Shown here: in pieces, positions 1 through 14,606 of the stretch | Layout: the number at the start of each line of letters is the position of its first letter | Position numbering within the stretch: the first letter of the stretch is position 1 | IMG/VR virus record: IMGVR_UViG_2703718848_000009 | Source of the DNA: a virus | Lineage: Duplodnaviria > Heunggongvirae > Uroviricota > Caudoviricetes | Strand: one strand, 5' to 3' | DNA length: 14,606 bases | Position numbers and translations under genes: made by a program | The notes under the pieces: model-generated | Told to the model about the DNA's origin: nothing | What the model saw: the letters and a program-made list of their open reading frames with translations, nothing else | Database searches by the model: none

Positions 1-75
1 CCAAGGTTACAATGGCACAAATGCGGCACAGGAGGAAACGTGGTGTATTTAAATATGGGGTAACTCTTTGATTTT

Positions 76-104
76 AATGGTGCGATAATAGGAACAGAAC
101 ATAC
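76..104 (-). repeat. Degenerate direct repeat of the tRNA-Thr 3' end (distal att-site remnant, left island boundary)
   Basis: AATGGTGC-GATAATAGGAacaGAACaTAC at 76-104 aligns with AATGGTGCCGATAATAGGAgtcGAACcTAC at 14533-14562 (one indel, a few mismatches). Same orientation as the right-hand copy. Confidence 0.45.
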
Positions 105-152
105 TCCACAATCAATTGATTTATAATACATTTAATTCATTCCATTTAACTT

Positions 153-177
153 GATACCCCCAAAGATACCCCCATTT
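153..177. promoter_or_regulatory. Tandem GATACCCCCA motifs just inside the left att repeat (putative integrase arm-type or other protein-binding sites)
   Basis: gatacccccaaagataccccca at 153-176; near-identical tandem at 14410-14430 (atacccccaaaagtaccccca), an inverted copy at 14381-14387, and a single copy at 6469-6477. Confidence 0.35.
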
Positions 178-349
178 AAATTTCCTATCCCGACGGAGAA
201 CGATGCTCAATAATTATGAGTTAGTTCTTACGACCCCATAAAAGTTAAAAAATCATGATATTAAACAAAACATCTTTAACAAGTATTCATCACTTATACA
301 ACATTATTTATTAATCATCACATTTGAAACAAAACATCAGAAATTATTT

Positions 350-1129
350 TTATTCATGAAACTCCTTCCAAGTATTAATATATTCTTTAACTGCTTCATT
401 ATCCGAAAATCCTTTTCCACCATCAATAATATATTTTACGTTTTTCCAGTCCATATACACAGACACAATAGCAACTAAATTTACCAGTTTAACTGGTAAC
501 ATATTCATAAAAATATCTAAGTAGTAATCTTGATGTTCTTCAGGGCATTTATCCTTAACAACCTTAAAAACAACATATACACATCGCACCATGGAAAATA
601 TGGCCATAGATGAATCCTCATCAATTTTATTTATGTAATTTTTAACATCCTCAATTTCGCAAGCTCCTTTTTCATCTATTTGTTTCTCAATAAAAGCCCA
701 TATTGCCTCTTCCAATTCACTAACAGCAGCAGATGAGCGGTATTCTTTTCCGTTAATGTTAATAGTAAAACAACTAAACTCCTCTCTTTCTGAAGAGATA
801 AGGTTATAAAAACCGTCTTCAAACCGTTTTAGAAGAACGTCTTTCTCTTGTCTTCTTTCGTCTTTAATTAGTTGCTCGTTTGCTTCTCGTTGAAGTTTCA
901 AGGAATTAATGAGCATAACAATTGTAATGAAGGTCAAGATAGGATTAAGCACACCTCCTACAAAATCCCCGAAAGTGCCCCAATCACCTTTATCATTGGA
1001 AAAACCCATCCATTTGCTAGCATTAAAGATATCTAACGGGCTATCCCAATGATTGAAATGAGAAAAGTAAAAATACCATACAATAGCTATTAATATAAGT
1101 GAAATAACTTTGATTGAGGGCATCTTCAT
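350..1129 (-). CDS. Hypothetical membrane-anchored protein with two N-terminal transmembrane helices and a ~180-aa soluble C-terminal domain; candidate effector of a two-gene cargo system
   Basis: 259-codon ORF. Hydrophobic segments VISLILIAIVWYFYF and FVGGVLNPILTFITIVMLINSL near the N-terminus. ATG at 1129-1127 lies immediately after the TAA of the upstream gene (TAA-ATG juxtaposed). Strongly AT-rich compared with the core of the island. No recognisable catalytic motif. Confidence 0.7.
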   Translation of the reverse strand: MKMPSIKVISLILIAIVWYFYFSHFNHWDSPLDIFNASKWMGFSNDKGDWGTFGDFVGGVLNPILTFITIVMLINSLKLQREANEQLIKDERRQEKDVLLKRFEDGFYNLISSEREEFSCFTININGKEYRSSAAVSELEEAIWAFIEKQIDEKGACEIEDVKNYINKIDEDSSMAIFSMVRCVYVVFKVVKDKCPEEHQDYYLDIFMNMLPVKLVNLVAIVSVYMDWKNVKYIIDGGKGFSDNEAVKEYINTWKEFHE

Positions 1130-1957
1130 TTACAATATTTCTCTAATTATATAAGCCTTGAGCTCTCCAATATGATCGCGCAACTCATAAGCAGAAATGG
1201 TTATAGGTATAAAAGCGTCTTTACCACCTCTGTTATTCCTATCAAGATTCCTTGAAAACTTATTTTTCTGAGACTGCAATACATGTTCCCAATTAAGATG
1301 GTGTCTAAAGGCAATTGAATCTGACTGTCTATCTAATAACAATCGACCAGTTCCTGTTAACATATTAAACCTAGTTATAATAACATTTTCTTCTACTGGT
1401 TGAGCAGATTCATGCTCTACATTGATATTGAAGAGCGTCTGCGTATCCATTTTAGCAACAACTAATTTTTTAGTTGGTGTTCTTCTTCTCAGAAGTACAT
1501 TATATTTTTGTTTCTCAACTGTTTTATGTAAATTCTGTATAGGTTCCTGAATTCTTATCAAAAGTTGTTTTTCAAGCGGTTTAAGACGCTCTACTAAGTC
1601 GATTGCTTTCTGGCTCTTAAGATGGTGAGCTATTCCCATTCCTTTAGAGATGTAATATGACATAACATCAAAAAAAACACCCCTGCCAATTTCATTAAAT
1701 CTTTTTATCTTTTCAGGATCATCAATTCTAAGTTCAAAATTTTGTCCAAACGATCCATCAAATGTATGTTTGAACATATTCCTAAGCCCATGTATAGAGG
1801 TTGATTTTTTGGGGACTGAATCATCTAAAATAGTGCTTGTTGTAATTTGGGTGATGTCAGAAGCTCCAGCAAAAACCTTTATGCCGGAATTCATTTCTAA
1901 TTCTTCAAAATCGTTCTGCCCATGTCCAACCACAACATCCATATCTAAGTTTATCAT
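1130..1957 (-). CDS. Hypothetical cytoplasmic protein (275 aa), first gene of the AT-rich two-gene cargo operon; candidate sensor/partner
   Basis: 275-codon ORF with ATG at 1957 and an AAAGAG Shine-Dalgarno-like element ~7 nt upstream. No predicted TM segments. N-terminal hydrophobic strand plus Gly-rich loop (DVVVGHGQ). Translationally coupled to the downstream membrane protein. No confident family assignment from motif inspection. Confidence 0.7.
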   Translation of the reverse strand: MINLDMDVVVGHGQNDFEELEMNSGIKVFAGASDITQITTSTILDDSVPKKSTSIHGLRNMFKHTFDGSFGQNFELRIDDPEKIKRFNEIGRGVFFDVMSYYISKGMGIAHHLKSQKAIDLVERLKPLEKQLLIRIQEPIQNLHKTVEKQKYNVLLRRRTPTKKLVVAKMDTQTLFNINVEHESAQPVEENVIITRFNMLTGTGRLLLDRQSDSIAFRHHLNWEHVLQSQKNKFSRNLDRNNRGGKDAFIPITISAYELRDHIGELKAYIIREIL

Positions 1958-2182
1958 ATGTTACTCTTTCAGAATTATCGTACATTAATTAAACAACATG
2001 CTATTTCCTTATATTATGTAGAAAACTTGAGTAGACGGCTATAGACAAATTCATACAATTCTGACTTTGTCTCAAAAACTTGAGTTATAACACTTCCAAC
2101 GTATGTAACGCACTGAAGCAACTGTTACTTAGAGCGCGTGTAGCCAAAAATCCCCGCTGGCGGTGCTGGTGGGTGGCAAGTT

Positions 2183-2440
2183 TTGACAGATGCATCCAAC
2201 GATCTGCACATAAAGTTTTCTAAAGCGGCGCGGTTGACACACTNNCGAAAAACCTTATCAAACCTTAGCATTTCTAAGCATAGCAACTTGACACTTTTCG
2301 CGATTTTTTCGGCTTTTTGACGTGGTAAATCTGGCACAAACCCAGTAATGGCGGGGATTACAGCGAGGTTGACACTTTTTCGCGTTCAGAGTGTAAAGTG
2401 TCAACCTGGCAAGCTGCTCAACTTGACACTTTTTGATGTC
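2183..2440. repeat. Array of TTGACAC(T)TTTTCG direct repeats (4 good copies plus variants and one inverted copy); candidate regulatory or iteron-like region between the HTH gene and the cargo operon
   Basis: TTGACAC at 2234, 2288, 2369 and 2423 (spacing 54/81/54 bp), each followed by a T-run and CG. Related TTGACA/TTGACG at 2183 and 2318; inverted GTGTCAA at 2398. NN at 2244-2245 falls inside one copy. Confidence 0.5.
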
Positions 2441-2966
2441 ATTGATGGTCTGATTTTTCCCATTCAGCCAGGGCGTTTAGTCCGGCTTCGCTCCAGTTAT
2501 CCAGCTCGTCAGGACAAGCATCAGCCACATAACAGACCTCACGTCGCAGCGTACCAATCACCAGTTCGGCATTCTGCCTGAGATCATATTGCTCGAAATA
2601 AAACTCAGCATCGCCGTCATCCATCCAAATCCCGCCATCATCAAGAAATTGCACTTCCCAGTCTAATTCCCCGGCTGCATCCAGCACACGTTGCTGTATG
2701 TCGTCGTCCGTTACTGGCGCAGGGATTATACCGTCTCTGGCCTTAACTGCTTTCCAGAACTCGCCCCACGTCATTTCCAGCGTTCTTTCTGGCCACATTT
2801 CAGAAACGGTGTCTTTCCCCTGTGCCGGTGGGCTGTTCCGCTGCTCTGTCGCCTCCACATCAATTTTTTTGCCAGACATGATCACTTCGCCTTTCTCGAT
2901 CCAGTCGTAAACTGTCTGGCGGCTTACGCCTTTGTATTTGGCGTATTCGGCTTTACTCATCAACAT
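2439..2966 (-). CDS. DNA-binding protein with N-terminal excisionase/AlpA/MerR-type helix-turn-helix and an acidic C-terminal domain
   Basis: N-terminus MSKAEYAKYKGVSRQTVYDWIEKGEV is a typical excisionase-family HTH. GAGGTGA Shine-Dalgarno 5 nt upstream of the ATG at 2966; the ORF-track extension to 3047 lacks an RBS. C-terminal half is Asp/Glu-rich. Confidence 0.7.
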   Translation of the reverse strand: MLMSKAEYAKYKGVSRQTVYDWIEKGEVIMSGKKIDVEATEQRNSPPAQGKDTVSEMWPERTLEMTWGEFWKAVKARDGIIPAPVTDDDIQQRVLDAAGELDWEVQFLDDGGIWMDDGDAEFYFEQYDLRQNAELVIGTLRREVCYVADACPDELDNWSEAGLNALAEWEKSDHQ

Positions 2967-3065
2967 GTAGCTCACCTCATGCATATACGATAAAAAATAA
3001 TTTAATGCGAAAAGGGAATGCGTTGTGGGTATGGAGGAAAGGGGCAATAACCGCCCCTTACTGAT

Positions 3066-3338
3066 TCAGTTGCGCCAGGATGGCTGGCTAAGCGTGGTTT
3101 TCATTACATCATTGACGACCTGCTTTACGATTTCTGTGTTGGCAGTCGTGCTTTCAACATCAACAAAGCCATAATCGCCAATTTCCACCGTCAGGGATTC
3201 CAGTTTCTTCCCCAGTGCATCAGGCAACTCTCCACTGAACCGGTGCCGAAGATTTTCCACCAGCAAAGCCCTGAATGCCTCGCTGTTCTCTTTTTTCTGC
3301 CATAGCTGGCGTTTATCCACTCTGATATTTAATTTCAC
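3066..3338 (-). CDS. Hypothetical protein (90 aa), translationally coupled to the upstream small regulator
   Basis: ORF start overlaps the stop of the 55-aa gene (ATGA overlap at 3335-3338). No recognised motif. Confidence 0.5.
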   Translation of the reverse strand: MKLNIRVDKRQLWQKKENSEAFRALLVENLRHRFSGELPDALGKKLESLTVEIGDYGFVDVESTTANTEIVKQVVNDVMKTTLSQPSWRN

Positions 3339-3502
3339 AGCCTCACCTCTTTAAGTGCCTTATCCATCAGTTGCCGGGCAATAACATGAATCGACGGTGC
3401 CACACCAAGCACAGATTTCTGACGCTTTTCGGCCTGGATACGTTGCAGGGCTTCGATCTGCCCCCGGGAAAGTAAAACTGGCTTTACTCCGTGATTTTTC
3501 AT
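3335..3502 (-). CDS. Small putative DNA-binding regulator (55 aa, possibly ribbon-helix-helix-like)
   Basis: ATG at 3502 preceded by GAAGGGA Shine-Dalgarno. Sequence MKNHGVKPVLLSRGQIEALQRIQAEK... fits a strand-helix-loop-helix pattern. The longer ORF-track version (to 3658) runs through the AT-rich palindrome array and is probably an over-extension. Confidence 0.5.
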   Translation of the reverse strand: MKNHGVKPVLLSRGQIEALQRIQAEKRQKSVLGVAPSIHVIARQLMDKALKEVRL

Positions 3503-3521
3503 GATGATCCCTTCTGAATGA

Positions 3522-3578
3522 CAATAATTGCAATTATTGCAATTATTGAAATAATACCATCGATAATTGCAATAAATG
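3522..3578. promoter_or_regulatory. Array of AT-rich palindromic repeats (CAATAATTG / CAATTATTG with TTGCAA cores), putative operator upstream of the 55-aa regulator gene
   Basis: CAATAATTG-CAATTATTG-CAATTATTG at 3522-3548 and ATAATTGCAATAAAT at 3564-3578, i.e. TTGCAA cores at ~9-bp spacing, directly upstream of the RBS at 3503-3520. Confidence 0.45.
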
Positions 3579-3780
3579 AAACAAAAAGCATCAATAAACC
3601 AACCTTCGGCACTAAATGCTCTGATTTTTCTGCAAAGGTATGGCAGATGTTGCTGCATGCAAACATAAAGGAAATAGCAGAAGAAACAGCGGGGAGTGAA
3701 AAGGGGAAGTTTTTATAAATACACGATTGTCGCCTCACTGCAGGTTAACAGCCACAAACCCCATGATAATAACTTGTTAA

Positions 3781-4104
3781 TTATTTCATCAGATTTTTCA
3801 TTATTTGCGCGATTGAGTACACAAGCAAAAACTCGGCAGCCGCAAGAGTATAAAAAACATAGATTCGCTTAGCCCACCGACGATGAAAGAACTCCTCAGC
3901 ATGGCCGAATGTTCGAGATACAAGCCATGCACCTACTGCACACAGAGCAGGTGCAATGAGCACAGTTATAAACCAGATTGTGATGCCCATCCCATGCCTA
4001 CTGATAATAGCCATTGGTATTGCAAAAATGAATGTTAGAGCAGCATTAGCTAATAGAATATCTTTTAAAGTATTTTCAATTAGTTTTTCTAGATTATCTT
4101 TCAT
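3781..4104 (-). CDS. Small integral membrane protein (107 aa, about three predicted TM helices)
   Basis: Hydrophobic stretches ALTFIFAIPMAIIS, ITIWFITVLIAPALCAVGAWLV and YVFYTLAAAEFLLVYSIAQI. AT-rich coding sequence. The RBS contains a G7 tract (C7 on the plus strand, 4110-4116). Confidence 0.65.
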   Translation of the reverse strand: MKDNLEKLIENTLKDILLANAALTFIFAIPMAIISRHGMGITIWFITVLIAPALCAVGAWLVSRTFGHAEEFFHRRWAKRIYVFYTLAAAEFLLVYSIAQIMKNLMK

Positions 4105-4130
4105 CTAATCCCCCCCGTTGAACATTAATA

Positions 4131-4157
4131 TATAAAAGCCCCTTACTAAGGGGCTTT
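4131..4157 (-). terminator. Rho-independent terminator downstream of the lipoprotein gene
   Basis: Perfect inverted repeat AAAGCCCCTTA / TAAGGGGCTTT at 4135-4157. On the minus strand the stem is followed by TTTTATATATT. Lies 12 nt after the lipoprotein stop at 4169. Confidence 0.6.
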
Positions 4158-4168
4158 GCACGGATTGT

Positions 4169-5311
4169 TTAAAGGGAACTTTTTTTCGCCCCTTCAATTT
4201 CTTCCTGACAAATTTCGTCATTTGTAAATGAGTACTGCAGATAGACATATCCCTGAGTGGAATTGTTCGCTCTGGCCTCAATAGAGATAGTATCGATATT
4301 GTTTTTTAATGGTATTTCTTTTGTTCCCTTCCATGTGGCAGATAAGAAGCGTTCTTTTTTGTTTAGCCCCCTCATCCAGTCCTGAGGATCTTTCCAAATT
4401 GAACCAGCCAGCAAAAAGTCTGTAGTATCAGCCTTTCCATACAGAGAACTTAAAGAATTACTCAATTCTTCAAACTTGGATTTAAGAGCCAATCCATAGC
4501 TATCAGTATCAATATTTTTTCCTAAAGCCCGTATTTGACATAAACCAGCTTTCGGGGAGATCAACAAACCATACATTTCAAAATCTGCGTTTTGCTTCGG
4601 TAATTTATCAGAAGTATACAGATTCACACTGTCTGGTAGTGGCTTGAGCTTAGCACCGATCATATCTTCGATGTTTTTCTGTGTAAGACCGGCTTCTAAG
4701 CCAAACGGACCATCCGCTGGCGGGAGTAAAGGAAGTTGCCCTTGGGAATTTTTGGCTGTTACTTCCGTTTCAGTACTGTTTTTTGCGTCATTATCTTGTA
4801 CTGATGCCAGCTTAACTTCAGCGAGGCCATACTTGGCTGTGAGGTACTTTTGCTGCAACATTGCCATGGTCTGCTCTTCAGTGGCAACAGTAGATAATTT
4901 TAGTACCTTTATCAGACCACCACTATACTGACGAGCATCAGCTTTGGCTTCGTTGATTTTTGCATCTAAGCTGTCAATTTCAGTTTTAATTGAAGCCGCA
5001 AGCTCAGGATCAGGTTTTACTCCAGATACAACAACATCAATTTTGGCACCTGATTCAATAGCATTAATACGCTGTTCCAAAAGCGCTTTATTAGTTCCTA
5101 ATATTTCCAGTCTTGCTGTTGTCAGATTTTTTATCAACCCACCAGAAAACTGCTGGTCAACTTCCTTAGCTGCTGATATTTCACCTTCCGTTTGCGACAG
5201 TTCAGCTTTAAGAGCCGCTACTTCCTGTTTCTGTTCTGGAGTTAACTCTTCTGGCCCACATCCGGTTAACATTACTATACCGACTAATGTTGCAATTAAA
5301 GTTTTATTCAT
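4169..5311 (-). CDS. Lipoprotein (380 aa) with an internal tandem duplication
   Basis: Signal peptide MNKTLIATLVGIVMLTGC with lipobox LTGC. Two copies of a [QR]Q[FY]SGGLIK-containing segment (around residues 52 and 127). Coding sequence is AT-richer than the replication core. Confidence 0.8.
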   Translation of the reverse strand: MNKTLIATLVGIVMLTGCGPEELTPEQKQEVAALKAELSQTEGEISAAKEVDQQFSGGLIKNLTTARLEILGTNKALLEQRINAIESGAKIDVVVSGVKPDPELAASIKTEIDSLDAKINEAKADARQYSGGLIKVLKLSTVATEEQTMAMLQQKYLTAKYGLAEVKLASVQDNDAKNSTETEVTAKNSQGQLPLLPPADGPFGLEAGLTQKNIEDMIGAKLKPLPDSVNLYTSDKLPKQNADFEMYGLLISPKAGLCQIRALGKNIDTDSYGLALKSKFEELSNSLSSLYGKADTTDFLLAGSIWKDPQDWMRGLNKKERFLSATWKGTKEIPLKNNIDTISIEARANNSTQGYVYLQYSFTNDEICQEEIEGAKKSSL

Positions 5312-5445
5312 ATCCCTATTCCAAATGAAAATATTCAGATTAATCTTATCAGGAACCCAGATGCAATTGAATATTCATCTGCTCAGCAACGTAGTAGATT
5401 TCCTCAGAAAGCATCAACAAAAAACCAAGAGAATCCCATCCTCTG

Positions 5446-5733
5446 TTACTGACTACAATTGTTCTTTTTTTGGTATTTCCTGAATGCCTCACCATTGGGC
5501 TGATGTAATCCCATCCCGGCATGTGCCCGGCTGATGGTTTCGCGCATCTCCCCGAAATTATCCTGCCTTGCTGGTGGGCGTGCTGCCTTGTGGATACATT
5601 CCGCGCGACGTTTTGCCGCCTGTTCCCGTGCCTTGTCATCATTCGCCAGCATGATGACCTCAGCCCACCGCGCCGCCGCTCTCCGGTACAGACCACGCGC
5701 TTCCAGTGCTTCCGCTTTGCTGTCGTGAATCAT
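5446..5733 (-). CDS. PerC-family transcriptional activator-like protein
   Basis: KAEALEARGLYRRAAARWAEV matches the conserved PerC/Pch core as I recall it. AAGGAG Shine-Dalgarno upstream. Start overlaps the stop of the upstream ProQ-like gene (ATGA). Confidence 0.65.
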   Translation of the reverse strand: MIHDSKAEALEARGLYRRAAARWAEVIMLANDDKAREQAAKRRAECIHKAARPPARQDNFGEMRETISRAHAGMGLHQPNGEAFRKYQKKNNCSQ

Positions 5734-6272
5734 GCGCCTATTGTCTCCTTTGCTGCCCGGCGCTGGCGTTTGCGCTTCTCATTCAGCGCCACCAGCCGCG
5801 TTTCTGCGTCCTGTTGTTCCTGTGGTGTCACCTCGCCGCACGGCTGGCCTTTCAGGTCGTAGCGTACCCCACCAGCCATTAAGGCGCGGTAATAGTGCGG
5901 ACACTGCGCATAAGATGCCAGCGTCGCACGCAATGCCCCTGGCCCGAATGCCAGCCCCCTGACGGCGAGATCCTGCATCAGGTCGTCGAATATCCCCACC
6001 TTAAGCGGCTTCGGTGCTTCCCGGCTGAATAAGTCAGGCCACAACTCAGTGAGGCGGTTAACGCGCCTGCGGTTTTTGCGCTGGCGTTTGGTCATATGCC
6101 GCCACGGTGTCGCCCCTGTGGGCTTTTGCTGCGCTTTCTGGTTACCGGGCATCACTTTATGCGCCGATGTGGTTTTATCCTGCTCCTGCGCCGCCTGCGT
6201 CGTTTTCTGCGGCGTGCCGTAAATGCCTTTCGGTTTTCTGTTAATGGTCAGCTTAGTCATGCTTTGCCCCAT
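5730..6272 (-). CDS. ProQ/FinO-domain RNA-binding protein
   Basis: PKPLKVGIFDDLMQDLAVRG...LRATLASYAQCPHYYRALMAGGVRYDLKGQPCGEVTPQEQQDAETRL parallels the ProQ N-terminal FinO-like domain (recalled as ARPLKIGIFQDL...[35 protein letters not shown]). The true start may be the Met at 6260 rather than 6272. Confidence 0.75.
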   Translation of the reverse strand: MGQSMTKLTINRKPKGIYGTPQKTTQAAQEQDKTTSAHKVMPGNQKAQQKPTGATPWRHMTKRQRKNRRRVNRLTELWPDLFSREAPKPLKVGIFDDLMQDLAVRGLAFGPGALRATLASYAQCPHYYRALMAGGVRYDLKGQPCGEVTPQEQQDAETRLVALNEKRKRQRRAAKETIGA

Positions 6273-6594
6273 CGTTACAACTGTCTACCGATATAATTGT
6301 TTGATTTATTTAATGTTATTAACACATAACAAAAAAACAATCTGCAAACTGTCTACCAACTCTCTACAGTATTAATACATTGATAATTAATGACTTTTAC
6401 TAAATGGTAGACAGTGTAGATAGTTAAAAGAAAAATTTTAAAAATGAACCCATAACTATCTATTTTTAGATACCCCCGTGGTTTAGAAATATAAAATAAA
6501 CTGTCCACCTCTCTACCACATTAAAAATACCTATATAATTCAAAACATTAATTAGTAGATGGTTGGTAGAGGGTTAAGTGTATCTGTCTACCAA
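6273..6594. repeat. Iteron-like CTGTCTACC repeat array in AT-rich DNA, candidate replication origin downstream of the primase gene
   Basis: CTGTCTACC at 6281-6289, 6349-6357 and 6584-6592; inverted GGTAGACAG at 6407-6415; variants CTGTCCACC (6501), TCTCTACC (6510) and GGTAGAG (6565). Flanked by A/T runs. A 20-N gap follows at 6595-6614. Confidence 0.5.
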
Positions 6595-8391
6595 NNNNNN
6601 NNNNNNNNNNNNNNCTGGTAACCATCCATCAGCATCTTTATCTAACAGAACATTTGTGATCGTTCGCCCTTTATCTGGACCTTTAGTACATTTAGCCCGC
6701 TTGTACTCCTTTCCGTACTCAGCCATTGCCCCTGGCATATCTGTACCAAAGCGTGTCAGTGATACCGGTTTTCCCAGACCATGCGCAGACATATAAGCCA
6801 AATAAGCATGATACAGATATCGCCTCGGGCTAAATGGCACTATTTCTGCATTACCTACTATCATTCCCTCACATTTAACCAACGACATCAGATAACCGCA
6901 GAAGTCCACCAGCGAATCACCTTCACGCTTTATCAACAGTGCTTCTTCTGATTTTTGCTGCTCATAAAGTAGTCTTTTCGCTTCGTCCTGGTCGGCAAAT
7001 CGTGTAAGCAAATGGCGAATCACTACTGCCAGTTCCCCTTCTATCTTTTTCGCCAGCATCGGATCGCGTTCGTTCTCTGGTACAACCTCAGAGAAATTAA
7101 ATATTACTCGTCGACGCGAGATCCCCCCACTACGGTCGCTGAATGACATGGCATAATTGTTTACTACCAGCACTACCGCAGGAACGCGCGTGGAATAGGG
7201 CGCTTTGTGTTTCGGATCGATAGCCACCTTGTCACCGCCTGTAATGGCCTTAATCCCAGCACCATCACCTGCGTAGCGGGTCATGTCAGGCATGATAATC
7301 AGAGAATATCCCACCACTAACGCTCGTTCCCTCGCGTCTTCCAGCGCCTTCATGCTCGCCGATACTGTATTGGCCTTACCCGCCAGCATGGTACAAATCT
7401 CCGCCATCACACTTTTACCGCTTCCGCCCGGCCCCGTTACCTCAAGGAATAACTGCCAGTCGTACCGGTTCGCCAGTACCATGAATAATGCCGCCAGTAC
7501 GCGATCCGCTTTACGAGCATTATCCGCCACCGAACGACGCAACCACTTCCAGAAATTCGGCGCATGTGTTGCCAGCGTTTCCCCCTCTTCTGGCGGGCTG
7601 AACGGTAATTCACTGGCATTTAACAACCAGTCATTTTTGTTGTGTTCCCGAAAATTTCCTGTCCTGATATCAAAAACACCGTTACTGAACCCAATAAGAT
7701 TTCTGTCCGCTCCCCCCATAACAGGTAGACTCAATTTCATTGTCTCTACGGCAAATTTAATGGCGTTTTGCGAATAACTAATTTCGGCATCAATAAAAAT
7801 CTTCGCCATAGACCGCTGGAGTTCCTTATCAGATACAGGCTCCCAAACAATTCCGTTGTAATGGTGAACTACATCAGAATCATCATTTATCGCCAGTGCT
7901 CCTCCATAATGTTCAAGTAACACTTCCCCTCTCTGGCTGGCTCCCATCTGATTTAATGCAGGCTTGGGTAGACCACTATTTTTTGTAGCTAATTTCATCA
8001 CTGAAACTTCCCCGTGCTCAGCCTGTTCGCGGATCCGTTGCAGGTAGTCGCGCCAGTTCTCCGGTTCCTGGTCGGTGATACCTTTGTATAATTTCGCCTC
8101 CTGTACGCCAGCCAGCGCCAGCTTTTCAGCGATAGTATTGATCTGGATTGGCTCTATCTCCCCCGCGATATAGACACGCGCAAAACGGCGTTTCTCGTCA
8201 ATAATGCGGATATTCGCCAGGTCTGCCAGTTGCTTTGGCCCCAGGTAAACAGGAGGCACGTTATCGCCGTGTTTTCGTCCTTCACTTTCAATCCAGTGTT
8301 GAGCATGGGCGTAAGCATCCGTCCCGGCAAAAATGATTACCTCAGTGAATTTATCCTTCGGCTGATATTTTAGACTCGGTGCGTTTTTCAC
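6574..8391 (-). CDS. Phage/plasmid primase, P4-family (alpha-like) with SF3-helicase-type P-loop NTPase domain
   Basis: 605-codon ORF. Walker A motif VTGPGGSGKS and a downstream Walker B-like hydrophobic-acidic stretch (LIIMPDM). The C-terminus is interrupted by the N-run at 6595-6614 (X residues in the translation), so the 3' end is uncertain. Confidence 0.85.
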   Translation of the reverse strand: MKNAPSLKYQPKDKFTEVIIFAGTDAYAHAQHWIESEGRKHGDNVPPVYLGPKQLADLANIRIIDEKRRFARVYIAGEIEPIQINTIAEKLALAGVQEAKLYKGITDQEPENWRDYLQRIREQAEHGEVSVMKLATKNSGLPKPALNQMGASQRGEVLLEHYGGALAINDDSDVVHHYNGIVWEPVSDKELQRSMAKIFIDAEISYSQNAIKFAVETMKLSLPVMGGADRNLIGFSNGVFDIRTGNFREHNKNDWLLNASELPFSPPEEGETLATHAPNFWKWLRRSVADNARKADRVLAALFMVLANRYDWQLFLEVTGPGGSGKSVMAEICTMLAGKANTVSASMKALEDARERALVVGYSLIIMPDMTRYAGDGAGIKAITGGDKVAIDPKHKAPYSTRVPAVVLVVNNYAMSFSDRSGGISRRRVIFNFSEVVPENERDPMLAKKIEGELAVVIRHLLTRFADQDEAKRLLYEQQKSEEALLIKREGDSLVDFCGYLMSLVKCEGMIVGNAEIVPFSPRRYLYHAYLAYMSAHGLGKPVSLTRFGTDMPGAMAEYGKEYKRAKCTKGPDKGRTITNVLLDKDADGWLPXXXXXXXLVDRYT

Positions 8392-8678
8392 TTCTTACCT
8401 CCCGCAACCAACATTGCCCGGATTTTTTTAATATTCGTGGCTGCACGTCTCGCCACTGCCTGTTGTTTGTTTTCCACCAGAATAAAATCACGATCAAACT
8501 GACGGCGCGGCATTACGCAGTCATATTCGTAAGCCTCACGGCGGTAGGTGATATTGCCTGGCGTAACGTGACGAATAACCACCCGTCCCCCGCGTCTGGT
8601 GTCCCGGAAAATATCACCGGGGCGGATTTCAGGCCGAGAGAGGCCGCTGGCAGTAAAGCCAGAATTTTTCTTTTTCAT
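8388..8678 (-). CDS. Hypothetical basic protein (96 aa), immediately upstream of and overlapping the primase start
   Basis: ATGA overlap with the primase start at 8388-8391. Part of the tightly packed minus-strand operon. Confidence 0.55.
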   Translation of the reverse strand: MKKKNSGFTASGLSRPEIRPGDIFRDTRRGGRVVIRHVTPGNITYRREAYEYDCVMPRRQFDRDFILVENKQQAVARRAATNIKKIRAMLVAGGKK

Positions 8679-8682
8679 GGTT

Positions 8683-8883
8683 TTATTTTCCTGTCAGCAG
8701 TTCCGGTTTTATTTCCGCACGAATACAAAGTTCAGAAAAAAATTCAGGAGAACCAACAATCTCATTACTTTTCAGTCGGCATTGTGATTTCACTTTCCCT
8801 TTATCCAGGTAAACCAGTACGCGTCCGGTGAAATCATCTGGCACATTAAGCACTACGGGTACATGCGCTTCATGATTATGCAT
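8683..8883 (-). CDS. Hypothetical protein (66 aa)
   Basis: ORF in the operon; 4-nt gap to the next gene and 8-nt overlap with the previous one. Confidence 0.45.
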   Translation of the reverse strand: MHNHEAHVPVVLNVPDDFTGRVLVYLDKGKVKSQCRLKSNEIVGSPEFFSELCIRAEIKPELLTGK

Positions 8884-9109
8884 GGCTTACATCCTCCGTG
8901 AATTTTCTTCTGTAACGCGTCTCTGCCACATATTCCGCATAGTCCGACGCAATACTAAGAATCATTTCACCCTCTGACTTGTAGCCACTGGTATTGATAA
9001 GAAAATATGCAGCTTTCATCATGTCAGCAACGCTCAACAATGCGCCCTCTGCATCTTCCGGTGCGCCATCAAATTCCCGTTTCAGGGAATTAAAACGATC
9101 ATCACGCAT
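8876..9109 (-). CDS. Hypothetical acidic protein (77 aa)
   Basis: 8-nt overlaps with both neighbours, consistent with translational coupling. Confidence 0.45.
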   Translation of the reverse strand: MRDDRFNSLKREFDGAPEDAEGALLSVADMMKAAYFLINTSGYKSEGEMILSIASDYAEYVAETRYRRKFTEDVSHA

Positions 9110-9467
9110 GTTTACCCCCCTGAATGACCTGATAACCGCAACTGGTCAGCAACTCGATAAATTCCGGCAGTGTGCCGAAACAGCAATCATCACGCAGCCG
9201 TTCGCGGGATACTTCAACGCCGTTTTCGTAGTGACTCACCATACGCCCGGTAAAATGCAGATCATCATCGTGATGGCTCGTTGACGGCTTAATCAGTCGC
9301 GCACGTTCCGCCAGTTCCAGCAATGCTTCAACGCTTCCGGCAATTGCACCATCCGGCAGGTGGTAATTACGCACTATGCGCCCGTTCTCCACATTGACCA
9401 GCAACTGCCCGGTAAATTTCTCGTCAAACTGAATGCTGTTAAGGTCAGAAATTGACAGGTTATGCAT
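9102..9467 (-). CDS. Hypothetical protein (121 aa)
   Basis: AGGAGGTG Shine-Dalgarno 5 nt upstream of the ATG at 9467. The ORF-track start at 9485 lies inside that RBS, so 9467 is preferred. ATGCATAA-type overlap with the upstream gene's stop. Confidence 0.55.
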   Translation of the reverse strand: MHNLSISDLNSIQFDEKFTGQLLVNVENGRIVRNYHLPDGAIAGSVEALLELAERARLIKPSTSHHDDDLHFTGRMVSHYENGVEVSRERLRDDCCFGTLPEFIELLTSCGYQVIQGGKHA

Positions 9468-9684
9468 GGTGCACCTCCTGCACATCAGCCATGATAATTT
9501 TTCCGGCCTTATCCAGTGCCTGATCGGCTTTTAGCTGCACAAATGCTAAATAATGGGAGATGCATTCTGATTCTCTGGCTGCGTGTTTATGCGCCACACC
9601 AGCGATAGCAGAAATCTCAATAAGTGAATCCATCAGCGTTTTGATAGCGTCTACCGCTGCATCAGGCCATGTTGCATTACACAT
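9460..9684 (-). CDS. Hypothetical protein (74 aa)
   Basis: ORF with 8-nt overlaps on both sides within the operon. Confidence 0.45.
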   Translation of the reverse strand: MCNATWPDAAVDAIKTLMDSLIEISAIAGVAHKHAARESECISHYLAFVQLKADQALDKAGKIIMADVQEVHHA

Positions 9685-9880
9685 GTTCCACCTCCTGGCG
9701 AATACGGGCGGCGAATACCATCACGCAGCCATCAGGAGATTGCTGGCGTGCTTCCTGTTCGCTGGTGGCCTCGATGTGAATTACGCGCGGTTGTGCCGTG
9801 CTCAGGGCGATAAAACGCCAGATGTATTTATTCAGGTTGTGCGAGTCCCGCCCTTGCGGGTGTGTGGTATGATTTCTCAT
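9677..9880 (-). CDS. Hypothetical protein (67 aa), probable first gene of the replication operon
   Basis: ATG at 9880 preceded by GAGGT Shine-Dalgarno (5-nt spacing). It is the in-frame C-terminal part of the 435-codon ORF, but has its own RBS and lies just downstream of the operator palindromes. Confidence 0.45.
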   Translation of the reverse strand: MRNHTTHPQGRDSHNLNKYIWRFIALSTAQPRVIHIEATSEQEARQQSPDGCVMVFAARIRQEVEHV

Positions 9881-10984
9881 AGCTACCTCGATACTCTTGC
9901 TATCGTTGGTGGTTAGACGCCCTGCATGTGTGCCACCACTGCGGGGCGTTGTCGTTTCTGCACCTTGCATCAACAAGGTGTTGAACACCAATTTAAGCCC
10001 AGGTGTTAAACACGTCAAGTGTTGAACACTTATTTTTTTTCCTGCATACTGCATTTGTTTTTTGTAAGGGGTACACAACATGGCGACAAAAGCAGTAAAC
10101 GCAAAATCACAAACAGTTGCGGCAAGGGTTCCGCATGAAGTTATGAACAATGTTGAGGCGGTAAAAATGCCTGGTGAAAGTACAGGGCAGTTTGTAACAG
10201 CAGCATTAAAGCGAGAAGTTGAATACCGCCAGCGCCGCAAGGCCAAAGAACAGGAGTAACCATCACCAGCGCCGTGGTGTGAGGAACTACGGTGCATCGT
10301 TTTACAGGGCTGCGCCATGACCAACAAAGAATCAACCAATACACCATCACCGGCACGGAAAAGACAGCGCAGAAAGATAGCGTACGAGCATGAGTCAAAC
10401 AGATTCGCGCCCTGTGCGTTTATCCTTGAGAAATTCCTTAAAGAGTACAGGCGCACAAAAATGGGGTCGCATACCTGGAAAACATCGCGGCATGGCAATG
10501 TTAAAGAGCAGGAATAGCCCACCAGCAAGCCAGCATATTCACCATAATGACCCTCAGTTAAACATAGAGTCATTGGTGCAAAGCTGACACATTGCCCACC
10601 AGCCGCAAATCTGGCATTGTTGGCGATGCGTTCAAGTATGTAGCTTTCCCACTGGCGGCCCTCTGCGGTCGCCTTTGTTTTATCCAGAACGAAATCAGAC
10701 ATCAGATTGATCAGCACCTGGCGACCTGACAAAATCGCATCAGTCGCGCCACCAGCAAAATTTTTTGCTTTCCGGACAGTGTGACCAACGACATTTTGCA
10801 GCAAAATATTCTGCATTTCTGGCGTGCTGTAGTAACGGTGATCAGCGCCTTCACTCTGTGCGACCACAACGCTATAATCTGCCTCGTAGACAGTAAGCAA
10901 TATGGCGCAGTAGGCTATTCGTTCACAAAGGCGCTCCGGCAACGGGGCGCTTTCTCTTTTTGTAACGGTCAGAGCGTTACACAT
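9677..10984 (-). CDS. Uninterrupted 435-codon ORF; only the N-terminal ~140 residues look protein-like. Probably a real ~140-aa hypothetical protein whose stop is missing or shifted, running on antisense to the RHH gene
   Basis: ATG at 10984 overlaps the stop of the antirepressor-like gene (translational coupling). Residues 1-~140 have ordinary composition; the remainder is Cys/Ser/Thr/Arg-rich and low-complexity and lies opposite the plus-strand RHH gene and operators. Confidence 0.35.
   Translation of the reverse strand: MCNALTVTKRESAPLPERLCERIAYCAILLTVYEADYSVVVAQSEGADHRYYSTPEMQNILLQNVVGHTVRKAKNFAGGATDAILSGRQVLINLMSDFVLDKTKATAEGRQWESYILERIANNARFAAGGQCVSFAPMTLCLTEGHYGEYAGLLVGYSCSLTLPCRDVFQVCDPIFVRLYSLRNFSRINAQGANLFDSCSYAIFLRCLFRAGDGVLVDSLLVMAQPCKTMHRSSSHHGAGDGYSCSLALRRWRYSTSRFNAAVTNCPVLSPGIFTASTLFITSCGTLAATVCDFAFTAFVAMLCTPYKKQMQYAGKKISVQHLTCLTPGLKLVFNTLLMQGAETTTPRSGGTHAGRLTTNDSKSIEVAMRNHTTHPQGRDSHNLNKYIWRFIALSTAQPRVIHIEATSEQEARQQSPDGCVMVFAARIRQEVEHV
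9961..10031. promoter_or_regulatory. Cluster of GTGTT-N-AACAC palindromic operators in a divergent promoter region
   Basis: Perfect palindromes GGTGTTGAACACC (9977-9989) and AGTGTTGAACACT (10018-10030), imperfect GGTGTTAAACAC (10002-10013), plus inverted repeat CACCTTG...CAAGGTG (9961-9980). Followed by a T8 tract and the RBS of the plus-strand ribbon-helix-helix gene. Confidence 0.5.
10080..10259 (+). CDS. Ribbon-helix-helix (CopG/Arc-like) transcriptional regulator, 59 aa; not in the supplied ORF track (below its length cut-off)
   Basis: ATG at 10080 with AAGGGG Shine-Dalgarno 7-8 nt upstream; TAA at 10257-10259. Translation MATKAVNAKSQTVAARVPHEVMNNVEAVKMPGESTGQFVTAALKREVEYRQRRKAKEQE shows the classic RHH pattern (beta-strand TVAARVP, helix, G-x-S loop, helix FVTAAL). 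Palindromic operators immediately upstream. Confidence 0.55.
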   Translation: MATKAVNAKSQTVAARVPHEVMNNVEAVKMPGESTGQFVTAALKREVEYRQRRKAKEQE

Positions 10985-11768
10985 GGCTGTTTTCCTCCAT
11001 GCGACGGGCTAACCAACGCTGCGAAAGACGAATTAATTCAGCCTTCCGCTGGTGGTAGTCCTGGCCTAACTCAATCAGCGTGATATTGCTCTGCTCAAGG
11101 TAAGAAAGGTGCTCAAGCTGCAACGTGCTCATGTGGTCGCGTGGTTCGCCTGTAATGCCGTTCGCCAGTGCCCACTGTTTTGCAGTCATGCCACCCAGCA
11201 CGATACGCGCCAGCATGTTCGCTTCCGTGGTGTAGTGGTGCTGGAGTGTGTTTTTACCCAGTTCAGCCCGGTACGCCTCCAGCGCGGCACACATTGGCTT
11301 AAAGTAGCTGGCAACTGTGATACGGGCTTTCAGTTCCCGGCGTAACGCTGCGGAACGAACAGGCGCAACCTTGTGTAGCTCCTCCTCGCATTTGATAAAG
11401 TACTGGCGAACGGCGCGGCCCTGTTCGGTACGTTCGACCATCGCCAGTTCTTTCGCCATGTTCACTGTGATGATGTACTCAAGAGCGGTTTGCTGGCGAG
11501 ATTTTGCGCTCACCGGATCGGGTCGGCTCAAATATTCAACAACCTCATAATCCACGCCTTCCGTGAACCCGTATTCTTCAATGNNCCACGAACGGAAAAC
11601 GCGCCCTACACCTAACGCCTTATGTAACGCTCTGGCGCTAACAATAGTGGTTTCACTCCCGCCAATAACGCCGGAAATAATCGGGATAATTTCGCCGAAA
11701 TTTTGCAGATTCTGGTTTTCAGGCCGAACGAAGCCCCGCCCCTGTACGGGCGTTTTTGGAAATTTCAT
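10977..11768 (-). CDS. Phage-associated protein, possibly antirepressor/Bro-N-like DNA-binding protein (function uncertain)
   Basis: 263-codon ORF directly downstream of alpA. Contains ALHKALGVGRVFRSW, reminiscent of phage antirepressor N-terminal domains. One residue is masked by NN at 11584-11585. Confidence 0.6.
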   Translation of the reverse strand: MKFPKTPVQGRGFVRPENQNLQNFGEIIPIISGVIGGSETTIVSARALHKALGVGRVFRSWXIEEYGFTEGVDYEVVEYLSRPDPVSAKSRQQTALEYIITVNMAKELAMVERTEQGRAVRQYFIKCEEELHKVAPVRSAALRRELKARITVASYFKPMCAALEAYRAELGKNTLQHHYTTEANMLARIVLGGMTAKQWALANGITGEPRDHMSTLQLEHLSYLEQSNITLIELGQDYHQRKAELIRLSQRWLARRMEENSHV

Positions 11769-11845
11769 AAAAACTCCTGCTATCGAATTAAGTTACTTTT
11801 ATTTGCTGGTGGATAGCTGGGGGCAATAGCCCCGTAGCCATTTAA

Positions 11846-12043
11846 TCAGGTAGCTGTTCCGCGTGATTCCGCAATACGCTGATTAATCCACTCGTCAATT
11901 TCACTCTCAACGAAAGCAATAGCTCGCGAGCCAATTTTAACTGATGCAGGAAATTTACCTTGCCCCATAAGGCGATAAATCCATGCCTTGCTATATCCAG
12001 TTCTACGCTGAACTTCTGTTAAACGAATAAGCGTATTTGACAT
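11846..12043 (-). CDS. alpA: AlpA-family phage transcriptional regulator (HTH)
   Basis: MSNTLIRLTEVQRRTGYSKAWIYRLMGQGKFPASVKIGSRAIAFVESEIDEWI matches the AlpA consensus (L.RL.EV...TG.S...IYRL...G.FP..VK.G.R...W.ESEI.EWI). GAGGT Shine-Dalgarno 7 nt upstream. Confidence 0.85.
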   Translation of the reverse strand: MSNTLIRLTEVQRRTGYSKAWIYRLMGQGKFPASVKIGSRAIAFVESEIDEWINQRIAESRGTAT

Positions 12044-12111
12044 ATATTTACCTCATAACGTCTACTCAATTTGACGAGGTAATCATGGCACAGAAATAAC
12101 GAATATTTTCA

Positions 12112-12222
12112 TACCCTCAGGCCTAATGGTTACCGGAAGGAAATCTACCCTAAGGGTGATGGTAAAATTGACGGGGAAGATAAAAAAATACCCTCAGGGT
12201 AACAGTAAATCACCCTCAGGGT
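12112..12222. promoter_or_regulatory. Four copies of the palindrome ACCCT-N-AGGGT upstream of alpA; putative operator array
   Basis: accctcagg at 12113; accctaagggt at 12147-12157; accctcagggt at 12190-12200 and 12212-12222. Located between the end of the 267-aa gene and the alpA start. Confidence 0.5.
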
Positions 12223-12237
12223 ATGCGGTATGGTGCG

Positions 12238-13041
12238 TTAATCCGGCTTTGCGTTCTTTTGGCTGTTGTCTCGGTTAATAGGGCAGGCAGTCCTCTCTAT
12301 GAGCGTTGCAAGTGCATTACTTGCCCCCCACTGCTTAAGTTCCCTGGTTATCGCTTCTTGATTTCCCCTGGTGGCAAAATCATTTTCTGGATCGTAATTG
12401 GCCCACTCTCTGTTTCTAATCTCAATAGCCTTAGCTAATGGGTCTTTATCCCAGTATTTATATAAGTGTATCGGGCGCTCTTGCTCTAACTGCTCTATCC
12501 TTGCCCTTAACTCTGCGTTTTCTTTTTCCAGCATTGCGATTTGGGATAATAAATCATCCTCTGTACGCAACTCTTTCTTTTCAATATCGCGTCCTTGTGC
12601 CTCGTCATTTTCAGAAGAGTTAGCGCCTTCCAGCTTCGTTAACGCGTCAAGGACATCGGGAAAAATTGAGAAAATTTCACCCCTTATAAATCCAATGTTC
12701 TCAAATTCGGGATCTTCCCAATAACCGGACACCAGAAAACCATTTTCATCCCTCTCACCAGGTAAACAACCACGTTTCCGAACCGCATTCAGATTTCTAT
12801 AAAGAACATCATTATCAAATTCATCCCGATACGGGTTACAAAAAGATTCCAACAGCTTAAATTCATTTACTGTGTACAGGCGGATATGTTCTCCGCTTAT
12901 TCTCCTGAGTATCCAAGTTATGACATCTGAAACATCATAATCATCACCAGCGACCTTAAGCACGACCTCAAGAAATTCACGTAAAGAAATAAAATCTTTT
13001 TTGTATTCGTTTAATTCGGCATGAATATCAATCATACGCAC
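12238..13041 (-). CDS. Hypothetical protein (267 aa) with a central coiled-coil segment; AT-richer accessory gene between int and alpA
   Basis: 267-codon ORF with GAGGTG Shine-Dalgarno upstream. Heptad-like stretch LLSQIAMLEKENAELRARIEQLEQER. Composition noticeably more AT-rich than int or alpA. Confidence 0.65.
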   Translation of the reverse strand: MRMIDIHAELNEYKKDFISLREFLEVVLKVAGDDYDVSDVITWILRRISGEHIRLYTVNEFKLLESFCNPYRDEFDNDVLYRNLNAVRKRGCLPGERDENGFLVSGYWEDPEFENIGFIRGEIFSIFPDVLDALTKLEGANSSENDEAQGRDIEKKELRTEDDLLSQIAMLEKENAELRARIEQLEQERPIHLYKYWDKDPLAKAIEIRNREWANYDPENDFATRGNQEAITRELKQWGASNALATLIERTACPINRDNSQKNAKPD

Positions 13042-13163
13042 ACCTCAGCGTCCTCTACTGTAGTGGCTGTACCAGTCCGTCGAGGTGTACGGATTTTCGG
13101 GAGCGACCCTAGACACAGCCTTTTCTTTCGTCGCTCAAAGTCTACTACTGTATACTCAACCAG

Positions 13164-14378
13164 TCACCCGCATTTTCCGAACTCACCATGCACCACATTT
13201 CCGCCATGCTCGAGCGAATCCATATAATCAGCGTACCACTGAAGCATTTCCCGCCGCCCATCCAGATATTGCGCATGGTTGTATGTGCCACGAATTGAGT
13301 TTTTATCGACGTGCGCAAGCTGTGTCTCTATCCACGCGGTGTTATAGCCCTGCTCATGCAAAATGGTGCTCATAGTGTGCCGGAAGCCATGACCAGTAAC
13401 CTTTCCGTTATAGCCGATGCGTTTAAATACTTGGTTTATGCTAGCCTCGCTCATTGTTTTCCTTGGATCATTACGGCCGGGAAACATAAGCGGATAATTG
13501 CCAGTTAGTTCTTTAATCTGCCCAATAAGCGAAAGAGCCTGCTCAGACAAAGGCACTACATGAGGGCGACGCATTTTCATCCGTGAAGCAGGTATCTCCC
13601 AGATAGCCTTGTTGAGATCGATTTCATCCCATAATGCACCGCGCAGTTCGCCAGTCCGCAAACCGGTGATAATCAGTAAACGAGCCGCCATAACAACCAA
13701 TGCACTTCCTGAGTAACTGGACAATGCCTTGAAAAAATCAGGTAATTCTTTGGCTGTGAGGAAAGGATAATGATTAGATTCATGACCTTGCATCGCGCTG
13801 GTGAGATCCGGTGCAGGGTTATACTCAGCACGTCCAGTGACAATTGCATAGCGGAAAACTTCCCCACATCGCTGCCTCACTTTTTTGGCTTTTTCGGTAG
13901 CACCGCGCCCCTCGATGCGCCGCAGCACATTCAGCAGTTCAAGTGGTTTGATTTCGGCGATTGGTTTTTTGCCAATGTAAGGGAACACATCTTTGTTGAA
14001 GGCTTCGAGGATGTCTGAAGCATAACCAGCAGACCATTTTTTTAATTTGCTGCTGTGCCACTCAAGGGCAATATCTTTGAAGGTGTTGTTTAACTGCGTT
14101 TCCCGGGCAATCTTTTCCTCTCGTTTCGCTTCCATCGGATCGATACCCCCAGCGATACCCCTTTTAGCTTCTTCACGTTTTGCACGAGCATCAGCCAAGG
14201 TAACTTCAGGATACACACCTAGTGCTAACAGCTTCTCTTTACCAGCTACACGATACTTGAAGCGCCAATATTTTCCTCCACTAGGTTTTACCAAGAGATA
14301 CAGACCACCACCATCAGCCAGCTTGTAAGCCTTCTCTTTTGGCTTGGCAGTGTCTATTTGACGGGCATTGAGTTTCAC
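13164..14378 (-). CDS. int: Tyrosine recombinase, P4-type integrase
   Basis: 404 aa. N-terminal MKLNARQIDTAKPKEKAYKLADGGGLYLLVKPSGGKYWRFKYR is the typical P4-integrase N-terminus. Catalytic-domain residues R..HxxR..Y are present (GLRTGELRGALW, GHGFRHT, RGTYNHAQY). GTG start with GGAGG Shine-Dalgarno. Adjacent to the tRNA-derived att core. Confidence 0.9.
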   Translation of the reverse strand: MKLNARQIDTAKPKEKAYKLADGGGLYLLVKPSGGKYWRFKYRVAGKEKLLALGVYPEVTLADARAKREEAKRGIAGGIDPMEAKREEKIARETQLNNTFKDIALEWHSSKLKKWSAGYASDILEAFNKDVFPYIGKKPIAEIKPLELLNVLRRIEGRGATEKAKKVRQRCGEVFRYAIVTGRAEYNPAPDLTSAMQGHESNHYPFLTAKELPDFFKALSSYSGSALVVMAARLLIITGLRTGELRGALWDEIDLNKAIWEIPASRMKMRRPHVVPLSEQALSLIGQIKELTGNYPLMFPGRNDPRKTMSEASINQVFKRIGYNGKVTGHGFRHTMSTILHEQGYNTAWIETQLAHVDKNSIRGTYNHAQYLDGRREMLQWYADYMDSLEHGGNVVHGEFGKCG

Positions 14379-14380
14379 TT

Positions 14381-14434
14381 GGGGGTACCTCCACTAAACC
14401 GAACAGCAAATACCCCCAAAAGTACCCCCAATTG
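14381..14434. promoter_or_regulatory. TACCCCC motif cluster between int and att (putative arm-type binding sites), counterpart of 153-177
   Basis: GGGGGTA (inverted) at 14381-14387; atacccccaaaagtaccccca at 14410-14430. Confidence 0.35.
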
Positions 14435-14451
14435 ACTGTAGATTTTGGAGT

Positions 14452-14527
14452 ACTTAAGTAGACGTCAAAAGACTAAAAGGGGCGCTAACATGCGGATTAT
14501 AAGAGGTTTTTAAATACTTGAGTAGAC
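14452..14527. repeat. ACTTGAGTAGAC 12-mer motif copies near att, also found upstream of the cargo operon
   Basis: ACTTAAGTAGAC at 14452-14463 and ACTTGAGTAGAC at 14516-14527. An identical 12-mer is at 2025-2036 and a partial copy (AAAACTTGAGTT) at 2075-2086. Confidence 0.4.
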
Positions 14528-14534
14528 TTGGGGA

Positions 14535-14576
14535 GACATTAGAATGGTGCCGATAATAGGAGTCGAACCTACGACC
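14535..14576 (-). other. 3' 42 nt of a tRNA-Thr(CGU) gene (T-arm, acceptor 3' strand, CCA); attachment-site core, not an intact tRNA in this window
   Basis: Reverse complement reads TAATGCGAAGGTCGTAGGTTCGACTCCTATTATCGGCACCA, matching from memory the 3' part of enterobacterial thrW from the anticodon loop onward. The sequence 5' of this (14577-14606) cannot form an anticodon stem or D-arm. Confidence 0.6.
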
Positions 14577-14606
14577 TTCGCATTACCGAAACTCGCGTAA
14601 CCACAT

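Follow-up and report, generated by a model that had tools for sequence, protein, structure and literature searches.

A probable P4-type attachment site with TACCCCC arm repeats at the distal end of an Escherichia coli thrW island

The attachment site of P4 was reportedly described by Pierson and Kahn in 1987, and its core has the same sequence in attP and attB. Six features labelled 'attP arm sequence repeat' and a core of 20 bp are annotated in the GenBank record of P4 (NC_001609/X51522). Integrase (int) genes that are adjacent to a tRNA gene and co-oriented with it are generally autoregulated (PMC2951348). In case of KplE1, the P′ arm sites of the integrase IntS overlap the int promoter and mediate autorepression (PMC2951348). 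A passage of PMC7286903 citing Piazzolla 2006 states that the int promoter of P4 contains an IHF site and is repressed by P4 Int itself.

Here we analysed a stretch of 14,606 nt of DNA (hereafter, the window). The window DNA is that of E. coli: approximately 74 complete E. coli genomes contain at least 80% of it at ≥99% identity, and in the carriers inspected it is located between the paoABCD/LysR-pseudogene side and thrW-proA. [quoted passage not shown]

Junctions and gene content of the thrW element

The preliminary description of this DNA had taken the whole window to be bracketed as one integrative unit, and the unoccupied site bears this out. The empty thrW site of strain ESBL 15 (L002) matches window positions 1–82 and then continues straight into thrW; positions 1–75 are identical to this strain and also to the left flank of ISHS7. 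At the other end, the element reads ...GACATTAGAATGGTG and then passes into the tRNA. Host flank, right end of the element and tRNA have only AATGGTG in common, and both junctions were found within this heptanucleotide and not elsewhere. This precisely delimits a thrW island that is common in E. coli, from 76/82 to 14543/14549 (Table 1). As expected for a P4-type att arrangement, the core occurs as a direct repeat at both ends, it lies at a tRNA 3′ end, and int is located beside the tRNA-side copy.

Nearly all genes of the window are on the minus strand. The distance between the two AATGGTG copies gives a predicted integrative element of 14,467 bp with a PICI-like gene set (int, alpA and a D5-type primase gene). 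As characters of enterobacterial PICIs we took an int gene, alpA and a primase-replication gene next to an origin, all in one orientation, in an element of about 10–15 kb between att repeats. Here we find int, AlpA, a primase with D5_N, DUF5906 and Pox_D5 domains, iterons, a length of 14.5 kb and att repeats. P4-like satellites, defined by the genes int, alpha primase, alpA/vis, sid, psu and delta, differ in this respect: a Pfam scan of 20 ORFs yielded no Psu, Sid or Ogr/Delta domain, which makes the element PICI-like by gene content and not a canonical P4. True P4-like relatives at thrW do carry sid/psu/delta-type genes.

The predicted integrase combines an N-terminal arm-binding domain (Arm-DNA-bind_3, E = 3.6e-29) with a tyrosine-recombinase catalytic domain, and it is homologous to P4 Int, with 62% identity in the N-terminal 95 aa and 38% in the C-terminal part (tblastn). 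The AlpA-family protein is a candidate excision or regulatory factor.

Several further observations concern the interior of the element. The iterons, of the type ACTGTCTACC, lie downstream of the primase gene, whose stop-codon end is at 6574. Among them, a 10-nt inverted repeat (TAGATAGTTA / TAACTATCTA) adjoins a single TACCCCCG at 6471. None of the relatives retrieved for comparison shares these iterons. An intergenic cluster of ATAATTGCAATTATTGCAA-type direct and inverted repeats at 3524–3581 resembles an operator array. The 435-aa ORF at 9677–10984 matches the phage 'transcriptional repressor' family PHROG 6196 with its last ~90 residues only, and in ISHS7 this region is annotated with an Icd-like gene plus small opposite-strand genes; the ORF may have been called too long, or the window and ISHS7 may differ here.

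The AT-rich cargo is indeed located where it had been placed beforehand, next to the distal att site on its inner side, with the P-arm repeats to one side of it and the remainder of the element to the other. The two cargo genes belong to PHROG 8999 and 13337, both function-unassigned families; for both genes there was no Pfam match, and all PADLOC matches were sub-threshold. The same slot contains other cargo in relatives, namely retron St85 plus RipA (52F4), SIR2 (p30EVA2-1) or CbtA/YeeU (NDM3). Because related islands hold such genes there, the two-gene operon is a candidate for a defence pair not yet characterised. The position of the cargo slot is taken by the primase gene in L014 and similar P4-like elements. 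The earlier idea of an accessory slot at this place is plausible. On p30EVA2-1, an IncF conjugative plasmid (L016, 2480–2600), a thrW-downstream-type flank, a core of the kind described below, a TACCCCC pair and the SIR2 gene are found together. This flank is not identical to that of E. coli, and the plasmid seems to have acquired an att-distal cargo module.

Table 1. Coordinates of features in the 14,606-nt window (strand as given in the analysis)
Feature	Position	Strand	Remarks
Host chromosome flank, LysR-pseudogene/paoD side	1–75	.	Equals the sequence downstream of thrW in the unoccupied site
AATGGTG, left copy, inferred crossover (overlap) region, distal att	76–82	+	Empty-site alignment with both junctions
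Element-derived core half CGATAATAGGAACAGAACATAC	83–104	+	Imperfect mimic of thrW positions ~48–71, one C missing
Candidate IHF site CAATCAATTGATT	109–121	+	Matches YAANNNNTTGATW; strict consensus, between core and P-arm pair
P-arm tandem putative arm-type repeats GATACCCCCAAA / GATACCCCCATT, 12-nt period	153–176	+	Exact TACCCCCA at 155 and 167
AT-rich two-gene cargo, 259 and 275 aa, ~33% G+C	350–1957	-	Just inside distal att site
PerC protein	5446–5733		Pfam PerC
ProQ/FinO protein	5730–6272		Pfam ProQ
ACTGTCTACC iterons	6279–6575		At least 8 copies, both orientations
D5-type primase	6574–8391		Pfam D5_N, DUF5906, Pox_D5
AntA-domain protein	10977–11768		Pfam AntA
AlpA-family helix-turn-helix protein, 65 aa	11846–12043	-	Pfam Phage_AlpA, E = 2.4e-19
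P4-family tyrosine integrase, 404 aa, GTG start	13164–14378	-	Pfam Arm-DNA-bind_3 (residues 3–88), Phage_int_M, Phage_integrase
Intragenic repeat pair ATACCCCCAGCG / ATACCCCTTTTA in int	14143–14166	+	Codes KRGIAGGI
Inverted putative arm-type repeat (TACCCCCAA on minus strand)	14379–14387	-	Between GGAGG RBS (14388–14392) and int start codon
P′-arm tandem putative arm-type repeats AATACCCCCAAA / AGTACCCCCAAT, 12-nt period	14409–14432	+	Exact TACCCCCA at 14411 and 14423
AATGGTG, right copy, inferred crossover region, int-proximal att	14543–14549	+	
42-nt thrW fragment, tRNA positions 35–76	14545–14586	-	Not a complete gene
Distal end of second, unrelated island X	14587–14606	.	Between element and intact thrW

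Putative arm-type repeats and their co-variation with the integrase

The sequence TACCCCCA occurs six times in the window (at 155, 167, 14144, 14411 and 14423 on the plus strand and at 14380 on the minus strand), compared to 0.34 copies expected, and none of 200 shuffles reached this number. The 7-mer TACCCCC is present eight times. Since 1.04 copies of it were expected, the strays at 6471 and 9113 correspond to chance. This includes the motif in the iteron region, previously listed as a further site, which is a single TACCCCCG (6471–6478). The tandem motifs at the two ends are as they had been described; an inverted copy (14380–14387) and the pair inside int had escaped that first list. The intragenic pair is unchanged in two int genes that are only 88–89% identical at the DNA level and is mutated in a decayed copy; it may be an extra arm site or reflect a coding constraint.

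The layout of these repeats is that of P4. The P4 inverted repeat TTGGGGGCA (3915–3926) and its counterpart TTGGGGGTA (14379–14387) in the window both abut the MKLNARQ start of int, and the two integrases are homologous and share this start. The P′ tandem pair, in both with a period of 12 nt, lies 30 nt (P4) or 32 nt (window) upstream of the int start and 112 or 113 nt from the core. The second tandem pair lies at 77 and 89 nt beyond the AATGGTG start in P4 and at 78 and 90 nt in the window. Hence, one inverted copy at the int start and one tandem pair per arm are found at distances within 1–2 nt of those in P4. The repeat sequences, (A/G)TGCCCCC in P4 and ATACCCCC in the window, are one base apart. 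By position and sequence, the TACCCCC motifs are thus the positional homologues of the P4 arm repeats.

To place this arrangement among relatives, we used 49 element arms that carry the same core form as the left end of the window (see next section). The tandem pair starts 76–79 nt from ATGGTG in 48 of them, and the 49th has a 13-nt spacing; the sequence between ATGGTG and the pair is not conserved in these arms. Three repeat classes were found: TACCCCC (31 distinct arms plus one TATCCCC variant), TATACACA (13 distinct arms) and TGCCCCC (three distinct arms). For nine elements both ends were available, and in each of them the two arms and the inverted copy at the int start belong to one class (TACCCCC in the window, L021 and L047; TATACACA in L014, L019, L027, L046, L052 and L056), with the limit that many of the compared elements are related and the nine cases are not independent events. 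Position and orientation of the inverted repeat are the same in P4, in the TATACACA-class elements and in one TGCCCCC-class neighbour (L047).

The N-terminus of Int differs accordingly among the classes. It reads MKLNARQ..YKLADGGGLYLL with TACCCCC, MPLNDMQIRRAKPEAKAYTLGDGQGLSLL with TATACACA and MKLNARQVETAKPKDKTYKMADGGGLYLEV in P4, which belongs to the TGCCCCC class. Overall, the integrases of the window and L014 are 66% identical. The N-terminal 95 residues are 55–56% identical across classes and 91–94% within the TACCCCC class, and the repeat classes track this predicted arm-binding domain of Int. Number, orientation and spacing of the motifs reproduce the P4 attP repeats, and the motifs co-vary with the other arm and with Arm-DNA-bind_3, all of which supports the earlier reading of the motifs as putative recombinase arm-type sites.

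The motifs could instead be bound by the element's AlpA/Vis-type helix-turn-helix protein, acting as a directionality factor or regulator, which we consider unlikely. Such a protein is encoded, and its similarity follows the repeat class as well, with 76% identity within the TACCCCC class compared to 39–41% to TATACACA-class elements, so that co-variation alone cannot separate Int from AlpA as the binder. Moreover, the TorI sites of KplE1 are also located in the int-proximal arm (PMC2951348). What speaks against AlpA is the distribution of the repeats on both arms and inverted at the int start, which is the annotated P4 pattern, together with the change of Int's dedicated arm-binding domain from class to class. 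Directionality-factor sites are normally clustered on one arm, as in lambda and KplE1, and this counts against AlpA, too. Because the repeats are present on both arms and P4 provides a precedent, Int is favoured over AlpA as the binder.

With Int as the probable binder, its N-terminal Arm-DNA-bind_3 domain would contact the tandem TACCCCC pairs, one per arm, at P4-like distances. A bend at the IHF-type site between the core and the P-arm pair would then permit Int to bridge arms and core in an intasome. Of 51 distinct arms, 14 have a strict IHF match at the same offset, 32–33 nt away from ATGGTG, and a near, ATTGAT-like match is present in most of the others; the candidate site is compatible with a bending of the DNA that moves the arm towards the core. 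On the int side, the 9 nt that separate the ribosome-binding site of int from its start codon are taken up by the inverted repeat. Int bound at this position would block its own expression, probably an autorepression as in P4 and KplE1. A simple scan of the P′ arm detected no minus-strand sigma-70-like int promoter.

Two further observations were made on the P′ arm. A block (A/C)CGAACAG between the inverted repeat and the tandem pair (CGAACAG at window 14400–14406) is shared by P′ arms of the TACCCCC and TATACACA classes and by the TGCCCCC-class neighbours L026 and L047; P4 has AATCGAAG there. The block may be a promoter element or a protein site. The right end of L017 (12480–12783) combines an MPLTD.. 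Int with a TATACACA-class arm, including the inverted copy at the start codon and the tandem pair, beside a different tRNA 3′ end. This case indicates that the arm class is independent of the core target and that the two can be recombined.

Core copies, predicted crossover and tandem arrangement

The left copy at 76–104 (AATGGTG-CGATAATAGGAACAGAACATAC) matches the 3′ end of thrW (AATGGTGCCGATAATAGGAGTCGAACCTAC) at 25 of 30 positions, with one 1-nt gap and four mismatches. Its local alignment score of 19 exceeds the 12.5 ± 1.2 obtained with 300 dinucleotide-preserving shuffles of the whole window on both strands, among which a single one reached 19. The similarity to the tRNA-Thr 3′ end noted in the preliminary description thereby holds against a shuffled background. 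The right copy, which had been placed at 14533–14562, is located 10 nt further on, at 14543–14572, with the tRNA 3′ end at 14545. The two copies are perfectly identical over the 7 nt of AATGGTG and over 11 nt (CGATAATAGGA), with a 1-nt gap in between.

To the right of AATGGTG, the left copy lacks one C and has divergent bases, and the tRNA-side copy is intact. Exchange must then have taken place within or to the left of AATGGTG, and positions 83–104 must stem from the element. An exact-pattern scan of IMG/VR returned 51 loci with this C-less core, 49 of which are genuine arms. The form ATGGTG-CGATAATAGGAA adjoins all 49 distinct element arms, behind several different host flanks, and different E. 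coli islands behind the same flank each begin with the C-less ATGGTGCGATAATAGGAA. It is preceded by the flank known from E. coli, by one of at least five further sequences that recur and presumably lie downstream of thrW in other hosts, or, in tandem arrays, by the int-proximal end of another element. All these contexts share no more than (A)ATGGTG, and the C-less half always goes with the left arm of the element. That the same form stands beside 49 arms and behind several flanks argues that the left copy is the element's own core half. The copy, which had been called 'degenerate', is imperfect, but it is a conserved, element-encoded core half and not the product of decay.

According to a second alternative, positions 76–104 are the decayed scar of an old integration that became fixed in the chromosome, and the true distal boundary lies elsewhere. 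The five differences to thrW among 30 positions and the occurrence of the same form in many E. coli genomes with different islands would fit such a scar. Yet an identical C-less form is found behind several flanks of non-E. coli type and directly behind the right ends of other elements, and 76–79 nt further on there is always a repeat pair of the class that the int-proximal arm of the element concerned also carries. Furthermore, a second tRNA-core copy that might represent the true boundary was searched for inside the window and none was found, and the empty site has nothing between flank and tRNA. We therefore regard a scar as very improbable. That tRNA similarity and motif clusters arose by chance in AT-rich boundary DNA can be dismissed, the one shuffle in 300 that equalled the alignment score notwithstanding, given the motif shuffles, the position of 76–104 exactly at the host/element junction seen against the empty site, and the conservation of these features in arms of dozens of divergent elements.

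For the element-encoded core half, the comparison supports a crossover region of 6–7 bp at the CACCA end of the tRNA. Int is predicted to insert the element at the thrW 3′ end, with strand exchange confined to (A)ATGGTG, the complement of the CACCA end plus 1–2 nt, these being the only bases that attB and the element have in common. Its catalytic domain would act at AATGGTG and the flanking half-sites. CGATAATAGGAAC..., adjoining the crossover region, would be the element's own core-type Int site and imitates the acceptor and T-stem region of the tRNA imperfectly; the exact cleavage positions at the core are likewise predicted.

Upon excision, the junction of the circle would read ...GGGGAGACATTAGAATGGTGCGATAATAGGAACAGAAC... 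and the repaired site would consist of the host flank followed by AATGGTGCCGATAATAGGAGTCG..., as is the case in WP2-S18-ESBL-07. A precise empty site exists in other strains, and the arrangement with the second island X alone, which equals the predicted excision product, is present in 27 genomes. With the reconstructed attP as query, no excised circle was detected in the phage or plasmid collections; the matches were restricted to P4 int homology and to a chromosomal att fragment on an IncF plasmid beside a SIR2 gene. The attP-like junctions in IMG/VR were considered as proof of excision and set aside, as they rather represent tandem arrays in which the upstream arm is often of another class or decayed.

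The source genome has such a tandem array as well, in the order host flank, element, 42-nt tRNA fragment, X and thrW. ARAGORN found no tRNA gene in the window. The int-proximal tRNA-Thr copy noted before is present, though as a displaced fragment: it is only 42 nt long because the second island is situated between the element and thrW. The match to thrW breaks off at 14586, inside the anticodon (tRNA position 35), and an integrase with the anticodon loop as its target would be expected to leave such an end. Other E. coli genomes contain the X junction with 100% identity, and in 27 genomes the query is covered to at least 80%. The island X that begins at this junction in WP2-S18-ESBL-07 is ~10.7 kb long (L004, 20001–30865); it encodes a TIGR04141 protein, an HNH endonuclease at its far end and, beside thrW, a large tyrosine recombinase (~645 aa). 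Strain YZMc10-2 shows the same order with a true P4-like element in place of the window element (X at L014, 11560–24200). The att sites of the element stay complete in the tandem arrangement. Two other right ends were uninformative for comparison, that of 52F4, where the element is truncated and without int, and that of NDM3, a composite region of >50 kb.

Neighbours in tandem arrays can belong to another repeat class, and in the arrays seen they usually do. The tandem neighbours with intact arms are of different classes (L021, L026, L047), and the tandem neighbour in L037 has lost one repeat. Among same-class neighbours, those with visible P′ arms (L057, L061) have damaged P′ repeats, and at the same-class junction in L027 the neighbour's P′ arm is out of view. 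It is conceivable, if rather doubtful in view of a small sample of tandem junctions whose cases are not independent, that the arm classes TACCCCC, TGCCCCC and TATACACA serve as orthogonal 'address codes' for thrW satellites sharing core and target. Each stacked satellite would then be excised only by its own Int, and neighbours of one class would be stable only if one of the two lost its arm sites.

Comparison with known integration systems

Three natural arm classes and three types of Int N-termini on a shared core provide a ready system to study the arm-site specificity of Arm-DNA-bind_3 domains and to annotate att sites of P4-family islands automatically. The seemingly degenerate tRNA repeat is explained as an element-encoded core half and the crossover narrowed to the CCA end of the tRNA. 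Modestly new are the predicted crossover of 6–7 bp, the three co-varying arm classes and the hint at an avoidance of the same class between tandem neighbours.

In KplE1 (IntS/TorI, inserted at argW), int is adjacent to and co-oriented with the tRNA gene, as it is in the window element (PMC2951348). The P′ arm-type sites of KplE1 overlap the int control region, and IntS represses its own gene; the putative sites of the window likewise overlap the int control region, which by analogy may point to a similar regulation. The arm site of KplE1 is a TAAA-containing motif, unlike TACCCCC, and its TorI sites were mapped experimentally, whereas the sites of the window element are known from sequence.

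The distal thrW fragment of CP4-6 beside intF in K-12 (ptwF-intF, PMC2951348) lies at the same chromosomal position and behind the same host flank as the left end of our element, and it likewise marks the far end of a thrW island region. That fragment is a perfect tRNA copy up to the anticodon region, followed by the divergently placed intF, which encodes another type of integrase, and it has neither the C-less core nor the TACCCCC pair. The pathogenicity islands of E. coli 536 resemble the window element in having P4-like integrases at tRNA genes (PMC7286903). There, IntI represses its own promoter and an IHF site is located upstream of int (PMC7286903), unlike the IHF-consensus match of the window, which is on the int-distal arm. 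These are large pathogenicity islands, and arm repeats are not described for them in PMC7286903.

P4 remains the closest match, with differences in several respects. P4 targets leuX and the window element thrW. The P4 core begins with the same (G)AATGGTGCCGA at the tRNA 3′ end as the core of the window, whose left copy matches the tRNA imperfectly past ATGGTG; the core annotated for P4 is a block of 20 bp. An intragenic repeat is annotated in P4, too, at a position different from that in the window, and the window element, with its PICI-like genes, lacks the sid, psu and delta of P4. Taken together, the feature is of a long-known and ordinary kind, a predicted P4-type att site that uses thrW and whose arm repeat deviates by one base. 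With it, the P4 attP map is extended to relatives that target thrW, and the current understanding of these sites stays in place.

Follow-up and report, generated by a model that had tools for sequence, protein, structure and literature searches.

A mobile two-gene cassette in an E. coli thrW island as a candidate AbiC/P-type anti-phage system

The gene pair and its island

The DNA analysed here (the window) is the entire 14,606-nucleotide stretch of IMG/VR record IMGVR_UViG_2703718848_000009. It holds a satellite-like island of ~14.5 kb that is integrated at tRNA-Thr (thrW) of E. coli, between proA and the pao genes. There are two minus-strand genes near one end of this island. The upstream gene, called A, extends over positions 1130 to 1957 and encodes a soluble protein of 275 amino acids. 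The downstream gene, called B, extends over positions 350 to 1129 and encodes a 259 amino acid protein with two N-terminal transmembrane (TM) helices. Both products are hypothetical proteins in RefSeq, where the pair carries the accessions WP_000609023.1 and WP_052924176.1. This annotation, along with large families of full-length homologues, indicates that neither A nor B is a chance ORF and that both are genuine genes.

The two coupled ORFs described in the initial annotation can be read directly off the sequence, as can the junction between them (1127 to 1132, minus strand). The TAA stop codon of A, at positions 1132–1130, abuts the ATG start codon of B, at positions 1129–1127. Among homologous loci, the gap between the two genes ranges from −32 to +14 nucleotides, and the commonest arrangement is a 4-nucleotide overlap. 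This range of gaps, with its frequent short overlap, indicates that A and B are translationally coupled.

The pair lies where the window is richest in AT, as was originally noted. The GC content is 0.29–0.34 over positions 1–2000, compared with ~0.45–0.55 in most of the island, and the minimum of the window (0.292) is located at positions 251–750. An att site had also been proposed beside the operon. This is borne out by positions 77 to 94 on the plus strand (ATGGTGCGATAATAGGAA), which form the distal att repeat and mark the island terminus. The repeat is a copy of the tRNA-Thr 3' end, and it differs from the sequence at positions 14544–14562 by one indel.

Only ~255 bp of non-coding DNA (positions 95 to 349, minus strand) separate the stop codon of B from the distal att site. 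Thus, the operon ends with B, and the earlier suggestion that additional components might lie to the left can be set aside. A consensus terminator scan of positions 95 to 349 called none, with no signal above chance. This interval is absent from the other contexts in which the cassette is found.

Positions 1958 to 2200 (minus strand) constitute the upstream region of the cassette, which is presumed to contain its promoter and RBS. Some 175–200 nucleotides of this upstream DNA are common to the window cassette and to the corresponding cassette of Klebsiella phage Kp4865-4. Moreover, a core block, ATTTGTYT...TACATAAT, is retained in a prophage with an A protein of 70% identity. A consensus promoter scan of positions 1958 to 2200 called none, again with no signal above chance. 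Because these ~175–200 nucleotides move with the cassette and the downstream DNA does not, the comparison suggests that the cassette carries its own promoter.

The boundary between cargo and island backbone lies within positions 2205 to 2435, and rightward of it the sister islands match the window almost exactly. Alignment sets this boundary at ~2200–2250. The backbone that adjoins the cassette is found in 167 E. coli genomes, and where the cassette is missing, homology begins at ~2246–2268. The boundary region (2205 to 2435) also carries an array of TTGACAC(TTTT) repeats.

RefSeq and PHROG annotation of the island identifies int, an HTH regulator, Ant, an Icd-like protein and a DUF5906-type primase, in addition to ProQ/FinO, PerC and a TerS/Cox-like HTH protein. 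P4-like satellites are recognised by psu, sid/delta, alpA and an alpha primase, and their hotspot lies between psu and int beside cos. There is no psu, sid or delta in the RefSeq and PHROG annotation of this island. Its gene content resembles that of PICI-type elements.

Families and predicted structures of the two proteins

Protein A contains no hydrophobic segment (maximum KD19 of 0.88), which agrees with its first description as a soluble protein. However, the accompanying statement that it has no assignable motif does not hold. Direct scans of A and B against Pfam, NCBIfam and PADLOC gave only sub-threshold matches, and therefore family-wide scans were needed. In the direct scan of A, DUF7947 appears with an E-value of 0.028 and 14.9 bits versus a cut-off of 27, and DUF7946 is unmatched. 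A word-indexed search with A yielded only 10 clusters, and an exhaustive profile search yielded 141 representative clusters, nearly all of which are 262–285 amino acids long and match end to end. When 84 aligned homologues were scanned, DUF7946 (PF25678) was matched by 48 of them (best 1.6e-20) and DUF7947 (PF25679) by 45 (best 3.3e-12). In addition, phrog_13337 matches A over its full length at 1.4e-55. Since full-length homologues carry both domains in the same order, A is, as judged by these profiles, a divergent member of the two-domain DUF7946+DUF7947 family, whose proteins have the same length and architecture.

The architecture of A consists of an N-terminal alpha/beta domain of the DUF7946 type and a C-terminal OB-fold of the DUF7947 type (residues ~188–274). 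In the C-terminal domain, five strands form a barrel, a helix is inserted between strands 3 and 4, and the structure resembles known OB-folds. There is no structural match for the N-terminal domain, and sequence searches of the PDB with the A and B families also gave none. In full-length numbering, residues G31, G68, S69, H144, N198, G204, R205, F217 and L238 are kept in at least 90% of the 84 homologues, and the signature ITRFNxxTGxGRL sits on the first OB hairpin. The Pfam entries DUF7946 and DUF7947 carry no function, and the OB-fold and the AbiC/P-like partner are assigned newly here.

The conserved G68-S69 and H144 were considered in terms of a serine hydrolase, and the motif found is GSxG, not GxSxG. 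A also gives a match to PDC-M02B, a component of the PADLOC candidate system PDC-M02. This match is weak and covers a short segment (A residues 36–84 against positions 134–180 of the 379-position profile, E 2e-4), and the signal does not persist, being present in 7 of 10 close A homologues but in only 4 of the 84 across the deep family. B matches none of the PDC models. A HEPN reading was rejected for both proteins: A has no Rx4-6H motif and is composed of an alpha/beta domain and an OB-fold, and B also lacks this motif, its conserved R182 having no histidine at the required spacing.

Protein B has two hydrophobic segments, centred at residues 10–17 and 62–70, with charges of +2/0 at the N-terminus and +2/−5 in the loop. 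This pattern fits a predicted topology in which both termini are located inside and a domain of ~180 amino acids is cytoplasmic, in line with the initial annotation. The AF2 model contains helices at residues 5–25 and 47–119. The resulting layout comprises TM1 (~8–25), an acidic periplasmic loop, TM2 (~56–76), a stalk helix that extends to ~119 and a cytoplasmic helical bundle (132–258). The motif G51-T-F-G-D55-x-x-G58-G59-x-x-x-P63 ends the periplasmic loop and is located at the periplasmic entry of TM2. This GTFGDxxGGxxxP motif and Q80 are invariant in all 27 of the 27 aligned B relatives, and the junction of the loop with TM2 is the most conserved stretch of the protein.

B had been regarded as lacking an assignable family, and indeed there is no direct match to it in Pfam, NCBIfam or PADLOC. 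[quoted passage not shown] When members of the B alignment were scanned singly, five matched putAbiC (best 5e-18), four matched PADLOC AbiP (7e-10) and four matched AbiC (6.5e-7). The PF16872 model has 80 positions and covers only part of the cytoplasmic helices. It is not matched by the B protein of the window even at E≤10, and the same is true of four other A-partnered B proteins scanned likewise. Comparison by hhalign of the close family of B with the PF16872-positive proteins gives 99.6% (E 6e-24) over B residues 18–221. These profile comparisons place B remotely within the AbiC/P superfamily, beyond the reach of the curated models. Structure comparison of B yields no functional prediction, and published structure comparison of AbiC/AbiP also yields none.

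AbiC (first reported in 1992) and AbiP belong to the earliest known abortive-infection proteins, and they are encoded by single genes on Gram-positive plasmids. AbiC, with two TM helices, reduces the amount of major capsid protein that is produced. AbiP, with a single TM helix, depends on its membrane anchor and binds RNA better than ssDNA. It is triggered by a phage major tail protein, and it acts on phage DNA replication and on the transcription switch. The lactococcal AbiC and AbiP proteins resemble B in having an N-terminal TM anchor (of two helices in AbiC) and in being carried on mobile elements. The PF16872-positive relatives share with B the GTFGDxxGGxxxP motif and a helical extramembrane domain, which is aligned in the profile-to-profile comparison given above. 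However, AbiC and AbiP are single-gene systems, whereas the clade to which B belongs occurs in Gammaproteobacteria and has a strict pairing with an OB-fold protein encoded upstream. It has been proposed that AbiP binds nucleic acid through an OB-like region. If this is so, A might provide in trans a module that is built into AbiP itself.

The membrane location of B brings to mind superinfection exclusion, wherein B, helped by A, would block the entry of competing phage DNA without cell death. Temperate phages, satellites and plasmids all carry the pair, B sits in the inner membrane with a conserved motif that faces the periplasm, and many Sie proteins encoded by prophages are small and reside in the membrane. 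All of this would be in keeping with exclusion. However, AbiC and AbiP act after DNA entry, the former on capsid-protein production and the latter on replication and the transcription switch. Furthermore, a simple entry block needs neither a large cytoplasmic domain nor a cytoplasmic OB-fold partner, and we consider this function very unlikely.

Linkage, distribution and hotspot residence

Every ORF of all fetched loci was scored with HMMs built from the A and B families. There are 58 loci that encode an A homologue, and in 56 of these a B homologue is located directly downstream on the same strand. In one of the two exceptions A lies at a contig end, and the other is a truly solo A in a high-GC prophage. 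There are 43 distinct A–B pairs, with identities down to ~28%, and across these pairs the identities of A and B co-vary with a Spearman coefficient of 0.65 that is not corrected for phylogeny. The cassettes are more AT-rich than their flanks in 43 of 43 cases, with a mean difference of 14 GC points. A canonical putAbiC gene and three more distant relatives of B are solo genes without A, and the A partner is thus specific to the branch to which B belongs.

At an identity of at least 99%, the cassette is found in 57 of 5426 complete E. coli genomes (~1%), where it is always chromosomal and in single copy. Klebsiella phage Kp4865-4 carries a pair whose A protein is 92% identical. Other copies are found in a lambdoid-type prophage (within its early region), next to fimbrial and T6SS genes, and next to an SMC-like ATPase, and there are 43 proviral loci among IMG/VR viral contigs. 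A pair with ~30% identity is present both on IncX conjugative plasmids, where it is placed between dinQ-like type I toxins, and on ColE1-type plasmids of 4.6–6.1 kb. The pair is a mobile cassette that is shuttled horizontally.

The plasmid contexts bear on another possible function, namely that of an addiction or toxin–antitoxin-like module in which B would be a membrane toxin, A its antitoxin, and any effect on phages secondary. The ColE1-type plasmids have few other genes, the IncX copies are flanked by toxins, and an upstream soluble protein that is tightly coupled to a downstream membrane protein recalls antitoxin–toxin operons. Yet A, with its 275 amino acids and two domains, is far larger and more conserved than typical antitoxins, and the occurrences of the pair cluster strongly in the defence hotspots of phages and satellites. 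We give this explanation little credence. In addition, many toxin–antitoxin-like pairs are abortive-infection systems, and so it overlaps with the main explanation.

The slot occupied by the cassette holds different genes in related islands. In sister thrW islands there is an AAA ATPase and a DUF4435 protein that together constitute PARIS (PADLOC AriA 5e-43, AriB 3.6e-22). Other islands carry in this slot either a DUF4747 pair or a 662 amino acid protein with weak pAgo-associated matches. PARIS is thus comparable to the A–B pair in its location, and also in being a two-gene cassette on satellites and prophages. However, it is composed of an ABC ATPase and a Toprim nuclease with no membrane component, and it has no sequence or fold relation to the pair. 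Neither A nor B matches the PADLOC models for AriA and AriB.

A version of the pair with ~29% identity (WP_001407037 and WP_001407036) is located between gpA/DinI and the portal gene gpQ of a P2-like prophage. This site is the P2 hotspot for defence genes that is described in Rousset et al. 2022 (PMC9122126). Both proteins are entered as ‘hypothetical’ in Table S5A of that study. Tables S1B and S5B of the same study list #31, from the P4 hotspot of P4-like satellites, with 49 occurrences, and #77, from the P2 hotspot of P2-like phages, with 50 occurrences. Both are given without Pfam annotation (PMC9122126). These entries are B-like plus A-like pairs with the motifs WGQFGDYxGGVxNPILxF and TRFNxxTGNGRL, although they are only ~30% identical to the pair in the window and differ from it in element type and slot. 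The pair has therefore already been catalogued, unnamed, in Rousset et al. 2022.

The motifs of the A and B families are absent from the tables of cloned-and-tested systems in Rousset et al. 2022 (PMC9122126). A P4 follow-up study from 2026 tested eight unknown P4 loci and describes six systems, none of which has this composition. Likewise, the pair is undescribed in the DefensePredictor, domain-centric screen, 2026 P2/P4 hotspot study, Tai and SNIPE papers. Our literature search found no published account that names or tests the A–B pair, and none on DUF7946, DUF7947, putAbiC, PF16872, or the PHROG ids and RefSeq accessions of the pair. The initial idea of a possible new family is nonetheless to be withdrawn, because both proteins can be assigned and the pair has been catalogued.

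The initial annotation proposed a check of whether homologous pairs recur in defence islands or similar hotspots, and they do so in those of both P2 and P4, with the strict gene order described above. The presence of PARIS in the same slot, the residence of the pair in P2 and P4 hotspots and the remote homology of B to AbiC and AbiP make a defence role the best reading. On this basis of context and remote homology, the pair is a well-supported candidate for an abortive-infection or anti-phage system. Thus, the original proposal of a defence candidate stands as an inference, but the notion of an undescribed kind of system does not.

A further alternative is that the pair is cargo unrelated to defence, with a membrane-associated role that serves either the physiology of the host or the element's own life cycle (for example in helper interference, packaging or the timing of lysis). 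Both families are annotated as being of unknown function, there is no direct match of the pair to a defence HMM, and P2 hotspots also contain partition systems and toxins. However, the carriers are unrelated (P2-like and other prophages, the thrW island, P4-like satellites and plasmids), which argues against a life-cycle role in any one element. Moreover, the cassette is allelic with PARIS and B is homologous to abortive-infection proteins. A role of this type is highly improbable.

Possible mechanism of the candidate system

The initial annotation drew analogies with RexAB, CBASS/Pycsar and Kiwa, and these receive no support from PADLOC. The models for Kiwa (KwaA/KwaB), RexAB and CBASS/Pycsar match neither A nor B nor their families, and the operon, with two genes only, contains no cyclase. 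Kiwa resembles the pair in that a membrane protein is joined by a soluble partner that may bind nucleic acid, and a membrane-located action is plausible for both. However, the gene order and the folds differ. KwaA spans the membrane with four TM helices, and KwaB belongs to DUF4868.

The balance of evidence tips, if modestly, towards a self-contained mobile anti-phage cassette of the AbiC/P type, wherein B is a membrane executor gated by its obligate partner A. B would be embedded in the membrane, with its TM helices and stalk helix joined to the cytoplasmic helical domain. We infer that it is the executor because its solo relatives suffice for abortive infection. Translational coupling would allow A to be made in a fixed ratio with B, and A would most likely be bound to the cytoplasmic domain of B as an infection sensor or gate. 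Perhaps the OB face of A, which includes the conserved residues R196, N198, R205 and F217, engages a ligand from the phage, be it a protein or single-stranded nucleic acid. In the presence of this ligand, B would be released or activated. Active B might then abort infection at the membrane or by disturbing phage nucleic-acid transactions, as reported for AbiP.

A more specific version of this mechanism is possible, albeit doubtful. The DUF7946–DUF7947 protein could represent an unrecognised class of infection sensor, wherein the OB-fold captures single-stranded nucleic acid or a structural protein of the phage and thereby gates an AbiC/P-type executor.

The roles of the two proteins could also be reversed, following a logic that recalls Kiwa. 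In such an arrangement, the conserved motif of B would sense a perturbation of the inner membrane or DNA injection, and A would be the effector that binds phage ssDNA or RNA to block replication or late transcription. The strong conservation of the periplasmic loop/TM2 junction in B is consistent with this arrangement, as is the well-conserved OB surface of A with its basic and aromatic residues. The reported effects of AbiP on phage DNA replication and on the transcription switch can also be counted in its favour. In addition, membrane-located defences that operate at genome entry are described in PMC13190303, one of which senses membrane perturbation and then binds DNA. However, solo AbiC/P proteins abort infection without an A-like partner, and so a B-type protein must be able to execute by itself. 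The Kiwa models fit neither protein, and many defence systems combine a conserved effector with a variable sensor, which favours the TM region of B as the effector. These considerations make the reversed arrangement unlikely, and we prefer to view B as the executor and A as its gate.

Specialists would expect further systems to be carried by such hotspots, and the added value here is the obligate OB-fold partner. The mechanism of AbiC/P has been unexplained for decades, and the enterobacterial branch of these proteins travels with a well-folded OB-fold partner that offers a tractable route into the superfamily. The cassette should be easy to clone and test in E. coli, because it consists of 1.6 kb plus ~0.2 kb of upstream DNA and resides in E. 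coli elements that exchange PARIS and other validated systems. Even if a test for defence were negative, the reading of no recognisable family is corrected and DUF7947 gains a fold assignment. If defence is confirmed, a named family would be added that the current PADLOC models miss, and the triggering of AbiC/P could be shown. If the role of A as a sensor is also true, the pair would provide the first mechanistic handle on AbiC/P and would reveal a widespread two-component branch of the superfamily in the phages, satellites and plasmids of Gammaproteobacteria.

Alternative cargo in the distal slot

The distal cargo position of the island, which the A+B operon (an AbiC/P-like candidate defence pair) occupies in the window, holds a different pair of genes in E. 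coli ARS-C301. This pair (locus L061, 4897-6389) encodes a DUF4747 protein of 297 amino acids and a 199 amino acid hypothetical protein, and it is allelic both with the A+B cassette and with PARIS, the AriA and AriB cargo of other thrW-site islands. Neither protein has a PADLOC match, and the two are considered another candidate defence pair. There is also a related island in E. coli ABU 83972 (locus L062), located near dinD/yicG and using a different att, whose cargo is a lone 662 amino acid ‘RNA-binding domain-containing protein’ (4371-6359). Its weak matches are to the PADLOC models pAgo (1.7e-8) and Aga_SIR2-PNTD (1.5e-7), and the protein may act in defence on its own.

The boundary repeat array

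Exactly at the boundary between cargo and backbone lies an array of TTGACAC(TTTT) / AAAGTGTCAA repeats (2205-2435) in both orientations, wherein four exact 10-mers occur within 145 bp along with GTTGACAC variants. The array is near-perfectly kept across sister islands that differ in their cargo, and it is directly followed by a gene (2439-3047) whose product has a weak TerS/Cox-like HTH match. The array may serve in packaging, as a pac/cos-like site, or else as an origin or a set of operator sites. The defence hotspot of P4 likewise adjoins cos. At 2244-2245 the window reads ‘NN’, and some 57 bp that are present in all three sister islands, including two further TTGACAC repeats, are missing there. 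Both features appear to come from masking or editing of the window and not to be biological.

Backbone genes and the integrase-proximal end

Two minus-strand genes present in all sister islands encode proteins of 380 (4169-5311) and 107 amino acids (3781-4104) that are without PHROG or PADLOC matches. These are backbone genes, possibly with a role in helper exploitation. A mechanically called ORF of 435 amino acids (9677-10984, minus strand) is probably spurious as a long ORF, because outside its C-terminal part RefSeq places two small plus-strand genes, one of the YlcI/YnfO family and one hypothetical. The true gene comprises only the C-terminal 90-135 or so amino acids, is Icd-like according to RefSeq, and the PHROG ‘transcriptional repressor’ matches are limited to residues 347-435.

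Adjoining the integrase is a minus-strand gene for a 267 amino acid hypothetical protein (12238-13041), which lies in a local AT-rich stretch (GC about 0.40) and whose product is matched by neither PHROG nor PADLOC. Besides their other cargo position, PICIs are reported to carry immune genes at the integrase-proximal end (PMC11364771), and this gene may therefore be a second accessory gene. Between it and an HTH regulator gene are two copies of AAAWYACCCTCAGGGTA (12185-12223), 22 bp apart and each containing the palindrome ACCCTCAGGGT; they resemble operator sites.

The tRNA-Thr is only partly contained in the window, and the final 16 nucleotides (14591-14606) match no E. coli genome. Comparison of the whole island with the E. 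coli genome matches H1, H2 and H7 revealed one or two IS3-family insertions in the otherwise identical islands of strains STEC276, J2 and 2017-02-2CC; the copy in the window is free of such interruption.

Partnerships of A and of AbiC/P-type proteins

There is only one genuinely solo homologue of A among those found, a 267 amino acid protein with 24% identity (locus L057, 5965-6768). It resides in a high-GC prophage and the gene that follows it is convergent. Either its partner has been lost or A is able to work with something else. System #86 of the P2 hotspot, with 42 occurrences, combines a canonical putAbiC (PF16872) gene with AAA_17/18, Acetyltransf_7 and ASCH proteins (PMC9122126 Table S5B). 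This arrangement indicates that AbiC/P-type proteins occur with other partners in the same P2 hotspot.

Follow-up and report, generated by a model that had tools for sequence, protein, structure and literature searches.

The 14,606-nucleotide stretch of DNA analyzed here (the window) is a PICI-type phage satellite integrated at the tRNA-Thr(CGT) gene thrW, beside proA, and its minus strand carries every gene. These are, in order, int (13164-14378), alpA (11846-12043, adjoining int and encoding an AlpA/Vis-type protein), antA followed by an icd-like region, a DUF4222 gene (8388-8678), a D5/DUF5906 primase-helicase gene (6574-8391), a ProQ/FinO gene (5730-6272), several genes without an assigned function, and a gene for a 175-residue helix-turn-helix (HTH) protein (2439-2966, resembling RefSeq WP_021534223), which we propose as the cognate binder of the repeats described below. 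Between int and the next gene, on the same strand, lies an int-alpA RNA (Rfam RF02996, 13052-13119) that scores 45.5 bits (gathering score, 35.8). The primase-helicase gene is followed directly on its 3' side by an origin-like region (6279-6592), which contains at least six AACTGTCTACC iterons in both orientations around DNA of 31% GC. With int, alpA, a pri-rep gene and its adjacent origin, and unidirectional transcription, the island has a PICI backbone. The remaining genes are variable cargo, two AT-rich minus-strand genes for proteins of 275 and 259 residues (1130-1957 and 350-1129) that form a candidate defence pair.

The att core ATGGTGC(C)GATAATAGGA occurs at 77-93 and 14544-14561, which places the AT-rich cargo genes inside the island. 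In 14544-14606, the sequence follows the 3' half of tRNA-Thr for only ~42 nt before it departs from thrW, which makes the island one unit in a tandem array at this gene. In related genomes, a vat/MarR island remnant is found on the other side. Near both island ends lies the tandem repeat TACCCCCAAA(A)G(A/T)TACCCCCA (155-174 and 14411-14430). These repeats are probably integrase arm-type sites, and islands with another integrase carry two copies of ATTAACTACACC at the equivalent place.

The first-pass annotation had drawn attention to a repeat array between the HTH gene and the cargo, built of the unit (G/C)TTGACAC(T)TTTTCG. The TTGACAC repeats were confirmed and STRENGTHENED; they are real, non-random, and clustered. 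Exact heptamers occur five times in the 14.6-kb window, at 2234, 2288, 2369, and 2423 on the plus strand, with the reported spacing of 54/81/54 bp between direct copies, and at 2398 on the minus strand, where the reported inverted copy is equally real. All five fall within 196 bp (2234-2429), a length for which ~0.025 copies are expected, the expectation for the whole window being 1.85. The degenerate copies also exist: TTGACAG at 2183-2189, TTGACG at 2317-2322, and TTTACAC at 2391-2397 on the minus strand. The proposed unit was right in its heptamer core but not in its TTTTCG tail, which only three copies have. From 47 distinct sites at many loci we derived the extended consensus [AG][CG]TT(G/t)ACACTTT(T).

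The window itself is damaged at the first copy. Positions 2244-2245 read "NN," and 11 nt are absent compared with near-identical E. coli genomes, 57 of which have the same cargo and array. The intact genomes read GGTTGACACACTTGACACTTTTTCGCG and therefore contain two overlapping copies at this place, so that the true array has six exact copies. The NN and the 11-nt loss look like an assembly collapse at two overlapping TTGACAC heptamers.

We named the sites A to F. Sites A and B (2234-2249, plus strand) are the damaged pair, with the true sequence TTGACACACTTGACACTTTTTCGCG. Site C (ACTTGACACTTTTC, 2286-2299), site D (GGTTGACACTTTTT, 2367-2380), and site F (ACTTGACACTTTTT, 2421-2434) are also on the plus strand, the last of them ending 5 bp before the stop codon of the HTH gene. 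Site E (GGTTGACACTTTACAC, 2391-2406) is inverted and consists of an exact TTGACAC (2398-2404) overlapped by the TTTACAC variant at 2391-2397, both on the minus strand, and makes one inverted pair with site D and another with site F. In our multiple alignment of relatives (A4), which vary by 1-nt and 10-nt indels, the heptamer sites are invariant columns; these include sites C, D, and F and, within site E, the sequence AAAGTGTCAA. The outer degenerate site TTGACAG (2183-2189, plus strand) is a variant that recurs in a second family of arrays described below. Altogether, the array spans ~200-250 bp and contains six or seven heptamers, with sites 25-81 bp apart.

Two blocks that are not heptamers are conserved as well. 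The first (GCATTTCTAAGCAT, 2268-2281) lies between sites B and C in alignment A4. The second, of 23 bp (CCAGTAATGGCGGGGATTACAGC/CCAGTAAYGGCGGKGCTTRCAGC, 2342-2364), occupies the center of the array and is kept in 10 of the 11 aligned loci. A one-mismatch match to an IHF site was noticed by eye at 2256-2268 (TATCAAACCTTAG). Once outside the family of loci to which the window belongs (family A), a 24-mer identical to the block CCAGTAAYGGCGGKGCTTRCAGC was found on an unrelated viral contig (L096:12139-12159), where it adjoins a short ORF that resembles the small terminase (TerS) of Citrobacter phage phiNP and has GGTAAC motifs on its flanks.

Several other explanations of the conservation were discarded. 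The 1-nt and 10-nt indels among relatives rule out protein-coding constraint. An intrinsic terminator formed by the E/F inverted pair was rejected on account of its AU-rich stem, its loop of variable length (18-40 nt), and the occurrence of the same motif in direct repeats. A structured RNA was likewise rejected; a Rfam search of the array returned nothing, and here too the motif is also present as direct repeats.

Each repeat contains TTGACA, and the first-pass annotation had accordingly offered a stack of promoters as one reading, with each hexamer serving as the −35 element of a σ70 promoter that drives the cargo operon. Six perfect TTGACA hexamers upstream of the cargo would fit such a stack, but none of them has a −10 partner at 16-18 bp, either in the window or at L003, a related locus with seven copies. 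Moreover, five of the six copies are on the plus strand and face away from the minus-strand cargo, the conserved unit exceeds a −35 element in reaching [AG][CG]TTGACACTTT, and the cargo brings its own mobile leader. We find this explanation hardly credible.

To place the array relative to the rest of the island, related islands were compared, as the first-pass annotation had proposed. Among 5,426 complete E. coli genomes, 167 have DNA similar to positions 1900-3100. Wherever a relative is 84-97% identical but lacks this cargo, the match starts at query positions 347-369, corresponding to 2246-2268 in the window, which is the outer edge of the array. In more than 100 diverged E. coli relatives, the array lies inside the homology and the DNA to its left is swapped for other cargo: an AAA ATPase with a DUF4435 protein (PARIS-like) in O104:H4, a DUF4747 pair in APEC IMT5155, and small ORFs in other strains. 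No matter what follows downstream, and even where almost nothing does (L006), the array is retained, and its six or seven heptamers hold their position relative to the stop codon of the HTH gene across relatives. Gene and array also stay unchanged in islands with another integrase and att site (between smrA and abgR) and in islands where an unrelated DUF927 enzyme serves as the replication protein. As anticipated, the motifs are conserved, whereas the cargo between the array and att differs from one relative to another. The TTGACAC array is part of the conserved backbone and not of the cargo. Its outer edge is the exact boundary of a defence-cargo hotspot, the point of cargo exchange, which helps in mining such islands for defence systems.

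The cargo of the window matches phrog_13337 and phrog_8999 and, weakly, PADLOC PDC-M02B, and is a candidate mobile defence system of unassigned type. The two genes and their leader are also found in Klebsiella phage Kp4865-4 (L093:1887-3494), where a ~160-bp leader (1964-2124 in the window) is 79% identical beside the same two genes. The region upstream of the cargo operon (1958-2125, minus strand) is thus a piece of the mobile cargo module rather than of the array.

These comparisons bear directly on a third reading of the repeats, that they are iterons, a replication origin or an enhancer like the crr element of P4. Direct repeats in an intergenic region of a replicating element would be in keeping with it. 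However, the canonical PICI origin, with its own iterons and AT-rich DNA, is already present at 6279-6592, 3' of the primase-helicase gene; the array is the same in relatives where the initiator has been exchanged for the unrelated DUF927 protein; and its GC content of 42-46% is not AT-rich. A position beside the initiator gene, an AT-rich flank, and initiator specificity, which would together mark an iteron origin, are not combined in the array. The repeats are almost certainly not iterons.

The leader contains a 12-mer, ACTTGAGTAGAC, on which the first-pass annotation had built a link between the cargo and the integrase region. Its coordinates were correct: exact copies at 2025-2036 and 14516-14527, a one-mismatch copy at 14452-14463, and a partial copy at 2075-2086. 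According to that proposal, the 12-mer ties the region upstream of the cargo to int and att, as the scar of a recombination event or as the site of a DNA-binding protein shared by the two, and exact copies at both places with near copies beside each, together with a one-mismatch copy just upstream of alpA, are what it would lead one to look for. The argument that chance would hardly ever produce an exact shared 12-mer did not survive, as the window contains 20 direct exact 12-mer pairs, ~13 of them independent, and simulation with a Markov-1 model of the same composition gives 10.3 +/- 4.1.

The copies on the two sides also have different histories. The one at 2025 travels with the cargo; in the Kp4865-4 leader the same site reads ACTTAGTTATAC, with 4 of 12 positions mismatched, and no copy lies near the array in relatives whose cargo is different. 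The att-side copies travel with the integrase. They belong to a set of int-proximal att-arm repeats (14452-14537, plus strand) composed of two copies of ACTTNAGTAGAC and one of ACTTGGGGAGAC, and this set is conserved in all of the thrW-type islands compared (L001, L002, L004, L007, and EcCIMP1), including EcCIMP1 with its different backbone and cargo; the ACTTNAGTAGAC pair is always equally far from int. Hence, the copies at 14452 and 14516 have the properties of integrase-arm sites and the copy at 2025 does not. Judged by this distribution, the att-arm repeats are probable binding sites for a recombination protein, unrelated to the array. The one-mismatch copy at 12060-12071 (minus strand) precedes the alpA start by 17 nt and has been conserved together with this allele of alpA; it and the att-arm copies may be AlpA or Int sites. 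The match between position 2025 and the att side is best explained by chance, and a link between the cargo and int/att through the 12-mer seems to us highly improbable.

We then considered the protein encoded next to the array. Residues 1-40 (MSKAEYAKxxGVSRQTVYDWIxKGExxxSGxKIDVEATE) are almost invariant in the family, and the remainder diverges. The only Pfam match is a sub-threshold one to HTH_17, and the best PHROG match is "terminase small subunit." RefSeq labels the protein a MerR-family regulator, and a homologue is labeled "Repressor" in UniRef. An AlphaFold model (pLDDT 89.7) comprises a winged helix, a disordered linker, and a compact α/β domain. Over its first 40 residues, the family profile aligns to the TerS of phiNP (hhalign probability 96.8%, E 2.7e-10), a lambda-like phage in which terS directly precedes a gpA-type terL. 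On the strength of this profile match, residues 1-40 share homology with the DNA-binding domain found in the small terminase of a lambda-like phage, and the protein can be counted among those with a TerS-like winged-helix DNA-binding domain.

The similarity has clear bounds. The N-terminal fold resembles Xis and Cox about as well as it does TerS. Foldseek searches of BFVD and the PDB found no informative structural relative of the C-terminal domain, which is unlike a TerS oligomerization domain. No significant sequence similarity links the protein to RppA, RppC, or Nu1; phmmer against PDB chains, including RppC (6hn7), returned nothing at E ≤ 1, and BLASTP against RppA gave an E-value of 0.089 over the HTH only, which does not amount to homology with RppA, RppB, or RppC. 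Two proposed identities were set aside. RgdR is a 99-residue DUF4222-type protein instead, and the alpA_1 gene of EcCIMP1 is a different, Xis-like gene in an island without either the protein or the motif.

The resemblance to Xis and Cox raises the question of a recombination directionality factor, with the protein as an Xis/Cox-like excisionase and the array as the architectural site of the int-distal att arm. Weak matches to TIGR01764 ("excise") and to PHROG Cox/excisionase profiles point in this direction, as does the position of the array at the island end opposite int. Yet the array lies 2.1 kb from the att core at 77-93, at a distance that varies in relatives with the intervening cargo, and the same protein and array accompany two integrases and their att sites, so that the sites neither lie within ~150 bp of an att core nor co-vary with the integrase. 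The island, moreover, already encodes an AlpA/Vis-type protein beside int. We consider an excisionase array very unlikely.

The linkage between array and gene extends well beyond E. coli. When the protein was the only query, loci were retrieved from Rouxiella, Raoultella, Buttiauxella, Pantoea, Scandinavium, Serratia, and Erwinia (32-66% identity). They have 3-6 TTGACAC/TTTACAC sites of mixed orientation immediately beyond the 3' end of the gene, with diverged spacers; at three of them, an insertion displaces the sites from the gene. Site density is 3.33/kb in the 520 bp that follow the gene and 0.11/kb elsewhere. Conversely, a scan of viral contigs with the motif alone gave 65 loci, and in 49 of these the gene abuts the motif pair. 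PICIs without the gene (EcCIMP1, EcCICFT073, and EcCIIHE3034) have 0-1 sites. In a covariation test between the recognition helix and the motif (TTGACAC versus TTTACAC), both were nearly invariant and gave no signal. Neither protein (tblastn) nor array (blastn) was found in 50,697 phage records. Three AT-rich viral contigs (L037, L039, and L051; for example, L039:3930-4120) have very dense TTGACAC/TTTACAC arrays with no detectable homologue of either HTH family near them. Taken together, the phylogenetic coupling suggests that the TTGACAC repeats are very probably the cognate binding-site array of the adjacent 175-residue protein. The "regulator binding array" of the first-pass annotation would then be right in kind, the repeats being, on comparative grounds, a conserved array of protein-binding sites.

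Further evidence came from ~12 loci of the motif scan that lack the 175-residue protein, which we call family B (L054, L059, L062, L079, L083, and L085; for example, L062:7260-8141). There, denser TTGACAC/TTTACAC arrays lie immediately 5' of a different gene of ~186 codons. Its product begins MSLMSVSQYAKHAGMSRQALYTWE...GKID, has the same recognition helix as the 175-residue family, and matches phiNP TerS and the family of the window alike at its N terminus. Beyond the family B array is a stretch nearly identical to the phiNP cos region, with GGGTCCTTCC at cosQ and CACGGGCATTGCGCGCCGCG at cosN. Where phiNP has three GGTAACA repeats before terS, the family B satellites have TTGACAG/TTTACAC/TTGACAC repeats. 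The order is therefore that of lambda, cosQ-cosN-cosB-terS, with cosB alone exchanged. Helper-like cosQ and cosN are kept and the phiNP repeats are replaced; therefore, the family B heptamers fill the R-element position of cosB. This 186-residue protein with its TerS DNA-binding domain is in none of the 50,697 phage records searched, and family B is rare in E. coli (1 of 5,426 genomes).

Family B also helps to weigh another interpretation, in which the array is an operator and the HTH protein a transcription regulator with a terminase-like fold, acting across the junction of backbone and cargo. Such a regulator might block or insulate transcription that runs on from the island operon into the cargo, or it might control a promoter serving the downstream genes. 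The array does lie between the last backbone gene and same-strand cargo or a small ORF, the database labels (MerR family, "Repressor") are those of regulators, and the family B array is 5' of its gene, as an autoregulatory operator would be. Nevertheless, the family B array sits precisely between a helper-type cosN and the gene, in place of the helper R elements; no promoter-like or terminator-like site was detected in the array of the window or of L003; retention of the array is indifferent to what lies downstream, as at L006; and the specific N-terminal match is to a TerS. An operator is, in our judgment, unlikely.

The reading that we put forward instead is that array and protein constitute a packaging-specificity module, with the repeats as a cosB- or pac-like recognition array; from the sequence comparisons above, we regard this proposal as about as apt to be right as wrong. 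The 175-residue gene is the last backbone gene, the position held by rppA and the cos sites in EcCICFT073 and by terS in EcCIIHE3034, and repeated R-type elements stand beside a TerS-type gene. Several findings count against it. The family A array is 3' of the gene, whereas it is 5' in lambda, EcCICFT073, and family B. Sequence similarity to Rpp and Nu1 is absent, the Xis/Cox fold fits the N-terminal domain about equally well, the C-terminal domain is unlike that of TerS, and nothing in the phage records matches. No cosN of the lambda, phiNP, or P2 type was detected within three mismatches at or near the array, and blastn-short gave no cosN match in 12 family A loci. A regex scan for cosQ (GGGTCCTTYC-like) found none in the same number of family A loci, although the element is present in family B and phiNP. 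Across the whole island, no cosN or cosQ of the lambda, phiNP, or P2 type was seen.

The proposed recognition unit is 12-13 bp long, [AG][CG]TTGACACTTT(T), and is present in 6-7 mostly direct copies with one inverted pair. If the module does act in packaging, the 175-residue protein would be made on induction as the last product of the island operon and would bind sites A to F, perhaps bending the DNA by way of the conserved blocks. By coating the array, it could form a higher-order complex that marks replicated island DNA for the terminase of the helper phage, the satellite-specific C-terminal domain presenting the island concatemer to that enzyme. Cutting might take place in the central block at 2342-2364, a candidate for either a cleavage site or a site for a host factor, or it might follow a sequence-independent headful mechanism. 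From the arrangement of these elements we infer that the protein binds the array and recruits terminase, as well as where and how the DNA is cut.

That a satellite can carry a TerS-like protein with its own recognition DNA is already known. In the searchable literature, we did not find this protein family, its motif, or the 3'-located architecture lacking cosN, and searches for the TTGACAC motif or for a definition of a PICI cosB returned nothing. We suggest, tentatively and as a possibility more doubtful than the packaging role itself, that the 175-residue family and its array represent a previously undescribed and widespread packaging hijack of Enterobacterales satellites. Here, a protein with a terminase DNA-binding domain and a new C-terminal adaptor would assemble on a bipartite site, with R heptamers flanking a central block and no helper-type cosN. 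That site would either suffice by itself as a pac site for headful helpers or act as a decoy and titrate the helper terminase.

The protein family is present in 167 of the 5,426 complete E. coli genomes, as well as in Klebsiella, Raoultella, Pantoea, Serratia, and others. Its 12-bp motif and defined protein family offer a concrete and testable packaging determinant. This matters because PICI-like islands of Enterobacterales are often scored as incomplete for want of a recognized packaging module, an example being the EcCIMP1-type "Type C" elements (PMC11773190). The heptamers are also the first explicit candidate sequence for the "R elements" of a satellite; in the Rpp work on EcCICFT073, such elements were inferred but never defined at the sequence level (PMC6739421).

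How the module compares with known systems can be judged at several levels. Among islands at this att site that have been studied experimentally, the closest is EcCIMP1, which is without the protein/array module. The arrays bound by Cox, Apl, Xis, and BldC are ~10-bp periodic and located at att sites or promoters, whereas in the island 25-81 bp separate one site from the next, att is far away, and the array does not depend on which integrase type is present. The pac sites of P1 and SPP1 consist of several short TerS-binding repeats on either side of a central region. In the alignment, sites A-C, the block at 2342-2364, and sites D-F have a geometry compatible with this arrangement, but the island array has no methylation-type motif. 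With lambda cosB and gpNu1, and with the GGTAACA repeats of phiNP, the island shares short repeats of mixed orientation and a TerS winged-helix domain, which in its case is predicted. Lambda, in contrast, has three R sites in ~120 bp between cosN and the start of Nu1, whereas the sites of the island are more numerous, extend over a longer stretch, and lie on the opposite side of the gene, without a recognizable nicking site.

The closest parallel is EcCICFT073, in which Rpp works with an island-specific cosB and cosN is just 5' of rppA (Fillol-Salom et al. 2019, PMC6739421). Our island differs in having no detectable homology to RppA or RppC, a C-terminal domain that is α/β and not a helical dimerizer, an array of ~200-250 bp that is 3' of the gene, and no cosN or cosQ. 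The two islands are alike in their PICI context, in a small TerS-like winged-helix protein with its own C-terminal domain, in a last backbone gene that stands beside the DNA it is presumed to recognize, and in recognition residues that are conserved within the family. In the sister family typified by L062, the logic is identical to that of EcCICFT073, in that the cosQ and cosN of the helper are kept and cosB is swapped.

What the first reader, a model, noticed from the sequence alone, without database searches (positions are those of the whole stretch)
3781..5311. AT-rich lipoprotein with internal duplication plus small 3-TM membrane protein: candidate superinfection-exclusion or envelope moron
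A 380-aa lipoprotein (lipobox LTGC) carrying a tandem internal repeat ([QR]Q[FY]SGGLIK segments) is followed, after a strong terminator, by an independently expressed 107-aa three-helix membrane protein. Both are AT-richer than the core. Prophage- and satellite-encoded lipoproteins and small inner-membrane proteins often block phage DNA injection or mask receptors. The RBS of the membrane protein contains a G7 homopolymer that could modulate its expression by slippage, although 7 is short for true phase variation.
Basis: inference. Interest (0 to 1): 0.5.

Follow-up and report, generated by a model that had tools for sequence, protein, structure and literature searches.

The report
Mobile lipoprotein moron in phage satellite
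A 1.85-kb add-on gene cassette in an E. coli phage satellite encodes an exported lipoprotein of a large uncharacterised family plus a small inner-membrane partner; it probably protects the cell envelope against incoming phages, but this is untested.

Summary
The window carries a 380-aa lipoprotein (lipobox LTGC, internal repeat), a hairpin terminator, a G7 tract and a 107-aa three-helix membrane protein, all AT-richer than their neighbours.

The pair is a roughly 1.85-kb cargo cassette (about 3582-5436) in an integrase/AlpA/primase/ProQ/PerC satellite. Related islands have this slot empty or filled differently.

The lipoprotein is a textbook moron. A conserved promoter-like block of about 70 nt and a terminator travel with it into satellites, prophage tail modules (beside the tape-measure gene), a plasmid and chromosomal islets.

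It is modular: lipid anchor, a two-hairpin stalk that carries unrelated heads in other proteins, a linker, and an alpha/beta head (pLDDT 96.7). The head also occurs alone as a secreted protein across phyla. It has no Pfam, PHROG or PADLOC family and no solved homologue.

The membrane gene was always found directly downstream of the lipoprotein gene and is probably transcribed by terminator read-through. Independent expression is not supported.

In a sister satellite family the same slot holds the lipoprotein next to a true T4 Imm-family gene.

G-tract length varies between lineages (G6-G9, GTG5) but is fixed within haplotypes and absent in other genera, so phase variation is unlikely.

An anti-phage role at the entry step is the best guess and is unproven.

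The parts
3582..5436 (.). Cargo cassette (about 1.85 kb), inserted relative to the empty slot of related islands
   Evidence: Homology to the empty-site island L004 ends at about window 3581 and resumes at about 5432-5437. In L004 only a short perC terminator region lies between those points. L005 carries a different filling, DUF2213 and others.
5337..5375 (-). Promoter-like block that travels with the lipoprotein gene: -35 TTCAAT 5366-5371, 17-nt spacer, extended -10 TGATAAGAT 5343-5351, palindrome AGATTAATCT 5337-5346
   Evidence: About 70 nt upstream of the ATG are conserved in 10 loci whose surrounding genes differ, and homology between contexts starts there. Promoter activity is inferred, not shown.
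4169..5311 (-). Lipoprotein gene, 380 aa (stop codon 4169-4171)
   Evidence: dN/dS is 0.05-0.08 against the Klebsiella, Citrobacter and metagenome orthologues.
5258..5311 (-). Signal peptide and lipobox (residues 1-18; LTGC, Cys18). Residue +2 is Gly.
   Evidence: Outer-membrane sorting is inferred from the Lol rule (no Asp at +2), which is established knowledge.
4817..5257 (-). Helical stalk (residues 19-165): two helical hairpins. Repeat 1 is 5069-5218 and repeat 2 is 4847-4996.
   Evidence: Repeat statistics are and helices 25-52, 59-87, 102-126, 133-161. The stalk occurs with other C-terminal heads, including VasI and a domain annotated as peptidoglycan-binding.
4724..4816 (-). Variable low-complexity linker (residues 166-196)
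   Evidence: pLDDT is below 50. The alignment columns are variable. dN/dS is 0.1-0.3.
4172..4723 (-). C-terminal alpha/beta head domain (residues 197-380) with the GPFGL start motif. Cys258 and Cys368 are invariant among the 32 Enterobacterales homologues.
4134..4157 (-). Hairpin plus T-run terminator of the lipoprotein gene
   Evidence: A hairpin with a T-run follows the stop codon in most of the homologous loci compared, with or without the membrane partner.
4110..4116 (-). G7 tract, the Shine-Dalgarno-like element of the membrane gene, 5 nt before the ATG
   Evidence: Alleles G6, G7, G8, G9 and GTG5 occur in relatives. Length is fixed within identical 1.7-kb haplotypes.
3781..4104 (-). Membrane protein gene, 107 aa, three hydrophobic helices. 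Predicted N-in/C-out, with a conserved cytoplasmic N-terminal helix and a basic loop.
   Evidence: dN/dS is 0.12-0.21. It lies directly downstream of a lipoprotein gene in every locus examined. Topology is inferred from the positive-inside rule.

Best explanation
What it is (well supported).
- The region is a discrete cargo cassette of about 1.85 kb. It sits in a slot between the replication/regulation module (primase, ProQ/FinO, PerC) and the orf55-led operon of a PICI-type phage satellite integrated in the E. coli chromosome.
- Its main gene is an autonomous moron with its own promoter-like block and terminator.
- That gene encodes a lipoprotein built of a lipid anchor, a two-hairpin helical stalk, a flexible linker of about 30 residues and a conserved alpha/beta head.
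[quoted passage not shown] The stalk and linker would let the head reach into the periplasm.
- The 107-aa three-helix inner-membrane protein is an add-on found only in one Enterobacteriaceae sub-clade. It is most likely transcribed by read-through of the lipoprotein terminator, so it would be made at a lower level.

What it does (inferred).
- The cassette is expressed from the resident element and protects the cell at the envelope against incoming phage.
- The most likely point of action is after adsorption, during periplasmic transit or inner-membrane DNA entry, rather than receptor masking.
- In this reading the head binds a conserved component of the penetration machinery or the cell-wall step it needs, and the membrane protein acts at the inner membrane.
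- This would be a two-layer arrangement analogous to T4 Spackle plus Imm.
For: Cassette and slot.
- Related islands show the slot empty, filled with this cassette, or filled otherwise.
- 113 of 5426 complete E. coli genomes carry the cassette.

Moron anatomy.
- A promoter-like block is conserved in 10 different contexts.
- A terminator follows most of the orthologues compared.
- GC content is 0.40 against 0.56-0.59 for the upstream neighbours.

Mobility between element types.
- E. coli-type satellites.
- Toprim-primase satellites.
- Lambda-type tail modules confirmed by Pfam (tape measure, gpM, gpL, gpK). The lipoprotein gene ends 64 nt before the tape-measure ORF in L092, and tblastn places the tape measure just downstream of it in five sister loci.
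- A myovirus baseplate module.
- A plasmid, next to Abi and colicin genes.
- 51 IMG/VR viral contigs.

Both genes are functional: dN/dS is 0.05-0.08 and 0.12-0.21.

Export signals: an invariant lipobox, and stand-alone heads with Sec signal peptides.

Anti-phage company.
- In 10 loci of the sister satellite clade a PF14373 Imm_superinfect gene (E 3.9e-16) lies about 670 nt downstream of the lipoprotein in the same slot, with Abi_2 further on.
- The terminal hotspot of the E. coli-type islands holds AAA ATPase plus DUF4435, SEFIR/TIR or ORC/CDC6-like genes.
- Stand-alone heads sit beside TIR, Mrr, or AAA_13 plus EVE genes, and beside integrases and transposases.

Precedents.
- The HK97 gene 15 moron lies between the tail assembly chaperone and tape-measure genes and blocks DNA entry (PMC3594210).
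- T4 Spackle is a periplasmic inhibitor of the gp5 tail lysozyme (PMC7677548).
Against: - No experiment bears on function.
- Neither protein matches any PADLOC, PHROG, Pfam or NCBIfam family.
- The membrane protein is not a detectable Imm relative (hhalign probability 0.1%).
- Strong purifying selection and about 40% identity of the head between E. coli and Deferribacter or Thiocapsa are unusual for proteins in an arms race with variable phage parts.
- Cargo slots collect unrelated genes, so adjacency to Imm, Abi or PARIS-like genes is weak evidence.
- tblastn found no relative in 50,697 sequenced phage genomes.
- In the four loci whose flanking genes were identified, L023, L027, L028 and L108, the gene lies among housekeeping genes.
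- The predicted topology leaves the membrane protein almost no periplasmic surface with which to touch the lipoprotein.
Confidence: 0.45

Rival explanations
1. Periplasmic immunity or inhibitor protein against non-phage envelope attack, such as T6SS or Rhs effectors, colicins or bacteriocins, or lysozyme-type peptidoglycan hydrolases. The head would neutralise a conserved toxin or enzyme and the stalk would position it.
- One relative fuses the same stalk to a T6SS VasI domain.
- A Paracoccus relative of the stalk is annotated as peptidoglycan-binding.
- The Enterobacter plasmid copy lies 2.8 kb from a colicin-like tRNase bacteriocin and its immunity gene.
- Cross-phylum conservation of the head suits a conserved target.
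Against: - No toxin or effector gene was recognised beside the lipoprotein or the stand-alone head in the loci inspected.
- There are no arrays of paralogous copies, as in orphan-immunity islands.
- The preferred carriers are phage satellites and prophage tail modules.
Confidence: 0.2
2. Lysogenic-conversion factor for host fitness or virulence, unrelated to phage or toxin defence. Examples would be serum resistance or envelope robustness, like lambda Bor or TraT, or an envelope-stress or peptidoglycan-associated function.
For: - Lipoprotein morons with such roles exist, for example lambda Bor (cited in PMC3594210).
- The island also carries PerC and ProQ/FinO regulators.
- Strong purifying selection and the occurrence of the gene among housekeeping genes in some species fit a housekeeping-like envelope role.
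Against: - There is no homology to Bor, Iss or TraT families, and no family match at all.
- Stand-alone heads occur in environmental bacteria such as Deferribacter, Thiocapsa and Litorilituus, where serum resistance is irrelevant.
- The company kept in cargo slots is mostly anti-phage.
Confidence: 0.15
3. One reading: an outer-membrane lipoprotein that masks a phage receptor (Cor, Llp or TraT style), with expression of the separately transcribed membrane partner switched by slippage of the G7 tract.
For: - It is a lipoprotein with the default outer-membrane sorting signal.
- Tract length does differ among close relatives, from G6 to G9.
Against: - The head is conserved across phyla that do not share receptors.
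- The mature protein is about 362 aa, with a stalk and linker that point away from the membrane. Cor and Llp are small (own knowledge).
- All seven multi-member 1.7-kb haplotypes have a single tract length.
- The tract is in the 5' leader, not in an ORF or between -35 and -10. Changes in length do not move its 3' end relative to the ATG.
- The tract is absent from the Citrobacter, Klebsiella and Edwardsiella versions.
- There is no room for a promoter and no conserved one between the terminator and the ATG.
Confidence: 0.08
4. A function in the satellite's own life cycle, such as helper-phage interference, packaging, or lysis (a spanin- or holin-like pair).
For: - The cassette sits between the replication module and the putative packaging genes; orf202 has a terminase-small-subunit-like HTH.
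- The pair, a lipoprotein plus a small membrane protein, superficially recalls spanins or holins.
Against: - The slot is empty in otherwise near-identical satellites.
- The same gene sits in prophage tail modules, a plasmid and chromosomal islets.
- No endolysin or other lysis gene was recognised among the window proteins scanned.
- The protein is far larger than o-spanins, and the partner lacks the charged C-terminus typical of holins (sequence; holin and spanin features from own knowledge).
Confidence: 0.05

Closest known systems
HK97 gene 15 moron (gp15 superinfection exclusion protein)
   Same: It is a self-contained moron with its own promoter and terminator and atypical GC. In lambdoid prophage relatives the lipoprotein gene lies immediately next to the tape-measure gene, the region where HK97 gene 15 sits (PMC3594210). 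The product is an envelope protein made by a resident element.
   Different: gp15 is a small inner-membrane protein of the YebO family (PMC3594210). The protein here is a 380-aa lipoprotein with no detectable homology to it. Exclusion activity has not been tested for this family.
Phage T4 Imm plus Spackle (two-layer superinfection exclusion)
   Same: A periplasmic component is combined with a small inner-membrane component. In a sister satellite family the lipoprotein sits beside a genuine Imm-family (PF14373) gene in the same slot. Spackle acts in the periplasm on the tail lysozyme (PMC7677548).
   Different: The window's membrane protein is not an Imm relative. The lipoprotein returned no match to any T4 or other phage record and is far larger than Spackle (own knowledge). 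T4 makes these proteins early in lytic infection, not from a resident element.
Ltp of Streptococcus thermophilus phage TP-J34
   Same: It is a prophage-encoded lipoprotein involved in superinfection exclusion (PMC3952083). It has a lipid anchor, a spacer and tandem helical repeat domains, and it is reported to act at DNA injection via the tape measure (own knowledge).
   Different: The host is Gram-positive. Ltp has no extra head domain. No homology was detected.
Cor (phi80, N15, HK022) and Llp (T5) lipoproteins
   Same: They are phage-encoded lipoproteins that exclude other phages. [quoted passage not shown]
   Different: They are very small and act by binding the FhuA receptor. The protein here is about five times larger, has a stalk, linker and head, matches no PHROG family, and has a head conserved across phyla that do not share such receptors.
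Mog1/PsbP/DcrB-like and START-like alpha/beta sandwich folds

Membership tests
Moron (Juhala/Hendrix definition, as summarised in PMC3594210) | Extra DNA present in one element and absent from close relatives at the same position | tested here: met
   The slot is empty in L004 and filled differently in L005. Boundaries are about 3582 and 5436.
Moron (Juhala/Hendrix definition, as summarised in PMC3594210) | Own terminator | tested here: met
   A hairpin plus T-run lies at 4134-4157. An equivalent structure follows the stop codon in most of the loci compared.
Moron (Juhala/Hendrix definition, as summarised in PMC3594210) | Own promoter | tested here: inconclusive
   A conserved block (-35 TTCAAT, 17 nt, extended -10 TGATAAGAT) travels with the gene into 10 contexts. 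The generic promoter scan did not flag it, and activity was not measured.
Moron (Juhala/Hendrix definition, as summarised in PMC3594210) | GC content different from the surrounding genes | tested here: met
   0.40 against 0.56-0.59 for perC and proQ and 0.48 for the primase. It is also the most AT-rich segment in the Proteus-type prophage.
Moron (Juhala/Hendrix definition, as summarised in PMC3594210) | Expressed from the repressed or quiescent element | not testable with these tools
   This needs RNA-seq or reporter data from a strain that carries the island.
Bacterial lipoprotein (Lgt/LspA pathway) | N-terminal signal peptide ending in a lipobox [LVI][ASTVI][GAS]C | tested here: met
   MNKTLIATLVGIVM-LTGC. 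G17, C18 and G19 are invariant in 32 homologues.
T4 Imm superinfection-immunity family (PF14373), for the 107-aa membrane protein | Match to the Imm_superinfect profile, or profile-profile similarity to members | tested here: not met
   No Pfam hit for 12 family members even at E up to 10. hhalign against the satellite Imm-family ORFs gives a probability of 0.1%.
Known anti-phage defence systems (PADLOC-DB v2) and phage protein families (PHROGs v4) | Profile match of either protein | tested here: not met
   No family matched either protein at E of 0.01 or better.
Spanin or holin lysis proteins | Small Pro-rich o-spanin lipoprotein paired with an i-spanin, next to holin and endolysin genes | tested here: not met
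   No endolysin or other lysis gene was recognised among the window proteins scanned. The lipoprotein is 380 aa. The cassette is dispensable in related satellites.
Phase-variable contingency locus | Homopolymer inside an ORF or a promoter spacer, with length varying within a clonal lineage | tested here: not met
   The tract lies in the 5' leader. Seven multi-member identical haplotypes each have a single length. Differences appear only between haplotypes 3-4 SNPs apart. Read-level heterogeneity could not be tested.
PICI-type phage satellite (context of the cassette) | Integrase, AlpA-type regulator and primase/replication module, about 10-15 kb, with no structural or lysis genes | tested here: met
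   Integrase, an AlpA-like HTH, AntA, an Icd-like gene, a D5_N primase, ProQ/FinO and PerC are present, and no capsid, tail or lysis gene was recognised. This matches the description of E. coli PICIs in PMC11773190. Induction and packaging by a helper phage were not tested.

The most novel reading that the evidence does not exclude
The lipoprotein could represent a new and widespread 'stalk-and-head' class of periplasmic exclusion factors. In this reading a conserved two-hairpin stalk tethered to the outer membrane presents interchangeable heads. The head found here, which is also secreted on its own in many Gram-negative phyla, would block a conserved step of phage genome delivery, such as the tape-measure or tail-tip lysin crossing the cell wall. 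Satellites and prophages would then combine it with different inner-membrane blockers, either an Imm-family protein or the 3-TM protein of this window, to build a two-layer barrier.
Probability: 0.15. Interest if true: 0.75.

Novelty: new variant of a known kind. Interest (0 to 1): 0.5.

Why it matters
Morons and satellite cargo slots are known sources of anti-phage and host-fitness genes. Attention has gone mostly to cytoplasmic defence systems at the terminal hotspots.

This cassette points to a second cargo slot that is rich in envelope proteins, in two satellite families. It also points to a large family of exported proteins that no database describes. That family has at least 2,400 clusters at 50% identity and no Pfam model, and it shuttles between satellites, prophage tail modules and plasmids.

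If the family blocks phage entry, it would add a common, transferable resistance determinant in E. coli, Klebsiella, Enterobacter and Proteus. That would be relevant to phage therapy host-range prediction. The modular stalk-and-head design would also offer a way to study periplasmic steps of genome delivery.

If the family does something else, it is still a well-defined, easily testable unknown carried by about 2% of complete E. coli genomes.

Tried and rejected
- Family assignment. Pfam, NCBIfam, PADLOC and PHROGs gave nothing for either protein. The only hits were noise-level LpoB and SA0632 signal-peptide matches. Permissive scans of 56 head domains and 12 membrane proteins showed no recurrent family.
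- Imm homology of the 3-TM protein was rejected.
- Conserved operon partners of the stand-alone head: none were found in five contexts.
- Spanin or holin reading: rejected, because no lysis genes were recognised and the cassette is dispensable.
- Virion or tail-assembly role: rejected, because the protein is exported by a lipoprotein signal peptide.
- Conjugative entry exclusion: only two plasmids in 72,556 carry a match covering nearly the full length.
- Cassette edges. A 17-nt imperfect direct repeat lies near them (3582-3598 and 5405-5421). Many equally good repeats occur in the region by chance, so I do not read it as a target-site duplication.
- Literature. Searches for the protein accessions and for satellite or prophage lipoprotein exclusion factors found no description of this family.
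Full report
**Observation.**
- The first starts MNKTLIATLVGIVM-LTGC. G17, C18 and G19 are invariant in 32 homologues.
- Residues 32-81 and 106-155 are an internal duplication: 34% identity, blastp E 2e-8, and a Smith-Waterman score of 76 against 30.3 +/- 5.6 in 1000 shuffles.
- A hairpin with a T-rich tail lies at 4134-4157.
- A G7 tract lies at 4110-4116 and ends 5 nt before the second ATG.
- The 107-aa protein has three hydrophobic segments.
- GC content is 0.40 and 0.39, against 0.56-0.59 for perC and proQ.

**Context.** The window is an integrative element.
- It carries an integrase, an AlpA-like HTH, AntA, an Icd-like gene, DUF4222, a D5_N primase, ProQ/FinO and PerC, then the two genes, then orf55, orf90 and orf202. 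orf202 has an HTH similar to that of a terminase small subunit.
- Two AT-rich genes lie at the far end.
- This is the gene set described for E. coli PICI satellites (PMC11773190).
- Identical or near-identical copies of the 1.9-kb region occur in 113 of 5426 complete E. coli genomes, always on the chromosome.

**A cargo slot.** A 3.9-kb query spanning both flanks matched 331 genomes, and 104 of them hold the whole stretch.
- In a spread sample of 60, four rows had both flanks joined in about 2.0-2.1 kb without the two genes. Three rows had a DUF2213-containing alternative.
- Alignment with an empty site (L004) puts the insertion at about 3582-5436. The empty site has only a short perC terminator region there.
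- The pair is therefore accessory cargo and not part of the satellite backbone.

**Anatomy of the lipoprotein.** AlphaFold on 32 homologues gives four long helices forming two hairpins. The SGGL motifs sit at the turns.
- The linker (residues 166-196) is disordered and variable. An alpha/beta domain follows it.
- Remodelled on its own with 56 diverse sequences, the head reaches pLDDT 96.7 and pTM 0.90.
- An exhaustive search of 1.84 billion representatives found 2456 relatives, 1584 of them at E of 1e-10 or better. The two halves occur independently.
- The head is most often a protein of about 200 aa on its own. It has a Sec signal peptide, and the mature end starts at the conserved GPFGL motif.
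- The stalk is found on lipoproteins with at least four or five unrelated heads. One of these is a T6SS VasI domain, and one relative is annotated as peptidoglycan-binding.
- No Pfam, NCBIfam, PHROG or PADLOC family matches. No solved structure is related by sequence.
- The fold class is therefore generic and the family is uncharacterised.

**The lipoprotein gene is a moron.**
- In 10 loci whose surrounding genes differ, homology starts about 70 nt upstream of the ATG. These loci include two satellite types, a plasmid, islands next to proBA, chromosomal islets and a myovirus prophage.
- That upstream block holds a -35-like TTCAAT, a 17-nt spacer, an extended -10 (TGATAGGAT in most loci, TGATAAGAT here), an overlapping palindrome and the Shine-Dalgarno sequence.
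- In most of the homologous loci compared, a hairpin with a T-run follows the stop codon.
- Carriers include E. coli-type satellites and satellites with a Toprim/DUF927 primase, where the gene follows the primase directly.
- Carriers also include lambda-type prophage tail modules. Pfam confirmed the tape measure, gpM, gpL and gpK. In L092 the tape-measure ORF starts 64 nt after the lipoprotein gene, and tblastn shows the same arrangement in five sister loci.
- Other carriers are a baseplate module, an Enterobacter plasmid, decayed islands next to proBA, and 51 IMG/VR contigs.
- This matches the published definition of a moron and the tail-operon position of HK97 gene 15 (PMC3594210).
- tblastn found no relative in 50,697 sequenced phage genomes.

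**The membrane partner.**
- Only 17 clusters exist.
- In every locus examined, the gene lies directly downstream of a 380-aa lipoprotein gene. These loci are from E. coli, E. ruysiae, Klebsiella, Citrobacter, Yokenella, a genome whose protein is labelled Edwardsiella, and metagenomes.
- The lipoprotein, by contrast, usually occurs alone, even at 86-88% identity.
- Only about 30-37 nt separate the terminator from the start codon. That stretch has no conserved motif and no promoter-like match. Read-through of the terminator is therefore the simplest route of expression (inference).
- By the positive-inside rule the protein is N-in/C-out. Its conserved N-terminal helix and basic loop would face the cytoplasm (sequence; inference).

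**Selection.** dN/dS is 0.05-0.08 for the lipoprotein (stalk about 0.02, head 0.03-0.08, linker 0.1-0.3) and 0.12-0.21 for the membrane protein. Both are functional genes.

**G tract.**
- Among the fetched loci the alleles are G7 (13), GTG5 (12), G6 (4), G8 (1) and G9 (1).
- All seven multi-member identical 1.7-kb haplotypes have one length each. Lengths differ only between haplotypes 3-4 SNPs apart.
- Citrobacter has a normal AAGGAG in its place. The Klebsiella and Edwardsiella versions have no tract.
- The tract is mutable, but it does not look like a switch.

**Function.** Nothing here demonstrates a function. The circumstantial evidence points to envelope-level anti-phage cargo.
- In the Toprim-primase satellites the slot between the primase and an orf55 homologue holds the lipoprotein, either alone (L084) or with other genes.
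- In ten loci those other genes include a small hydrophobic ORF, a second small lipoprotein, and a 107-aa protein that matches Pfam Imm_superinfect at E 3.9e-16. An Abi_2 gene lies further on.
- The terminal hotspot of the E. coli-type islands carries AAA ATPase plus DUF4435, SEFIR/TIR or ORC/CDC6-like genes.
- Stand-alone heads lie next to TIR, Mrr, or AAA_13 plus EVE genes, and next to integrases and transposases.
- T4 combines a periplasmic inhibitor (Spackle, PMC7677548) with an inner-membrane blocker (Imm). HK97 gp15 blocks DNA entry from the inner membrane (PMC3594210).
- I therefore favour a post-adsorption block with two layers.
- The window's 3-TM protein is not an Imm homologue, however.
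- The cross-phylum conservation of the head also fits the rival idea of an inhibitor or immunity protein against a conserved envelope-attacking enzyme.

**Novelty.** The kind of thing, a moron or satellite cargo encoding envelope proteins, is known. The protein family, its stalk-and-head modularity and this cargo slot are not described in the searchable literature.

Noticed in passing
window 350-1957 (- strand): Two very AT-rich genes (GC 0.33-0.34) lie at the end of the island. orf275 (1130-1957) matches phrog_13337 and gives a weak PADLOC PDC-M02B hit. orf259 (350-1129) matches phrog_8999 and has N-terminal hydrophobic segments. They occupy the position where related islands carry AAA ATPase plus DUF4435 (PARIS-like, L001), SEFIR/TIR (L041) or ORC/CDC6-like genes (L044). 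This is a candidate two-gene defence system.
   Followed up: partly
L075:11808-12131 (also L076-L083, L088): In Toprim-primase satellites a 107-aa ORF about 670 nt downstream of the lipoprotein belongs to the T4 Imm superinfection-immunity family (PF14373, E 3.9e-16) and carries a C-terminal zinc ribbon. It is flanked by a 54-aa hydrophobic ORF and a second small lipoprotein.
   Followed up: yes
L032:11841-15449; L075:13161-15965; L084:11805-14801: Islands with satellite-type gene content (integrase, AlpA, Ash, primase) encode a 930-1200-aa protein with a TMP_3 tape-measure domain (E about 1e-51 to 1e-54). It lies downstream of an orf55 homologue and a 108-aa gene. A tape-measure gene in a satellite is unusual and was not explained.
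   Followed up: partly
window 3517-3584: Overlapping direct and inverted repeats of the ATTGCAAT motif lie just upstream of orf55, in the conserved backbone, and are also present in the empty-site island. They look like an operator or regulator-binding array for the orf55-orf90-orf202 operon.
   Followed up: no
window 5337-5346 and the equivalent position in L013, L041, L002 and others: The palindrome overlapping the -10 of the lipoprotein promoter-like block is GGATTAATCC in most loci and AGATTAATCT here. The two changes keep the symmetry, which suggests a binding site for a dimeric regulator.
   Followed up: no
window 3582-3598 and 5405-5421: An imperfect 17-nt direct repeat (15 of 17) lies at the left edge of the cassette and about 15 nt inside its right edge. 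It may be chance.
   Followed up: no
window 2244-2245, 6595-6614, 11584-11585: Short runs of N (24 bases in all) interrupt the sequence. One lies near the 3' end of the primase gene.
   Followed up: no
L001:13847-14135: The perC gene next to the cassette is annotated as frameshifted in strain Res13-Lact-PEB20-37-A, while it is intact (95 aa, PF06069 E 1.3e-31) in the window.
   Followed up: no
window 3518-3718 (+ strand): RefSeq annotates a 66-aa hypothetical protein on the opposite strand, in the tail of the cassette and overlapping the ATTGCAAT repeats. It may not be a real gene.
   Followed up: no

What the first reader, a model, noticed from the sequence alone, without database searches (positions are those of the whole stretch)
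5446..6272. Regulatory cargo: ProQ/FinO-domain RNA chaperone and PerC-family activator encoded back to back
The ProQ/FinO-like gene and the PerC-like gene overlap by ATGA and sit immediately downstream of the origin-like iterons. PerC/Pch-type proteins from horizontally acquired elements are known to activate virulence regulons (LEE activation by Pch in attaching-effacing E. coli is the established example). A ProQ/FinO-domain protein could target host or helper-phage RNAs. Together they suggest the island reprograms host or helper gene expression.
Basis: partly seen in the sequence, partly recalled or inferred. Interest (0 to 1): 0.45.

Follow-up and report, generated by a model that had tools for sequence, protein, structure and literature searches.

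The report
FinO-like/PerC gene pair in satellite
Two small, already-annotated regulator genes (an RNA-binding FinO/ProQ-domain protein and a PerC/Pch-type protein) sit in a fixed slot right after the replication origin of an E. coli phage satellite, so they look like satellite housekeeping rather than imported virulence cargo; what they do has not been tested.

Summary
Window 5730-6260/6272(-) encodes a FinO/ProQ-domain protein and 5446-5733(-) a full-length PerC-family protein. They overlap by ATGA and lie just downstream of an AT-rich iteron origin that follows a D5-type primase gene. The window is a ~14.5-kb int-alpA-primase island at tRNA-Thr (thrW), laid out like an E. coli PICI phage satellite.

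The "cargo that reprograms virulence" reading is only partly supported. In about 85 related islands the FinO-like gene always follows the replication module. PerC usually follows it with the same 4-nt overlap, even where integrase and primase are swapped. The prototype satellites EcCICFT073 and the O157 capsid-forming PICI carry PerC in the same slot without FinO. The truly variable inserts, such as the lipoprotein gene here, come after the pair. In most relatives a strong intrinsic terminator follows PerC; here it has decayed.

The published PICI PerC-likes I found are reported as not activating LEE, and one represses it. PGAP already annotates both genes, and homologues occur in 1908 of 5426 complete E. 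coli genomes.

My best guess (about 0.4) is a coupled regulatory module at the end of the early operon. The FinO-like protein would bind terminator-type RNA 3' ends, and PerC would counter-silence the AT-rich downstream modules. No RNA partner was found. Interest is moderate.

The parts
5730..6260 (-). FinO/ProQ-domain protein gene, 176 aa from the RefSeq-consistent start. The open frame extends to 6272. The protein has a disordered basic N-terminal tail (about 60 aa), a FinO fold, and a long basic C-terminal helix.
   Evidence: Pfam PF04352 at 81.6 bits. PDB profile hits to ProQ, FinO, RocC and NMB1681. The AF2 model has pLDDT above 90 over most of residues 60-170, and residues 15-49 are below 50. 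Foldseek probability 1.0 to FinO-domain structures. The start choice comes from the alignment and RefSeq.
5446..5733 (-). PerC/Pch-family small regulator gene, 95 aa, PchE-type. The model shows a confident three-helix N-terminal domain (residues 5-51).
   Evidence: Pfam PF06069 at 109 bits, full length. It is 89% identical to an entry named PchE over that entry's 54 aa. AF2 model. No PDB fold match.
5730..5733 (-). ATGA stop/start overlap, implying translational coupling of the FinO-like and PerC genes.
   Evidence: Read directly from the sequence. The same -3 offset occurs in nearly all loci that have both genes.
6279..6592 (.). Replication origin: two sets of AACTGTCTACC-type iterons plus inverted copies, flanking an AT-rich palindrome. 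The region is 27% GC.
   Evidence: The layout matches that described for Gram-negative PICIs (PMC6092414).
6574..8391 (-). Primase/replication initiator gene (D5_N, DUF5906, Pox_D5). It holds a masked N-run at 6595-6614.
5418..5445 (-). Decayed remnant of the post-PerC intrinsic terminator (CAGAGGATGGGATTCTCTTGG followed by TTTTTT).
   Evidence: It folds at -8.9 kcal/mol with z -0.56, against -22.8 kcal/mol and z -5.2 for the homologous hairpin in L005. Canonical terminators are present in 23 of 32 distinct downstream sequences.
4169..5311 (-). A 380-aa predicted lipoprotein gene. It is a variable insert between PerC and the packaging-like genes and is probably co-transcribed with the pair in this window.
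   Evidence: It is present in only a subset of loci. It has no Pfam, PHROG or PADLOC match.
4135..4157 (-). The first strong intrinsic terminator downstream of the pair (AAAGCCCCTTAGTAAGGGGCTTT followed by a U-rich tail).
   Evidence: It folds at -14.5 kcal/mol with z -3.6.
2439..3499 (-). Conserved downstream module hyp54 - hyp90 - HTH protein, probably for packaging or redirection of packaging. ATTGCAAT repeats at 3527-3573 precede it.
   Evidence: It is syntenic in E. coli, E. ruysiae and Serratia loci. The HTH N-terminus resembles the small terminase subunit, phrog_57 at E 4.6e-5. Repeats.
11846..12043 (-). The alpA gene, which encodes the activator of Gram-negative PICIs. It marks the head of the unidirectional gene array that ends with the pair.
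   Evidence: Pfam Phage_AlpA at 69 bits. Its role is taken from PMC6092414.
13164..14378 (-). Tyrosine integrase gene. The island is inserted at tRNA-Thr (thrW) next to proA. Imperfect att repeats TGGTGC(C)GATAATAGGA lie near window positions 80-95 and 14545-14561.

Best explanation
The two genes are a translationally coupled regulatory module that belongs to the backbone of an enterobacterial PICI-type phage satellite. They are not imported virulence cargo.

Shown here:
- The island has the int - alpA - ... - primase - iteron origin layout, and nearly all its genes are on one strand.
- The pair occupies the slot directly after the replication module.
- The FinO-like protein keeps the FinO fold and the residues that ProQ uses to hold RNA.
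- In most relatives the pair is closed by one or two strong intrinsic terminators, ahead of the packaging or capsid genes.

Inferred:
- When a helper phage switches on AlpA, the long leftward transcript runs through the primase gene and the origin and makes both proteins in a fixed ratio.
- The FinO-domain protein binds hairpin-plus-U-tail RNA 3' ends. The nearest candidates are the terminator(s) that end its own operon: right after PerC in relatives, and after the lipoprotein gene here. Binding would stabilise that transcript, or a terminator-derived RNA, or help it pair with a target.
- The PerC/Pch-type protein acts as Pch does, loosening H-NS-type silencing on low-GC DNA. The origin (27% GC) and the downstream accessory and packaging genes (33-41% GC) would be its targets, so that the late part of the satellite is expressed.

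Identity and module status are near certain. The specific targets are a guess.
For: - Domain and fold identity.
- By my reading of the alignment, ProQ K35, R58, Y70 and R80 align with K91, R115, Y127 and R137. These are invariant or nearly invariant in 22 homologues.
- PICI layout: and PMC6092414.
- Fixed position: in about 85 FinO-containing loci with integrases 25-100% identical and several primase types, the FinO-like gene directly follows the replication module (primase, or primase plus SSB).
- Distant conservation: the arrangement also holds in Serratia oryzae, with different iterons and a 41%-identical FinO-like protein.
- The ATGA-type overlap is kept in nearly all FinO-PerC loci.
- Mosaic inheritance: pairwise identities of FinO and PerC correlate at rho 0.70, against 0.48 for FinO and the upstream replication gene. 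In 310 of 559 locus pairs where both are at least 90% identical, the replication proteins are under 60% identical.
- PerC sits in the same slot in EcCICFT073 and the O157 capsid-forming PICI.
- Intrinsic terminators follow PerC in 23 of 32 distinct downstream sequences, built from at least four unrelated hairpin sequences.
- The RocC structure 7RGU shows a FinO domain bound to a transcriptional terminator.
- Pch is reported to bind low-GC sites and relieve H-NS/StpA/Hha silencing (PMC4764244).
- The GC profile jumps from 54-61% in the pair to 27% upstream and 38-41% downstream.
Against: - No RNA partner was identified. Rfam finds only an int-alpA RNA far upstream.
- Synonymous-site diversity along the FinO-like gene shows no overlapping element.
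- In this window the post-PerC terminator is decayed. Capsid-forming relatives show no obvious terminator after the FinO-like gene.
- The FinO-like gene is dispensable for PICI function as such: EcCICFT073, the O157 island and EcCIMP1 lack it.
- The Serratia relative has the FinO-like gene and the same downstream promoter-like region without PerC. PerC is therefore not strictly needed for the downstream module.
- The loci are not independent samples, because many are near-identical E. coli islands.
- The PerC family has no solved structure, and no DNA-binding or H-NS-related activity has been shown for this clade.
Confidence: 0.4

Rival explanations
1. Virulence or host-reprogramming cargo. 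The PerC-like protein would activate host virulence regulons as PerC/PchABC do, and the FinO-like protein would retune host sRNA networks to the benefit of the host bacterium.
For: The PerC assignment is solid. An entry named 'PchABC family' is 63% identical. Authors of PICI papers colour perC as a virulence gene, and one states that some PICI PerC homologues activate LEE (PMC6092414). EcCIMP1_025 does change LEE1 expression, by repressing it (PMC11773190).
Against: The pair has a fixed backbone position across mosaic islands, including species not known for LEE such as E. ruysiae, Salmonella and Citrobacter. The PerC-likes of EcCICFT073 and EcCIEDL933 are reported as inactive on LEE1 (PMC11773190 citing Porter 2005). 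The nearest source-named relative of the window protein is PchE, not PchABC. The genes lie inside the helper-induced gene array, not in the accessory end of the island.
Confidence: 0.15
2. Replication-control module. The FinO-like protein would chaperone a small antisense or primer-type RNA that sets the island's copy number or origin firing. FinO/FinP, FopA/Inc-repZ and Rop/RNA I do this kind of job on plasmids.
For: The gene is always next to the replication module or origin, and it alternates or co-occurs with an SSB gene in the same slot. Plasmid precedents are summarised in PMC9977716. A 5.3-kb E. albertii plasmid carries both Rop and a ProQ/FinO protein.
Against: No antisense RNA family, convincing antisense promoter or synonymous-site constraint was found. 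The gene lies downstream of the origin, not in the leader of the replication gene. Prototype PICIs replicate without it (PMC6092414).
Confidence: 0.2
3. Helper- or competitor-directed weapon. The FinO-like protein would capture structured RNAs of the helper phage (antisense or terminator RNAs of lambdoid phages) or of rival elements, tilting gene expression toward the satellite.
For: FinO/ProQ proteins bind phage- and island-derived RNAs and repress selfish elements (PMC9977716). A satellite sRNA is reported to regulate both satellite and helper genes in the Vibrio PLE system (bioRxiv 10.1101/2022.04.08.487710, seen in abstract only). This clade is almost entirely chromosomal and island-borne, with 2701 of 2703 places on chromosomes.
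Against: There is no direct evidence of any kind. The helper of this island is unknown, and nothing in the window points to a phage target.
Confidence: 0.15
4. Decaying passengers with no current role in this particular island.
For: PerC is frameshifted in some near-identical islands (L006, L007, L061). The FinO-like gene is frameshifted in a different island type in strain BEN2908.
Against: Both frames are intact here. Amino-acid conservation is high, at 0.82-0.99 per 12-codon window across 56 distinct gene sequences. The coupling and key residues are kept. The family is present in about a third of complete E. coli genomes.
Confidence: 0.05

Closest known systems
FinO (F-like plasmids) and FopA (IncI plasmid pCol1B9)
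   Same: Same FinO fold. Same overall build: a basic N-terminal extension, the FinO domain and a C-terminal helix, with no ProQ-type C-terminal domain. Encoded on a mobile replicon.
   Different: Only about 30-37% identical to plasmid FinO in the domain. It scores 64.5 bits against the NCBIfam FinO model, whose cutoff is 136. It is chromosomal and satellite-borne, with no FinP- or Inc-like antisense RNA found. It is coupled to a PerC gene, and I found no report of that pairing for FinO or FopA.
ProQ (chromosomal RNA chaperone) and RocC/NMB1681 (minimal FinO-domain proteins)
   Same: The best sequence match in the PDB is the ProQ N-terminal domain, at E 2.9e-19. The RNA-contact positions aligning with ProQ K35, R58, Y70 and R80 are conserved. 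The fold superposes on terminator-bound RocC.
   Different: It is below the ProQ equivalog cutoff, 52.4 bits against 127. There is no linker plus Tudor-like C-terminal domain. It sits inside a helper-induced island array rather than being a housekeeping gene.
PerC (EPEC pEAF) and PchA/B/C/D/E (EHEC)
   Same: Full-length PF06069 match. It shares the conserved N-terminal D-x-KAE-x-LE-x-GLYRRAA-RW motif. Like them, it is encoded on a horizontally acquired element.
   Different: It is PchE-like rather than PchABC-like. It has a fixed post-replication position in a satellite. The PICI relatives whose tests I could find are reported as inactive on LEE1 or as repressing it.
PerC-like genes of characterised E. 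coli PICIs (EcCICFT073, EcCIEDL933-type, EcCIMP1)
   Same: Same family, at 48-52% identity. In EcCICFT073 and the O157 island the gene has the same position, after the replication module and before the capsid/packaging genes.
   Different: Those islands have hyp-SSB-PerC, or PerC elsewhere, and no FinO-like gene. Here PerC is coupled to a FinO-like gene.
Late-gene switches at the early/late boundary of phages and satellites (lambda Q with tR', P4 Delta)
   Same: A small regulator gene sits at the end of the early/replication block. It is followed by terminator(s) and then the morphogenesis/packaging genes. This comparison rests on textbook knowledge and is positional only.
   Different: There is no sequence or fold relation to Q or Delta. 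No antitermination or activation has been shown, and the terminator is decayed in this window.

Membership tests
FinO/ProQ domain family (Pfam PF04352) | Significant match to the domain model above the curated cutoff | tested here: met
   81.6 bits against a cutoff of 27, residues 68-172. The PDB profile search finds ProQ, FinO, RocC and NMB1681.
FinO/ProQ domain family (Pfam PF04352) | FinO fold | tested here: met
   The AF2 model has pLDDT above 90 across the domain. Foldseek probability 1.0 and target TM-scores up to 0.83 to RocC, NMB1681 and FinO.
FinO/ProQ domain family (Pfam PF04352) | Conserved basic and aromatic RNA-contact residues | tested here: met
   K91, R115, Y127 and R137 align with ProQ K35, R58, Y70 and R80 (my reading; which ProQ residues contact RNA is from my own knowledge). 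They are invariant or nearly invariant in 22 homologues.
FinO/ProQ domain family (Pfam PF04352) | Binds structured RNA (terminator hairpin with 3' tail) and has chaperone activity | not testable with these tools
   This needs EMSA, CLIP or RIP.
FinO proper (NCBIfam NF010317) | Score above the subfamily cutoff, and a cognate FinP-like antisense RNA | tested here: not met
   64.5 bits against a cutoff of 136. No antisense RNA family was found in the window.
ProQ proper (NCBIfam NF003434) | Score above the equivalog cutoff, and a C-terminal Tudor-like domain | tested here: not met
   52.4 bits against a cutoff of 127. The protein ends in a single helix at residue 176/180.
PerC family (Pfam PF06069) | Full-length match above the curated cutoff | tested here: met
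   109.1 bits against a cutoff of 22.6, profile positions 1-89 of 90. phrog_994 at E 4e-35.
PerC family (Pfam PF06069) | Activates the LEE1 (ler) promoter, the property for which PerC/PchABC are named | not testable with these tools
   Literature only. PICI homologues at 48-52% identity are reported as inactive on LEE1 or as repressing it.
ANR (AraC negative regulator) family, NCBIfam NF033650 | Score above the cutoff | tested here: not met
   14.9 bits against a cutoff of 32, E 0.017.
PICI-type phage satellite (Gram-negative lineage) | int, alpA and pri/rep genes followed by an iteron origin; genes on one strand; about 15 kb; no lysis or tail genes | tested here: met
   The criteria are from PMC6092414.
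PICI-type phage satellite (Gram-negative lineage) | Induction, packaging and transfer by a helper phage | not testable with these tools
   No helper is known for this island.
P4-like satellite | psu, delta and sid capsid-size genes | tested here: not met
   No such domains appeared in the Pfam scans of the 20 main ORFs.

The most novel reading that the evidence does not exclude
The coupled FinO-like and PerC proteins form an RNA-level early-to-late switch peculiar to satellites. The FinO-domain protein would recognise the nascent or finished terminator hairpins that separate the replication block from the packaging/capsid block. Together with PerC, it would decide whether transcription or transcript survival extends into the late genes, or it would do the same on helper-phage terminators. 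That would be a new job for a FinO-domain protein, and the first life-cycle function assigned to the PerC genes that sit in this slot in many E. coli PICIs.
Probability: 0.12. Interest if true: 0.7.

Novelty: new member of a known kind. Interest (0 to 1): 0.35.

Why it matters
About a third of complete E. coli genomes (1908 of 5426) carry a homologue of one or both genes. They therefore hold an extra FinO-domain RNA-binding protein and/or a PerC-type regulator that most work on ProQ, FinO and Pch does not consider. If these proteins run part of the satellite life cycle, they offer a handle on how Gram-negative PICIs time packaging and accessory-gene expression, which is still unclear. They would also caution against scoring every island-borne perC as a virulence gene. 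If they act on host or helper RNAs instead, they would be a widespread, horizontally moving layer of post-transcriptional control.

Tried and rejected
- **Rfam on the whole window and on 9900-11100**. This found only an int-alpA RNA at 13052-13119. There was no C4, isrK, FinP or Inc-like RNA, although some relatives carry isrK plus C4 upstream of icd. An island with isrK and C4 (L086) lacks the FinO-like gene, so the two are not tightly linked.
- **Antisense terminator-like hairpins inside the 5' part of the FinO-like ORF** (6052-6068, 6102-6121 and 6211-6227 on the plus strand). They recur in L045, L003 and L082. For the 6052-6068 and 6102-6121 sites the hairpins and T-runs lie in or next to the codons of the conserved basic peptide. 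The total count is not above shuffles (8 against 5.2 ± 2.1). Synonymous-site diversity is flat, 0.07-0.22 with mean 0.15. I treat them as a probable coding by-product.
- **PerC fold search against the PDB** gave nothing below E 2, only generic TPR/MIT-like helices.
- **PADLOC** gave no defence-system hit for the pair or the neighbouring unknown genes. The only match was a weak partial one (E 2.4e-4, no stretch passing on its own) for the 275-aa protein.
- **The downstream HTH protein against the PDB** showed no sequence match to the solved RppC. It has only a weak TerS-like N-terminus.
- **The genome-contig scan** returned only 3 loci, because it depends on exact peptide patterns. The IMG/VR scan supplied the bulk of the loci.
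- **Porter et al. 2005**, the primary test of PerC-like proteins on LEE1, is not in the library. I rely on how two later papers cite it.
- **Correlation p-values** are not meaningful, because the loci are related. I use only the descriptive numbers.
Full report
**What is there**

The window carries two minus-strand ORFs at exactly the reported coordinates.
- ORF 5730-6272 matches Pfam ProQ/FinO (PF04352) at E 4.9e-23 and 81.6 bits, over residues 68-172.
- ORF 5446-5733 matches Pfam PerC (PF06069) over its whole length, at E 1.3e-31 and 109 bits.
- Plus-strand bases 5730-5733 read TCAT, which is ATGA on the coding strand. The PerC start therefore overlaps the FinO-like stop.
- The better start for the FinO-like gene is the second ATG, at 6260 (MTK..., 176 aa). 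Most homologues and the RefSeq annotation begin there.

A profile built from 22 homologues finds the ProQ N-terminal domain, FinO, RocC and NMB1681 in the PDB. By my reading of that alignment, ProQ K35, R58, Y70 and R80 correspond to K91, R115, Y127 and R137. These positions are invariant or nearly so in the homologues.

The AlphaFold model has three parts: a disordered basic N-terminal stretch of about 60 residues, a confident FinO fold, and a long basic C-terminal helix. It superposes on FinO-domain structures, including terminator-bound RocC, with Foldseek probability 1.0.

The protein is neither FinO nor ProQ proper. It falls well below both NCBIfam cutoffs and is only about 30-40% identical to plasmid FinO-family proteins within the domain.

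The PerC-like protein models as a confident three-helix N-terminal domain followed by a weaker helix and a tail. It has no structural match in the PDB. Among entries that carry a source name other than the generic family label, the closest is a 54-aa 'PchE', 89% identical over its length. A 'PchABC family' entry is 63% identical.

**Context**

The window is one island of about 14.5 kb, bounded by imperfect TGGTGC(C)GATAATAGGA repeats. In a near-identical RefSeq genome it is inserted at tRNA-Thr (thrW) next to proA.

Read on the minus strand, the gene order is:
1. integrase
2. an int-alpA RNA motif (Rfam RF02996)
3. a 267-aa unknown protein
4. AlpA
5. an AntA/AntB antirepressor
6. an Icd-like protein (with two short ORFs, including YlcI, on the opposite strand just before it)
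7. several small ORFs
8. a DUF4222 protein
9. a D5-type primase-helicase
10. a 300-bp gap at 27% GC, with two sets of AACTGTCTACC iterons around an AT-rich palindrome
11. the FinO-like gene
12. PerC
13. a lipoprotein
14. a small membrane protein
15. three conserved genes ending in an HTH protein whose N-terminus resembles a small terminase subunit
16. two low-GC unknown genes

This is the published layout of Gram-negative phage-inducible chromosomal islands. Those are described as transcribed in one direction, activated by AlpA when a helper phage induces alpA, and carrying the origin immediately 3' of the replication gene (PMC6092414). No psu, sid or delta genes were seen, so the island is not P4-like.

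**Is the pair cargo?**

I collected about 85 loci that encode a relative of the FinO-like protein: 80 from IMG/VR, plus E. ruysiae, E. albertii, Serratia oryzae and one RefSeq E. coli. Several patterns stand out.

- **The FinO-like gene always follows the replication module on the same strand.** It comes either straight after an AT-rich origin, as here, or after an SSB gene that follows the primase. This holds although integrases range from 25% to 100% identity and several primase types are present.
- **The arrangement survives in a distant relative.** In Serratia the same order (primase, iterons, FinO-like gene, then the three conserved downstream genes) is kept, with unrelated iterons and only 41% protein identity.
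- **PerC usually follows with the same overlap.** In nearly all loci that have both genes the 4-nt overlap is kept. Four loci have the order reversed. A capsid-forming subgroup and Serratia lack PerC.
- **The pair moves together across replicon swaps.** Pairwise identities of the two proteins track each other more closely than either tracks the replication gene (rho 0.70 against 0.48). In 310 of 559 locus pairs where both are at least 90% identical, the replication proteins are under 60% identical. These numbers are descriptive only, because the loci are related.
- **The prototype satellites have PerC in the same place.** EcCICFT073 and the O157 capsid-forming island carry hyp-SSB-PerC in this slot, just before their capsid genes, and have no FinO-like gene.
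- **The variable inserts lie downstream.** The lipoprotein and membrane genes and the two low-GC genes are present or absent among otherwise near-identical islands.

The slot after the replication module therefore holds combinations of SSB, the FinO-like gene and PerC. It behaves as part of the satellite backbone.

**A boundary feature**

In 23 of 32 distinct sequences downstream of PerC there is a canonical intrinsic terminator within about 110 nt, and often two in tandem. At least four unrelated hairpin sequences are used. One example is GCCGGGATTTTTCCCGGC followed by a T-run, in some variants interrupted, which folds at -22.8 kcal/mol with z -5.2.

In this window the homologous hairpin has decayed to -8.9 kcal/mol with z -0.56. 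The first strong terminator comes after the lipoprotein gene, at 4157-4135. Here the pair is probably co-transcribed with that insert.

After the terminator region comes an AT-rich stretch with ATTGCAAT repeats, ahead of the conserved downstream genes. A related sequence sits in the Serratia island, which lacks PerC.

**Literature**

- PerC-like genes in E. coli PICIs are already noted. Fillol-Salom et al. 2018 say some PICIs encode PerC variants and that some, but not all, activate LEE.
- Pick et al. 2025 show that the PerC-like EcCIMP1_025 represses LEE1 in C. rodentium. They state, citing Porter 2005, that the EcCICFT073 and EcCIEDL933 homologues had no effect on LEE1. I could not read Porter 2005 itself. 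The window protein is 48-52% identical to these three proteins.
- Pch is described as a small regulator that lacks homology to known DNA-binding proteins. It sits on low-GC DNA inside H-NS-bound regions and relieves H-NS/StpA/Hha silencing.
- A FinO/ProQ-like gene in a PICI is mentioned only as an annotation, in a 2026 Enterobacter survey. Full-text searches found no functional work on it, and the FinO/ProQ family review does not discuss satellites.
- PGAP already names both genes in RefSeq genomes. Homologues of one or both occur in 1908 of 5426 complete E. coli genomes, almost always on the chromosome.

**Mechanism**

What is shown is identity, position, coupling and the terminator boundary. 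What I infer is the following, with confidence of about 0.4.

Helper-induced AlpA would drive the long transcript through the primase gene and the origin, so the two proteins would be made together as the last products of the early block. The FinO-domain protein would bind hairpin-plus-U-tail 3' ends. The terminators that close its own operon are the nearest candidates, and binding would affect the stability or pairing of those RNAs. The PerC-type protein would counteract silencing on the low-GC DNA that flanks the pair, which helps expression of the downstream packaging and accessory genes.

The rival explanations are:
- replication control through an unseen antisense RNA (0.2)
- capture of helper or competitor RNAs (0.15)
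- host virulence reprogramming, as first proposed (0.15)
- decay with no current role (0.05)

**Weak points**

- No RNA ligand was found.
- Model PICIs lack the FinO-like gene, so it is not required for PICI function as such.
- One relative lacks PerC, so PerC is not obligatory for the downstream module.
- Nothing here tests activity.

**Verdict**

These are real regulators of known families, already annotated and common. The useful new point is that they form a conserved, coupled module in the backbone of a satellite, at the boundary between replication and packaging, rather than being virulence cargo. Novelty is modest and interest is moderate, mainly as a concrete lead for RNA-based control in Gram-negative satellites.

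Noticed in passing
window 13052-13119 (-): A match to the Rfam int-alpA RNA motif (RF02996) at 45.5 bits against a cutoff of 35.8. It lies between the integrase gene and the next ORF. It has no U-tail here, and its function is unknown. It also occurs in the related locus L034.
   Followed up: partly
window 12148-12221: Three copies of CCCT(G/A)AGGGT palindromes (0.1 expected by chance), plus a fourth partial copy near 12114-12122, lie upstream of alpA. They look like an operator for the unknown factor that controls alpA.
   Followed up: partly
window 3527-3573: Three exact ATTGCAAT palindromes in an AT-rich stretch just upstream of the 54-aa ORF that heads the conserved downstream module. A related TTTCATTTTGTGCAA sequence sits at the same place in E. 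coli L005 and in Serratia L004.
   Followed up: partly
window 2288-2433: Four copies of TTGACACTTT(T/A) (0.4 expected by chance) lie just downstream of the TerS-like HTH gene. They could be binding repeats of a packaging (cos/pac) site.
   Followed up: no
window 350-1957 (-): Two adjacent unknown genes (259 and 275 aa; phrog_8999 and phrog_13337) at 28-35% GC sit at the distal end of the island. They are 85.7% identical at the DNA level to Klebsiella phage Kp4865-4 and are present in only some related islands. They could be an accessory or anti-phage pair. PADLOC gives only a weak partial hit.
   Followed up: partly
window 3781-5311 (-): A 380-aa predicted lipoprotein with a coiled-coil-like N-terminal half, plus a 107-aa membrane protein. 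Both are inserted between PerC and the conserved downstream genes in a subset of islands, and neither matches any family. The insertion coincides with decay of the post-PerC terminator.
   Followed up: partly
window 6052-6068, 6102-6121, 6211-6227 (+): Terminator-like hairpins with T-runs on the strand antisense to the 5' part of the FinO-like gene. They recur in divergent loci (L045, L003, L082), but two of the three lie in or next to the codons of the conserved basic peptide. Synonymous-site analysis gave no sign of selection on them.
   Followed up: yes
L003 4242-4430; L034 4197-4382; L086 1838-2026: Related islands carry isrK and C4 antisense RNA matches side by side, upstream of the Icd-like gene. 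This resembles the P1-type RNA immunity region. The window has no such match in the corresponding region (9900-11100).
   Followed up: partly
L086 (NZ_CP148430.1, 12,152 bp): A record deposited as a circular, non-mobilizable E. coli 'plasmid' has the gene content of an EcCIMP1-like PICI: antirepressor, Icd, TOPRIM/DUF927 primase, PerC and integrase. It may be an excised satellite assembled as a plasmid.
   Followed up: no
L006, L007, L061 (PerC region): In three islands otherwise near-identical to the window, the PerC frame is split into two pieces. This is an apparent frameshift.
   Followed up: no
L088 (E. coli BEN2908, NZ_LR740776.1 4881085-4881593): A more distant, frameshifted FinO-like gene sits in a different kind of island, next to an inovirus Gp2-like protein, an HTH regulator, a GTPase, DUF932 and antirestriction genes. 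This FinO clade is therefore not confined to PICIs.
   Followed up: no
L087 (E. albertii plasmid pEA5_2, 5,353 bp): A small plasmid encodes both a Rop primer-RNA-binding protein and a ProQ/FinO family protein. This is another pairing of a FinO domain with an RNA-controlled replicon.
   Followed up: no
window 2244-2245, 6595-6614, 11584-11585: Masked N-runs. The 20-base run lies inside the 3' end of the primase ORF, next to the last iteron copy.
   Followed up: no

Follow-up and report, generated by a model that had tools for sequence, protein, structure and literature searches.

A repeat array 3' of rep as the probable origin of replication in a PICI-type satellite at a tRNA-Thr gene

Introduction

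In Gram-negative PICIs, the region 3' of rep consists of iterons that flank A+T-rich DNA (Fillol-Salom et al. 2018, PMC6092414). For EcCICFT073, the PICI of E. coli CFT073, a plasmid with pri and ori was kept at the restrictive temperature, and its Δori and Δpri versions were impaired (PMC6092414). The Reps of SaPIs, which load themselves as helicases, use a C-terminal winged helix to bind repeats immediately downstream of rep, and the repeats of the SaPI origin are placed around an A+T-rich centre (PMC9371898). In P4, the "ori type 1 repeats" (TGTTCACC) are annotated in both ori and crr. Directly 3' of alpha is crr, which acts in cis as a helper site and is not the start point (GenBank NC_001609).

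Here we analyse a stretch of 14,606 nt from a Caudoviricetes record (IMGVR_UViG_2703718848_000009), referred to as the window. A sequence-only reading had noticed short repeats in AT-rich DNA next to a putative primase gene and had suggested a replication origin. We compare this locus with its relatives in Enterobacterales and with the systems described above.

Results

The window holds a PICI-type satellite

The window is a PICI-type satellite of ~14.5 kb. Every annotated gene lies on the - strand; the order is integrase, alpA, an AntA-like gene, a 435-aa ORF, small ORFs, a DUF4222 gene, rep and the array; past the array come a ProQ/FinO-domain gene, perC and unknowns, including one with a weak small-terminase/HTH match (Table 1). 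The element thus has the int, alpA and rep genes, the single transcription direction and the length (~10-15 kb) expected of a PICI, with no matches to capsid, tail or lysis genes, and its gene content and organisation agree with the description of Gram-negative PICIs (PMC6092414). No sid, psu or delta gene is recognisable in the element. As seen in a complete genome, the integration site lies between the proA-adjacent tRNA-Thr gene and the pao genes. Att-like repeats are found ~14.5 kb apart at the tRNA-Thr gene; the window ends inside this gene, and a degenerate copy of the tRNA 3' part is present near the opposite end. EcCIMP1, which occupies the same tRNA-Thr/proA site, was considered as the identity of the element and rejected, as it has a different primase (Toprim + DUF927) and different cargo.

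Besides the Icd-like family, the end of the 435-aa ORF matches a phage "transcriptional repressor" family, and the relative L001 has an Icd-like pseudogene and a YlcI/YnfO gene in this region instead. The ProQ/FinO-domain product is an RNA-binding protein. In four genomes (H1-H4), among them L002 (2060-2840; NZ_CP173591), IS1A is inserted at the start of the ProQ-like gene, 9 nt into the ORF and with a 9-bp target duplication (GTCATGCTT), and thus lies between the gene and the origin region. The closest matches of the window (99.7%) are these four genomes, but the window has no IS1 at that site.

Table 1. Positions of the array, its surroundings and selected genes in the window
Feature	Positions	Strand	Remark
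Whole candidate origin, ProQ/FinO-like gene start to masked rep 3' end	6261-6614		70% A+T
Single exact repeat CTGTCTACC	6281-6289	+	
A+T-rich spacer, 81% A+T, candidate unwinding region	6290-6348		Holds one of the least stable 40-mers of 2 kb scanned
Repeat pair, 11-bp spacing: CTGTCTACC exact (6349-6357), CTCTCTACA (6360-6368)	6349-6368	+	
A+T-rich spacer, 84% A+T, direct pair on one side, inverted pair on the other	6369-6405		
Inverted repeat pair: CTGTCTACC exact (6406-6414), CTATCTACA (6415-6423)	6406-6423	-	
Central A+T-rich spacer, 78% A+T, with GATACCCCC copy (6469-6477)	6425-6500		
Repeat pair: CTGTCCACC (6501-6509), CTCTCTACC (6509-6517)	6501-6517	+	
A+T-rich spacer, 86% A+T	6518-6553		Holds least stable 40-mer of 2 kb scanned
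Inverted repeat pair, 11-bp spacing: CCATCTACT (6554-6562), CCCTCTACC (6565-6573)	6554-6573	-	
Exact repeat CTGTCTACC, first of pair; partner (CCGTCTACT in relatives) under N-run	6584-6592	+	
Run of 20 N	6595-6614		Equals 65 nt in intact relatives
Winged-helix origin-binding domain, Rep residues 491-592	6616-6921	-	Inferred repeat reader
rep, visible part, residues 1-592 of 601	6616-8391	-	Annotated "DNA primase family protein"
perC (PerC-family regulator)	5446-5733	-	After ProQ/FinO-domain gene
ProQ/FinO-domain gene	5730-6260	-	Immediately downstream of origin
435-aa ORF	9677-10984	-	Last 50-90 residues match Icd-like cell-division inhibitor family
alpA	11846-12043	-	
P4-type integrase	13164-14378	-	

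Rep resembles the helicase and origin-binding parts of P4 alpha

Domain searches place D5_N at residues 156-285 of Rep, a DUF5906/SF3 helicase at 319-427 and Pox_D5 at 490-567. In a comparison with solved structures, the origin-binding domain of P4 alpha (1KA8) is matched by residues 491-592 (E 1.1e-18), and 7OLA, the self-loading helicase PriRep of SaPI5 (PMC9371898), by residues 232-434 (E 2.7e-8). Rep therefore has the SF3 helicase core and C-terminal winged helix of a PICI Rep. Neither Zn_Ribbon_Prim nor Toprim is matched by this Rep or by that of EcCICFT073, even at E values up to 1, whereas P4 alpha matches both in the same search. The N-terminal 125 residues are predicted to form a small alpha/beta fold (AlphaFold, pLDDT ~90 over residues 20-120). 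A decayed Toprim domain was considered for this part; the best Foldseek match in the PDB (E 0.02, to unrelated enzymes) is not significant.

By domain content, Rep corresponds to the C-terminal two-thirds of alpha, that is, to its helicase and origin binder, and the "DNA primase" of this island family is a predicted origin-binding helicase without recognisable primase domains. The array had been placed immediately 3' of a primase gene. The position holds, as the nearest repeat is 27 nt from the stop codon in intact relatives, but the gene product is an SF3 helicase in which no primase domains are found, so that "primase-dependent" replication should read "Rep/helicase-dependent".

Rep relatives come in two lengths, ~600 aa (PICI type, including the window) and 790-846 aa (the length of P4 alpha). 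Listed in this connection are L015 (Enterobacter hormaechei), a long-form locus that has repeats of the TCTAC class described below and an origin-binding domain resembling that of the window, and the Xenorhabdus/Photorhabdus loci L035-L082. In some relatives rep is frameshifted.

The array is intergenic

According to the sequence-only reading, the last iteron overlaps the C-terminus of the primase. This overlap is an artefact: the ORF at 6574-8391 reads through a run of 20 N. Intact E. coli relatives are 99% identical to the window on either side of the gap, and the Rep of the relative is identical at 590 of 592 residues up to it. In place of the Ns, these relatives have 65 nt that comprise the repeat CCGTCTACT, a 27-nt spacer, the true rep stop and the last nine codons (...GWLPATAGINDRT*). 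A repeat and the stop codon of rep are therefore masked by the run, which gives the false ORF end at 6574, and the array is wholly intergenic. The window has three N-runs in total; the other two are of 2 N each (2244-2245 and 11584-11585).

The array consists mostly of repeat pairs in both orientations

At least four exact copies of the 9-mer CTGTCTACC, one of them inverted, had been reported. We find four: the + strand has copies at 6281, 6349 and 6584, and the - strand has one at 6406. The one-mismatch variants claimed alongside are present as CTGTCCACC and CTCTCTACC (6501-6509 and 6509-6517). With up to one mismatch allowed, CTGTCTACC has nine matches in the window, six of which lie within 6281-6592. 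Dinucleotide-preserving shuffles of the window (n = 200) gave an expectation of 1.67 ± 1.22 such matches, and none of the 200 reached nine. Four degenerate copies retain a TC[T/C]AC core (6360-6368 and, on the - strand, 6415-6423, 6554-6562 and 6565-6573). Counting these, ten repeats are visible, six on the + strand and four on the - strand, with an eleventh masked by the N-run; the intact relative L001 has 12. A looser 7-mer pattern matches nine times per 350 bp in the array, compared with a maximum of two (mean 0.24) in the rest of the window, showing that the window has a single repeat cluster.

The repeats are mostly paired, with starts 8-11 bp apart within a pair and pairs in both orientations, and the array is better described in these terms than as single 9-mers. 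At 6279-6289 the window has one 11-bp AACTGTCTACC unit, and all eight relatives compared have a tandem AACTGTCTACC AACTGTCTACC there.

Repeat groups flank A+T-rich spacers

The AT-rich setting noted earlier is borne out, with 70% A+T at 6261-6595 versus 55% for the whole window. Four spacers of 78-86% A+T are each flanked by repeat groups, and in a 2-kb scan of an intact relative all six of the least stable 40-mers fell in the origin intergenic region. An imperfect palindrome lies at the central spacer (arms 6417-6426 and 6453-6462). Repeat sets around A+T-rich DNA agree with the two-set scheme of PICIs, although the arrangement here is more elaborate. The equivalent region of L001 is 381 bp long.

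Other motifs in the region are sparse. No perfect DnaA box was found in it, only a single match with one mismatch, and GATC is absent from it. Two perfect matches to the IHF consensus are unremarkable for DNA of 70-85% A+T, and the three promoter-like matches are not above chance (1.9 ± 1.4 in shuffles). The scan detected no terminator-like site on the coding strand in the interval from rep to the ProQ-like gene. This suggests that transcription probably runs through the origin, and that the ProQ/FinO gene and perC are probably co-transcribed with rep.

The motif GATACCCCC had been described as common to the array and both att-proximal regions. Exact copies at 6469-6477 in the origin and at 153, 165 and 14142 near the element ends confirm this, and copies with one mismatch occur at 14154, 14381 (-) and 14409. 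The 12-bp units of this type are arranged in tandem pairs (151-174, 14140-14163, 14380-14391 on the - strand and 14408-14431), near both element ends and over the int start codon. As the annotated P4 attP arm repeats (ATGCCCCC units) are likewise tandem and over the int start, the end-located units are probably, by analogy, integrase arm-type sites. The origin copy reads GATCCCCCC in L002 and TATACCCCC, with the first base changed, in other relatives, so only its ATACCCCC core is retained.

Repeat class tracks the C-terminal domain of Rep in Enterobacterales

A scan of one genome per species yielded 80 loci that encode Rep relatives in Enterobacterales, from Escherichia to Xenorhabdus. Repeated 8-mers are present within 500 nt 3' of the gene at all 80 loci, and 77 of the 80 have at least four copies of one class in this interval (typically 5-12, with 0-2 copies of the other classes). 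The classes exclude each other, and 83 loci were classified as TCTAC (8, including the window type and CFT073), TTCAC (62, including P4), CTCCAC (6), GTCCRC (4) or unclear (3).

Among pairs with helicase identity of at least 0.8, identity in the origin-binding domain is 91% within a class, compared to 71% between classes. Repeat class tracks the C-terminal domain of Rep and not the rest of the protein. Two Kluyvera loci illustrate this most clearly: L008 (K. ascorbata, TTCAC) and L010 (K. georgiana, TCTAC) are 93-100% identical over residues 1-510, beyond which identity is 73, 67 and 40% to the end, and DNA homology ends 111 nt before the stop. They form a natural domain-swap pair, in which the last 90 residues and the repeat classes differ and the layouts are otherwise parallel. 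Class-discriminating positions of the domain are concentrated at 535-540 and 564-578 and, in the close clade of the window, take in an insertion of five residues (PDKGR). P4 alpha has TTCAC-class residues at the discriminating positions.

The relation is not one-to-one, as the repeats of EcCICFT073 and L085 are of the TCTAC class although their domain has only 34% identity to that of the window and lacks the class-specific residues. In addition, since the origin-binding domain adjoins the repeats, their switching together could partly reflect linkage rather than functional matching.

Most relatives, whatever their class, have one layout of ~250 bp: two direct repeats, one inverted, three direct, three inverted, one direct and two inverted. 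The window-type layout, found in E. coli and E. ruysiae, is ~360 bp long with four A+T-rich spacers and a pair spacing of mostly 11 bp, versus 9 bp in most relatives. Read opposite to rep, the mid-array order of the window is direct pair, inverted pair, direct, inverted pair; comparing 6261-6614 with EcCICFT073 (L005, 13997-14284), this part resembles the usual layout of the relatives. Our impression from the orientation maps is that, in the lineage of the window, the origin may have been turned round with respect to rep.

Of 5426 complete E. coli genomes, 98 contain this version of the origin, with no feature annotated beneath it among the matches listed. In eight close variants, 8% of columns are variable in repeat cores versus 19% in spacers, a weak difference (p = 0.057), and taken as a whole the 9-mers show no higher conservation than the spacers. 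Several substitutions among the variants shift degenerate copies towards the consensus.

Discussion

Judged from sequence comparisons, a PICI-type phage satellite integrated at a tRNA-Thr gene very probably has its replication origin in this array. The suggestion of an origin is supported by the position of the array 3' of an initiator with a P4-alpha-type domain, by the tested origin of EcCICFT073, which has the same 9-mer in the same position, by the arrays at all 80 relatives and by the way repeat class follows the C-terminal domain. For EcCICFT073, this kind of origin has already been documented, along with its position and even the repeat sequence.

We infer that Rep of the window binds the repeats of the window, and we place the start of melting and the source of primers in the same way. 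Helper-phage induction would lead to expression of the rightward operon (alpA ... rep). Rep, as a self-loading SF3 helicase, would recognise the 9-bp repeats (consensus CTGTCTACC, core TCTAC) through its C-terminal winged helix. The closely spaced pairs in both orientations would set Rep multimers on both sides of several spacers of 78-86% A+T, and, given the homology of Rep to P4 alpha and to the Reps of SaPIs, these multimers may melt a spacer and load as helicase rings. As Rep has no recognisable primase domain, priming would probably be left to the host or helper.

Could the array instead be a crr-like helper site, bound by Rep, while replication starts from another site in the element? 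The P4 cluster immediately 3' of alpha is crr and not ori, and the origin-binding domains of Rep and alpha are homologous. However, the 14.6-kb window spans the whole element and has no second cluster (at most two versus nine matches per 350 bp), which makes this role very unlikely. The 120-bp direct repeats typical of crr are also absent from the array, and a fragment of EcCICFT073 with only the gene and this region sufficed (PMC6092414).

It is similarly improbable that the array serves chiefly in transcriptional control of the ProQ/FinO-perC operon, with the repeats as operators for a regulator or for Rep as an autoregulator. Plasmid iterons often double as operators, the array is directly upstream of the ProQ-like gene (its nearest repeat is 21 nt from the start codon), and two weak promoter-like matches on the coding strand take repeat sequence as their -35 element. 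However, such matches are no more frequent than in shuffles, and repeat class follows the C-terminal domain of Rep while the downstream genes differ at the same repeat (ProQ/FinO here, SSB-like in CFT073). Furthermore, the equivalent region of CFT073 is required for replication (PMC6092414). A regulatory role may coexist with origin function. A chance or decayed, functionless cluster in an A+T-rich spacer, to which the degenerate copies, the 11-bp unit kept by relatives and missing here, and the frameshifted rep of some relatives might point, is excluded for practical purposes by the shuffle statistics and by conservation, namely an arrangement kept in 98 E. coli genomes and E. ruysiae, with substitutions moving degenerate copies towards the consensus, and analogous arrays at every relative scanned.

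Reading the array as an origin assigns a function to a 380-bp stretch that is free of annotation in every listed record among the 98 complete E. coli genomes. Together, repeat class and the wing of the C-terminal domain would give a simple sequence rule for predicting satellites with a common replication specificity, of relevance to satellite incompatibility and to the engineering of PICI or P4 vectors. A more tentative idea, possible but one we do not lean towards, is that the C-terminal domain of Rep and the array move jointly as a swappable specificity cassette among PICI- and P4-type satellites of Enterobacterales. There are at least four exclusive classes, and the wing region of the domain (PDKGR and flanking residues in the clade of the window) would be their main determinant. 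Our literature search found no description of a cassette of domain and repeats. If the idea is true, cassette classes define which co-resident satellites cross-activate or interfere in replication, and the class common to the window and EcCICFT073, despite 34% domain identity, predicts cross-replication between otherwise unrelated islands.

Among known systems, the origins of iteron plasmids (RepA, pi, TrfA) have direct iterons of 17-22 bp, DnaA boxes and an initiator without helicase activity. The window differs in each respect, with units of 9-11 bp in both orientations, no perfect DnaA box in the origin region and an SF3 helicase as initiator. SaPI origins are more similar: they lie directly downstream of rep, with 6-12 short opposed repeats, A+T-rich DNA and an SF3 Rep. 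However, SaPI repeats are 5-6 nt long around a single central A+T-rich region, compared with 9-11-nt units in five or six groups and four spacers here, and sequence similarity between the Reps is confined to the helicase core.

The proposed likeness to the P4 ori/crr arrangement stands in part. P4 alpha and Rep have homologous origin-binding domains (1KA8), and the cluster is 3' of the gene, as crr is. The two-part arrangement does not carry over: P4 has two clusters 4.7 kb apart, with crr a pair of 120-bp direct repeats, whereas the window has a single PICI-type cluster, in which no long direct repeats of that kind were found. Alpha also has zinc-ribbon and Toprim primase domains, both lacking from Rep. 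The window repeat shares CTGT..ACC with P4 CTGTTCACC and differs at the two central positions (TC versus CT). Most Rep relatives use the exact P4 octamer TGTTCACC, and its class is the commonest (TTCAC, 62 of 83 loci); the window and L001 have no copies of this class and 11 of the TCTAC class.

Like other PICI origins, the array lies immediately 3' of the rep ORF and has multiple short repeats in both orientations, and the likeness to EcCICFT073 goes further. That island has int and alpA, no virion genes and a Rep with the same domain make-up (584 aa; identity 43% over the full length, 34% across the origin-binding domain), and it shares the order DUF4222 gene, rep, origin and, further downstream, perC. 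Its 288-bp origin region, beyond which perC is three genes away, contains ~11 CTGTCTACC-type repeats in both orientations immediately 3' of rep. The two differ in the gene next to the origin (SSB-like in EcCICFT073, ProQ/FinO in the window) and in layout: the EcCICFT073 array is ~230 bp long with tandem copies 9 bp apart, as in most relatives, while that of the window (~360 bp, mostly 11-bp spacing) is more A+T-rich and has a different order of orientations. We conclude that, of the known systems, the PICI origin comes closest, and in particular the one of EcCICFT073, and that P4 crr is a positional and evolutionary relative.

Follow-up and report, generated by a model that had tools for sequence, protein, structure and literature searches.

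The analysed stretch of 14,606 nucleotides (the window) belongs to IMG/VR record IMGVR_UViG_2703718848_000009 and is a satellite island of the P4-related or PICI type that has integrated at tRNA-Thr beside proA. Its DNA similarity to a phage collection is almost nil, with a single 75-nt match. A leftward gene unit is headed by an AlpA-type gene (11846-12043, minus strand) that PGAP names only 'helix-turn-helix transcriptional regulator' and that we regard as the counterpart of P4 vis, based on its position and an upstream int-alpA RNA motif. The unit also includes an AntA/Bro-type gene (10977-11768, minus strand; Pfam AntA, E = 9.2e-20), directly 5' in the operon of the frame described below, which the unit would feed.

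This frame (9677-10984, minus strand) starts with ATG and runs for 435 codons with no stop, as originally predicted, and it overlaps both flanking genes. The antA stop lies inside its start in an 8-nt overlap (10977-10984, ATGTGTAA), suggestive of translational coupling, and an identical overlap (ATGTGTAA, 9677-9684) places its own stop within the start of the following gene (9460-9684). Most gene junctions further down to the primase overlap; the one between 8683-8883 and 8388-8678 is a 4-nt gap. Pfam and NCBIfam returned no match within the 435 aa outside an Icd domain at residues 387-430, and the middle of the translation is junk-like and rich in Cys, Ser, Arg, and Leu.

The 3'-terminal part of this ORF is a nested gene, in the same frame, for an Icd-like protein of the Kil family (9677-9880, minus strand). 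The original prediction had taken the last ~67 residues for a protein with its own ribosome binding site, and indeed these 67 aa begin at an ATG (9880) with a GAGG Shine-Dalgarno sequence (9886-9889, minus strand) 5 nt upstream; GAGG or GGAG is present in 21 loci. The product scores 71.7 bits against the 48-position NCBIfam model phage_ICD_like (NF033153, cut-off 25), compared with 76.1 bits for P4 Kil, and P4 eta matches the model as well. The link between P4 Kil and Icd is visible only through this model: tblastn with the Icd protein matched only the satellite vB_KppS-Ant and not P4, and comparing the profile of a small Icd alignment with P4 Kil gave only a weak match (36% probability). An alignment of 21 loci furthermore revealed a conserved, structured icd leader (9889-9949, minus strand) that matches no Rfam family. 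Its first hairpin pairs 9917-9926 with 9940-9949, and the second pairs 9889-9893 with 9901-9905 and touches the Shine-Dalgarno sequence. Compensatory changes occur in 6 of the 14 predicted pairs.

Antisense to the long ORF lies a rightward operon. Its first gene, the plus-strand RHH gene of the original prediction (10080-10259), encodes a 59-aa protein that scores 59.7 bits against NCBIfam YlcI_YnfO_N (NF041551, cut-off 30); the family model match and the RHH fold together place it in the YlcI/YnfO family. Third codon positions of this ylcI gene coincide with those of the long ORF. A small basic ORF of 66 aa that follows (orf66, 10317-10517, plus strand; hypothetical in PGAP) is probably the second gene of the operon. 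It has a conserved core RFAPC(A/S)F.LE.FLKE in several alleles and the fewest substitutions at the second codon position (10 vs 20 and 21), and it matches no family; Pfam was also empty for the repressor and the small downstream ORFs. The operon ends at an intrinsic terminator (10654-10683, plus strand) composed of GGCGGCC-N6-GGTCGCC and the tail TTTGTTTTAT, which on the opposite strand reads KTKATAEGRQ. A second terminator-like hairpin (10928-10963, plus strand; 11 pairs, 7 of them G-C, tail CTCTTTTTGT) falls within the first 23 codons of the long ORF, whose residues are invariant among E. coli variants.

The three GTGTT-N-AACAC palindromes noticed earlier were found again as operators of the form AGGTGTT(G/A)AACAC (family D1) at 9976-9988, 10001-10013 and 10017-10029, and the long ORF runs across this span (9976-10029) as well as across the repressor gene. 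All three overlap a promoter-like site for the leftward icd operon (9990-10018, minus strand; -35 TTGACG at 10018-10013, -10 TAAATT at 9995-9990) that has a 17-nt spacer and 9 of 12 matches and is a putative analogue of P4 PLE. Other RHH alleles have their own repeated operator motifs, mostly GTG-N5/6-CAC in three copies. The operator sequence changes with the RHH allele, whereas the layout of three copies and a fixed TTGAC is kept, and the -35 TTGAC is retained across genera. This co-variation suggests that the RHH protein may bind the palindromes and repress the leftward promoter. YlcI/YnfO proteins would probably be the immunity repressors of these islands, each allele having operators of its own. 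Because the palindromes overlap the promoter-like site, the divergent, repressor-controlled promoter originally proposed for the leftward icd-replication operon is plausible from its anatomy; the accompanying idea, that the frame is open because a stop was lost, did not hold.

The openness of the long frame is far above chance expectation. The 368 codons 5' of the internal start contain no stop in their own frame, compared with 16 and 21 in the two other same-strand frames and 13-14 in each opposite-strand frame. In 5000 mononucleotide shuffles the frame was never open, and from the stop density of the other frames we estimate a chance of ~1e-8. The plus strand is A-rich between 10125 and 10574 (AT skew 0.27-0.39), and a purine-rich sense strand could leave its antisense poor in stops as a passive by-product of composition or plus-strand constraint; the coincidence of third positions is moreover the least constraining phase for two overlapping genes. 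However, plus-strand ORFs cover only ~380 of the 1104 nt, and the other same-strand frames over the same codons are full of stops. The antisense frame is also open in all 17 RHH or small genes tested, although synonymous resampling of these genes leaves it open with a probability of only 0.04-0.71 each. Judged from their coordinates, all 17 are phased so that third codon positions on one strand fall on those of the other. It appears that the coding of these repressor genes avoids placing stops in the antisense frame. Given the stop counts per frame and the population data below, we reject the compositional explanation as highly improbable. On the same counts and data we rejected a sequencing frameshift as the cause of the open frame.

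This region occurs in ~1390 E. coli genomes, and related islands were sampled in two ways. First, the initial 133 aa of the long ORF retrieved an unbiased set of 39 E. coli loci from IMG/VR. In 38 of them the frame reads through to the Icd-like C-terminus, with 18 different lengths between 258 and 598 codons, and the exception (L024) has two ORFs that overlap by 79 nt. Many E. coli loci are related mosaics, and the 38 are therefore not independent trials. Second, a scan anchored on Icd alone yielded 17 usable loci of other species, mostly from other Enterobacterales genera. Twelve carry an in-frame extension of 215-350 codons whose sequence is non-homologous and junk-like. Eleven of these represent other genera (Cedecea, Pantoea, Enterobacter, Klebsiella, Hafnia, Rahnella, Intestinirhabdus, Superficieibacter, Acerihabitans, Rosenbergiella and an unclassified Enterobacterales MAG), and the twelfth is E. 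ruysiae. Of the remaining five (L045, L049, L050, L051 and L055), all but L050 were inspected, and in each of these four a long ORF in another frame overlaps the Icd ORF or is coupled to it by ATGA. A Proteus locus, found via the repressor alone, has a 293-codon ORF that spans from the Bro-N stop to Icd.

Across genera, the extension measures ~150 to 480 codons, and the long ORF overlaps or directly follows the stop of Bro/AntA or alpA. In 7 of 11 other-genus loci the repressor-operon terminator, a hairpin with its T-run, occurs within the first ~20 codons, i.e., the long ORF begins at the reverse complement of this terminator. The extensions of the 21 non-P4 loci have no stop in their own frame compared with 4-31 in each of the other five, and 0 of 5000 shuffles were open. 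P4, the 22nd locus, has 0 stops compared with 3-6 in the other frames, and 22 of 5000 shuffles were open.

These data bear on the original explanation of the frame, in which an ordinary upstream gene of ~140 aa lost its stop or was frameshifted, so that its frame continues accidentally across the divergent promoter region and the repressor gene into icd. It would account for the junk-like middle of the translation, and RefSeq itself is inconsistent, with 134 aa in strain S40 and 435 aa in many records. We nevertheless consider it extremely improbable, as a lost stop is contradicted by 38 of 39 E. coli loci with their many lengths, by the 12 of 17 loci from other species and the Proteus locus, where the frame is open in unrelated sequence, and by the distribution of stops among frames. 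Comparing relatives, as had been suggested, to see where the upstream gene normally terminates uncovered no free-standing gene that does so. A search of the N-terminal 133 aa against 1.84 billion cluster representatives retrieved just 20 relatives, mostly near-identical sequences, fragments or long forms, and no independent family with this stretch as a domain.

The upstream part furthermore lacks coding periodicity. Substitutions at the first, second and third codon positions number 29/28/29 over 10654-10984 (39 relatives) and 9/12/14 over the operator and leader stretch, compared with 30/32/77 in antA, 2/1/10 in alpA and 0/6/20 in the Icd core (9677-9814). Within the long ORF, a third-position excess was seen only in the Icd core and opposite ylcI. 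The Icd core is under strong purifying selection (pN/pS 0.04), whereas pN/pS is ~0.75 over 10654-10984 and 0.75-0.90 across the N-terminal and operator/leader stretches. Opposite ylcI it is ~0.5 for both strands, which are inseparable there since their wobble positions coincide. The expectation that the first ~140 residues look like protein was thus not borne out, and loci of other genera have unrelated sequence in its place. The absence of codon periodicity indicates selection for openness rather than for amino acid sequence, and only the openness of the long frame appears to be selected. A value of 0.75 is still below 1 and indicates some constraint on the N-terminal part, perhaps imposed by RNA or DNA signals, the two plus-strand terminators among them.

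We also weighed a genuine multi-domain protein, consisting of an N-terminal domain, a variable linker and the Icd domain and functional only as a whole polypeptide, that would form a true antisense overlapping gene pair with the repressor. The residual N-terminal constraint, the invariant first 23 residues in E. coli and the occurrence of the extension in the Icd frame in most loci, as in P4, would all fit such a protein. However, a plus-strand terminator hairpin occupies the same place as the invariant N-terminus, extensions of different genera share no homology and range from ~150 to 480 codons, and Pfam and NCBIfam are empty outside the Icd domain. Moreover, L024, L045, L049, L051 and L055 keep the ORF cover but not the fusion. 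Purifying selection on the amino acids of both overlapping products was not found for the long ORF, whose periodicity is confined as described above, and we regard the multi-domain protein as unlikely. The original prediction had named a genuine long protein over the regulator gene as the unusual alternative. It came nearer the truth in that the long ORF is genuine, but what is conserved appears to be its translation rather than a protein.

The closest counterpart is the eta/kil region of P4. There, Kil is the C-terminus of an ORF (8168-8812) that overlaps the vis stop via ATGA, and in the window a Kil/Icd-family gene likewise forms the in-frame 3' part of a longer ORF, which is apparently coupled to a preceding gene of the alpA/vis unit by ATGTGTAA. 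The long ORF of P4 begins 5' of an internal promoter, as that of the window would if its promoter-like site is active; both lie between alpA/vis and the replication genes and are junk-like in their upstream part. P4 ORF88, annotated as 'excisionase and transcriptional regulator', occupies the position of the AlpA-type gene. According to PMC10111431, which cites Forti et al. 1999 (J Bacteriol 181:5225), eta translation stops premature termination of transcripts from the upstream promoter, and Kil is a truncated form of Eta. Membership of the Icd-like protein in the Kil family, together with the nesting, the coupling and this reported role of eta, marks the window's module as probably of the eta/kil type. 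The window differs from P4 in having an AntA gene between alpA and the long ORF, in an ORF about twice as long (435 vs 199-214 codons) and in the antisense course of this ORF through a complete protein-repressor operon with operators and terminator. P4 eta instead contains the same-strand RNAs C4/CI (8420-8507) and isrK/seqA (8615-8705), both absent from the window. Rfam searches of the whole window and, permissively (E ≤ 10), of 9650-11000 found no C4, isrK or other family in the region; matches there were limited to a chance-level plasmid antisense RNA and ctRNA terminator. The two module types are tied together by L032, in which an antisense ylcI and same-strand isrK and C4 RNAs all lie inside one 533-codon ORF. 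Immunity RNAs also occur in L045, and they accompany ylcI in both L032 and L024.

The in-frame nesting, kept in P4 and most loci, and the description of Kil as truncated Eta could also mean that the extension alters Kil: the long Eta form would be inactive, unstable or retargeted, and the short toxic form would arise only from the internal promoter. This explanation does not account for an ORF that spans the antisense repressor unit from the terminator onwards, and the two are out of frame in L024 and in four loci of other species. We deem it improbable. Anti-polarity alone, on the other hand, needs no frame shared with icd, yet most loci are in frame, which may reflect inheritance from a P4-like ancestor or be a sign of a role for the fusion product.

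We consider it likely that the 435-codon frame is the version of the P4 eta/kil pair in this P4-related/PICI satellite island. The 67-aa gene with its own Shine-Dalgarno sequence and ATG would be kil, 3' of the repressor-controlled internal promoter near 9990-10018, and the whole frame from 10984 would be eta, entered via the ATGTGTAA overlap by ribosomes finishing antA. With entry through the antA overlap, the long frame would be translated only on transcripts begun upstream in the alpA-antA unit. It would keep ribosomes on ~1.1 kb of leftward RNA that is otherwise gene-free and antisense to the rightward immunity operon, i.e., its promoter and operators, the RHH repressor, orf66 and the terminator at 10654-10683. 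The leftward RNA opposite ylcI is pyrimidine-rich with C in excess of G, the kind of RNA used by Rho. With ribosome cover, RNA polymerase starting at the upstream promoter after induction would evade Rho-dependent termination. It would cross the repressor operon, where it probably also interferes with repressor expression, and continue into icd and the replication genes. By analogy with P4 we infer the Rho protection, the activity of the two promoters and the operator binding. The data themselves show a long frame that selection keeps open whatever its amino acids, that overlaps the gene before it and is apparently coupled to it, that covers the antisense repressor unit and that has a Kil-family gene at its end or overlapping it. 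AlpA-family proteins can act as antiterminators (PMC7969949), and such antitermination could lower the need for ribosome cover.

Enterobacterales satellites may more generally carry 'escort ORFs' of 250-600 codons whose translation is their sole selected property and that run antisense over the repressor operon from its terminator to its operators; we lean slightly towards this generalization. If it is true, the escort ORF would be the read-through arm of a bistable switch after upstream induction. Coupled ribosomes would carry RNA polymerase through the repressor gene, which would be silenced by collision and antisense RNA while Rho is evaded, and repressor genes would be coded never to put a stop on the opposite strand. 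This would be a clear case of product-independent selection on an antisense frame. For the debate on antisense overlapping genes, the present locus is in any case a clean comparative example of a frame strongly selected to stay open while its amino acids drift. The eta/kil reading of the locus would also extend the principle of P4 eta/kil, translation as anti-termination, from a phage with RNA immunity to widespread PICI/P4-like islands with RHH immunity.

Other phages share parts of this arrangement. The immI operon of P1/P7 (c4 RNA, icd, ant) is the source of the Icd family name, and continued transcription of the downstream gene there reportedly depends on icd translation, via Rho-dependent polarity. 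Unlike P1-type immI, the window has no match to C4 or c4-a1b1, and antA is located 5' rather than 3' of icd. We know of no long antisense-spanning ORF in P1. Phages 186 and P2 direct lytic transcription against the repressor unit, and transcriptional interference is part of their switch. The face-to-face promoters resemble the layout of the window, a resemblance only; the overlap in those phages is short, and to our knowledge their repressor genes are not crossed by any long translated antisense ORF.

The isrK-orf45-anrP region of Gifsy-1 is similar in that the nucleotides of the upstream ORF are conserved and its amino acids are variable. The downstream antirepressor-type gene is expressed only if orf45, coupled by ATGA, is translated, and IsrK is a structural homologue of P4 seqA (PMC4825925). 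In contrast to the window's ORF, orf45 has 45 codons, its regulator RNA is on the same strand and it overlaps no opposite-strand protein gene. The 'Bro zone' of Gram-negative PICIs has the gene order of the window, namely integrase, AlpA, Bro/AntA-type gene, immunity function and primase, but PMC10111431 places immunity RNAs within the Bro-zone genes, where the window has an antisense protein repressor. The word 'antisense' does not occur in the text of that paper, and its passages on repressors and immunity that were consulted describe no antisense protein repressor in an eta-like ORF. A literature search on YlcI/YnfO and on EcCICFT073, Rho and antisense returned no account of this arrangement.

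Annotation of the locus is uneven. RefSeq lists a 134-aa Icd-like protein and a small repressor on the other strand in strain S40 (NZ_CP010235), which carries this island, while in many public records the entire frame of 435 aa goes by the name 'host cell division inhibitor Icd-like protein'. Our analysis corrects this annotation, as the real division inhibitor would measure ~67 aa and not 435 aa.

The window is an Escherichia coli island of the satellite type and has 99.9% identity to a stretch of strain S40 flanked by a truncated LysR-type pseudogene and tRNA-Thr/proA. Its minus strand encodes, in this order, an integrase (13164-14378), a hypothetical gene, an AlpA-type regulator (11846-12043), an AntA/Bro-type gene (antA, 10977-11768; Pfam AntA, E 9e-20), the 435-codon long ORF (9677-10984), four small ORFs, a DUF4222 gene and a P4-alpha-type primase (6574-8391). 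The long ORF overlaps its neighbor at both ends by the octamer ATGTGTAA (10977-10984 and 9677-9684), and overlaps also occur at most later junctions as far as the primase. Both ATGTGTAA junctions are stop/start overlaps, and MCNA opens both downstream products. A 12-nt direct repeat, GC(A/G)TTACACATG, flanks the long ORF (9674-9685 and 10974-10985) and may be a joint for cassette exchange.

The arrangement described in the original prediction is real: the long ORF, the antisense 59-aa ribbon-helix-helix (RHH) gene ylcI, the palindromes and the internal start of the nested Kil-family gene icd are all present. Chance does not account for the open frame. Over 368 codons it is stop-free, each of the five alternative frames has 13-21 stops, and not one of 5000 shuffles stayed open. 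Relatives were fetched by three routes, none of which depends on frame openness. Querying IMG/VR with the first 133 residues returned 39 loci; in 38 of them the frame from the same ATG is stop-free to the Icd C-terminus, with 18 different total lengths between 258 and 598 codons, and the sole exception (L024) has two ORFs with a 79-nt overlap. The Icd domain alone, searched in one genome per species, gave 17 usable loci, 12 of which extend the Icd frame upstream of its start by 215-350 codons. Eleven of these are from other genera (Cedecea, Pantoea, Enterobacter, Klebsiella, Hafnia, Rahnella, Intestinirhabdus, Superficieibacter, Acerihabitans, Rosenbergiella and an unclassified Enterobacterales MAG) and the twelfth is from E. 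ruysiae; their extensions have no sequence kinship to the E. coli extension and a junk-like translation. Four of the remaining five loci were inspected (L045, L049, L051 and L055; L050 was left out), and in all of them the Icd ORF is overlapped by, or ATGA-coupled to, a long ORF that uses another frame. With the repressor alone as query, the third route identified a Proteus mirabilis ORF of 293 codons that extends from the Bro-N stop across antisense ylcI and has an Icd-like end. Extensions in 21 non-P4 loci contain no stops, compared to 4-31 in each alternative frame; phage P4, the 22nd locus, has none compared to 3-6. We conclude that the frame is actively kept open; the idea that an upstream gene lost its stop or was frameshifted therefore fails, contradicted by the open loci of all three routes and by the per-frame stop counts.

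Substitutions among relatives were counted by codon position (1/2/3) of the long frame. There is a third-position excess in the controls antA (30/32/77), alpA (2/1/10) and orf127 (30/25/62), in the Icd core (9677-9814; 0/6/20) and in the stretch opposite ylcI (4/3/16), where it arises because the third positions of both strands coincide. The 'N-terminal domain' (10654-10984; 29/28/29) and the operator and leader stretch (9/12/14) are flat, with a crude pN/pS of 0.75-0.90 compared to 0.04 in the Icd core. Just 20 relatives of the N-terminal stretch were found among 1.84 billion cluster representatives. By the flat substitutions, the pN/pS and the few relatives, this stretch is not, in evolutionary terms, a protein domain. 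A plus-strand terminator-like hairpin coincides with the invariant first 23 codons of the long ORF. Selection keeps the frame open without amino-acid constraint. The out-of-frame variants favor a translation cover rather than a fusion protein, but since the in-frame arrangement prevails, the long product could still have a role.

The same region (10850-10963) carries a plus-strand promoter-like site (TTCACT, 17-nt spacer, TATAAT; 10/12 matches), followed about 50 nt downstream by the strong terminator-like hairpin (10928-10963). The putative pair could produce a countertranscript of ~80 nt, antisense to long-ORF codons 8-33. Between them (about 10852-10915; aa 24-44), E. coli relatives have two very different alleles.

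The predicted rightward operon comprises a putative weak promoter (about 10022-10050), ylcI (10080-10259; NCBIfam YlcI/YnfO model, 59.7 bits), a conserved small basic ORF of 66 aa (10317-10517) and an intrinsic terminator (10654-10683), with the long ORF antisense throughout. A literature search found no function for the YlcI/YnfO family, and no family match was found for the 66-aa ORF. The latter keeps the core RFAPC(A/S)F.LE.FLKE in several alleles, ends in KEQE as does ylcI, and is probably the second gene of the repressor operon. In distant loci, 7 of 11 long ORFs begin at the reverse complement of the repressor-operon terminator ('KTKA..GR' motif) and therefore cover the antisense unit almost end to end. 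The antisense frame is open across all 17 RHH or small genes examined, with a probability of 4-71% for each under random synonymous recoding. All 17 lie, by their coordinates, in the sole phase where wobble positions coincide. The repressor genes mirror the openness of the long frame.

Three copies of AGGTGTT(G/A)AACAC (9976-10029) overlap a leftward promoter-like site (-35 at 10018-10013, -10 at 9995-9990). Because of this overlap, the divergent repressor-controlled promoter of the original prediction is plausible, in contrast to its lost stop. Control regions were compared among L002, L009, L026, L035, L036 and L042-L058. Operator sequence varies with the RHH allele while layout and TTGAC are kept. 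Each allele has its own repeated motif, mostly GTG-N5/6-CAC in three copies, and the -35 TTGAC on the icd strand is conserved across these regions. Such a pattern is expected of diversifying immunity specificities.

GAGG precedes the internal ATG (9880) of icd by 5 nt, and the Icd-like model matches the final 67 residues of the long ORF (71.7 bits). Shine-Dalgarno sequence and conservation suggest a 67-aa product, at odds with both the 134-aa 'Icd-like' protein in the S40 RefSeq annotation (9677-10081), which starts at a CATG shared with the ylcI start codon, and the many other public records that give this name to the whole 435 aa (9677-10984). The minus-strand leader (9889-9949) contains two conserved hairpins (9917-9926/9940-9949 and 9889-9893/9901-9905), of which the second touches the Shine-Dalgarno sequence. 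They occur in 21 loci from >10 genera, with compensatory changes at 6 of 14 predicted pairs, and have no match to an Rfam family. The leader could serve RNA stability, control of icd translation or protein binding.

The closest known system is P4 eta/kil. The same Icd-like model also recognizes P4 Kil (65 aa; 76.1 bits), which forms the C-terminus of P4 ORF 8168-8812. This ORF is eta, and an ATGA overlap joins its start to the stop of the AlpA homolog vis. According to the summary in PMC10111431 of Forti et al. 1999, Kil is a truncated form produced from an internal promoter, and only the upstream late promoter allows translation of full-length Eta; this translation reportedly keeps transcripts from the upstream promoter from ending prematurely. 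Position, coupling, the nested Kil-family gene and an unconstrained upstream part are common to both ORFs. However, P4 holds the same-strand RNAs C4/CI and isrK/seqA inside eta, a defining feature that the window lacks even by permissive search; its ORF instead runs antisense through a rightward repressor operon. With the RNAs absent and an anti-termination function presumed by analogy, the window would hold a variant that works like eta/kil rather than the same module. Our literature search turned up no report of an eta-like ORF that crosses a protein-repressor operon in antisense. Locus L032 (3001-4602) combines antisense ylcI with same-strand isrK-like and C4-like RNAs in one continuous 533-codon ORF. 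L024 (3933-4580) has the same RNAs and a frameshift that splits the cover into its two ORFs. As L032 has both devices and L045 is of the RNA type, the two module types are cassettes that can be exchanged within one read-through frame. P1 c4-icd-ant is a related precedent, as is Gifsy-1 isrK-orf45-anrP; in orf45, nucleotides are conserved and amino acids are not, and translation is needed for downstream expression (PMC4825925).

We propose that, while the island is quiescent, the RHH repressor would occupy the three operators, keeping icd and the replication genes off. Upon induction, transcription from the alpA-antA unit would have to cross ~1.1 kb without a leftward gene, antisense to the repressor operon. 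Opposite ylcI, the RNA has C>G and is pyrimidine-rich, the kind used by Rho. Ribosomes from antA would be handed over via the ATGTGTAA overlap, translate the whole stretch and go on into icd and then the next coupled gene, which would protect the transcript. This transcription would also run into repressor expression and be antisense to it.

An Rfam int-alpA RNA motif (RF02996, 13052-13119, minus strand; 45.5 bits, gathering score 35.8) lies between the integrase and the next gene, and also occurs in relatives L002, L024, L032, L035 and L049. Short masked stretches (N; X in translations) at ~2180-2200, ~6580-6600 and ~11590 interrupt ORFs, affecting among others the primase C-terminus and one antA codon. 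Downstream of the primase are ProQ/FinO-family and PerC-family genes (5446-6272, minus strand); PerC is an intact 95-aa ORF in the window and frameshifted according to the S40 annotation.

Follow-up and report, generated by a model that had tools for sequence, protein, structure and literature searches.

Phased palindromes upstream of alpA in an enterobacterial satellite and their association with the ORF267 protein family

The element and its gene order

How is alpA kept silent or switched on in Gram-negative satellites, and which protein reads the short palindromes that are repeated in front of this gene? The question is raised by a stretch of viral DNA of 14,606 nucleotides (referred to below as the window), in which a first-pass annotation had described four palindromes upstream of alpA as a candidate switch that senses helper-phage induction. 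Its premise that AlpA acts as activator in PICI-like elements agrees with the published background: AlpA activates the Gram-negative PICIs, and the helper phage induces the alpA promoter by way of an unknown factor (PMC6092414, PMC11773190).

The window is 99.8% identical in sequence to E. coli chromosomes, where the element is found at a tRNA-Thr gene beside proA. The same tRNA-Thr site is used by the published PICI EcCIMP1 (PMC11773190). On the basis of this identity and of the shared location, the element can be classified as an enterobacterial (E. coli) PICI/P4-like satellite integrated at tRNA-Thr.

The minus strand carries the whole co-directional row int - ORF267 - alpA. The row starts with a tyrosine integrase gene (int, 13164-14378, minus strand; PF00589, PF13356 and PF22022), which is followed by the Rfam int-alpA RNA motif (13052-13119, minus strand; RF02996, 45.5 bits versus a gathering score of 35.8) and by ORF267 (12238-13035, minus strand). 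The latter encodes 265 aa from the ATG at 13035 (267 aa from the alternative GTG at 13041), and its product is the protein that we propose as the binder of the sites. An intergenic gap of 194 bp (12044-12237), which holds all the palindromes, separates ORF267 from alpA (11846-12043, minus strand; 65 aa, identical to WP_000072422.1; PF05930, E 2.4e-19). After alpA come an AntA-family gene, an Icd-like region with a plus-strand RHH gene (YlcI/YnfO), a DUF4222 gene and a D5-type primase gene, and ProQ/FinO-like and PerC genes are located farther along the element. Runs of ambiguous bases occur within 6574-8391 and 10977-11768 and appear as X in the C-terminus of the primase and in AntA. A minus-strand ORF of 435 aa (9677-10984) is probably not a gene; the matching E. 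coli records annotate an Icd-like gene and the plus-strand YlcI/YnfO RHH gene instead. The window element has no match to Rfam C4 or isrK (the P4 CI-type immunity RNA), unlike the related elements L004, L005, L007 and L134.

Palindromes in the gap between ORF267 and alpA

The range 12044-12237 extends exactly from the start of alpA (12043) to the stop of the upstream ORF (12238). The earlier count of three full palindromes and one half-degenerate palindrome was borne out, with three exact copies and one copy carrying two mismatches, and the location was correct as well, the gene downstream of the sites being a PF05930 member (E 2e-19). What the first-pass annotation did not contain is the 265-aa ORF, unannotated, that lies immediately upstream of the sites.

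The distal site O4 (12212-12222; ACCCTCAGGGT, an exact match) lies 15 bp past the ORF267 stop codon. At a distance of 22 bp from O4 it is followed by O3 (12190-12200; ACCCTCAGGGT), which is embedded in a 13-bp palindrome, TACCCTGAGGGTA (12189-12201). Site O2 (12147-12157; ACCCTAAGGGT) is located 43 bp from O3, inside a 33-bp unit (about 12133-12165) that occurs in variable copy number. The proximal, degenerate site O1 (12113-12123; ACCCTCAGGcc, with two mismatches, or GGCCTGAGGGT on the minus strand) abuts the predicted -35 of the alpA promoter. The centre-to-centre spacings in the window thus are 34, 43 and 22 bp, and the palindromes can partly be extended to TACCCTNAGGGTA. The 14.6-kb window contains no exact copies of ACCCTNAGGGT other than the three at 12147, 12190 and 12212, and the sites are unique also within the matching 28-kb E. 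coli region. As a null, 200 dinucleotide-preserving shuffles of the window were used: these contained on average 0.01 exact copies of ACCCTNAGGGT, and none of the 200 reached three. Taken alone, O1 is not significant as a match; its counterpart CCTGAGGGTATGAAAAT is kept in relatives.

Two further sequence features of the gap can be mentioned. The core CCTNAGG of the palindromes (12113-12222) is the recognition sequence of Bsu36I/Eco81I-type restriction enzymes, a likeness that is probably coincidental as the conservation reaches past CCTNAGG. In addition, the sequence AA(A/T)TTGACG(A/G)GG occurs twice on the plus strand (12068-12079 and 12165-12176), each copy with a perfect TTGAC opposite to the alpA strand; the two copies could be antisense -35-like elements.

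The gap sequence is present in 148 of the 5426 complete E. coli genomes. The 33-bp unit, with its one palindrome, occurs once in the window, twice in L002 and three times in L003 (related loci are referred to by L numbers); the longer form, with the unit twice, is found in 117 of the 148 carriers and three copies in a few. In L008-L011 the identity of AlpA is 100% and the 95 bp nearest to alpA are almost unchanged, but the distal part of the gap has diverged strongly. Even so the palindromes are kept there, the central base being free and the flanks changed. Site O4 is retained with changed flanks in L008-L011, L135-L137 and L160-L165, and palindromes are kept also in Citrobacter, Salmonella and Yersinia (L135-L137), in metagenomic relatives (L160-L165) and in IMG/VR contigs. 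The proximal site O1 is conserved as (A/G)GCCTGAGGGTATGAAAAT in L162-L165, and its equivalent in Salmonella (L136) is a perfect 18-bp palindrome, TACCCTGAGGCCTCAGGGTA.

A spacing of 21-23 bp between O4 and O3 recurs among the relatives. In total, 64 centre-to-centre spacings were collected from 20 loci and these fall only in the ranges 21-24, 31-34, 42-44, 54-55 and 64 bp, i.e. whole multiples of about 10.8-11 bp, whereby the copy number shifts by steps of 33 bp. A quantisation at about 11 bp is a property of DNA and therefore points to proteins bound on one face of the helix. Judged by comparison of the sequences, the sites are non-random, conserved, helically phased and under selection. This conservation and phasing make them good candidates for the regulatory switch in front of alpA that was suggested earlier; the binders named in that suggestion are not supported. 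A scan of genome contigs for paired palindromes yielded, among the matches listed, unrelated repeats in Chloroflexota, Desulfobacterales and other groups.

The palindromes accompany the ORF upstream of alpA

The first-pass annotation considered AlpA, the RHH protein, the HTH protein or another repressor as binder of the palindromes. AlpA does not fit, as the same AlpA recognition helix is found with ACCCTNAGGGT, with CCGCAATTGCGG or without sites, and four different helices are found with ACCCTNAGGGT: YSKAWIYRLM in the window, YGKAWIYRLI in L161, CSKPWLYKLI in L162/L163 and the SDSTFQEMINAGEFP type in L141 and L138. In L141, where AlpA is very different (SDSTFQEMINAGEFP type), three sites are present at distances of 21 bp, the first of them at the stop codon. 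The RHH protein (YlcI/YnfO) is identical in L002/L003 and L006 although the palindromes differ, and among elements that share the same palindromes it is 35-100% identical or absent. PerC, ProQ/FinO, AntA and the HTH protein of 202 aa likewise vary or are missing among the elements that carry sites. The suggestion of "another repressor" fits only if this repressor is the ORF immediately upstream, which had not been considered.

Natural recombinants are informative in this respect. L006 has the AlpA helix YGRAWIYKLI, an upstream ORF of 251 aa and two copies of CCGCAATTGCGG, 21 bp apart. L132 and L133 have the L006 helix YGRAWIYKLI, but a third, unrelated ORF of 302 aa, and carry two copies of ATTTAATTTAAA, 20 bp apart. 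Conversely, L210 combines an L006-type ORF (81% identity) with the window-type helix YSKAWIYRLM, and it carries two copies of CCGCAATTGCGG. The window-type AlpA helix is found also in L005 and L007 (EcCIMP1), which have another ORF or none, and ACCCT sites are absent from these loci. L176 and L197 combine an L004-type AlpA with a family ORF and contain four ACCCT sites, whereas L004 itself has none. L195 contains a diverged family member with two copies of TACCCTCAGGGTA behind it, and alpA is missing downstream.

The tallies point in the same direction. All 20 loci with a core-family ORF contain one to five copies of ACCCTNAGGGT (with at most one mismatch), compared to none of the six alpA loci with another ORF or no ORF. 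In an IMG/VR scan that was anchored on the motif alone, the family module was recovered in 33 of 40 matches, with fewer than 50 nt between the end of the ORF and the sites. Distant family members display the same geometry with altered bases, namely TACCGTNACGGTA (L262), ACCCTNAGGGC (L260) and ACTATNATAGT (L139/L144). The half-site variants are ACCCT/AGGGT, ACCGT/ACGGT (L262, L138), ACCCT/AGGGC (L260) and ACTAT/ATAGT (L139/L144). The arrangement of the sites differs in L142/L259, and a scan of viral contigs for pairs of ACTATNATAGT gave unrelated AT-rich matches only.

From the recombinants and the tallies it follows that the sites go with the ORF between int and alpA, and not with AlpA or the other DNA-binding proteins. 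We consider it probable, on this association, that the ORF267-family protein is the cognate partner of the sites. Given the adjacency of ORF and sites, the association could partly reflect linkage rather than function.

Other, unrelated genes in the int-alpA gap have paired palindromes of their own, about 20-21 bp apart: the 251-aa coiled-coil protein goes with CCGCAATTGCGG and the 302-aa protein with ATTTAATTTAAA. These alternative arrays are located at 2699-2812 in L006, at 2613-2710 in L132/L133 and at about 7325-7445 in L210. This suggests that a "gene plus cognate sites" cassette is a general feature of the int-alpA position.

The ORF267 protein family

ORF267 is built from an N-terminal alpha/beta domain, an acidic linker, a leucine zipper and a conserved C-terminal domain of four helices (about residues 187-255). 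The zipper comprises four heptads, with Leu162, Leu169, Leu176 and Leu183 at the d position and Ile166, Asn173 and Ile180 at the a position, and it is kept across the family alignment. In GCN4-type zippers, an Asn at the a position favours parallel dimers. The ORF267 zipper should thus be a dimerisation element suited to palindromic sites, a parallel dimer being expected from its sequence.

The conserved domain of about 70 aa can be summarised as ERPILL.KY.DDDPL.LAIEIRNREWANYDP...AI..EL...G....A.AIE.VACPI.R. and every array of sites follows a gene that ends in this conserved part (leucine zipper plus the helical domain of about 70 aa). The rest of the protein, towards the N-terminus, varies and is nearly absent in members of 147-158 aa that keep the sites. 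Among 1.84 billion protein representatives the family comprises 116 clusters, in proteins of 150-385 aa in which the conserved part always forms the extreme C-terminus. A word-indexed search gave 43 matches, which come without exception from Enterobacteria and gut metagenomes. A C-terminal domain distantly related to that of the family is present in the L004-type ORF (hhalign 82%); none was found in the L006-type ORF.

ORF267 itself has no family match in Pfam, PHROG, NCBIfam or PADLOC, and a Pfam scan of 81 family members gave coiled-coil noise only. AlphaFold (AF2) models (pLDDT 75 for ORF267 and 79 for the second model) display a long helix (159-186 in ORF267) followed by a four-helix bundle. 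Fold searches with both models returned only weak matches of no decisive value, and the C-terminal domain was not assigned to a recognised DNA-binding fold. With a pI of 4.7 ORF267 is acidic as a whole; only its C-terminal domain is non-acidic, and across the family this domain is no more than mildly basic or neutral, which counts against the proposed role as binder. One homologue carries the NCBI name "bZIP transcription factor". In the literature searched, neither the ORF267 family nor the palindromic sites are described.

The alpA promoter and the direction of control

A consensus scan of the region upstream of alpA detected no strong sigma-70 promoter. Three blocks are conserved between the window, L136, L161, L162, L164 and L165: ATGAAA, directly adjoining the proximal site O1, a T-rich spacer of 19 nt, and TGn with a -10-like hexamer (CATGAT in the window). 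We infer that these blocks form a weak alpA promoter (12075-12112, minus strand) with -35 ATGAAA (12112-12107), the 19-nt spacer and an extended -10, TGcCATGAT (12090-12082), and with a start near 12075. With this start, the sites would be centred near -43, -77, -120 and -142. The absence of a strong promoter in the scan fits with a promoter that needs help or is easily shut.

Between the predicted start and alpA a leader hairpin can be drawn from the sequence (12048-12082, minus strand), in which UUACCUCGU (12082-12074) pairs with the Shine-Dalgarno (SD) region of alpA (12058-12048), AUGAGGUAA. Its consensus fold has seven pairs, two of them with compensatory changes, and equivalent SD hairpins of different sequence are found in other alleles (L004, L005, L006 and L210). 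The predicted promoter start is located inside the 5' (anti-SD) arm of the hairpin. For this reason a message initiated at the alpA promoter would be open to translation, and read-through from int and ORF267 would not.

With these elements a mechanism can be formulated. We give about an even chance to the reading that the palindromes are a phased operator array for a dimeric ORF267-family protein, which would control alpA, most likely by repression. Each zipper dimer would read one 5-1-5 palindrome, (T)ACCCT-N-AGGGT(A). Because the sites are at whole helical turns (22, 33/34 and 43 bp), the dimers would be placed on one face of the DNA and could bind cooperatively. Occupancy would then spread from the strong distal sites to the weak proximal O1, which touches the -35 of the poor alpA promoter. 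As a consequence alpA, the self-activating master switch for excision and replication, would be off in the resting satellite, and a helper-phage signal acting on the variable N-terminal part might release it. Four steps of this scheme are inferences: that the protein binds the sites directly, where the promoter lies, that alpA is repressed and not activated, and that a helper phage is involved at all.

Repression is favoured for three reasons: ORF267 is part of the int operon, so that its expression in the resting state is to be expected; AlpA activates itself and is harmful, and such a switch needs a brake (PMC6092414); and the variable N-terminal part would suit a helper-specific release, as with Stl. 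The direction of control is nevertheless the least secure step, since activation would fit the geometry just as well. The sites are all located upstream of the predicted -35, and none overlaps the -10 or the start. A weak site centred near -43 is a classic activator position. With all sites upstream of the -35 and the weak one near -43, repression is not favoured by geometry alone.

The ORF267-family protein might accordingly bind the sites as an activator or sensor, which at -43 would recruit RNA polymerase to the weak alpA promoter upon a helper signal. The arrangement would allow this: the weak O1 is centred about 43 bp upstream of the predicted start with stronger, phased sites beyond it, and the promoter has a poor -35 and a 19-nt spacer, its -10 and start being free of sites. 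We nevertheless hold activation to be rather unlikely: the promoter position is itself a prediction, ORF267 as part of the int operon is probably expressed in the resting state, and the roughly 800 bp that come after the sites in L195 are without a co-directional gene.

Neither direction makes the module a general switch. The model PICIs EcCICFT073 and EcCIMP1 lack such an ORF and yet are helper-inducible (PMC6092414, PMC11773190), which implies that the ORF267 module cannot be universal.

Other readings of the sites

Instead of the ORF267-family protein, a host or helper-phage protein could bind the palindromes, the ORF267-family protein merely cooperating with it or being linked to the sites. 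Such a binder would be in line with the unknown identity, in the literature, of the helper factor that induces alpA (PMC6092414), and with the C-terminal domain of ORF267 not having been assigned to a recognised DNA-binding fold. It is an unlikely reading, however, in view of the distribution of the motif, which is confined to loci that carry the domain (in Escherichia, Salmonella, Citrobacter, Yersinia and metagenomes) and which changes in the diverged family members. Moreover, the domain is not encoded in phage genomes (a helper-encoded homologue was sought by tblastn in 50,697 phage genomes without a match) and the motif scan of viral contigs revealed no clusters in helper-like phages.

We regard it as very unlikely that the sites are autoregulatory operators through which AlpA binds and activates its own promoter. 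In favour of this reading, AlpA activates its own promoter in EcCICFT073 and probably does so in EcCIMP1 as well (PMC6092414, PMC11773190), the palindromes precede alpA, and the alpA allele and the gap always occur together in the E. coli genomes. Against this stand the distribution of the AlpA helices described above (the same helix with other palindromes or none, and four helices with ACCCTNAGGGT) and the presence of sites without alpA in L195; moreover, small winged-helix proteins of the recombination directionality factor type usually bind direct repeats (PMC7498355, PMC11963761). The AlpA model of P. aeruginosa (an antiterminator with its ABE between -35 and -10; PMC7969949, PMC9371919) does not apply, as that protein is larger, has a C-terminal HTH and binds as a single molecule, a build unlike that of the 65-aa AlpA.

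We regard it as highly improbable that the palindromes act in the RNA, where small hairpins at the 3' end would terminate or stabilise the int-ORF267 transcript and so shield alpA from read-through. Two copies are terminator-like on the minus strand, one of them followed by T7, and the first site always lies within about 50 nt of the ORF stop codon, but the stems have only 4-6 bp, the sequence is conserved and not merely the pairing, the centre base is free, the 11-bp quantisation of the spacing belongs to DNA, and in the L132 module the equivalent sites consist of A and T only. An intrinsic terminator is not indicated either, with a T7 tail only at 12189-12201 and no tails in L141, L136 and L161.

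Several known types of site were considered and rejected. An excisionase (RDF) array is at odds with the inverted orientation of the repeats and with their distance of more than 2 kb from the int-proximal end, helical phasing being the only feature that agrees. The TGT-N12-ACA dyad of P2 Ogr/P4 Delta late promoters is absent from both strands of 12044-12237. A LexA operator, searched as a CTGT-N8-ACAG box with at most one core mismatch, was not found, and published alpA reporters did not respond to SOS alone; control by SOS is therefore not indicated. The RNA motif RF02996 is not the feature in the gap, since its sole match (13052-13119) lies upstream of ORF267 and none is found in 12044-12237.

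Relation to known regulatory systems

The closest parallel to the proposed ORF267 operator system is Stl of the S. aureus pathogenicity islands. In both cases a highly variable, satellite-encoded protein is found beside int, with sites in front of the gene or genes that start excision and replication, and in both the protein is modular, combining a conserved DNA-reading part with variable parts that could sense different helper proteins. They differ in layout, ORF267 being co-directional with int and alpA with the sites 3' of ORF267, whereas Stl is divergent with the operators in between. ORF267 lacks an HTH of the Stl/CI type, has no sequence or fold relation to Stl, and would target alpA, which codes for an activator. 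For ORF267 it is a hypothesis that it represses and that a helper protein relieves the repression; what the alignment shows is that its N-terminal part varies.

Similarly, lambda CI at OR/PRM binds short palindromes as dimers, with strong and weak sites joined by cooperativity and a weak site beside the -35 that is able to repress or to activate. The ORF267 sites have a 5-1-5 structure with half-site centres 6 bp apart, whereas the CI operators are 17 bp long; the ORF267 dimer would be formed by a leucine zipper, and the sites are downstream of the regulator gene and not between divergent promoters. With the AlpA/Vis-type regulators of P4-like elements and PICIs the module shares the int - alpA - Bro/AntA zone - primase setting and alpA as the regulated master gene. 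Here, however, the sites do not follow AlpA, and EcCICFT073 and EcCIMP1 are without an int-alpA ORF or palindromes (L007). The resemblance to bZIP proteins (GCN4/AP-1) lies in a heptad zipper with Asn at the a position and in a short palindrome with a single central base. The stretch preceding the zipper of ORF267 is acidic, unlike a basic region, and the candidate DNA-reading part is the C-terminal globular helical domain. As proposed here, the ORF267/site module works like a repressor-operator pair of the Stl/CI kind, but without the divergent layout and the HTH.

The genes between int and the regulator have been treated as accessory cargo or as a slot for it (PMC10085698; also PMC6092414, PMC11773190, PMC10111431), a view that runs counter to a regulatory role of ORF267. 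The silencing of Gram-negative PICIs and the switching-on of alpA by the helper have been an open question since 2018, and there is a moderate to high chance that the module points to an unrecognised regulator of Gram-negative satellites. The candidate is concrete: an unannotated family of small proteins with defined sites of 11-13 bp, for which natural recombinants and specificity variants are available. If the link between protein and sites is true, satellite biology would gain a layer of regulation, a new module for sequence-specific DNA binding would be defined, and int-alpA gap genes that are now called accessory cargo would be reclassified. If it is false, the sites remain among the best-supported conserved non-coding elements of these islands.

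More speculatively, the variable int-alpA genes of many enterobacterial PICI/P4-like satellites might be Stl-like master regulators with cognate operators, and not cargo. The ORF267 family would then be a new DNA-reading module (the zipper plus the C-terminal helical domain, reading TACC-NT-N-AN-GGTA) with a swappable N-terminal sensor of a particular helper-phage protein. We put this generalisation forward tentatively and consider it possible but doubtful.

The int-alpA RNA motif and gaps without an ORF

The int-alpA RNA motif (13052-13119) is located between int and ORF267 and not beside alpA. The placement is the same in L006 (3585-3653), L136 (2419-2486) and L141 (1717-1780). At the gathering score the RNA was not found in the ORF-less L007 (EcCIMP1) and L134, and the idea that ORF-less elements carry it in a long gap is thus unsupported. 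L007 (2677-3103) and L134 (2616-3257) do have long int-alpA gaps, and these contain four direct repeats of approximately CTCTTTAAMA and several hairpins. It is possible that these repeats and hairpins are sites of AlpA or of the helper factor in the published model element.

Follow-up and report, generated by a model that had tools for sequence, protein, structure and literature searches.

Genes and attachment sites of the island

The window, by which we mean the whole 14,606-nt stretch of DNA analysed here (IMG/VR record IMGVR_UViG_2703718848_000009), holds an island of ~14.5 kb between two att cores (~76-14561), with E. coli chromosomal sequence to its left and a piece of a tRNA gene to its right. 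The features on which the argument draws are as follows.

1-75, E. coli chromosomal flank (B arm) from the LysR-pseudogene/paoD side of the thrW hotspot, shared with loci L008 and L003
76-93, int-distal att (attL), AATGGTGC followed by GATAATAGGA, the tRNA 3'-end sequence minus one C
154-173, plus strand, paired ATACCCCC-N4-ATACCCCC in the P' arm (repeat family D2 and motif scan), a candidate integrase arm-type site
13052-13119, minus strand, int-alpA RNA motif (Rfam RF02996; 45.5 bits, gathering score 35.8, E=7.7e-07)
13164-14378, minus strand, tyrosine integrase (404 aa; Arm-DNA-bind_3, Phage_int_M and Phage_integrase domains)
14379-14542, P arm of the island att; the same arm precedes intact thrW in STEC276 and in L027
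14410-14429, paired ATACCCCC-N4-GTACCCCC in the P arm (repeat search and motif scan)
14543-14561, int-proximal att core, AATGGTGCC followed by GATAATAGGA, inside or beside the last 17 nt of the tRNA; delimited by comparison of attL and attR junctions and from the EcCIMP1 paper
14545-14586, minus strand, 3' fragment of the thrW tRNA-Thr(CGU), an exact 42-nt match to tRNA positions 35-76; the block doubles as the identity block of the att of a neighbouring island, Y
14587-14606, first 20 nt of the distal (P') arm of Y, assigned from the placement of this 20-mer in relatives

The island's genes are all on the minus strand. Those near int encode the integrase, which was identified from the ORF list, the Pfam domains on an identical protein and a PHROG integrase match, together with a 265-aa protein, AlpA (65 aa; PF05930 on an identical protein) and an AntA antirepressor; the remainder include a gene for a 435-aa protein that is Icd/repressor-like at its C-terminus, several small ORFs, DUF4222, a D5_N/DUF5906/Pox_D5 primase-helicase, ProQ/FinO, PerC and cargo of unknown function. 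The RF02996 motif sits just downstream of int, between int and the gene for the 265-aa protein. No phage structural genes were detected in the island, the one match of this kind being a weak one to TerS/HTH_17. It thus has the int, alpA and primase genes expected of a PICI, in the ~10-20 kb size range and with neither structural nor lysis genes, as well as a specific att with flanking direct repeats (GATAATAGGA at 84-93 and 14552-14561), and judged by this gene set it is a PICI-like (Gram-negative) phage satellite. It may also be induced, excised and packaged by a helper phage; this has been shown only for a relative, EcCIMP1, the PICI of E. coli MP1 located at a tRNA-Thr gene between proA and yagU, which excises on helper-phage induction (PMC11773190).

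The cargo on the attL side is swapped among relatives of the island. The window has two proteins in this slot, of 259 and 275 aa, that belong to PHROGs of unknown function; one relative (L026, 18401-20357) has an AAA_15/AAA_21 ATPase with a DUF4435 protein, a pairing we take to be PARIS-like, and others (L019, L021, L022, L024 and L028, at ~19400-21308) have an ORC/CDC6-like protein with a zinc ribbon. The slot looks like a variable defence-type hotspot; a PADLOC scan for defence systems in the cargo of the island and of Y gave nothing convincing. Another variable position lies in the intergenic region upstream of alpA (~12100-12165), where the window has one copy of the 33-nt unit AGGAAATCTACCCTAAGGGTGATGGTAATCGGG and relatives have two in tandem; the region is likely to be regulatory, and the difference reflects either true variation or the collapse of a repeat in assembly. 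The runs of N in the window (2244-2245, 6595-6614 and 11584-11585) indicate a draft or masked sequence; the 20-N run stands in for 65 nt that are present in two E. coli loci with the same island, L045 and L025, and the NN at 11584-11585 gives rise to an X in AntA. We considered that the AntA of the window might be a rare variant and rejected this, the NN being its sole apparent difference.

Several repeats in and near the two arms are candidate binding sites. Besides the two paired repeats listed above, a pair of the form ATACCCCC-N4-(A/G)TACCCC[C/T] is also found at 14143-14162, at the 5' end of int, and the motif TTRAGTAGAC has four copies (at 2027, 12060(-), 14454 and 14518) against 0.07 expected, two of them in the P arm (14454 and 14518) and one upstream of alpA. 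From their sequence and placement, the paired repeats and TTRAGTAGAC are candidate sites for Int (arm-type) or AlpA binding.

The 10-bp core GATAATAGGA lies at 84-93 in attL and at 14552-14561 in the int-proximal att. Beyond attL, positions 94-121 keep 15/28 matches to the tRNA as the junction continues ACAGAAC..., and STEC276, L025, L044 and other loci share this junction without a difference. A core shortened by the same nucleotide recurs in the attL of an unrelated P4-like satellite (L050), where two islands meet in L027, and in EcCIMP1 (L051) at its distal end; the shortened core is always on the side with the satellite's own arm, even where the sequence to its left is the arm of another element. 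As it tracks the satellite arm in this way, the missing C is probably a feature of the satellite attP, and strand exchange would lie to the left of it, within AATGGTGC. The flanking direct repeat of EcCIMP1, TCCTATTATC, was hypothesised to be its core att (PMC11773190), and the crossover as its authors hypothesised it would fall within GATAATAGGA instead; a circle junction with one C (AATGGTGCGATAATAGGA) would put the crossover in AATGGTGC and one with two Cs would put it in GATAATAGGA. We also considered that the degenerate attL might mark an immobile island, and rejected this because the core that flanks EcCIMP1 is shortened in the same way and EcCIMP1 does excise.

On these comparisons the identity of the island att with thrW does not extend beyond the last ~19 nt of the tRNA, the 'J' class of Islander, and the satellite integrase would recombine within this stretch (core GATAATAGGA and/or AATGGTGC). 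Wherever in it the crossover falls, 14562-14586 is target-derived and outside the att of the island. For annotation this means that the true right boundary of the island is the 10-bp core at 14552-14561, and that the 42-nt fragment is a seam shared with the neighbour, whose breakpoint in the anticodon loop is uninformative about the island's integrase.

The thrW fragment and its probable neighbour, island Y

The last 62 nt of the window consist of TGGTGCCGATAATAGGAGTCGAACCTACGACCTTCGCATTAC (42 nt) followed by CGAAACTCGCGTAACCACAT (20 nt). The 42-mer is present in a single copy in the window, with 0 expected from shuffles, and was compared with the annotated tRNA-Thr of STEC276 and with the ARAGORN tRNA-Thr(cgt) calls in L020 and L027. 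A previous reading of the sequence alone (below, the sequence-only reading) had recognised here the 3' half of a tRNA-Thr(CGU), 42 nt from the anticodon loop to the CCA end, and this is borne out by the exact match to thrW; the coordinates it gave, 14535-14576, are 10 nt too low. Its view that the integrase stands beside a tRNA fragment and not an intact gene likewise agrees with what we find: the fragment is co-oriented with int, the integrase ORF is 166 nt away, ARAGORN calls no tRNA in the window, and no tRNA family in Rfam matches the window at E<=0.1.

The sequence-only reading had further argued that the 30 nt beyond the fragment cannot fold as the rest of a tRNA. The stretch in question is 20 nt (14587-14606) and not 30, and a failure to fold proves nothing where the window ends before a complete tRNA could fit, but the claim that the 5' half is missing stands on the mismatch of sequence. 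Read directly against the corresponding thrW bases, GAATGCGCTGCTCTACCAAC, the tail CGAAACTCGCGTAACCACAT matches at 6/20 positions, and with so few matches the 5' half is truly missing and not simply cut off by the end of the window. If a 1-nt gap is allowed the identity to thrW continues for 4 nt more, which is why BLAST alignments stop at 14590.

The tail could be assigned from its position in other genomes. We counted 27 complete E. coli genomes with the fragment/tail junction, and an exact 32-mer across it occurs in genomes of Phytobacter, Yokenella, Pantoea and Pseudocitrobacter. The tail 20-mer has exactly one copy in each of 14 fetched loci, and in 10/10 of the fetched loci that show both it and int_Y, the integrase gene of Y, it lies at the end of Y farthest from int_Y. 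From this placement, the distal att arm of Y begins with the tail, and the 42-nt block, which runs from the CCA end into the anticodon loop, is the identity block of Y with thrW. Y and the satellite rely on different stretches of the tRNA, so that the break at 14586/14587 marks the boundary of the Y att; the crossover in the anticodon loop proposed in the sequence-only reading is therefore a real boundary that belongs to Y, and it fails as the crossover of the island itself, whose core is in the last ~19 nt.

Island Y has a size of about 9.7-11 kb and encodes a variable distal gene, an XRE-type HTH regulator, a serine recombinase, NIPSNAP, DUF4160 or TIGR04141, and an integrase of 646 aa with DUF6538 and Phage_integrase domains, a family of which we found no mention in the searchable literature. 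The distal cargo slot holds an HNH endonuclease, a 589/590-aa protein, or a DUF4062 protein with a reverse transcriptase; a 59%-identical relative of the 589/590-aa protein is named 'ApeA N-terminal domain-containing'. In strains with Y only (WP2-S18, L008, and Z1323HEC0010, L029) the layout is LysR pseudogene, flank, fragment and tail, Y, int_Y, intact thrW and proA, with Y measuring 9.7-10.8 kb. The sequence of window positions 1-75 precedes the att in WP2-S18, after the LysR pseudogene, and is also present in STEC276 (L003), which has the island only. Intact thrW lies 88 nt beyond int_Y, as an annotated tRNA-Thr, in L008, L029 and L052, and proA is next to int_Y in L030, L032 and L033; in the E. 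coli loci that have the integrase end of Y in chromosomal context, Y always ends at intact thrW-proA.

E. coli and Pseudocitrobacter share a near-identical distal end of Y, to which that of Phytobacter is similar, and integrases 95-100% identical to that of Y are named from Klebsiella, Serratia, Enterobacter and Raoultella. Such near-identical ends and integrases across genera suggest that Y (loci L004-L008, L029-L034 and L052) may have spread recently between genera. Compared with the Y proteins of the tandem contig described below, the cluster representatives of the integrase and the 590-aa protein differ by 1 and 2 residues, respectively, and the closest resolvase is 91% identical.

A probable tandem array and the order of its assembly

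Two E. coli draft assemblies contain the island of the window with no mismatch over 12200-14586 (L025, GCA_000458195.1, and L045, GCA_025468995.1), the latter being 100% identical to the window over 2325-6594 as well. Both share an identical junction through 14606 and then continue into the genes of Y, with 6.3 kb of Y sequence beyond the junction in L025 and 8.4 kb in L045. The L045 stretch ends within int_Y, of which it contains the part for the C-terminal 283 aa (the 3' 852 nt of the gene), and this part is identical to the Y integrase that precedes thrW in Z1323HEC0010. The second int that was predicted further to the right is thus found on a near-identical contig; the sequence stops 1.1 kb before the start of int_Y, and the next ~1.3 kb should contain both that start and thrW. 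A complete genome, KOr024, has the corresponding order with a different first element: a P4-like satellite, the fragment and Y arm, Y, intact thrW and proA.

From these comparisons we conclude that a tandem array very probably occupies the thrW hotspot of E. coli here, the window being its chromosome-distal member and Y lying to the right. The evidence for Y in the source genome consists of the 20 nt of the tail and of the near-identical relatives, and the rest of Y and thrW would follow beyond the end of the window. The main claim of the sequence-only reading, a tandem array with another element to the right, thereby receives strong if indirect support from the tail, from the two assemblies that run into Y and from KOr024, and its alternative of a displaced att is not needed. 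Two of the marks that define such an array are seen here, namely a co-oriented tRNA 3' fragment bounding each member (the fragment at 14545-14586(-) and the degenerate repeat at 76-93) and an integrase for each member (the island's own within the window and int_Y in L045, outside the window). An intact thrW at the end of the array is to be expected by analogy with the E. coli Y loci of known chromosomal context and with KOr024. The chromosomal flank is joined at the left to the island's own arm, so that a co-resident Y at thrW could only be to the right of the island. STEC276 is one of many genomes in which the same island, with the same attL, adjoins intact thrW-proA; the arm on its int side is accordingly a normal attR arm, and this integrase-side arm occurs in 546 complete genomes. 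The exact integrase protein of the window is very common (4,456 blocks), and the matches listed are places with the island alone and one IS-disrupted locus. In the 5,426 complete RefSeq E. coli genomes we found no exact island/Y junction when searching with a chimeric query of island arm, fragment and Y arm (no record covered >=80%), and scans of IMG/VR and JGI metagenome contigs gave no match to it.

The layout we propose is the LysR-pseudogene flank, attL, the 14.5-kb PICI-like satellite, the displaced thrW 3' fragment and island Y; beyond the window we would predict ~9.7 kb of Y with its 646-aa DUF6538 integrase at its end, then intact thrW and proA. Each element, on integrating, would restore thrW and leave a 3' fragment, and with this mechanism it is the older or more distal element that has its int beside a fragment. 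As the att pair of the island (76-93 and 14543-14561) is intact, the island should still be able to excise independently, an ability predicted here from the att sequences. Excision of the satellite would leave the flank joined to the fragment and Y arm, which is the Y-only junction of other strains, and excision of Y would leave the island arm joined to intact thrW, i.e., the solo-island state.

Other explanations of the right end of the window can be weighed against this array. In a free, excised circle (attP) an integrase would also be seen beside the 3' part of a tRNA gene with no 5' half, yet positions 1-75 are chromosomal flank, and the tail is unlike the P' arm of the island itself (ACAGAACATAC..., from 94), which is what a free element would have beyond the tRNA block and what the window does not have. 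An att displaced by rearrangement would account for the fragment too, except that the tail is the arm of another element and not rearranged chromosome; we regard both of these forms as next to impossible. Misassembly through the 42-nt repeat, the island truly being beside intact thrW, might be suspected from the N runs of a draft-quality window and from the many short-read contigs that break at the thrW repeat (L034-L039 and L049). We give it hardly any credence: the join of flank to island arm at the left is unambiguous, two assemblies from different submissions share the junction, and a repeat of 42 nt is shorter than typical read lengths. It is also very unlikely that a mere scar of Y, an arm or a deleted remnant, follows the fragment in place of a functional second element, for L025 and L045, both free of mismatches to the window over 12200-14586, contain the whole gene set of Y, and in 10/10 of the fetched loci that show both the 20-mer and int_Y an island Y lies between them; speaking for a scar are that just 20 nt of Y are visible in the window and that island remnants are frequent at this locus, as with the truncated island of strain C9 and the remnant integrase of MP1.

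The order in which the two elements arrived is a closer matter, because both orders give the same final structure and sequence alone cannot discriminate between them. We somewhat favour the island having integrated first, and Y later into the regenerated thrW, in view of the 546 complete genomes with the island arm against 27 with the Y junction. The opposite order for the same array, in which Y came first and the satellite then integrated into the displaced fragment at the distal junction of Y, falls a little short of even chances in our estimate. The satellite core (AATGGTGC/GATAATAGGA) and the chromosomal left flank are intact at the attL of Y; the thrW-proximal junction of Y has AC or AT, not AA, after the tRNA end, which may make the regenerated gene of a Y lysogen a poorer target; and junctions of the form 'other element's arm, core, satellite arm' exist in EcCIMP1 and L027. 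Against it stand the same difference in counts and the fact that the resulting structure is that of the island-first order. Were it true, the satellite integrase could target a tRNA fragment. The broader proposal that the satellite entered a Y lysogen via the displaced fragment and that integrases of the PICI type routinely use tRNA fragments as secondary attB sites we consider rather unlikely; it would mean that thrW arrays could grow from their distal end and that the order of elements no longer records the order of arrival and, as a weaker corollary, that Y and thrW-proAB might be carried along by in-situ packaging that starts from the satellite.

Comparison with known elements and arrays at thrW

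Returning to the tandem array with Y on the right, the closest characterised relative of its satellite is EcCIMP1, which occupies the same site, has an integrase identical at 389/404 residues (96%) and the same 10-bp repeat (GATAATAGGA on the plus strand of the window), and shares AlpA, AntA, PerC, DUF4222 and Icd-like genes. It too forms a tandem, its neighbour in MP1 being a vat island that has a remnant integrase next to a copy of the att. The two differ in that EcCIMP1 is 19.96 kb and has a TOPRIM/DUF927 primase and P22-like ejection-protein genes, whereas the island of the window is ~14.5 kb and has a D5_N/Pox_D5 primase-helicase and ProQ/FinO. Outside int, no DNA similarity between them was detected by blastn, and within their arrays EcCIMP1 is thrW-proximal while the island of the window is distal.

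The P4-like satellites at thrW (e.g., in KOr024 and ECCRA-119) resemble the island in having a tyrosine integrase, a primase-helicase and an Icd-like gene, in the shortened attL core (ATGGTGCGATAATAGGA) and in occupying the same position to the left of Y; they differ from it in that the island is without psu, ogr/delta and the zinc-binding P4 alpha-type primase, and has AlpA, AntA, PerC and ProQ. Y, for its part, uses the same tRNA and the same identity block, from CCA to the anticodon loop, as the thrW phages (P22, SfV, SfII and the HK75/mEp family, with an attP of the CP4-6 type), which can also follow the integrase of the window-type island in arrays. The arm after the fragment distinguishes them, being GAATTATAAG... 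in the phages and CGAAACTCGCG... in Y, and unlike the phages Y has no phage structural genes.

Arrays of other composition were seen at the same locus. Strain C9 has a remnant of a window-type island, the fragment and then an SfV/phi458-like prophage; L044 and L049 have a window-type int, the fragment and then an arm of the SfV/phi458 type, with prophage genes beyond it in L044; yet another arm follows the fragment in L009; L027 has two related islands in tandem, the second int lying to the left of the island; and ECCRA-119 has an array of three elements. At the junction of Y with the next element in ECCRA-119 (L050, 27718-27810) the fragment is broken after 19 nt by ~33 unrelated nt, after which the tRNA-like sequence ACCTACGACC resumes. 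The record of phage phi458 (L001, OP434518.1), described as 'complete, circular', has E. coli flank, tRNA fragment and phage arm at 461-582; this is the junction of a lysogen attL and not of an attP, so the record seems to include host DNA. The thrW repeat is the exact end point of many short-read (Logan/ENA) contigs with Y or the island (L034-L039 and L049), and one contig of 9,685 nt is Y alone; such ends indicate that draft assemblies systematically break up the arrays at this site.

thrW is listed among integration hotspots, and Islander, which defines tandem arrays at tRNA and tmRNA genes, reports 125 of them (PMC4383910). The arrays described there have an integrase and a co-oriented tDNA fragment for each member and an intact gene at one end, as the array proposed here would, and the Islander attP classes would place Y in the anticodon-loop class (A) and the satellite in that of the T-stem/acceptor junction (J) (PMC4383910); we see no difference in kind between those arrays and this one. 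An integrase beside a tRNA fragment in an array is thus a common and already described arrangement that implies no new biology, and this particular pairing of the island with Y was not encountered in the 5,426 complete E. coli genomes. The elements that stack at thrW are of at least four kinds, i.e., PICI-like satellites, P4-like satellites, island Y and phages of the SfV/P22 type, and 24/60 (~40%) of the best-matching complete genomes for the P arm have no annotated tRNA-Thr at the site; tools that delimit islands, and catalogues of satellites, should expect to meet integrases with no annotated tRNA-Thr next to them.
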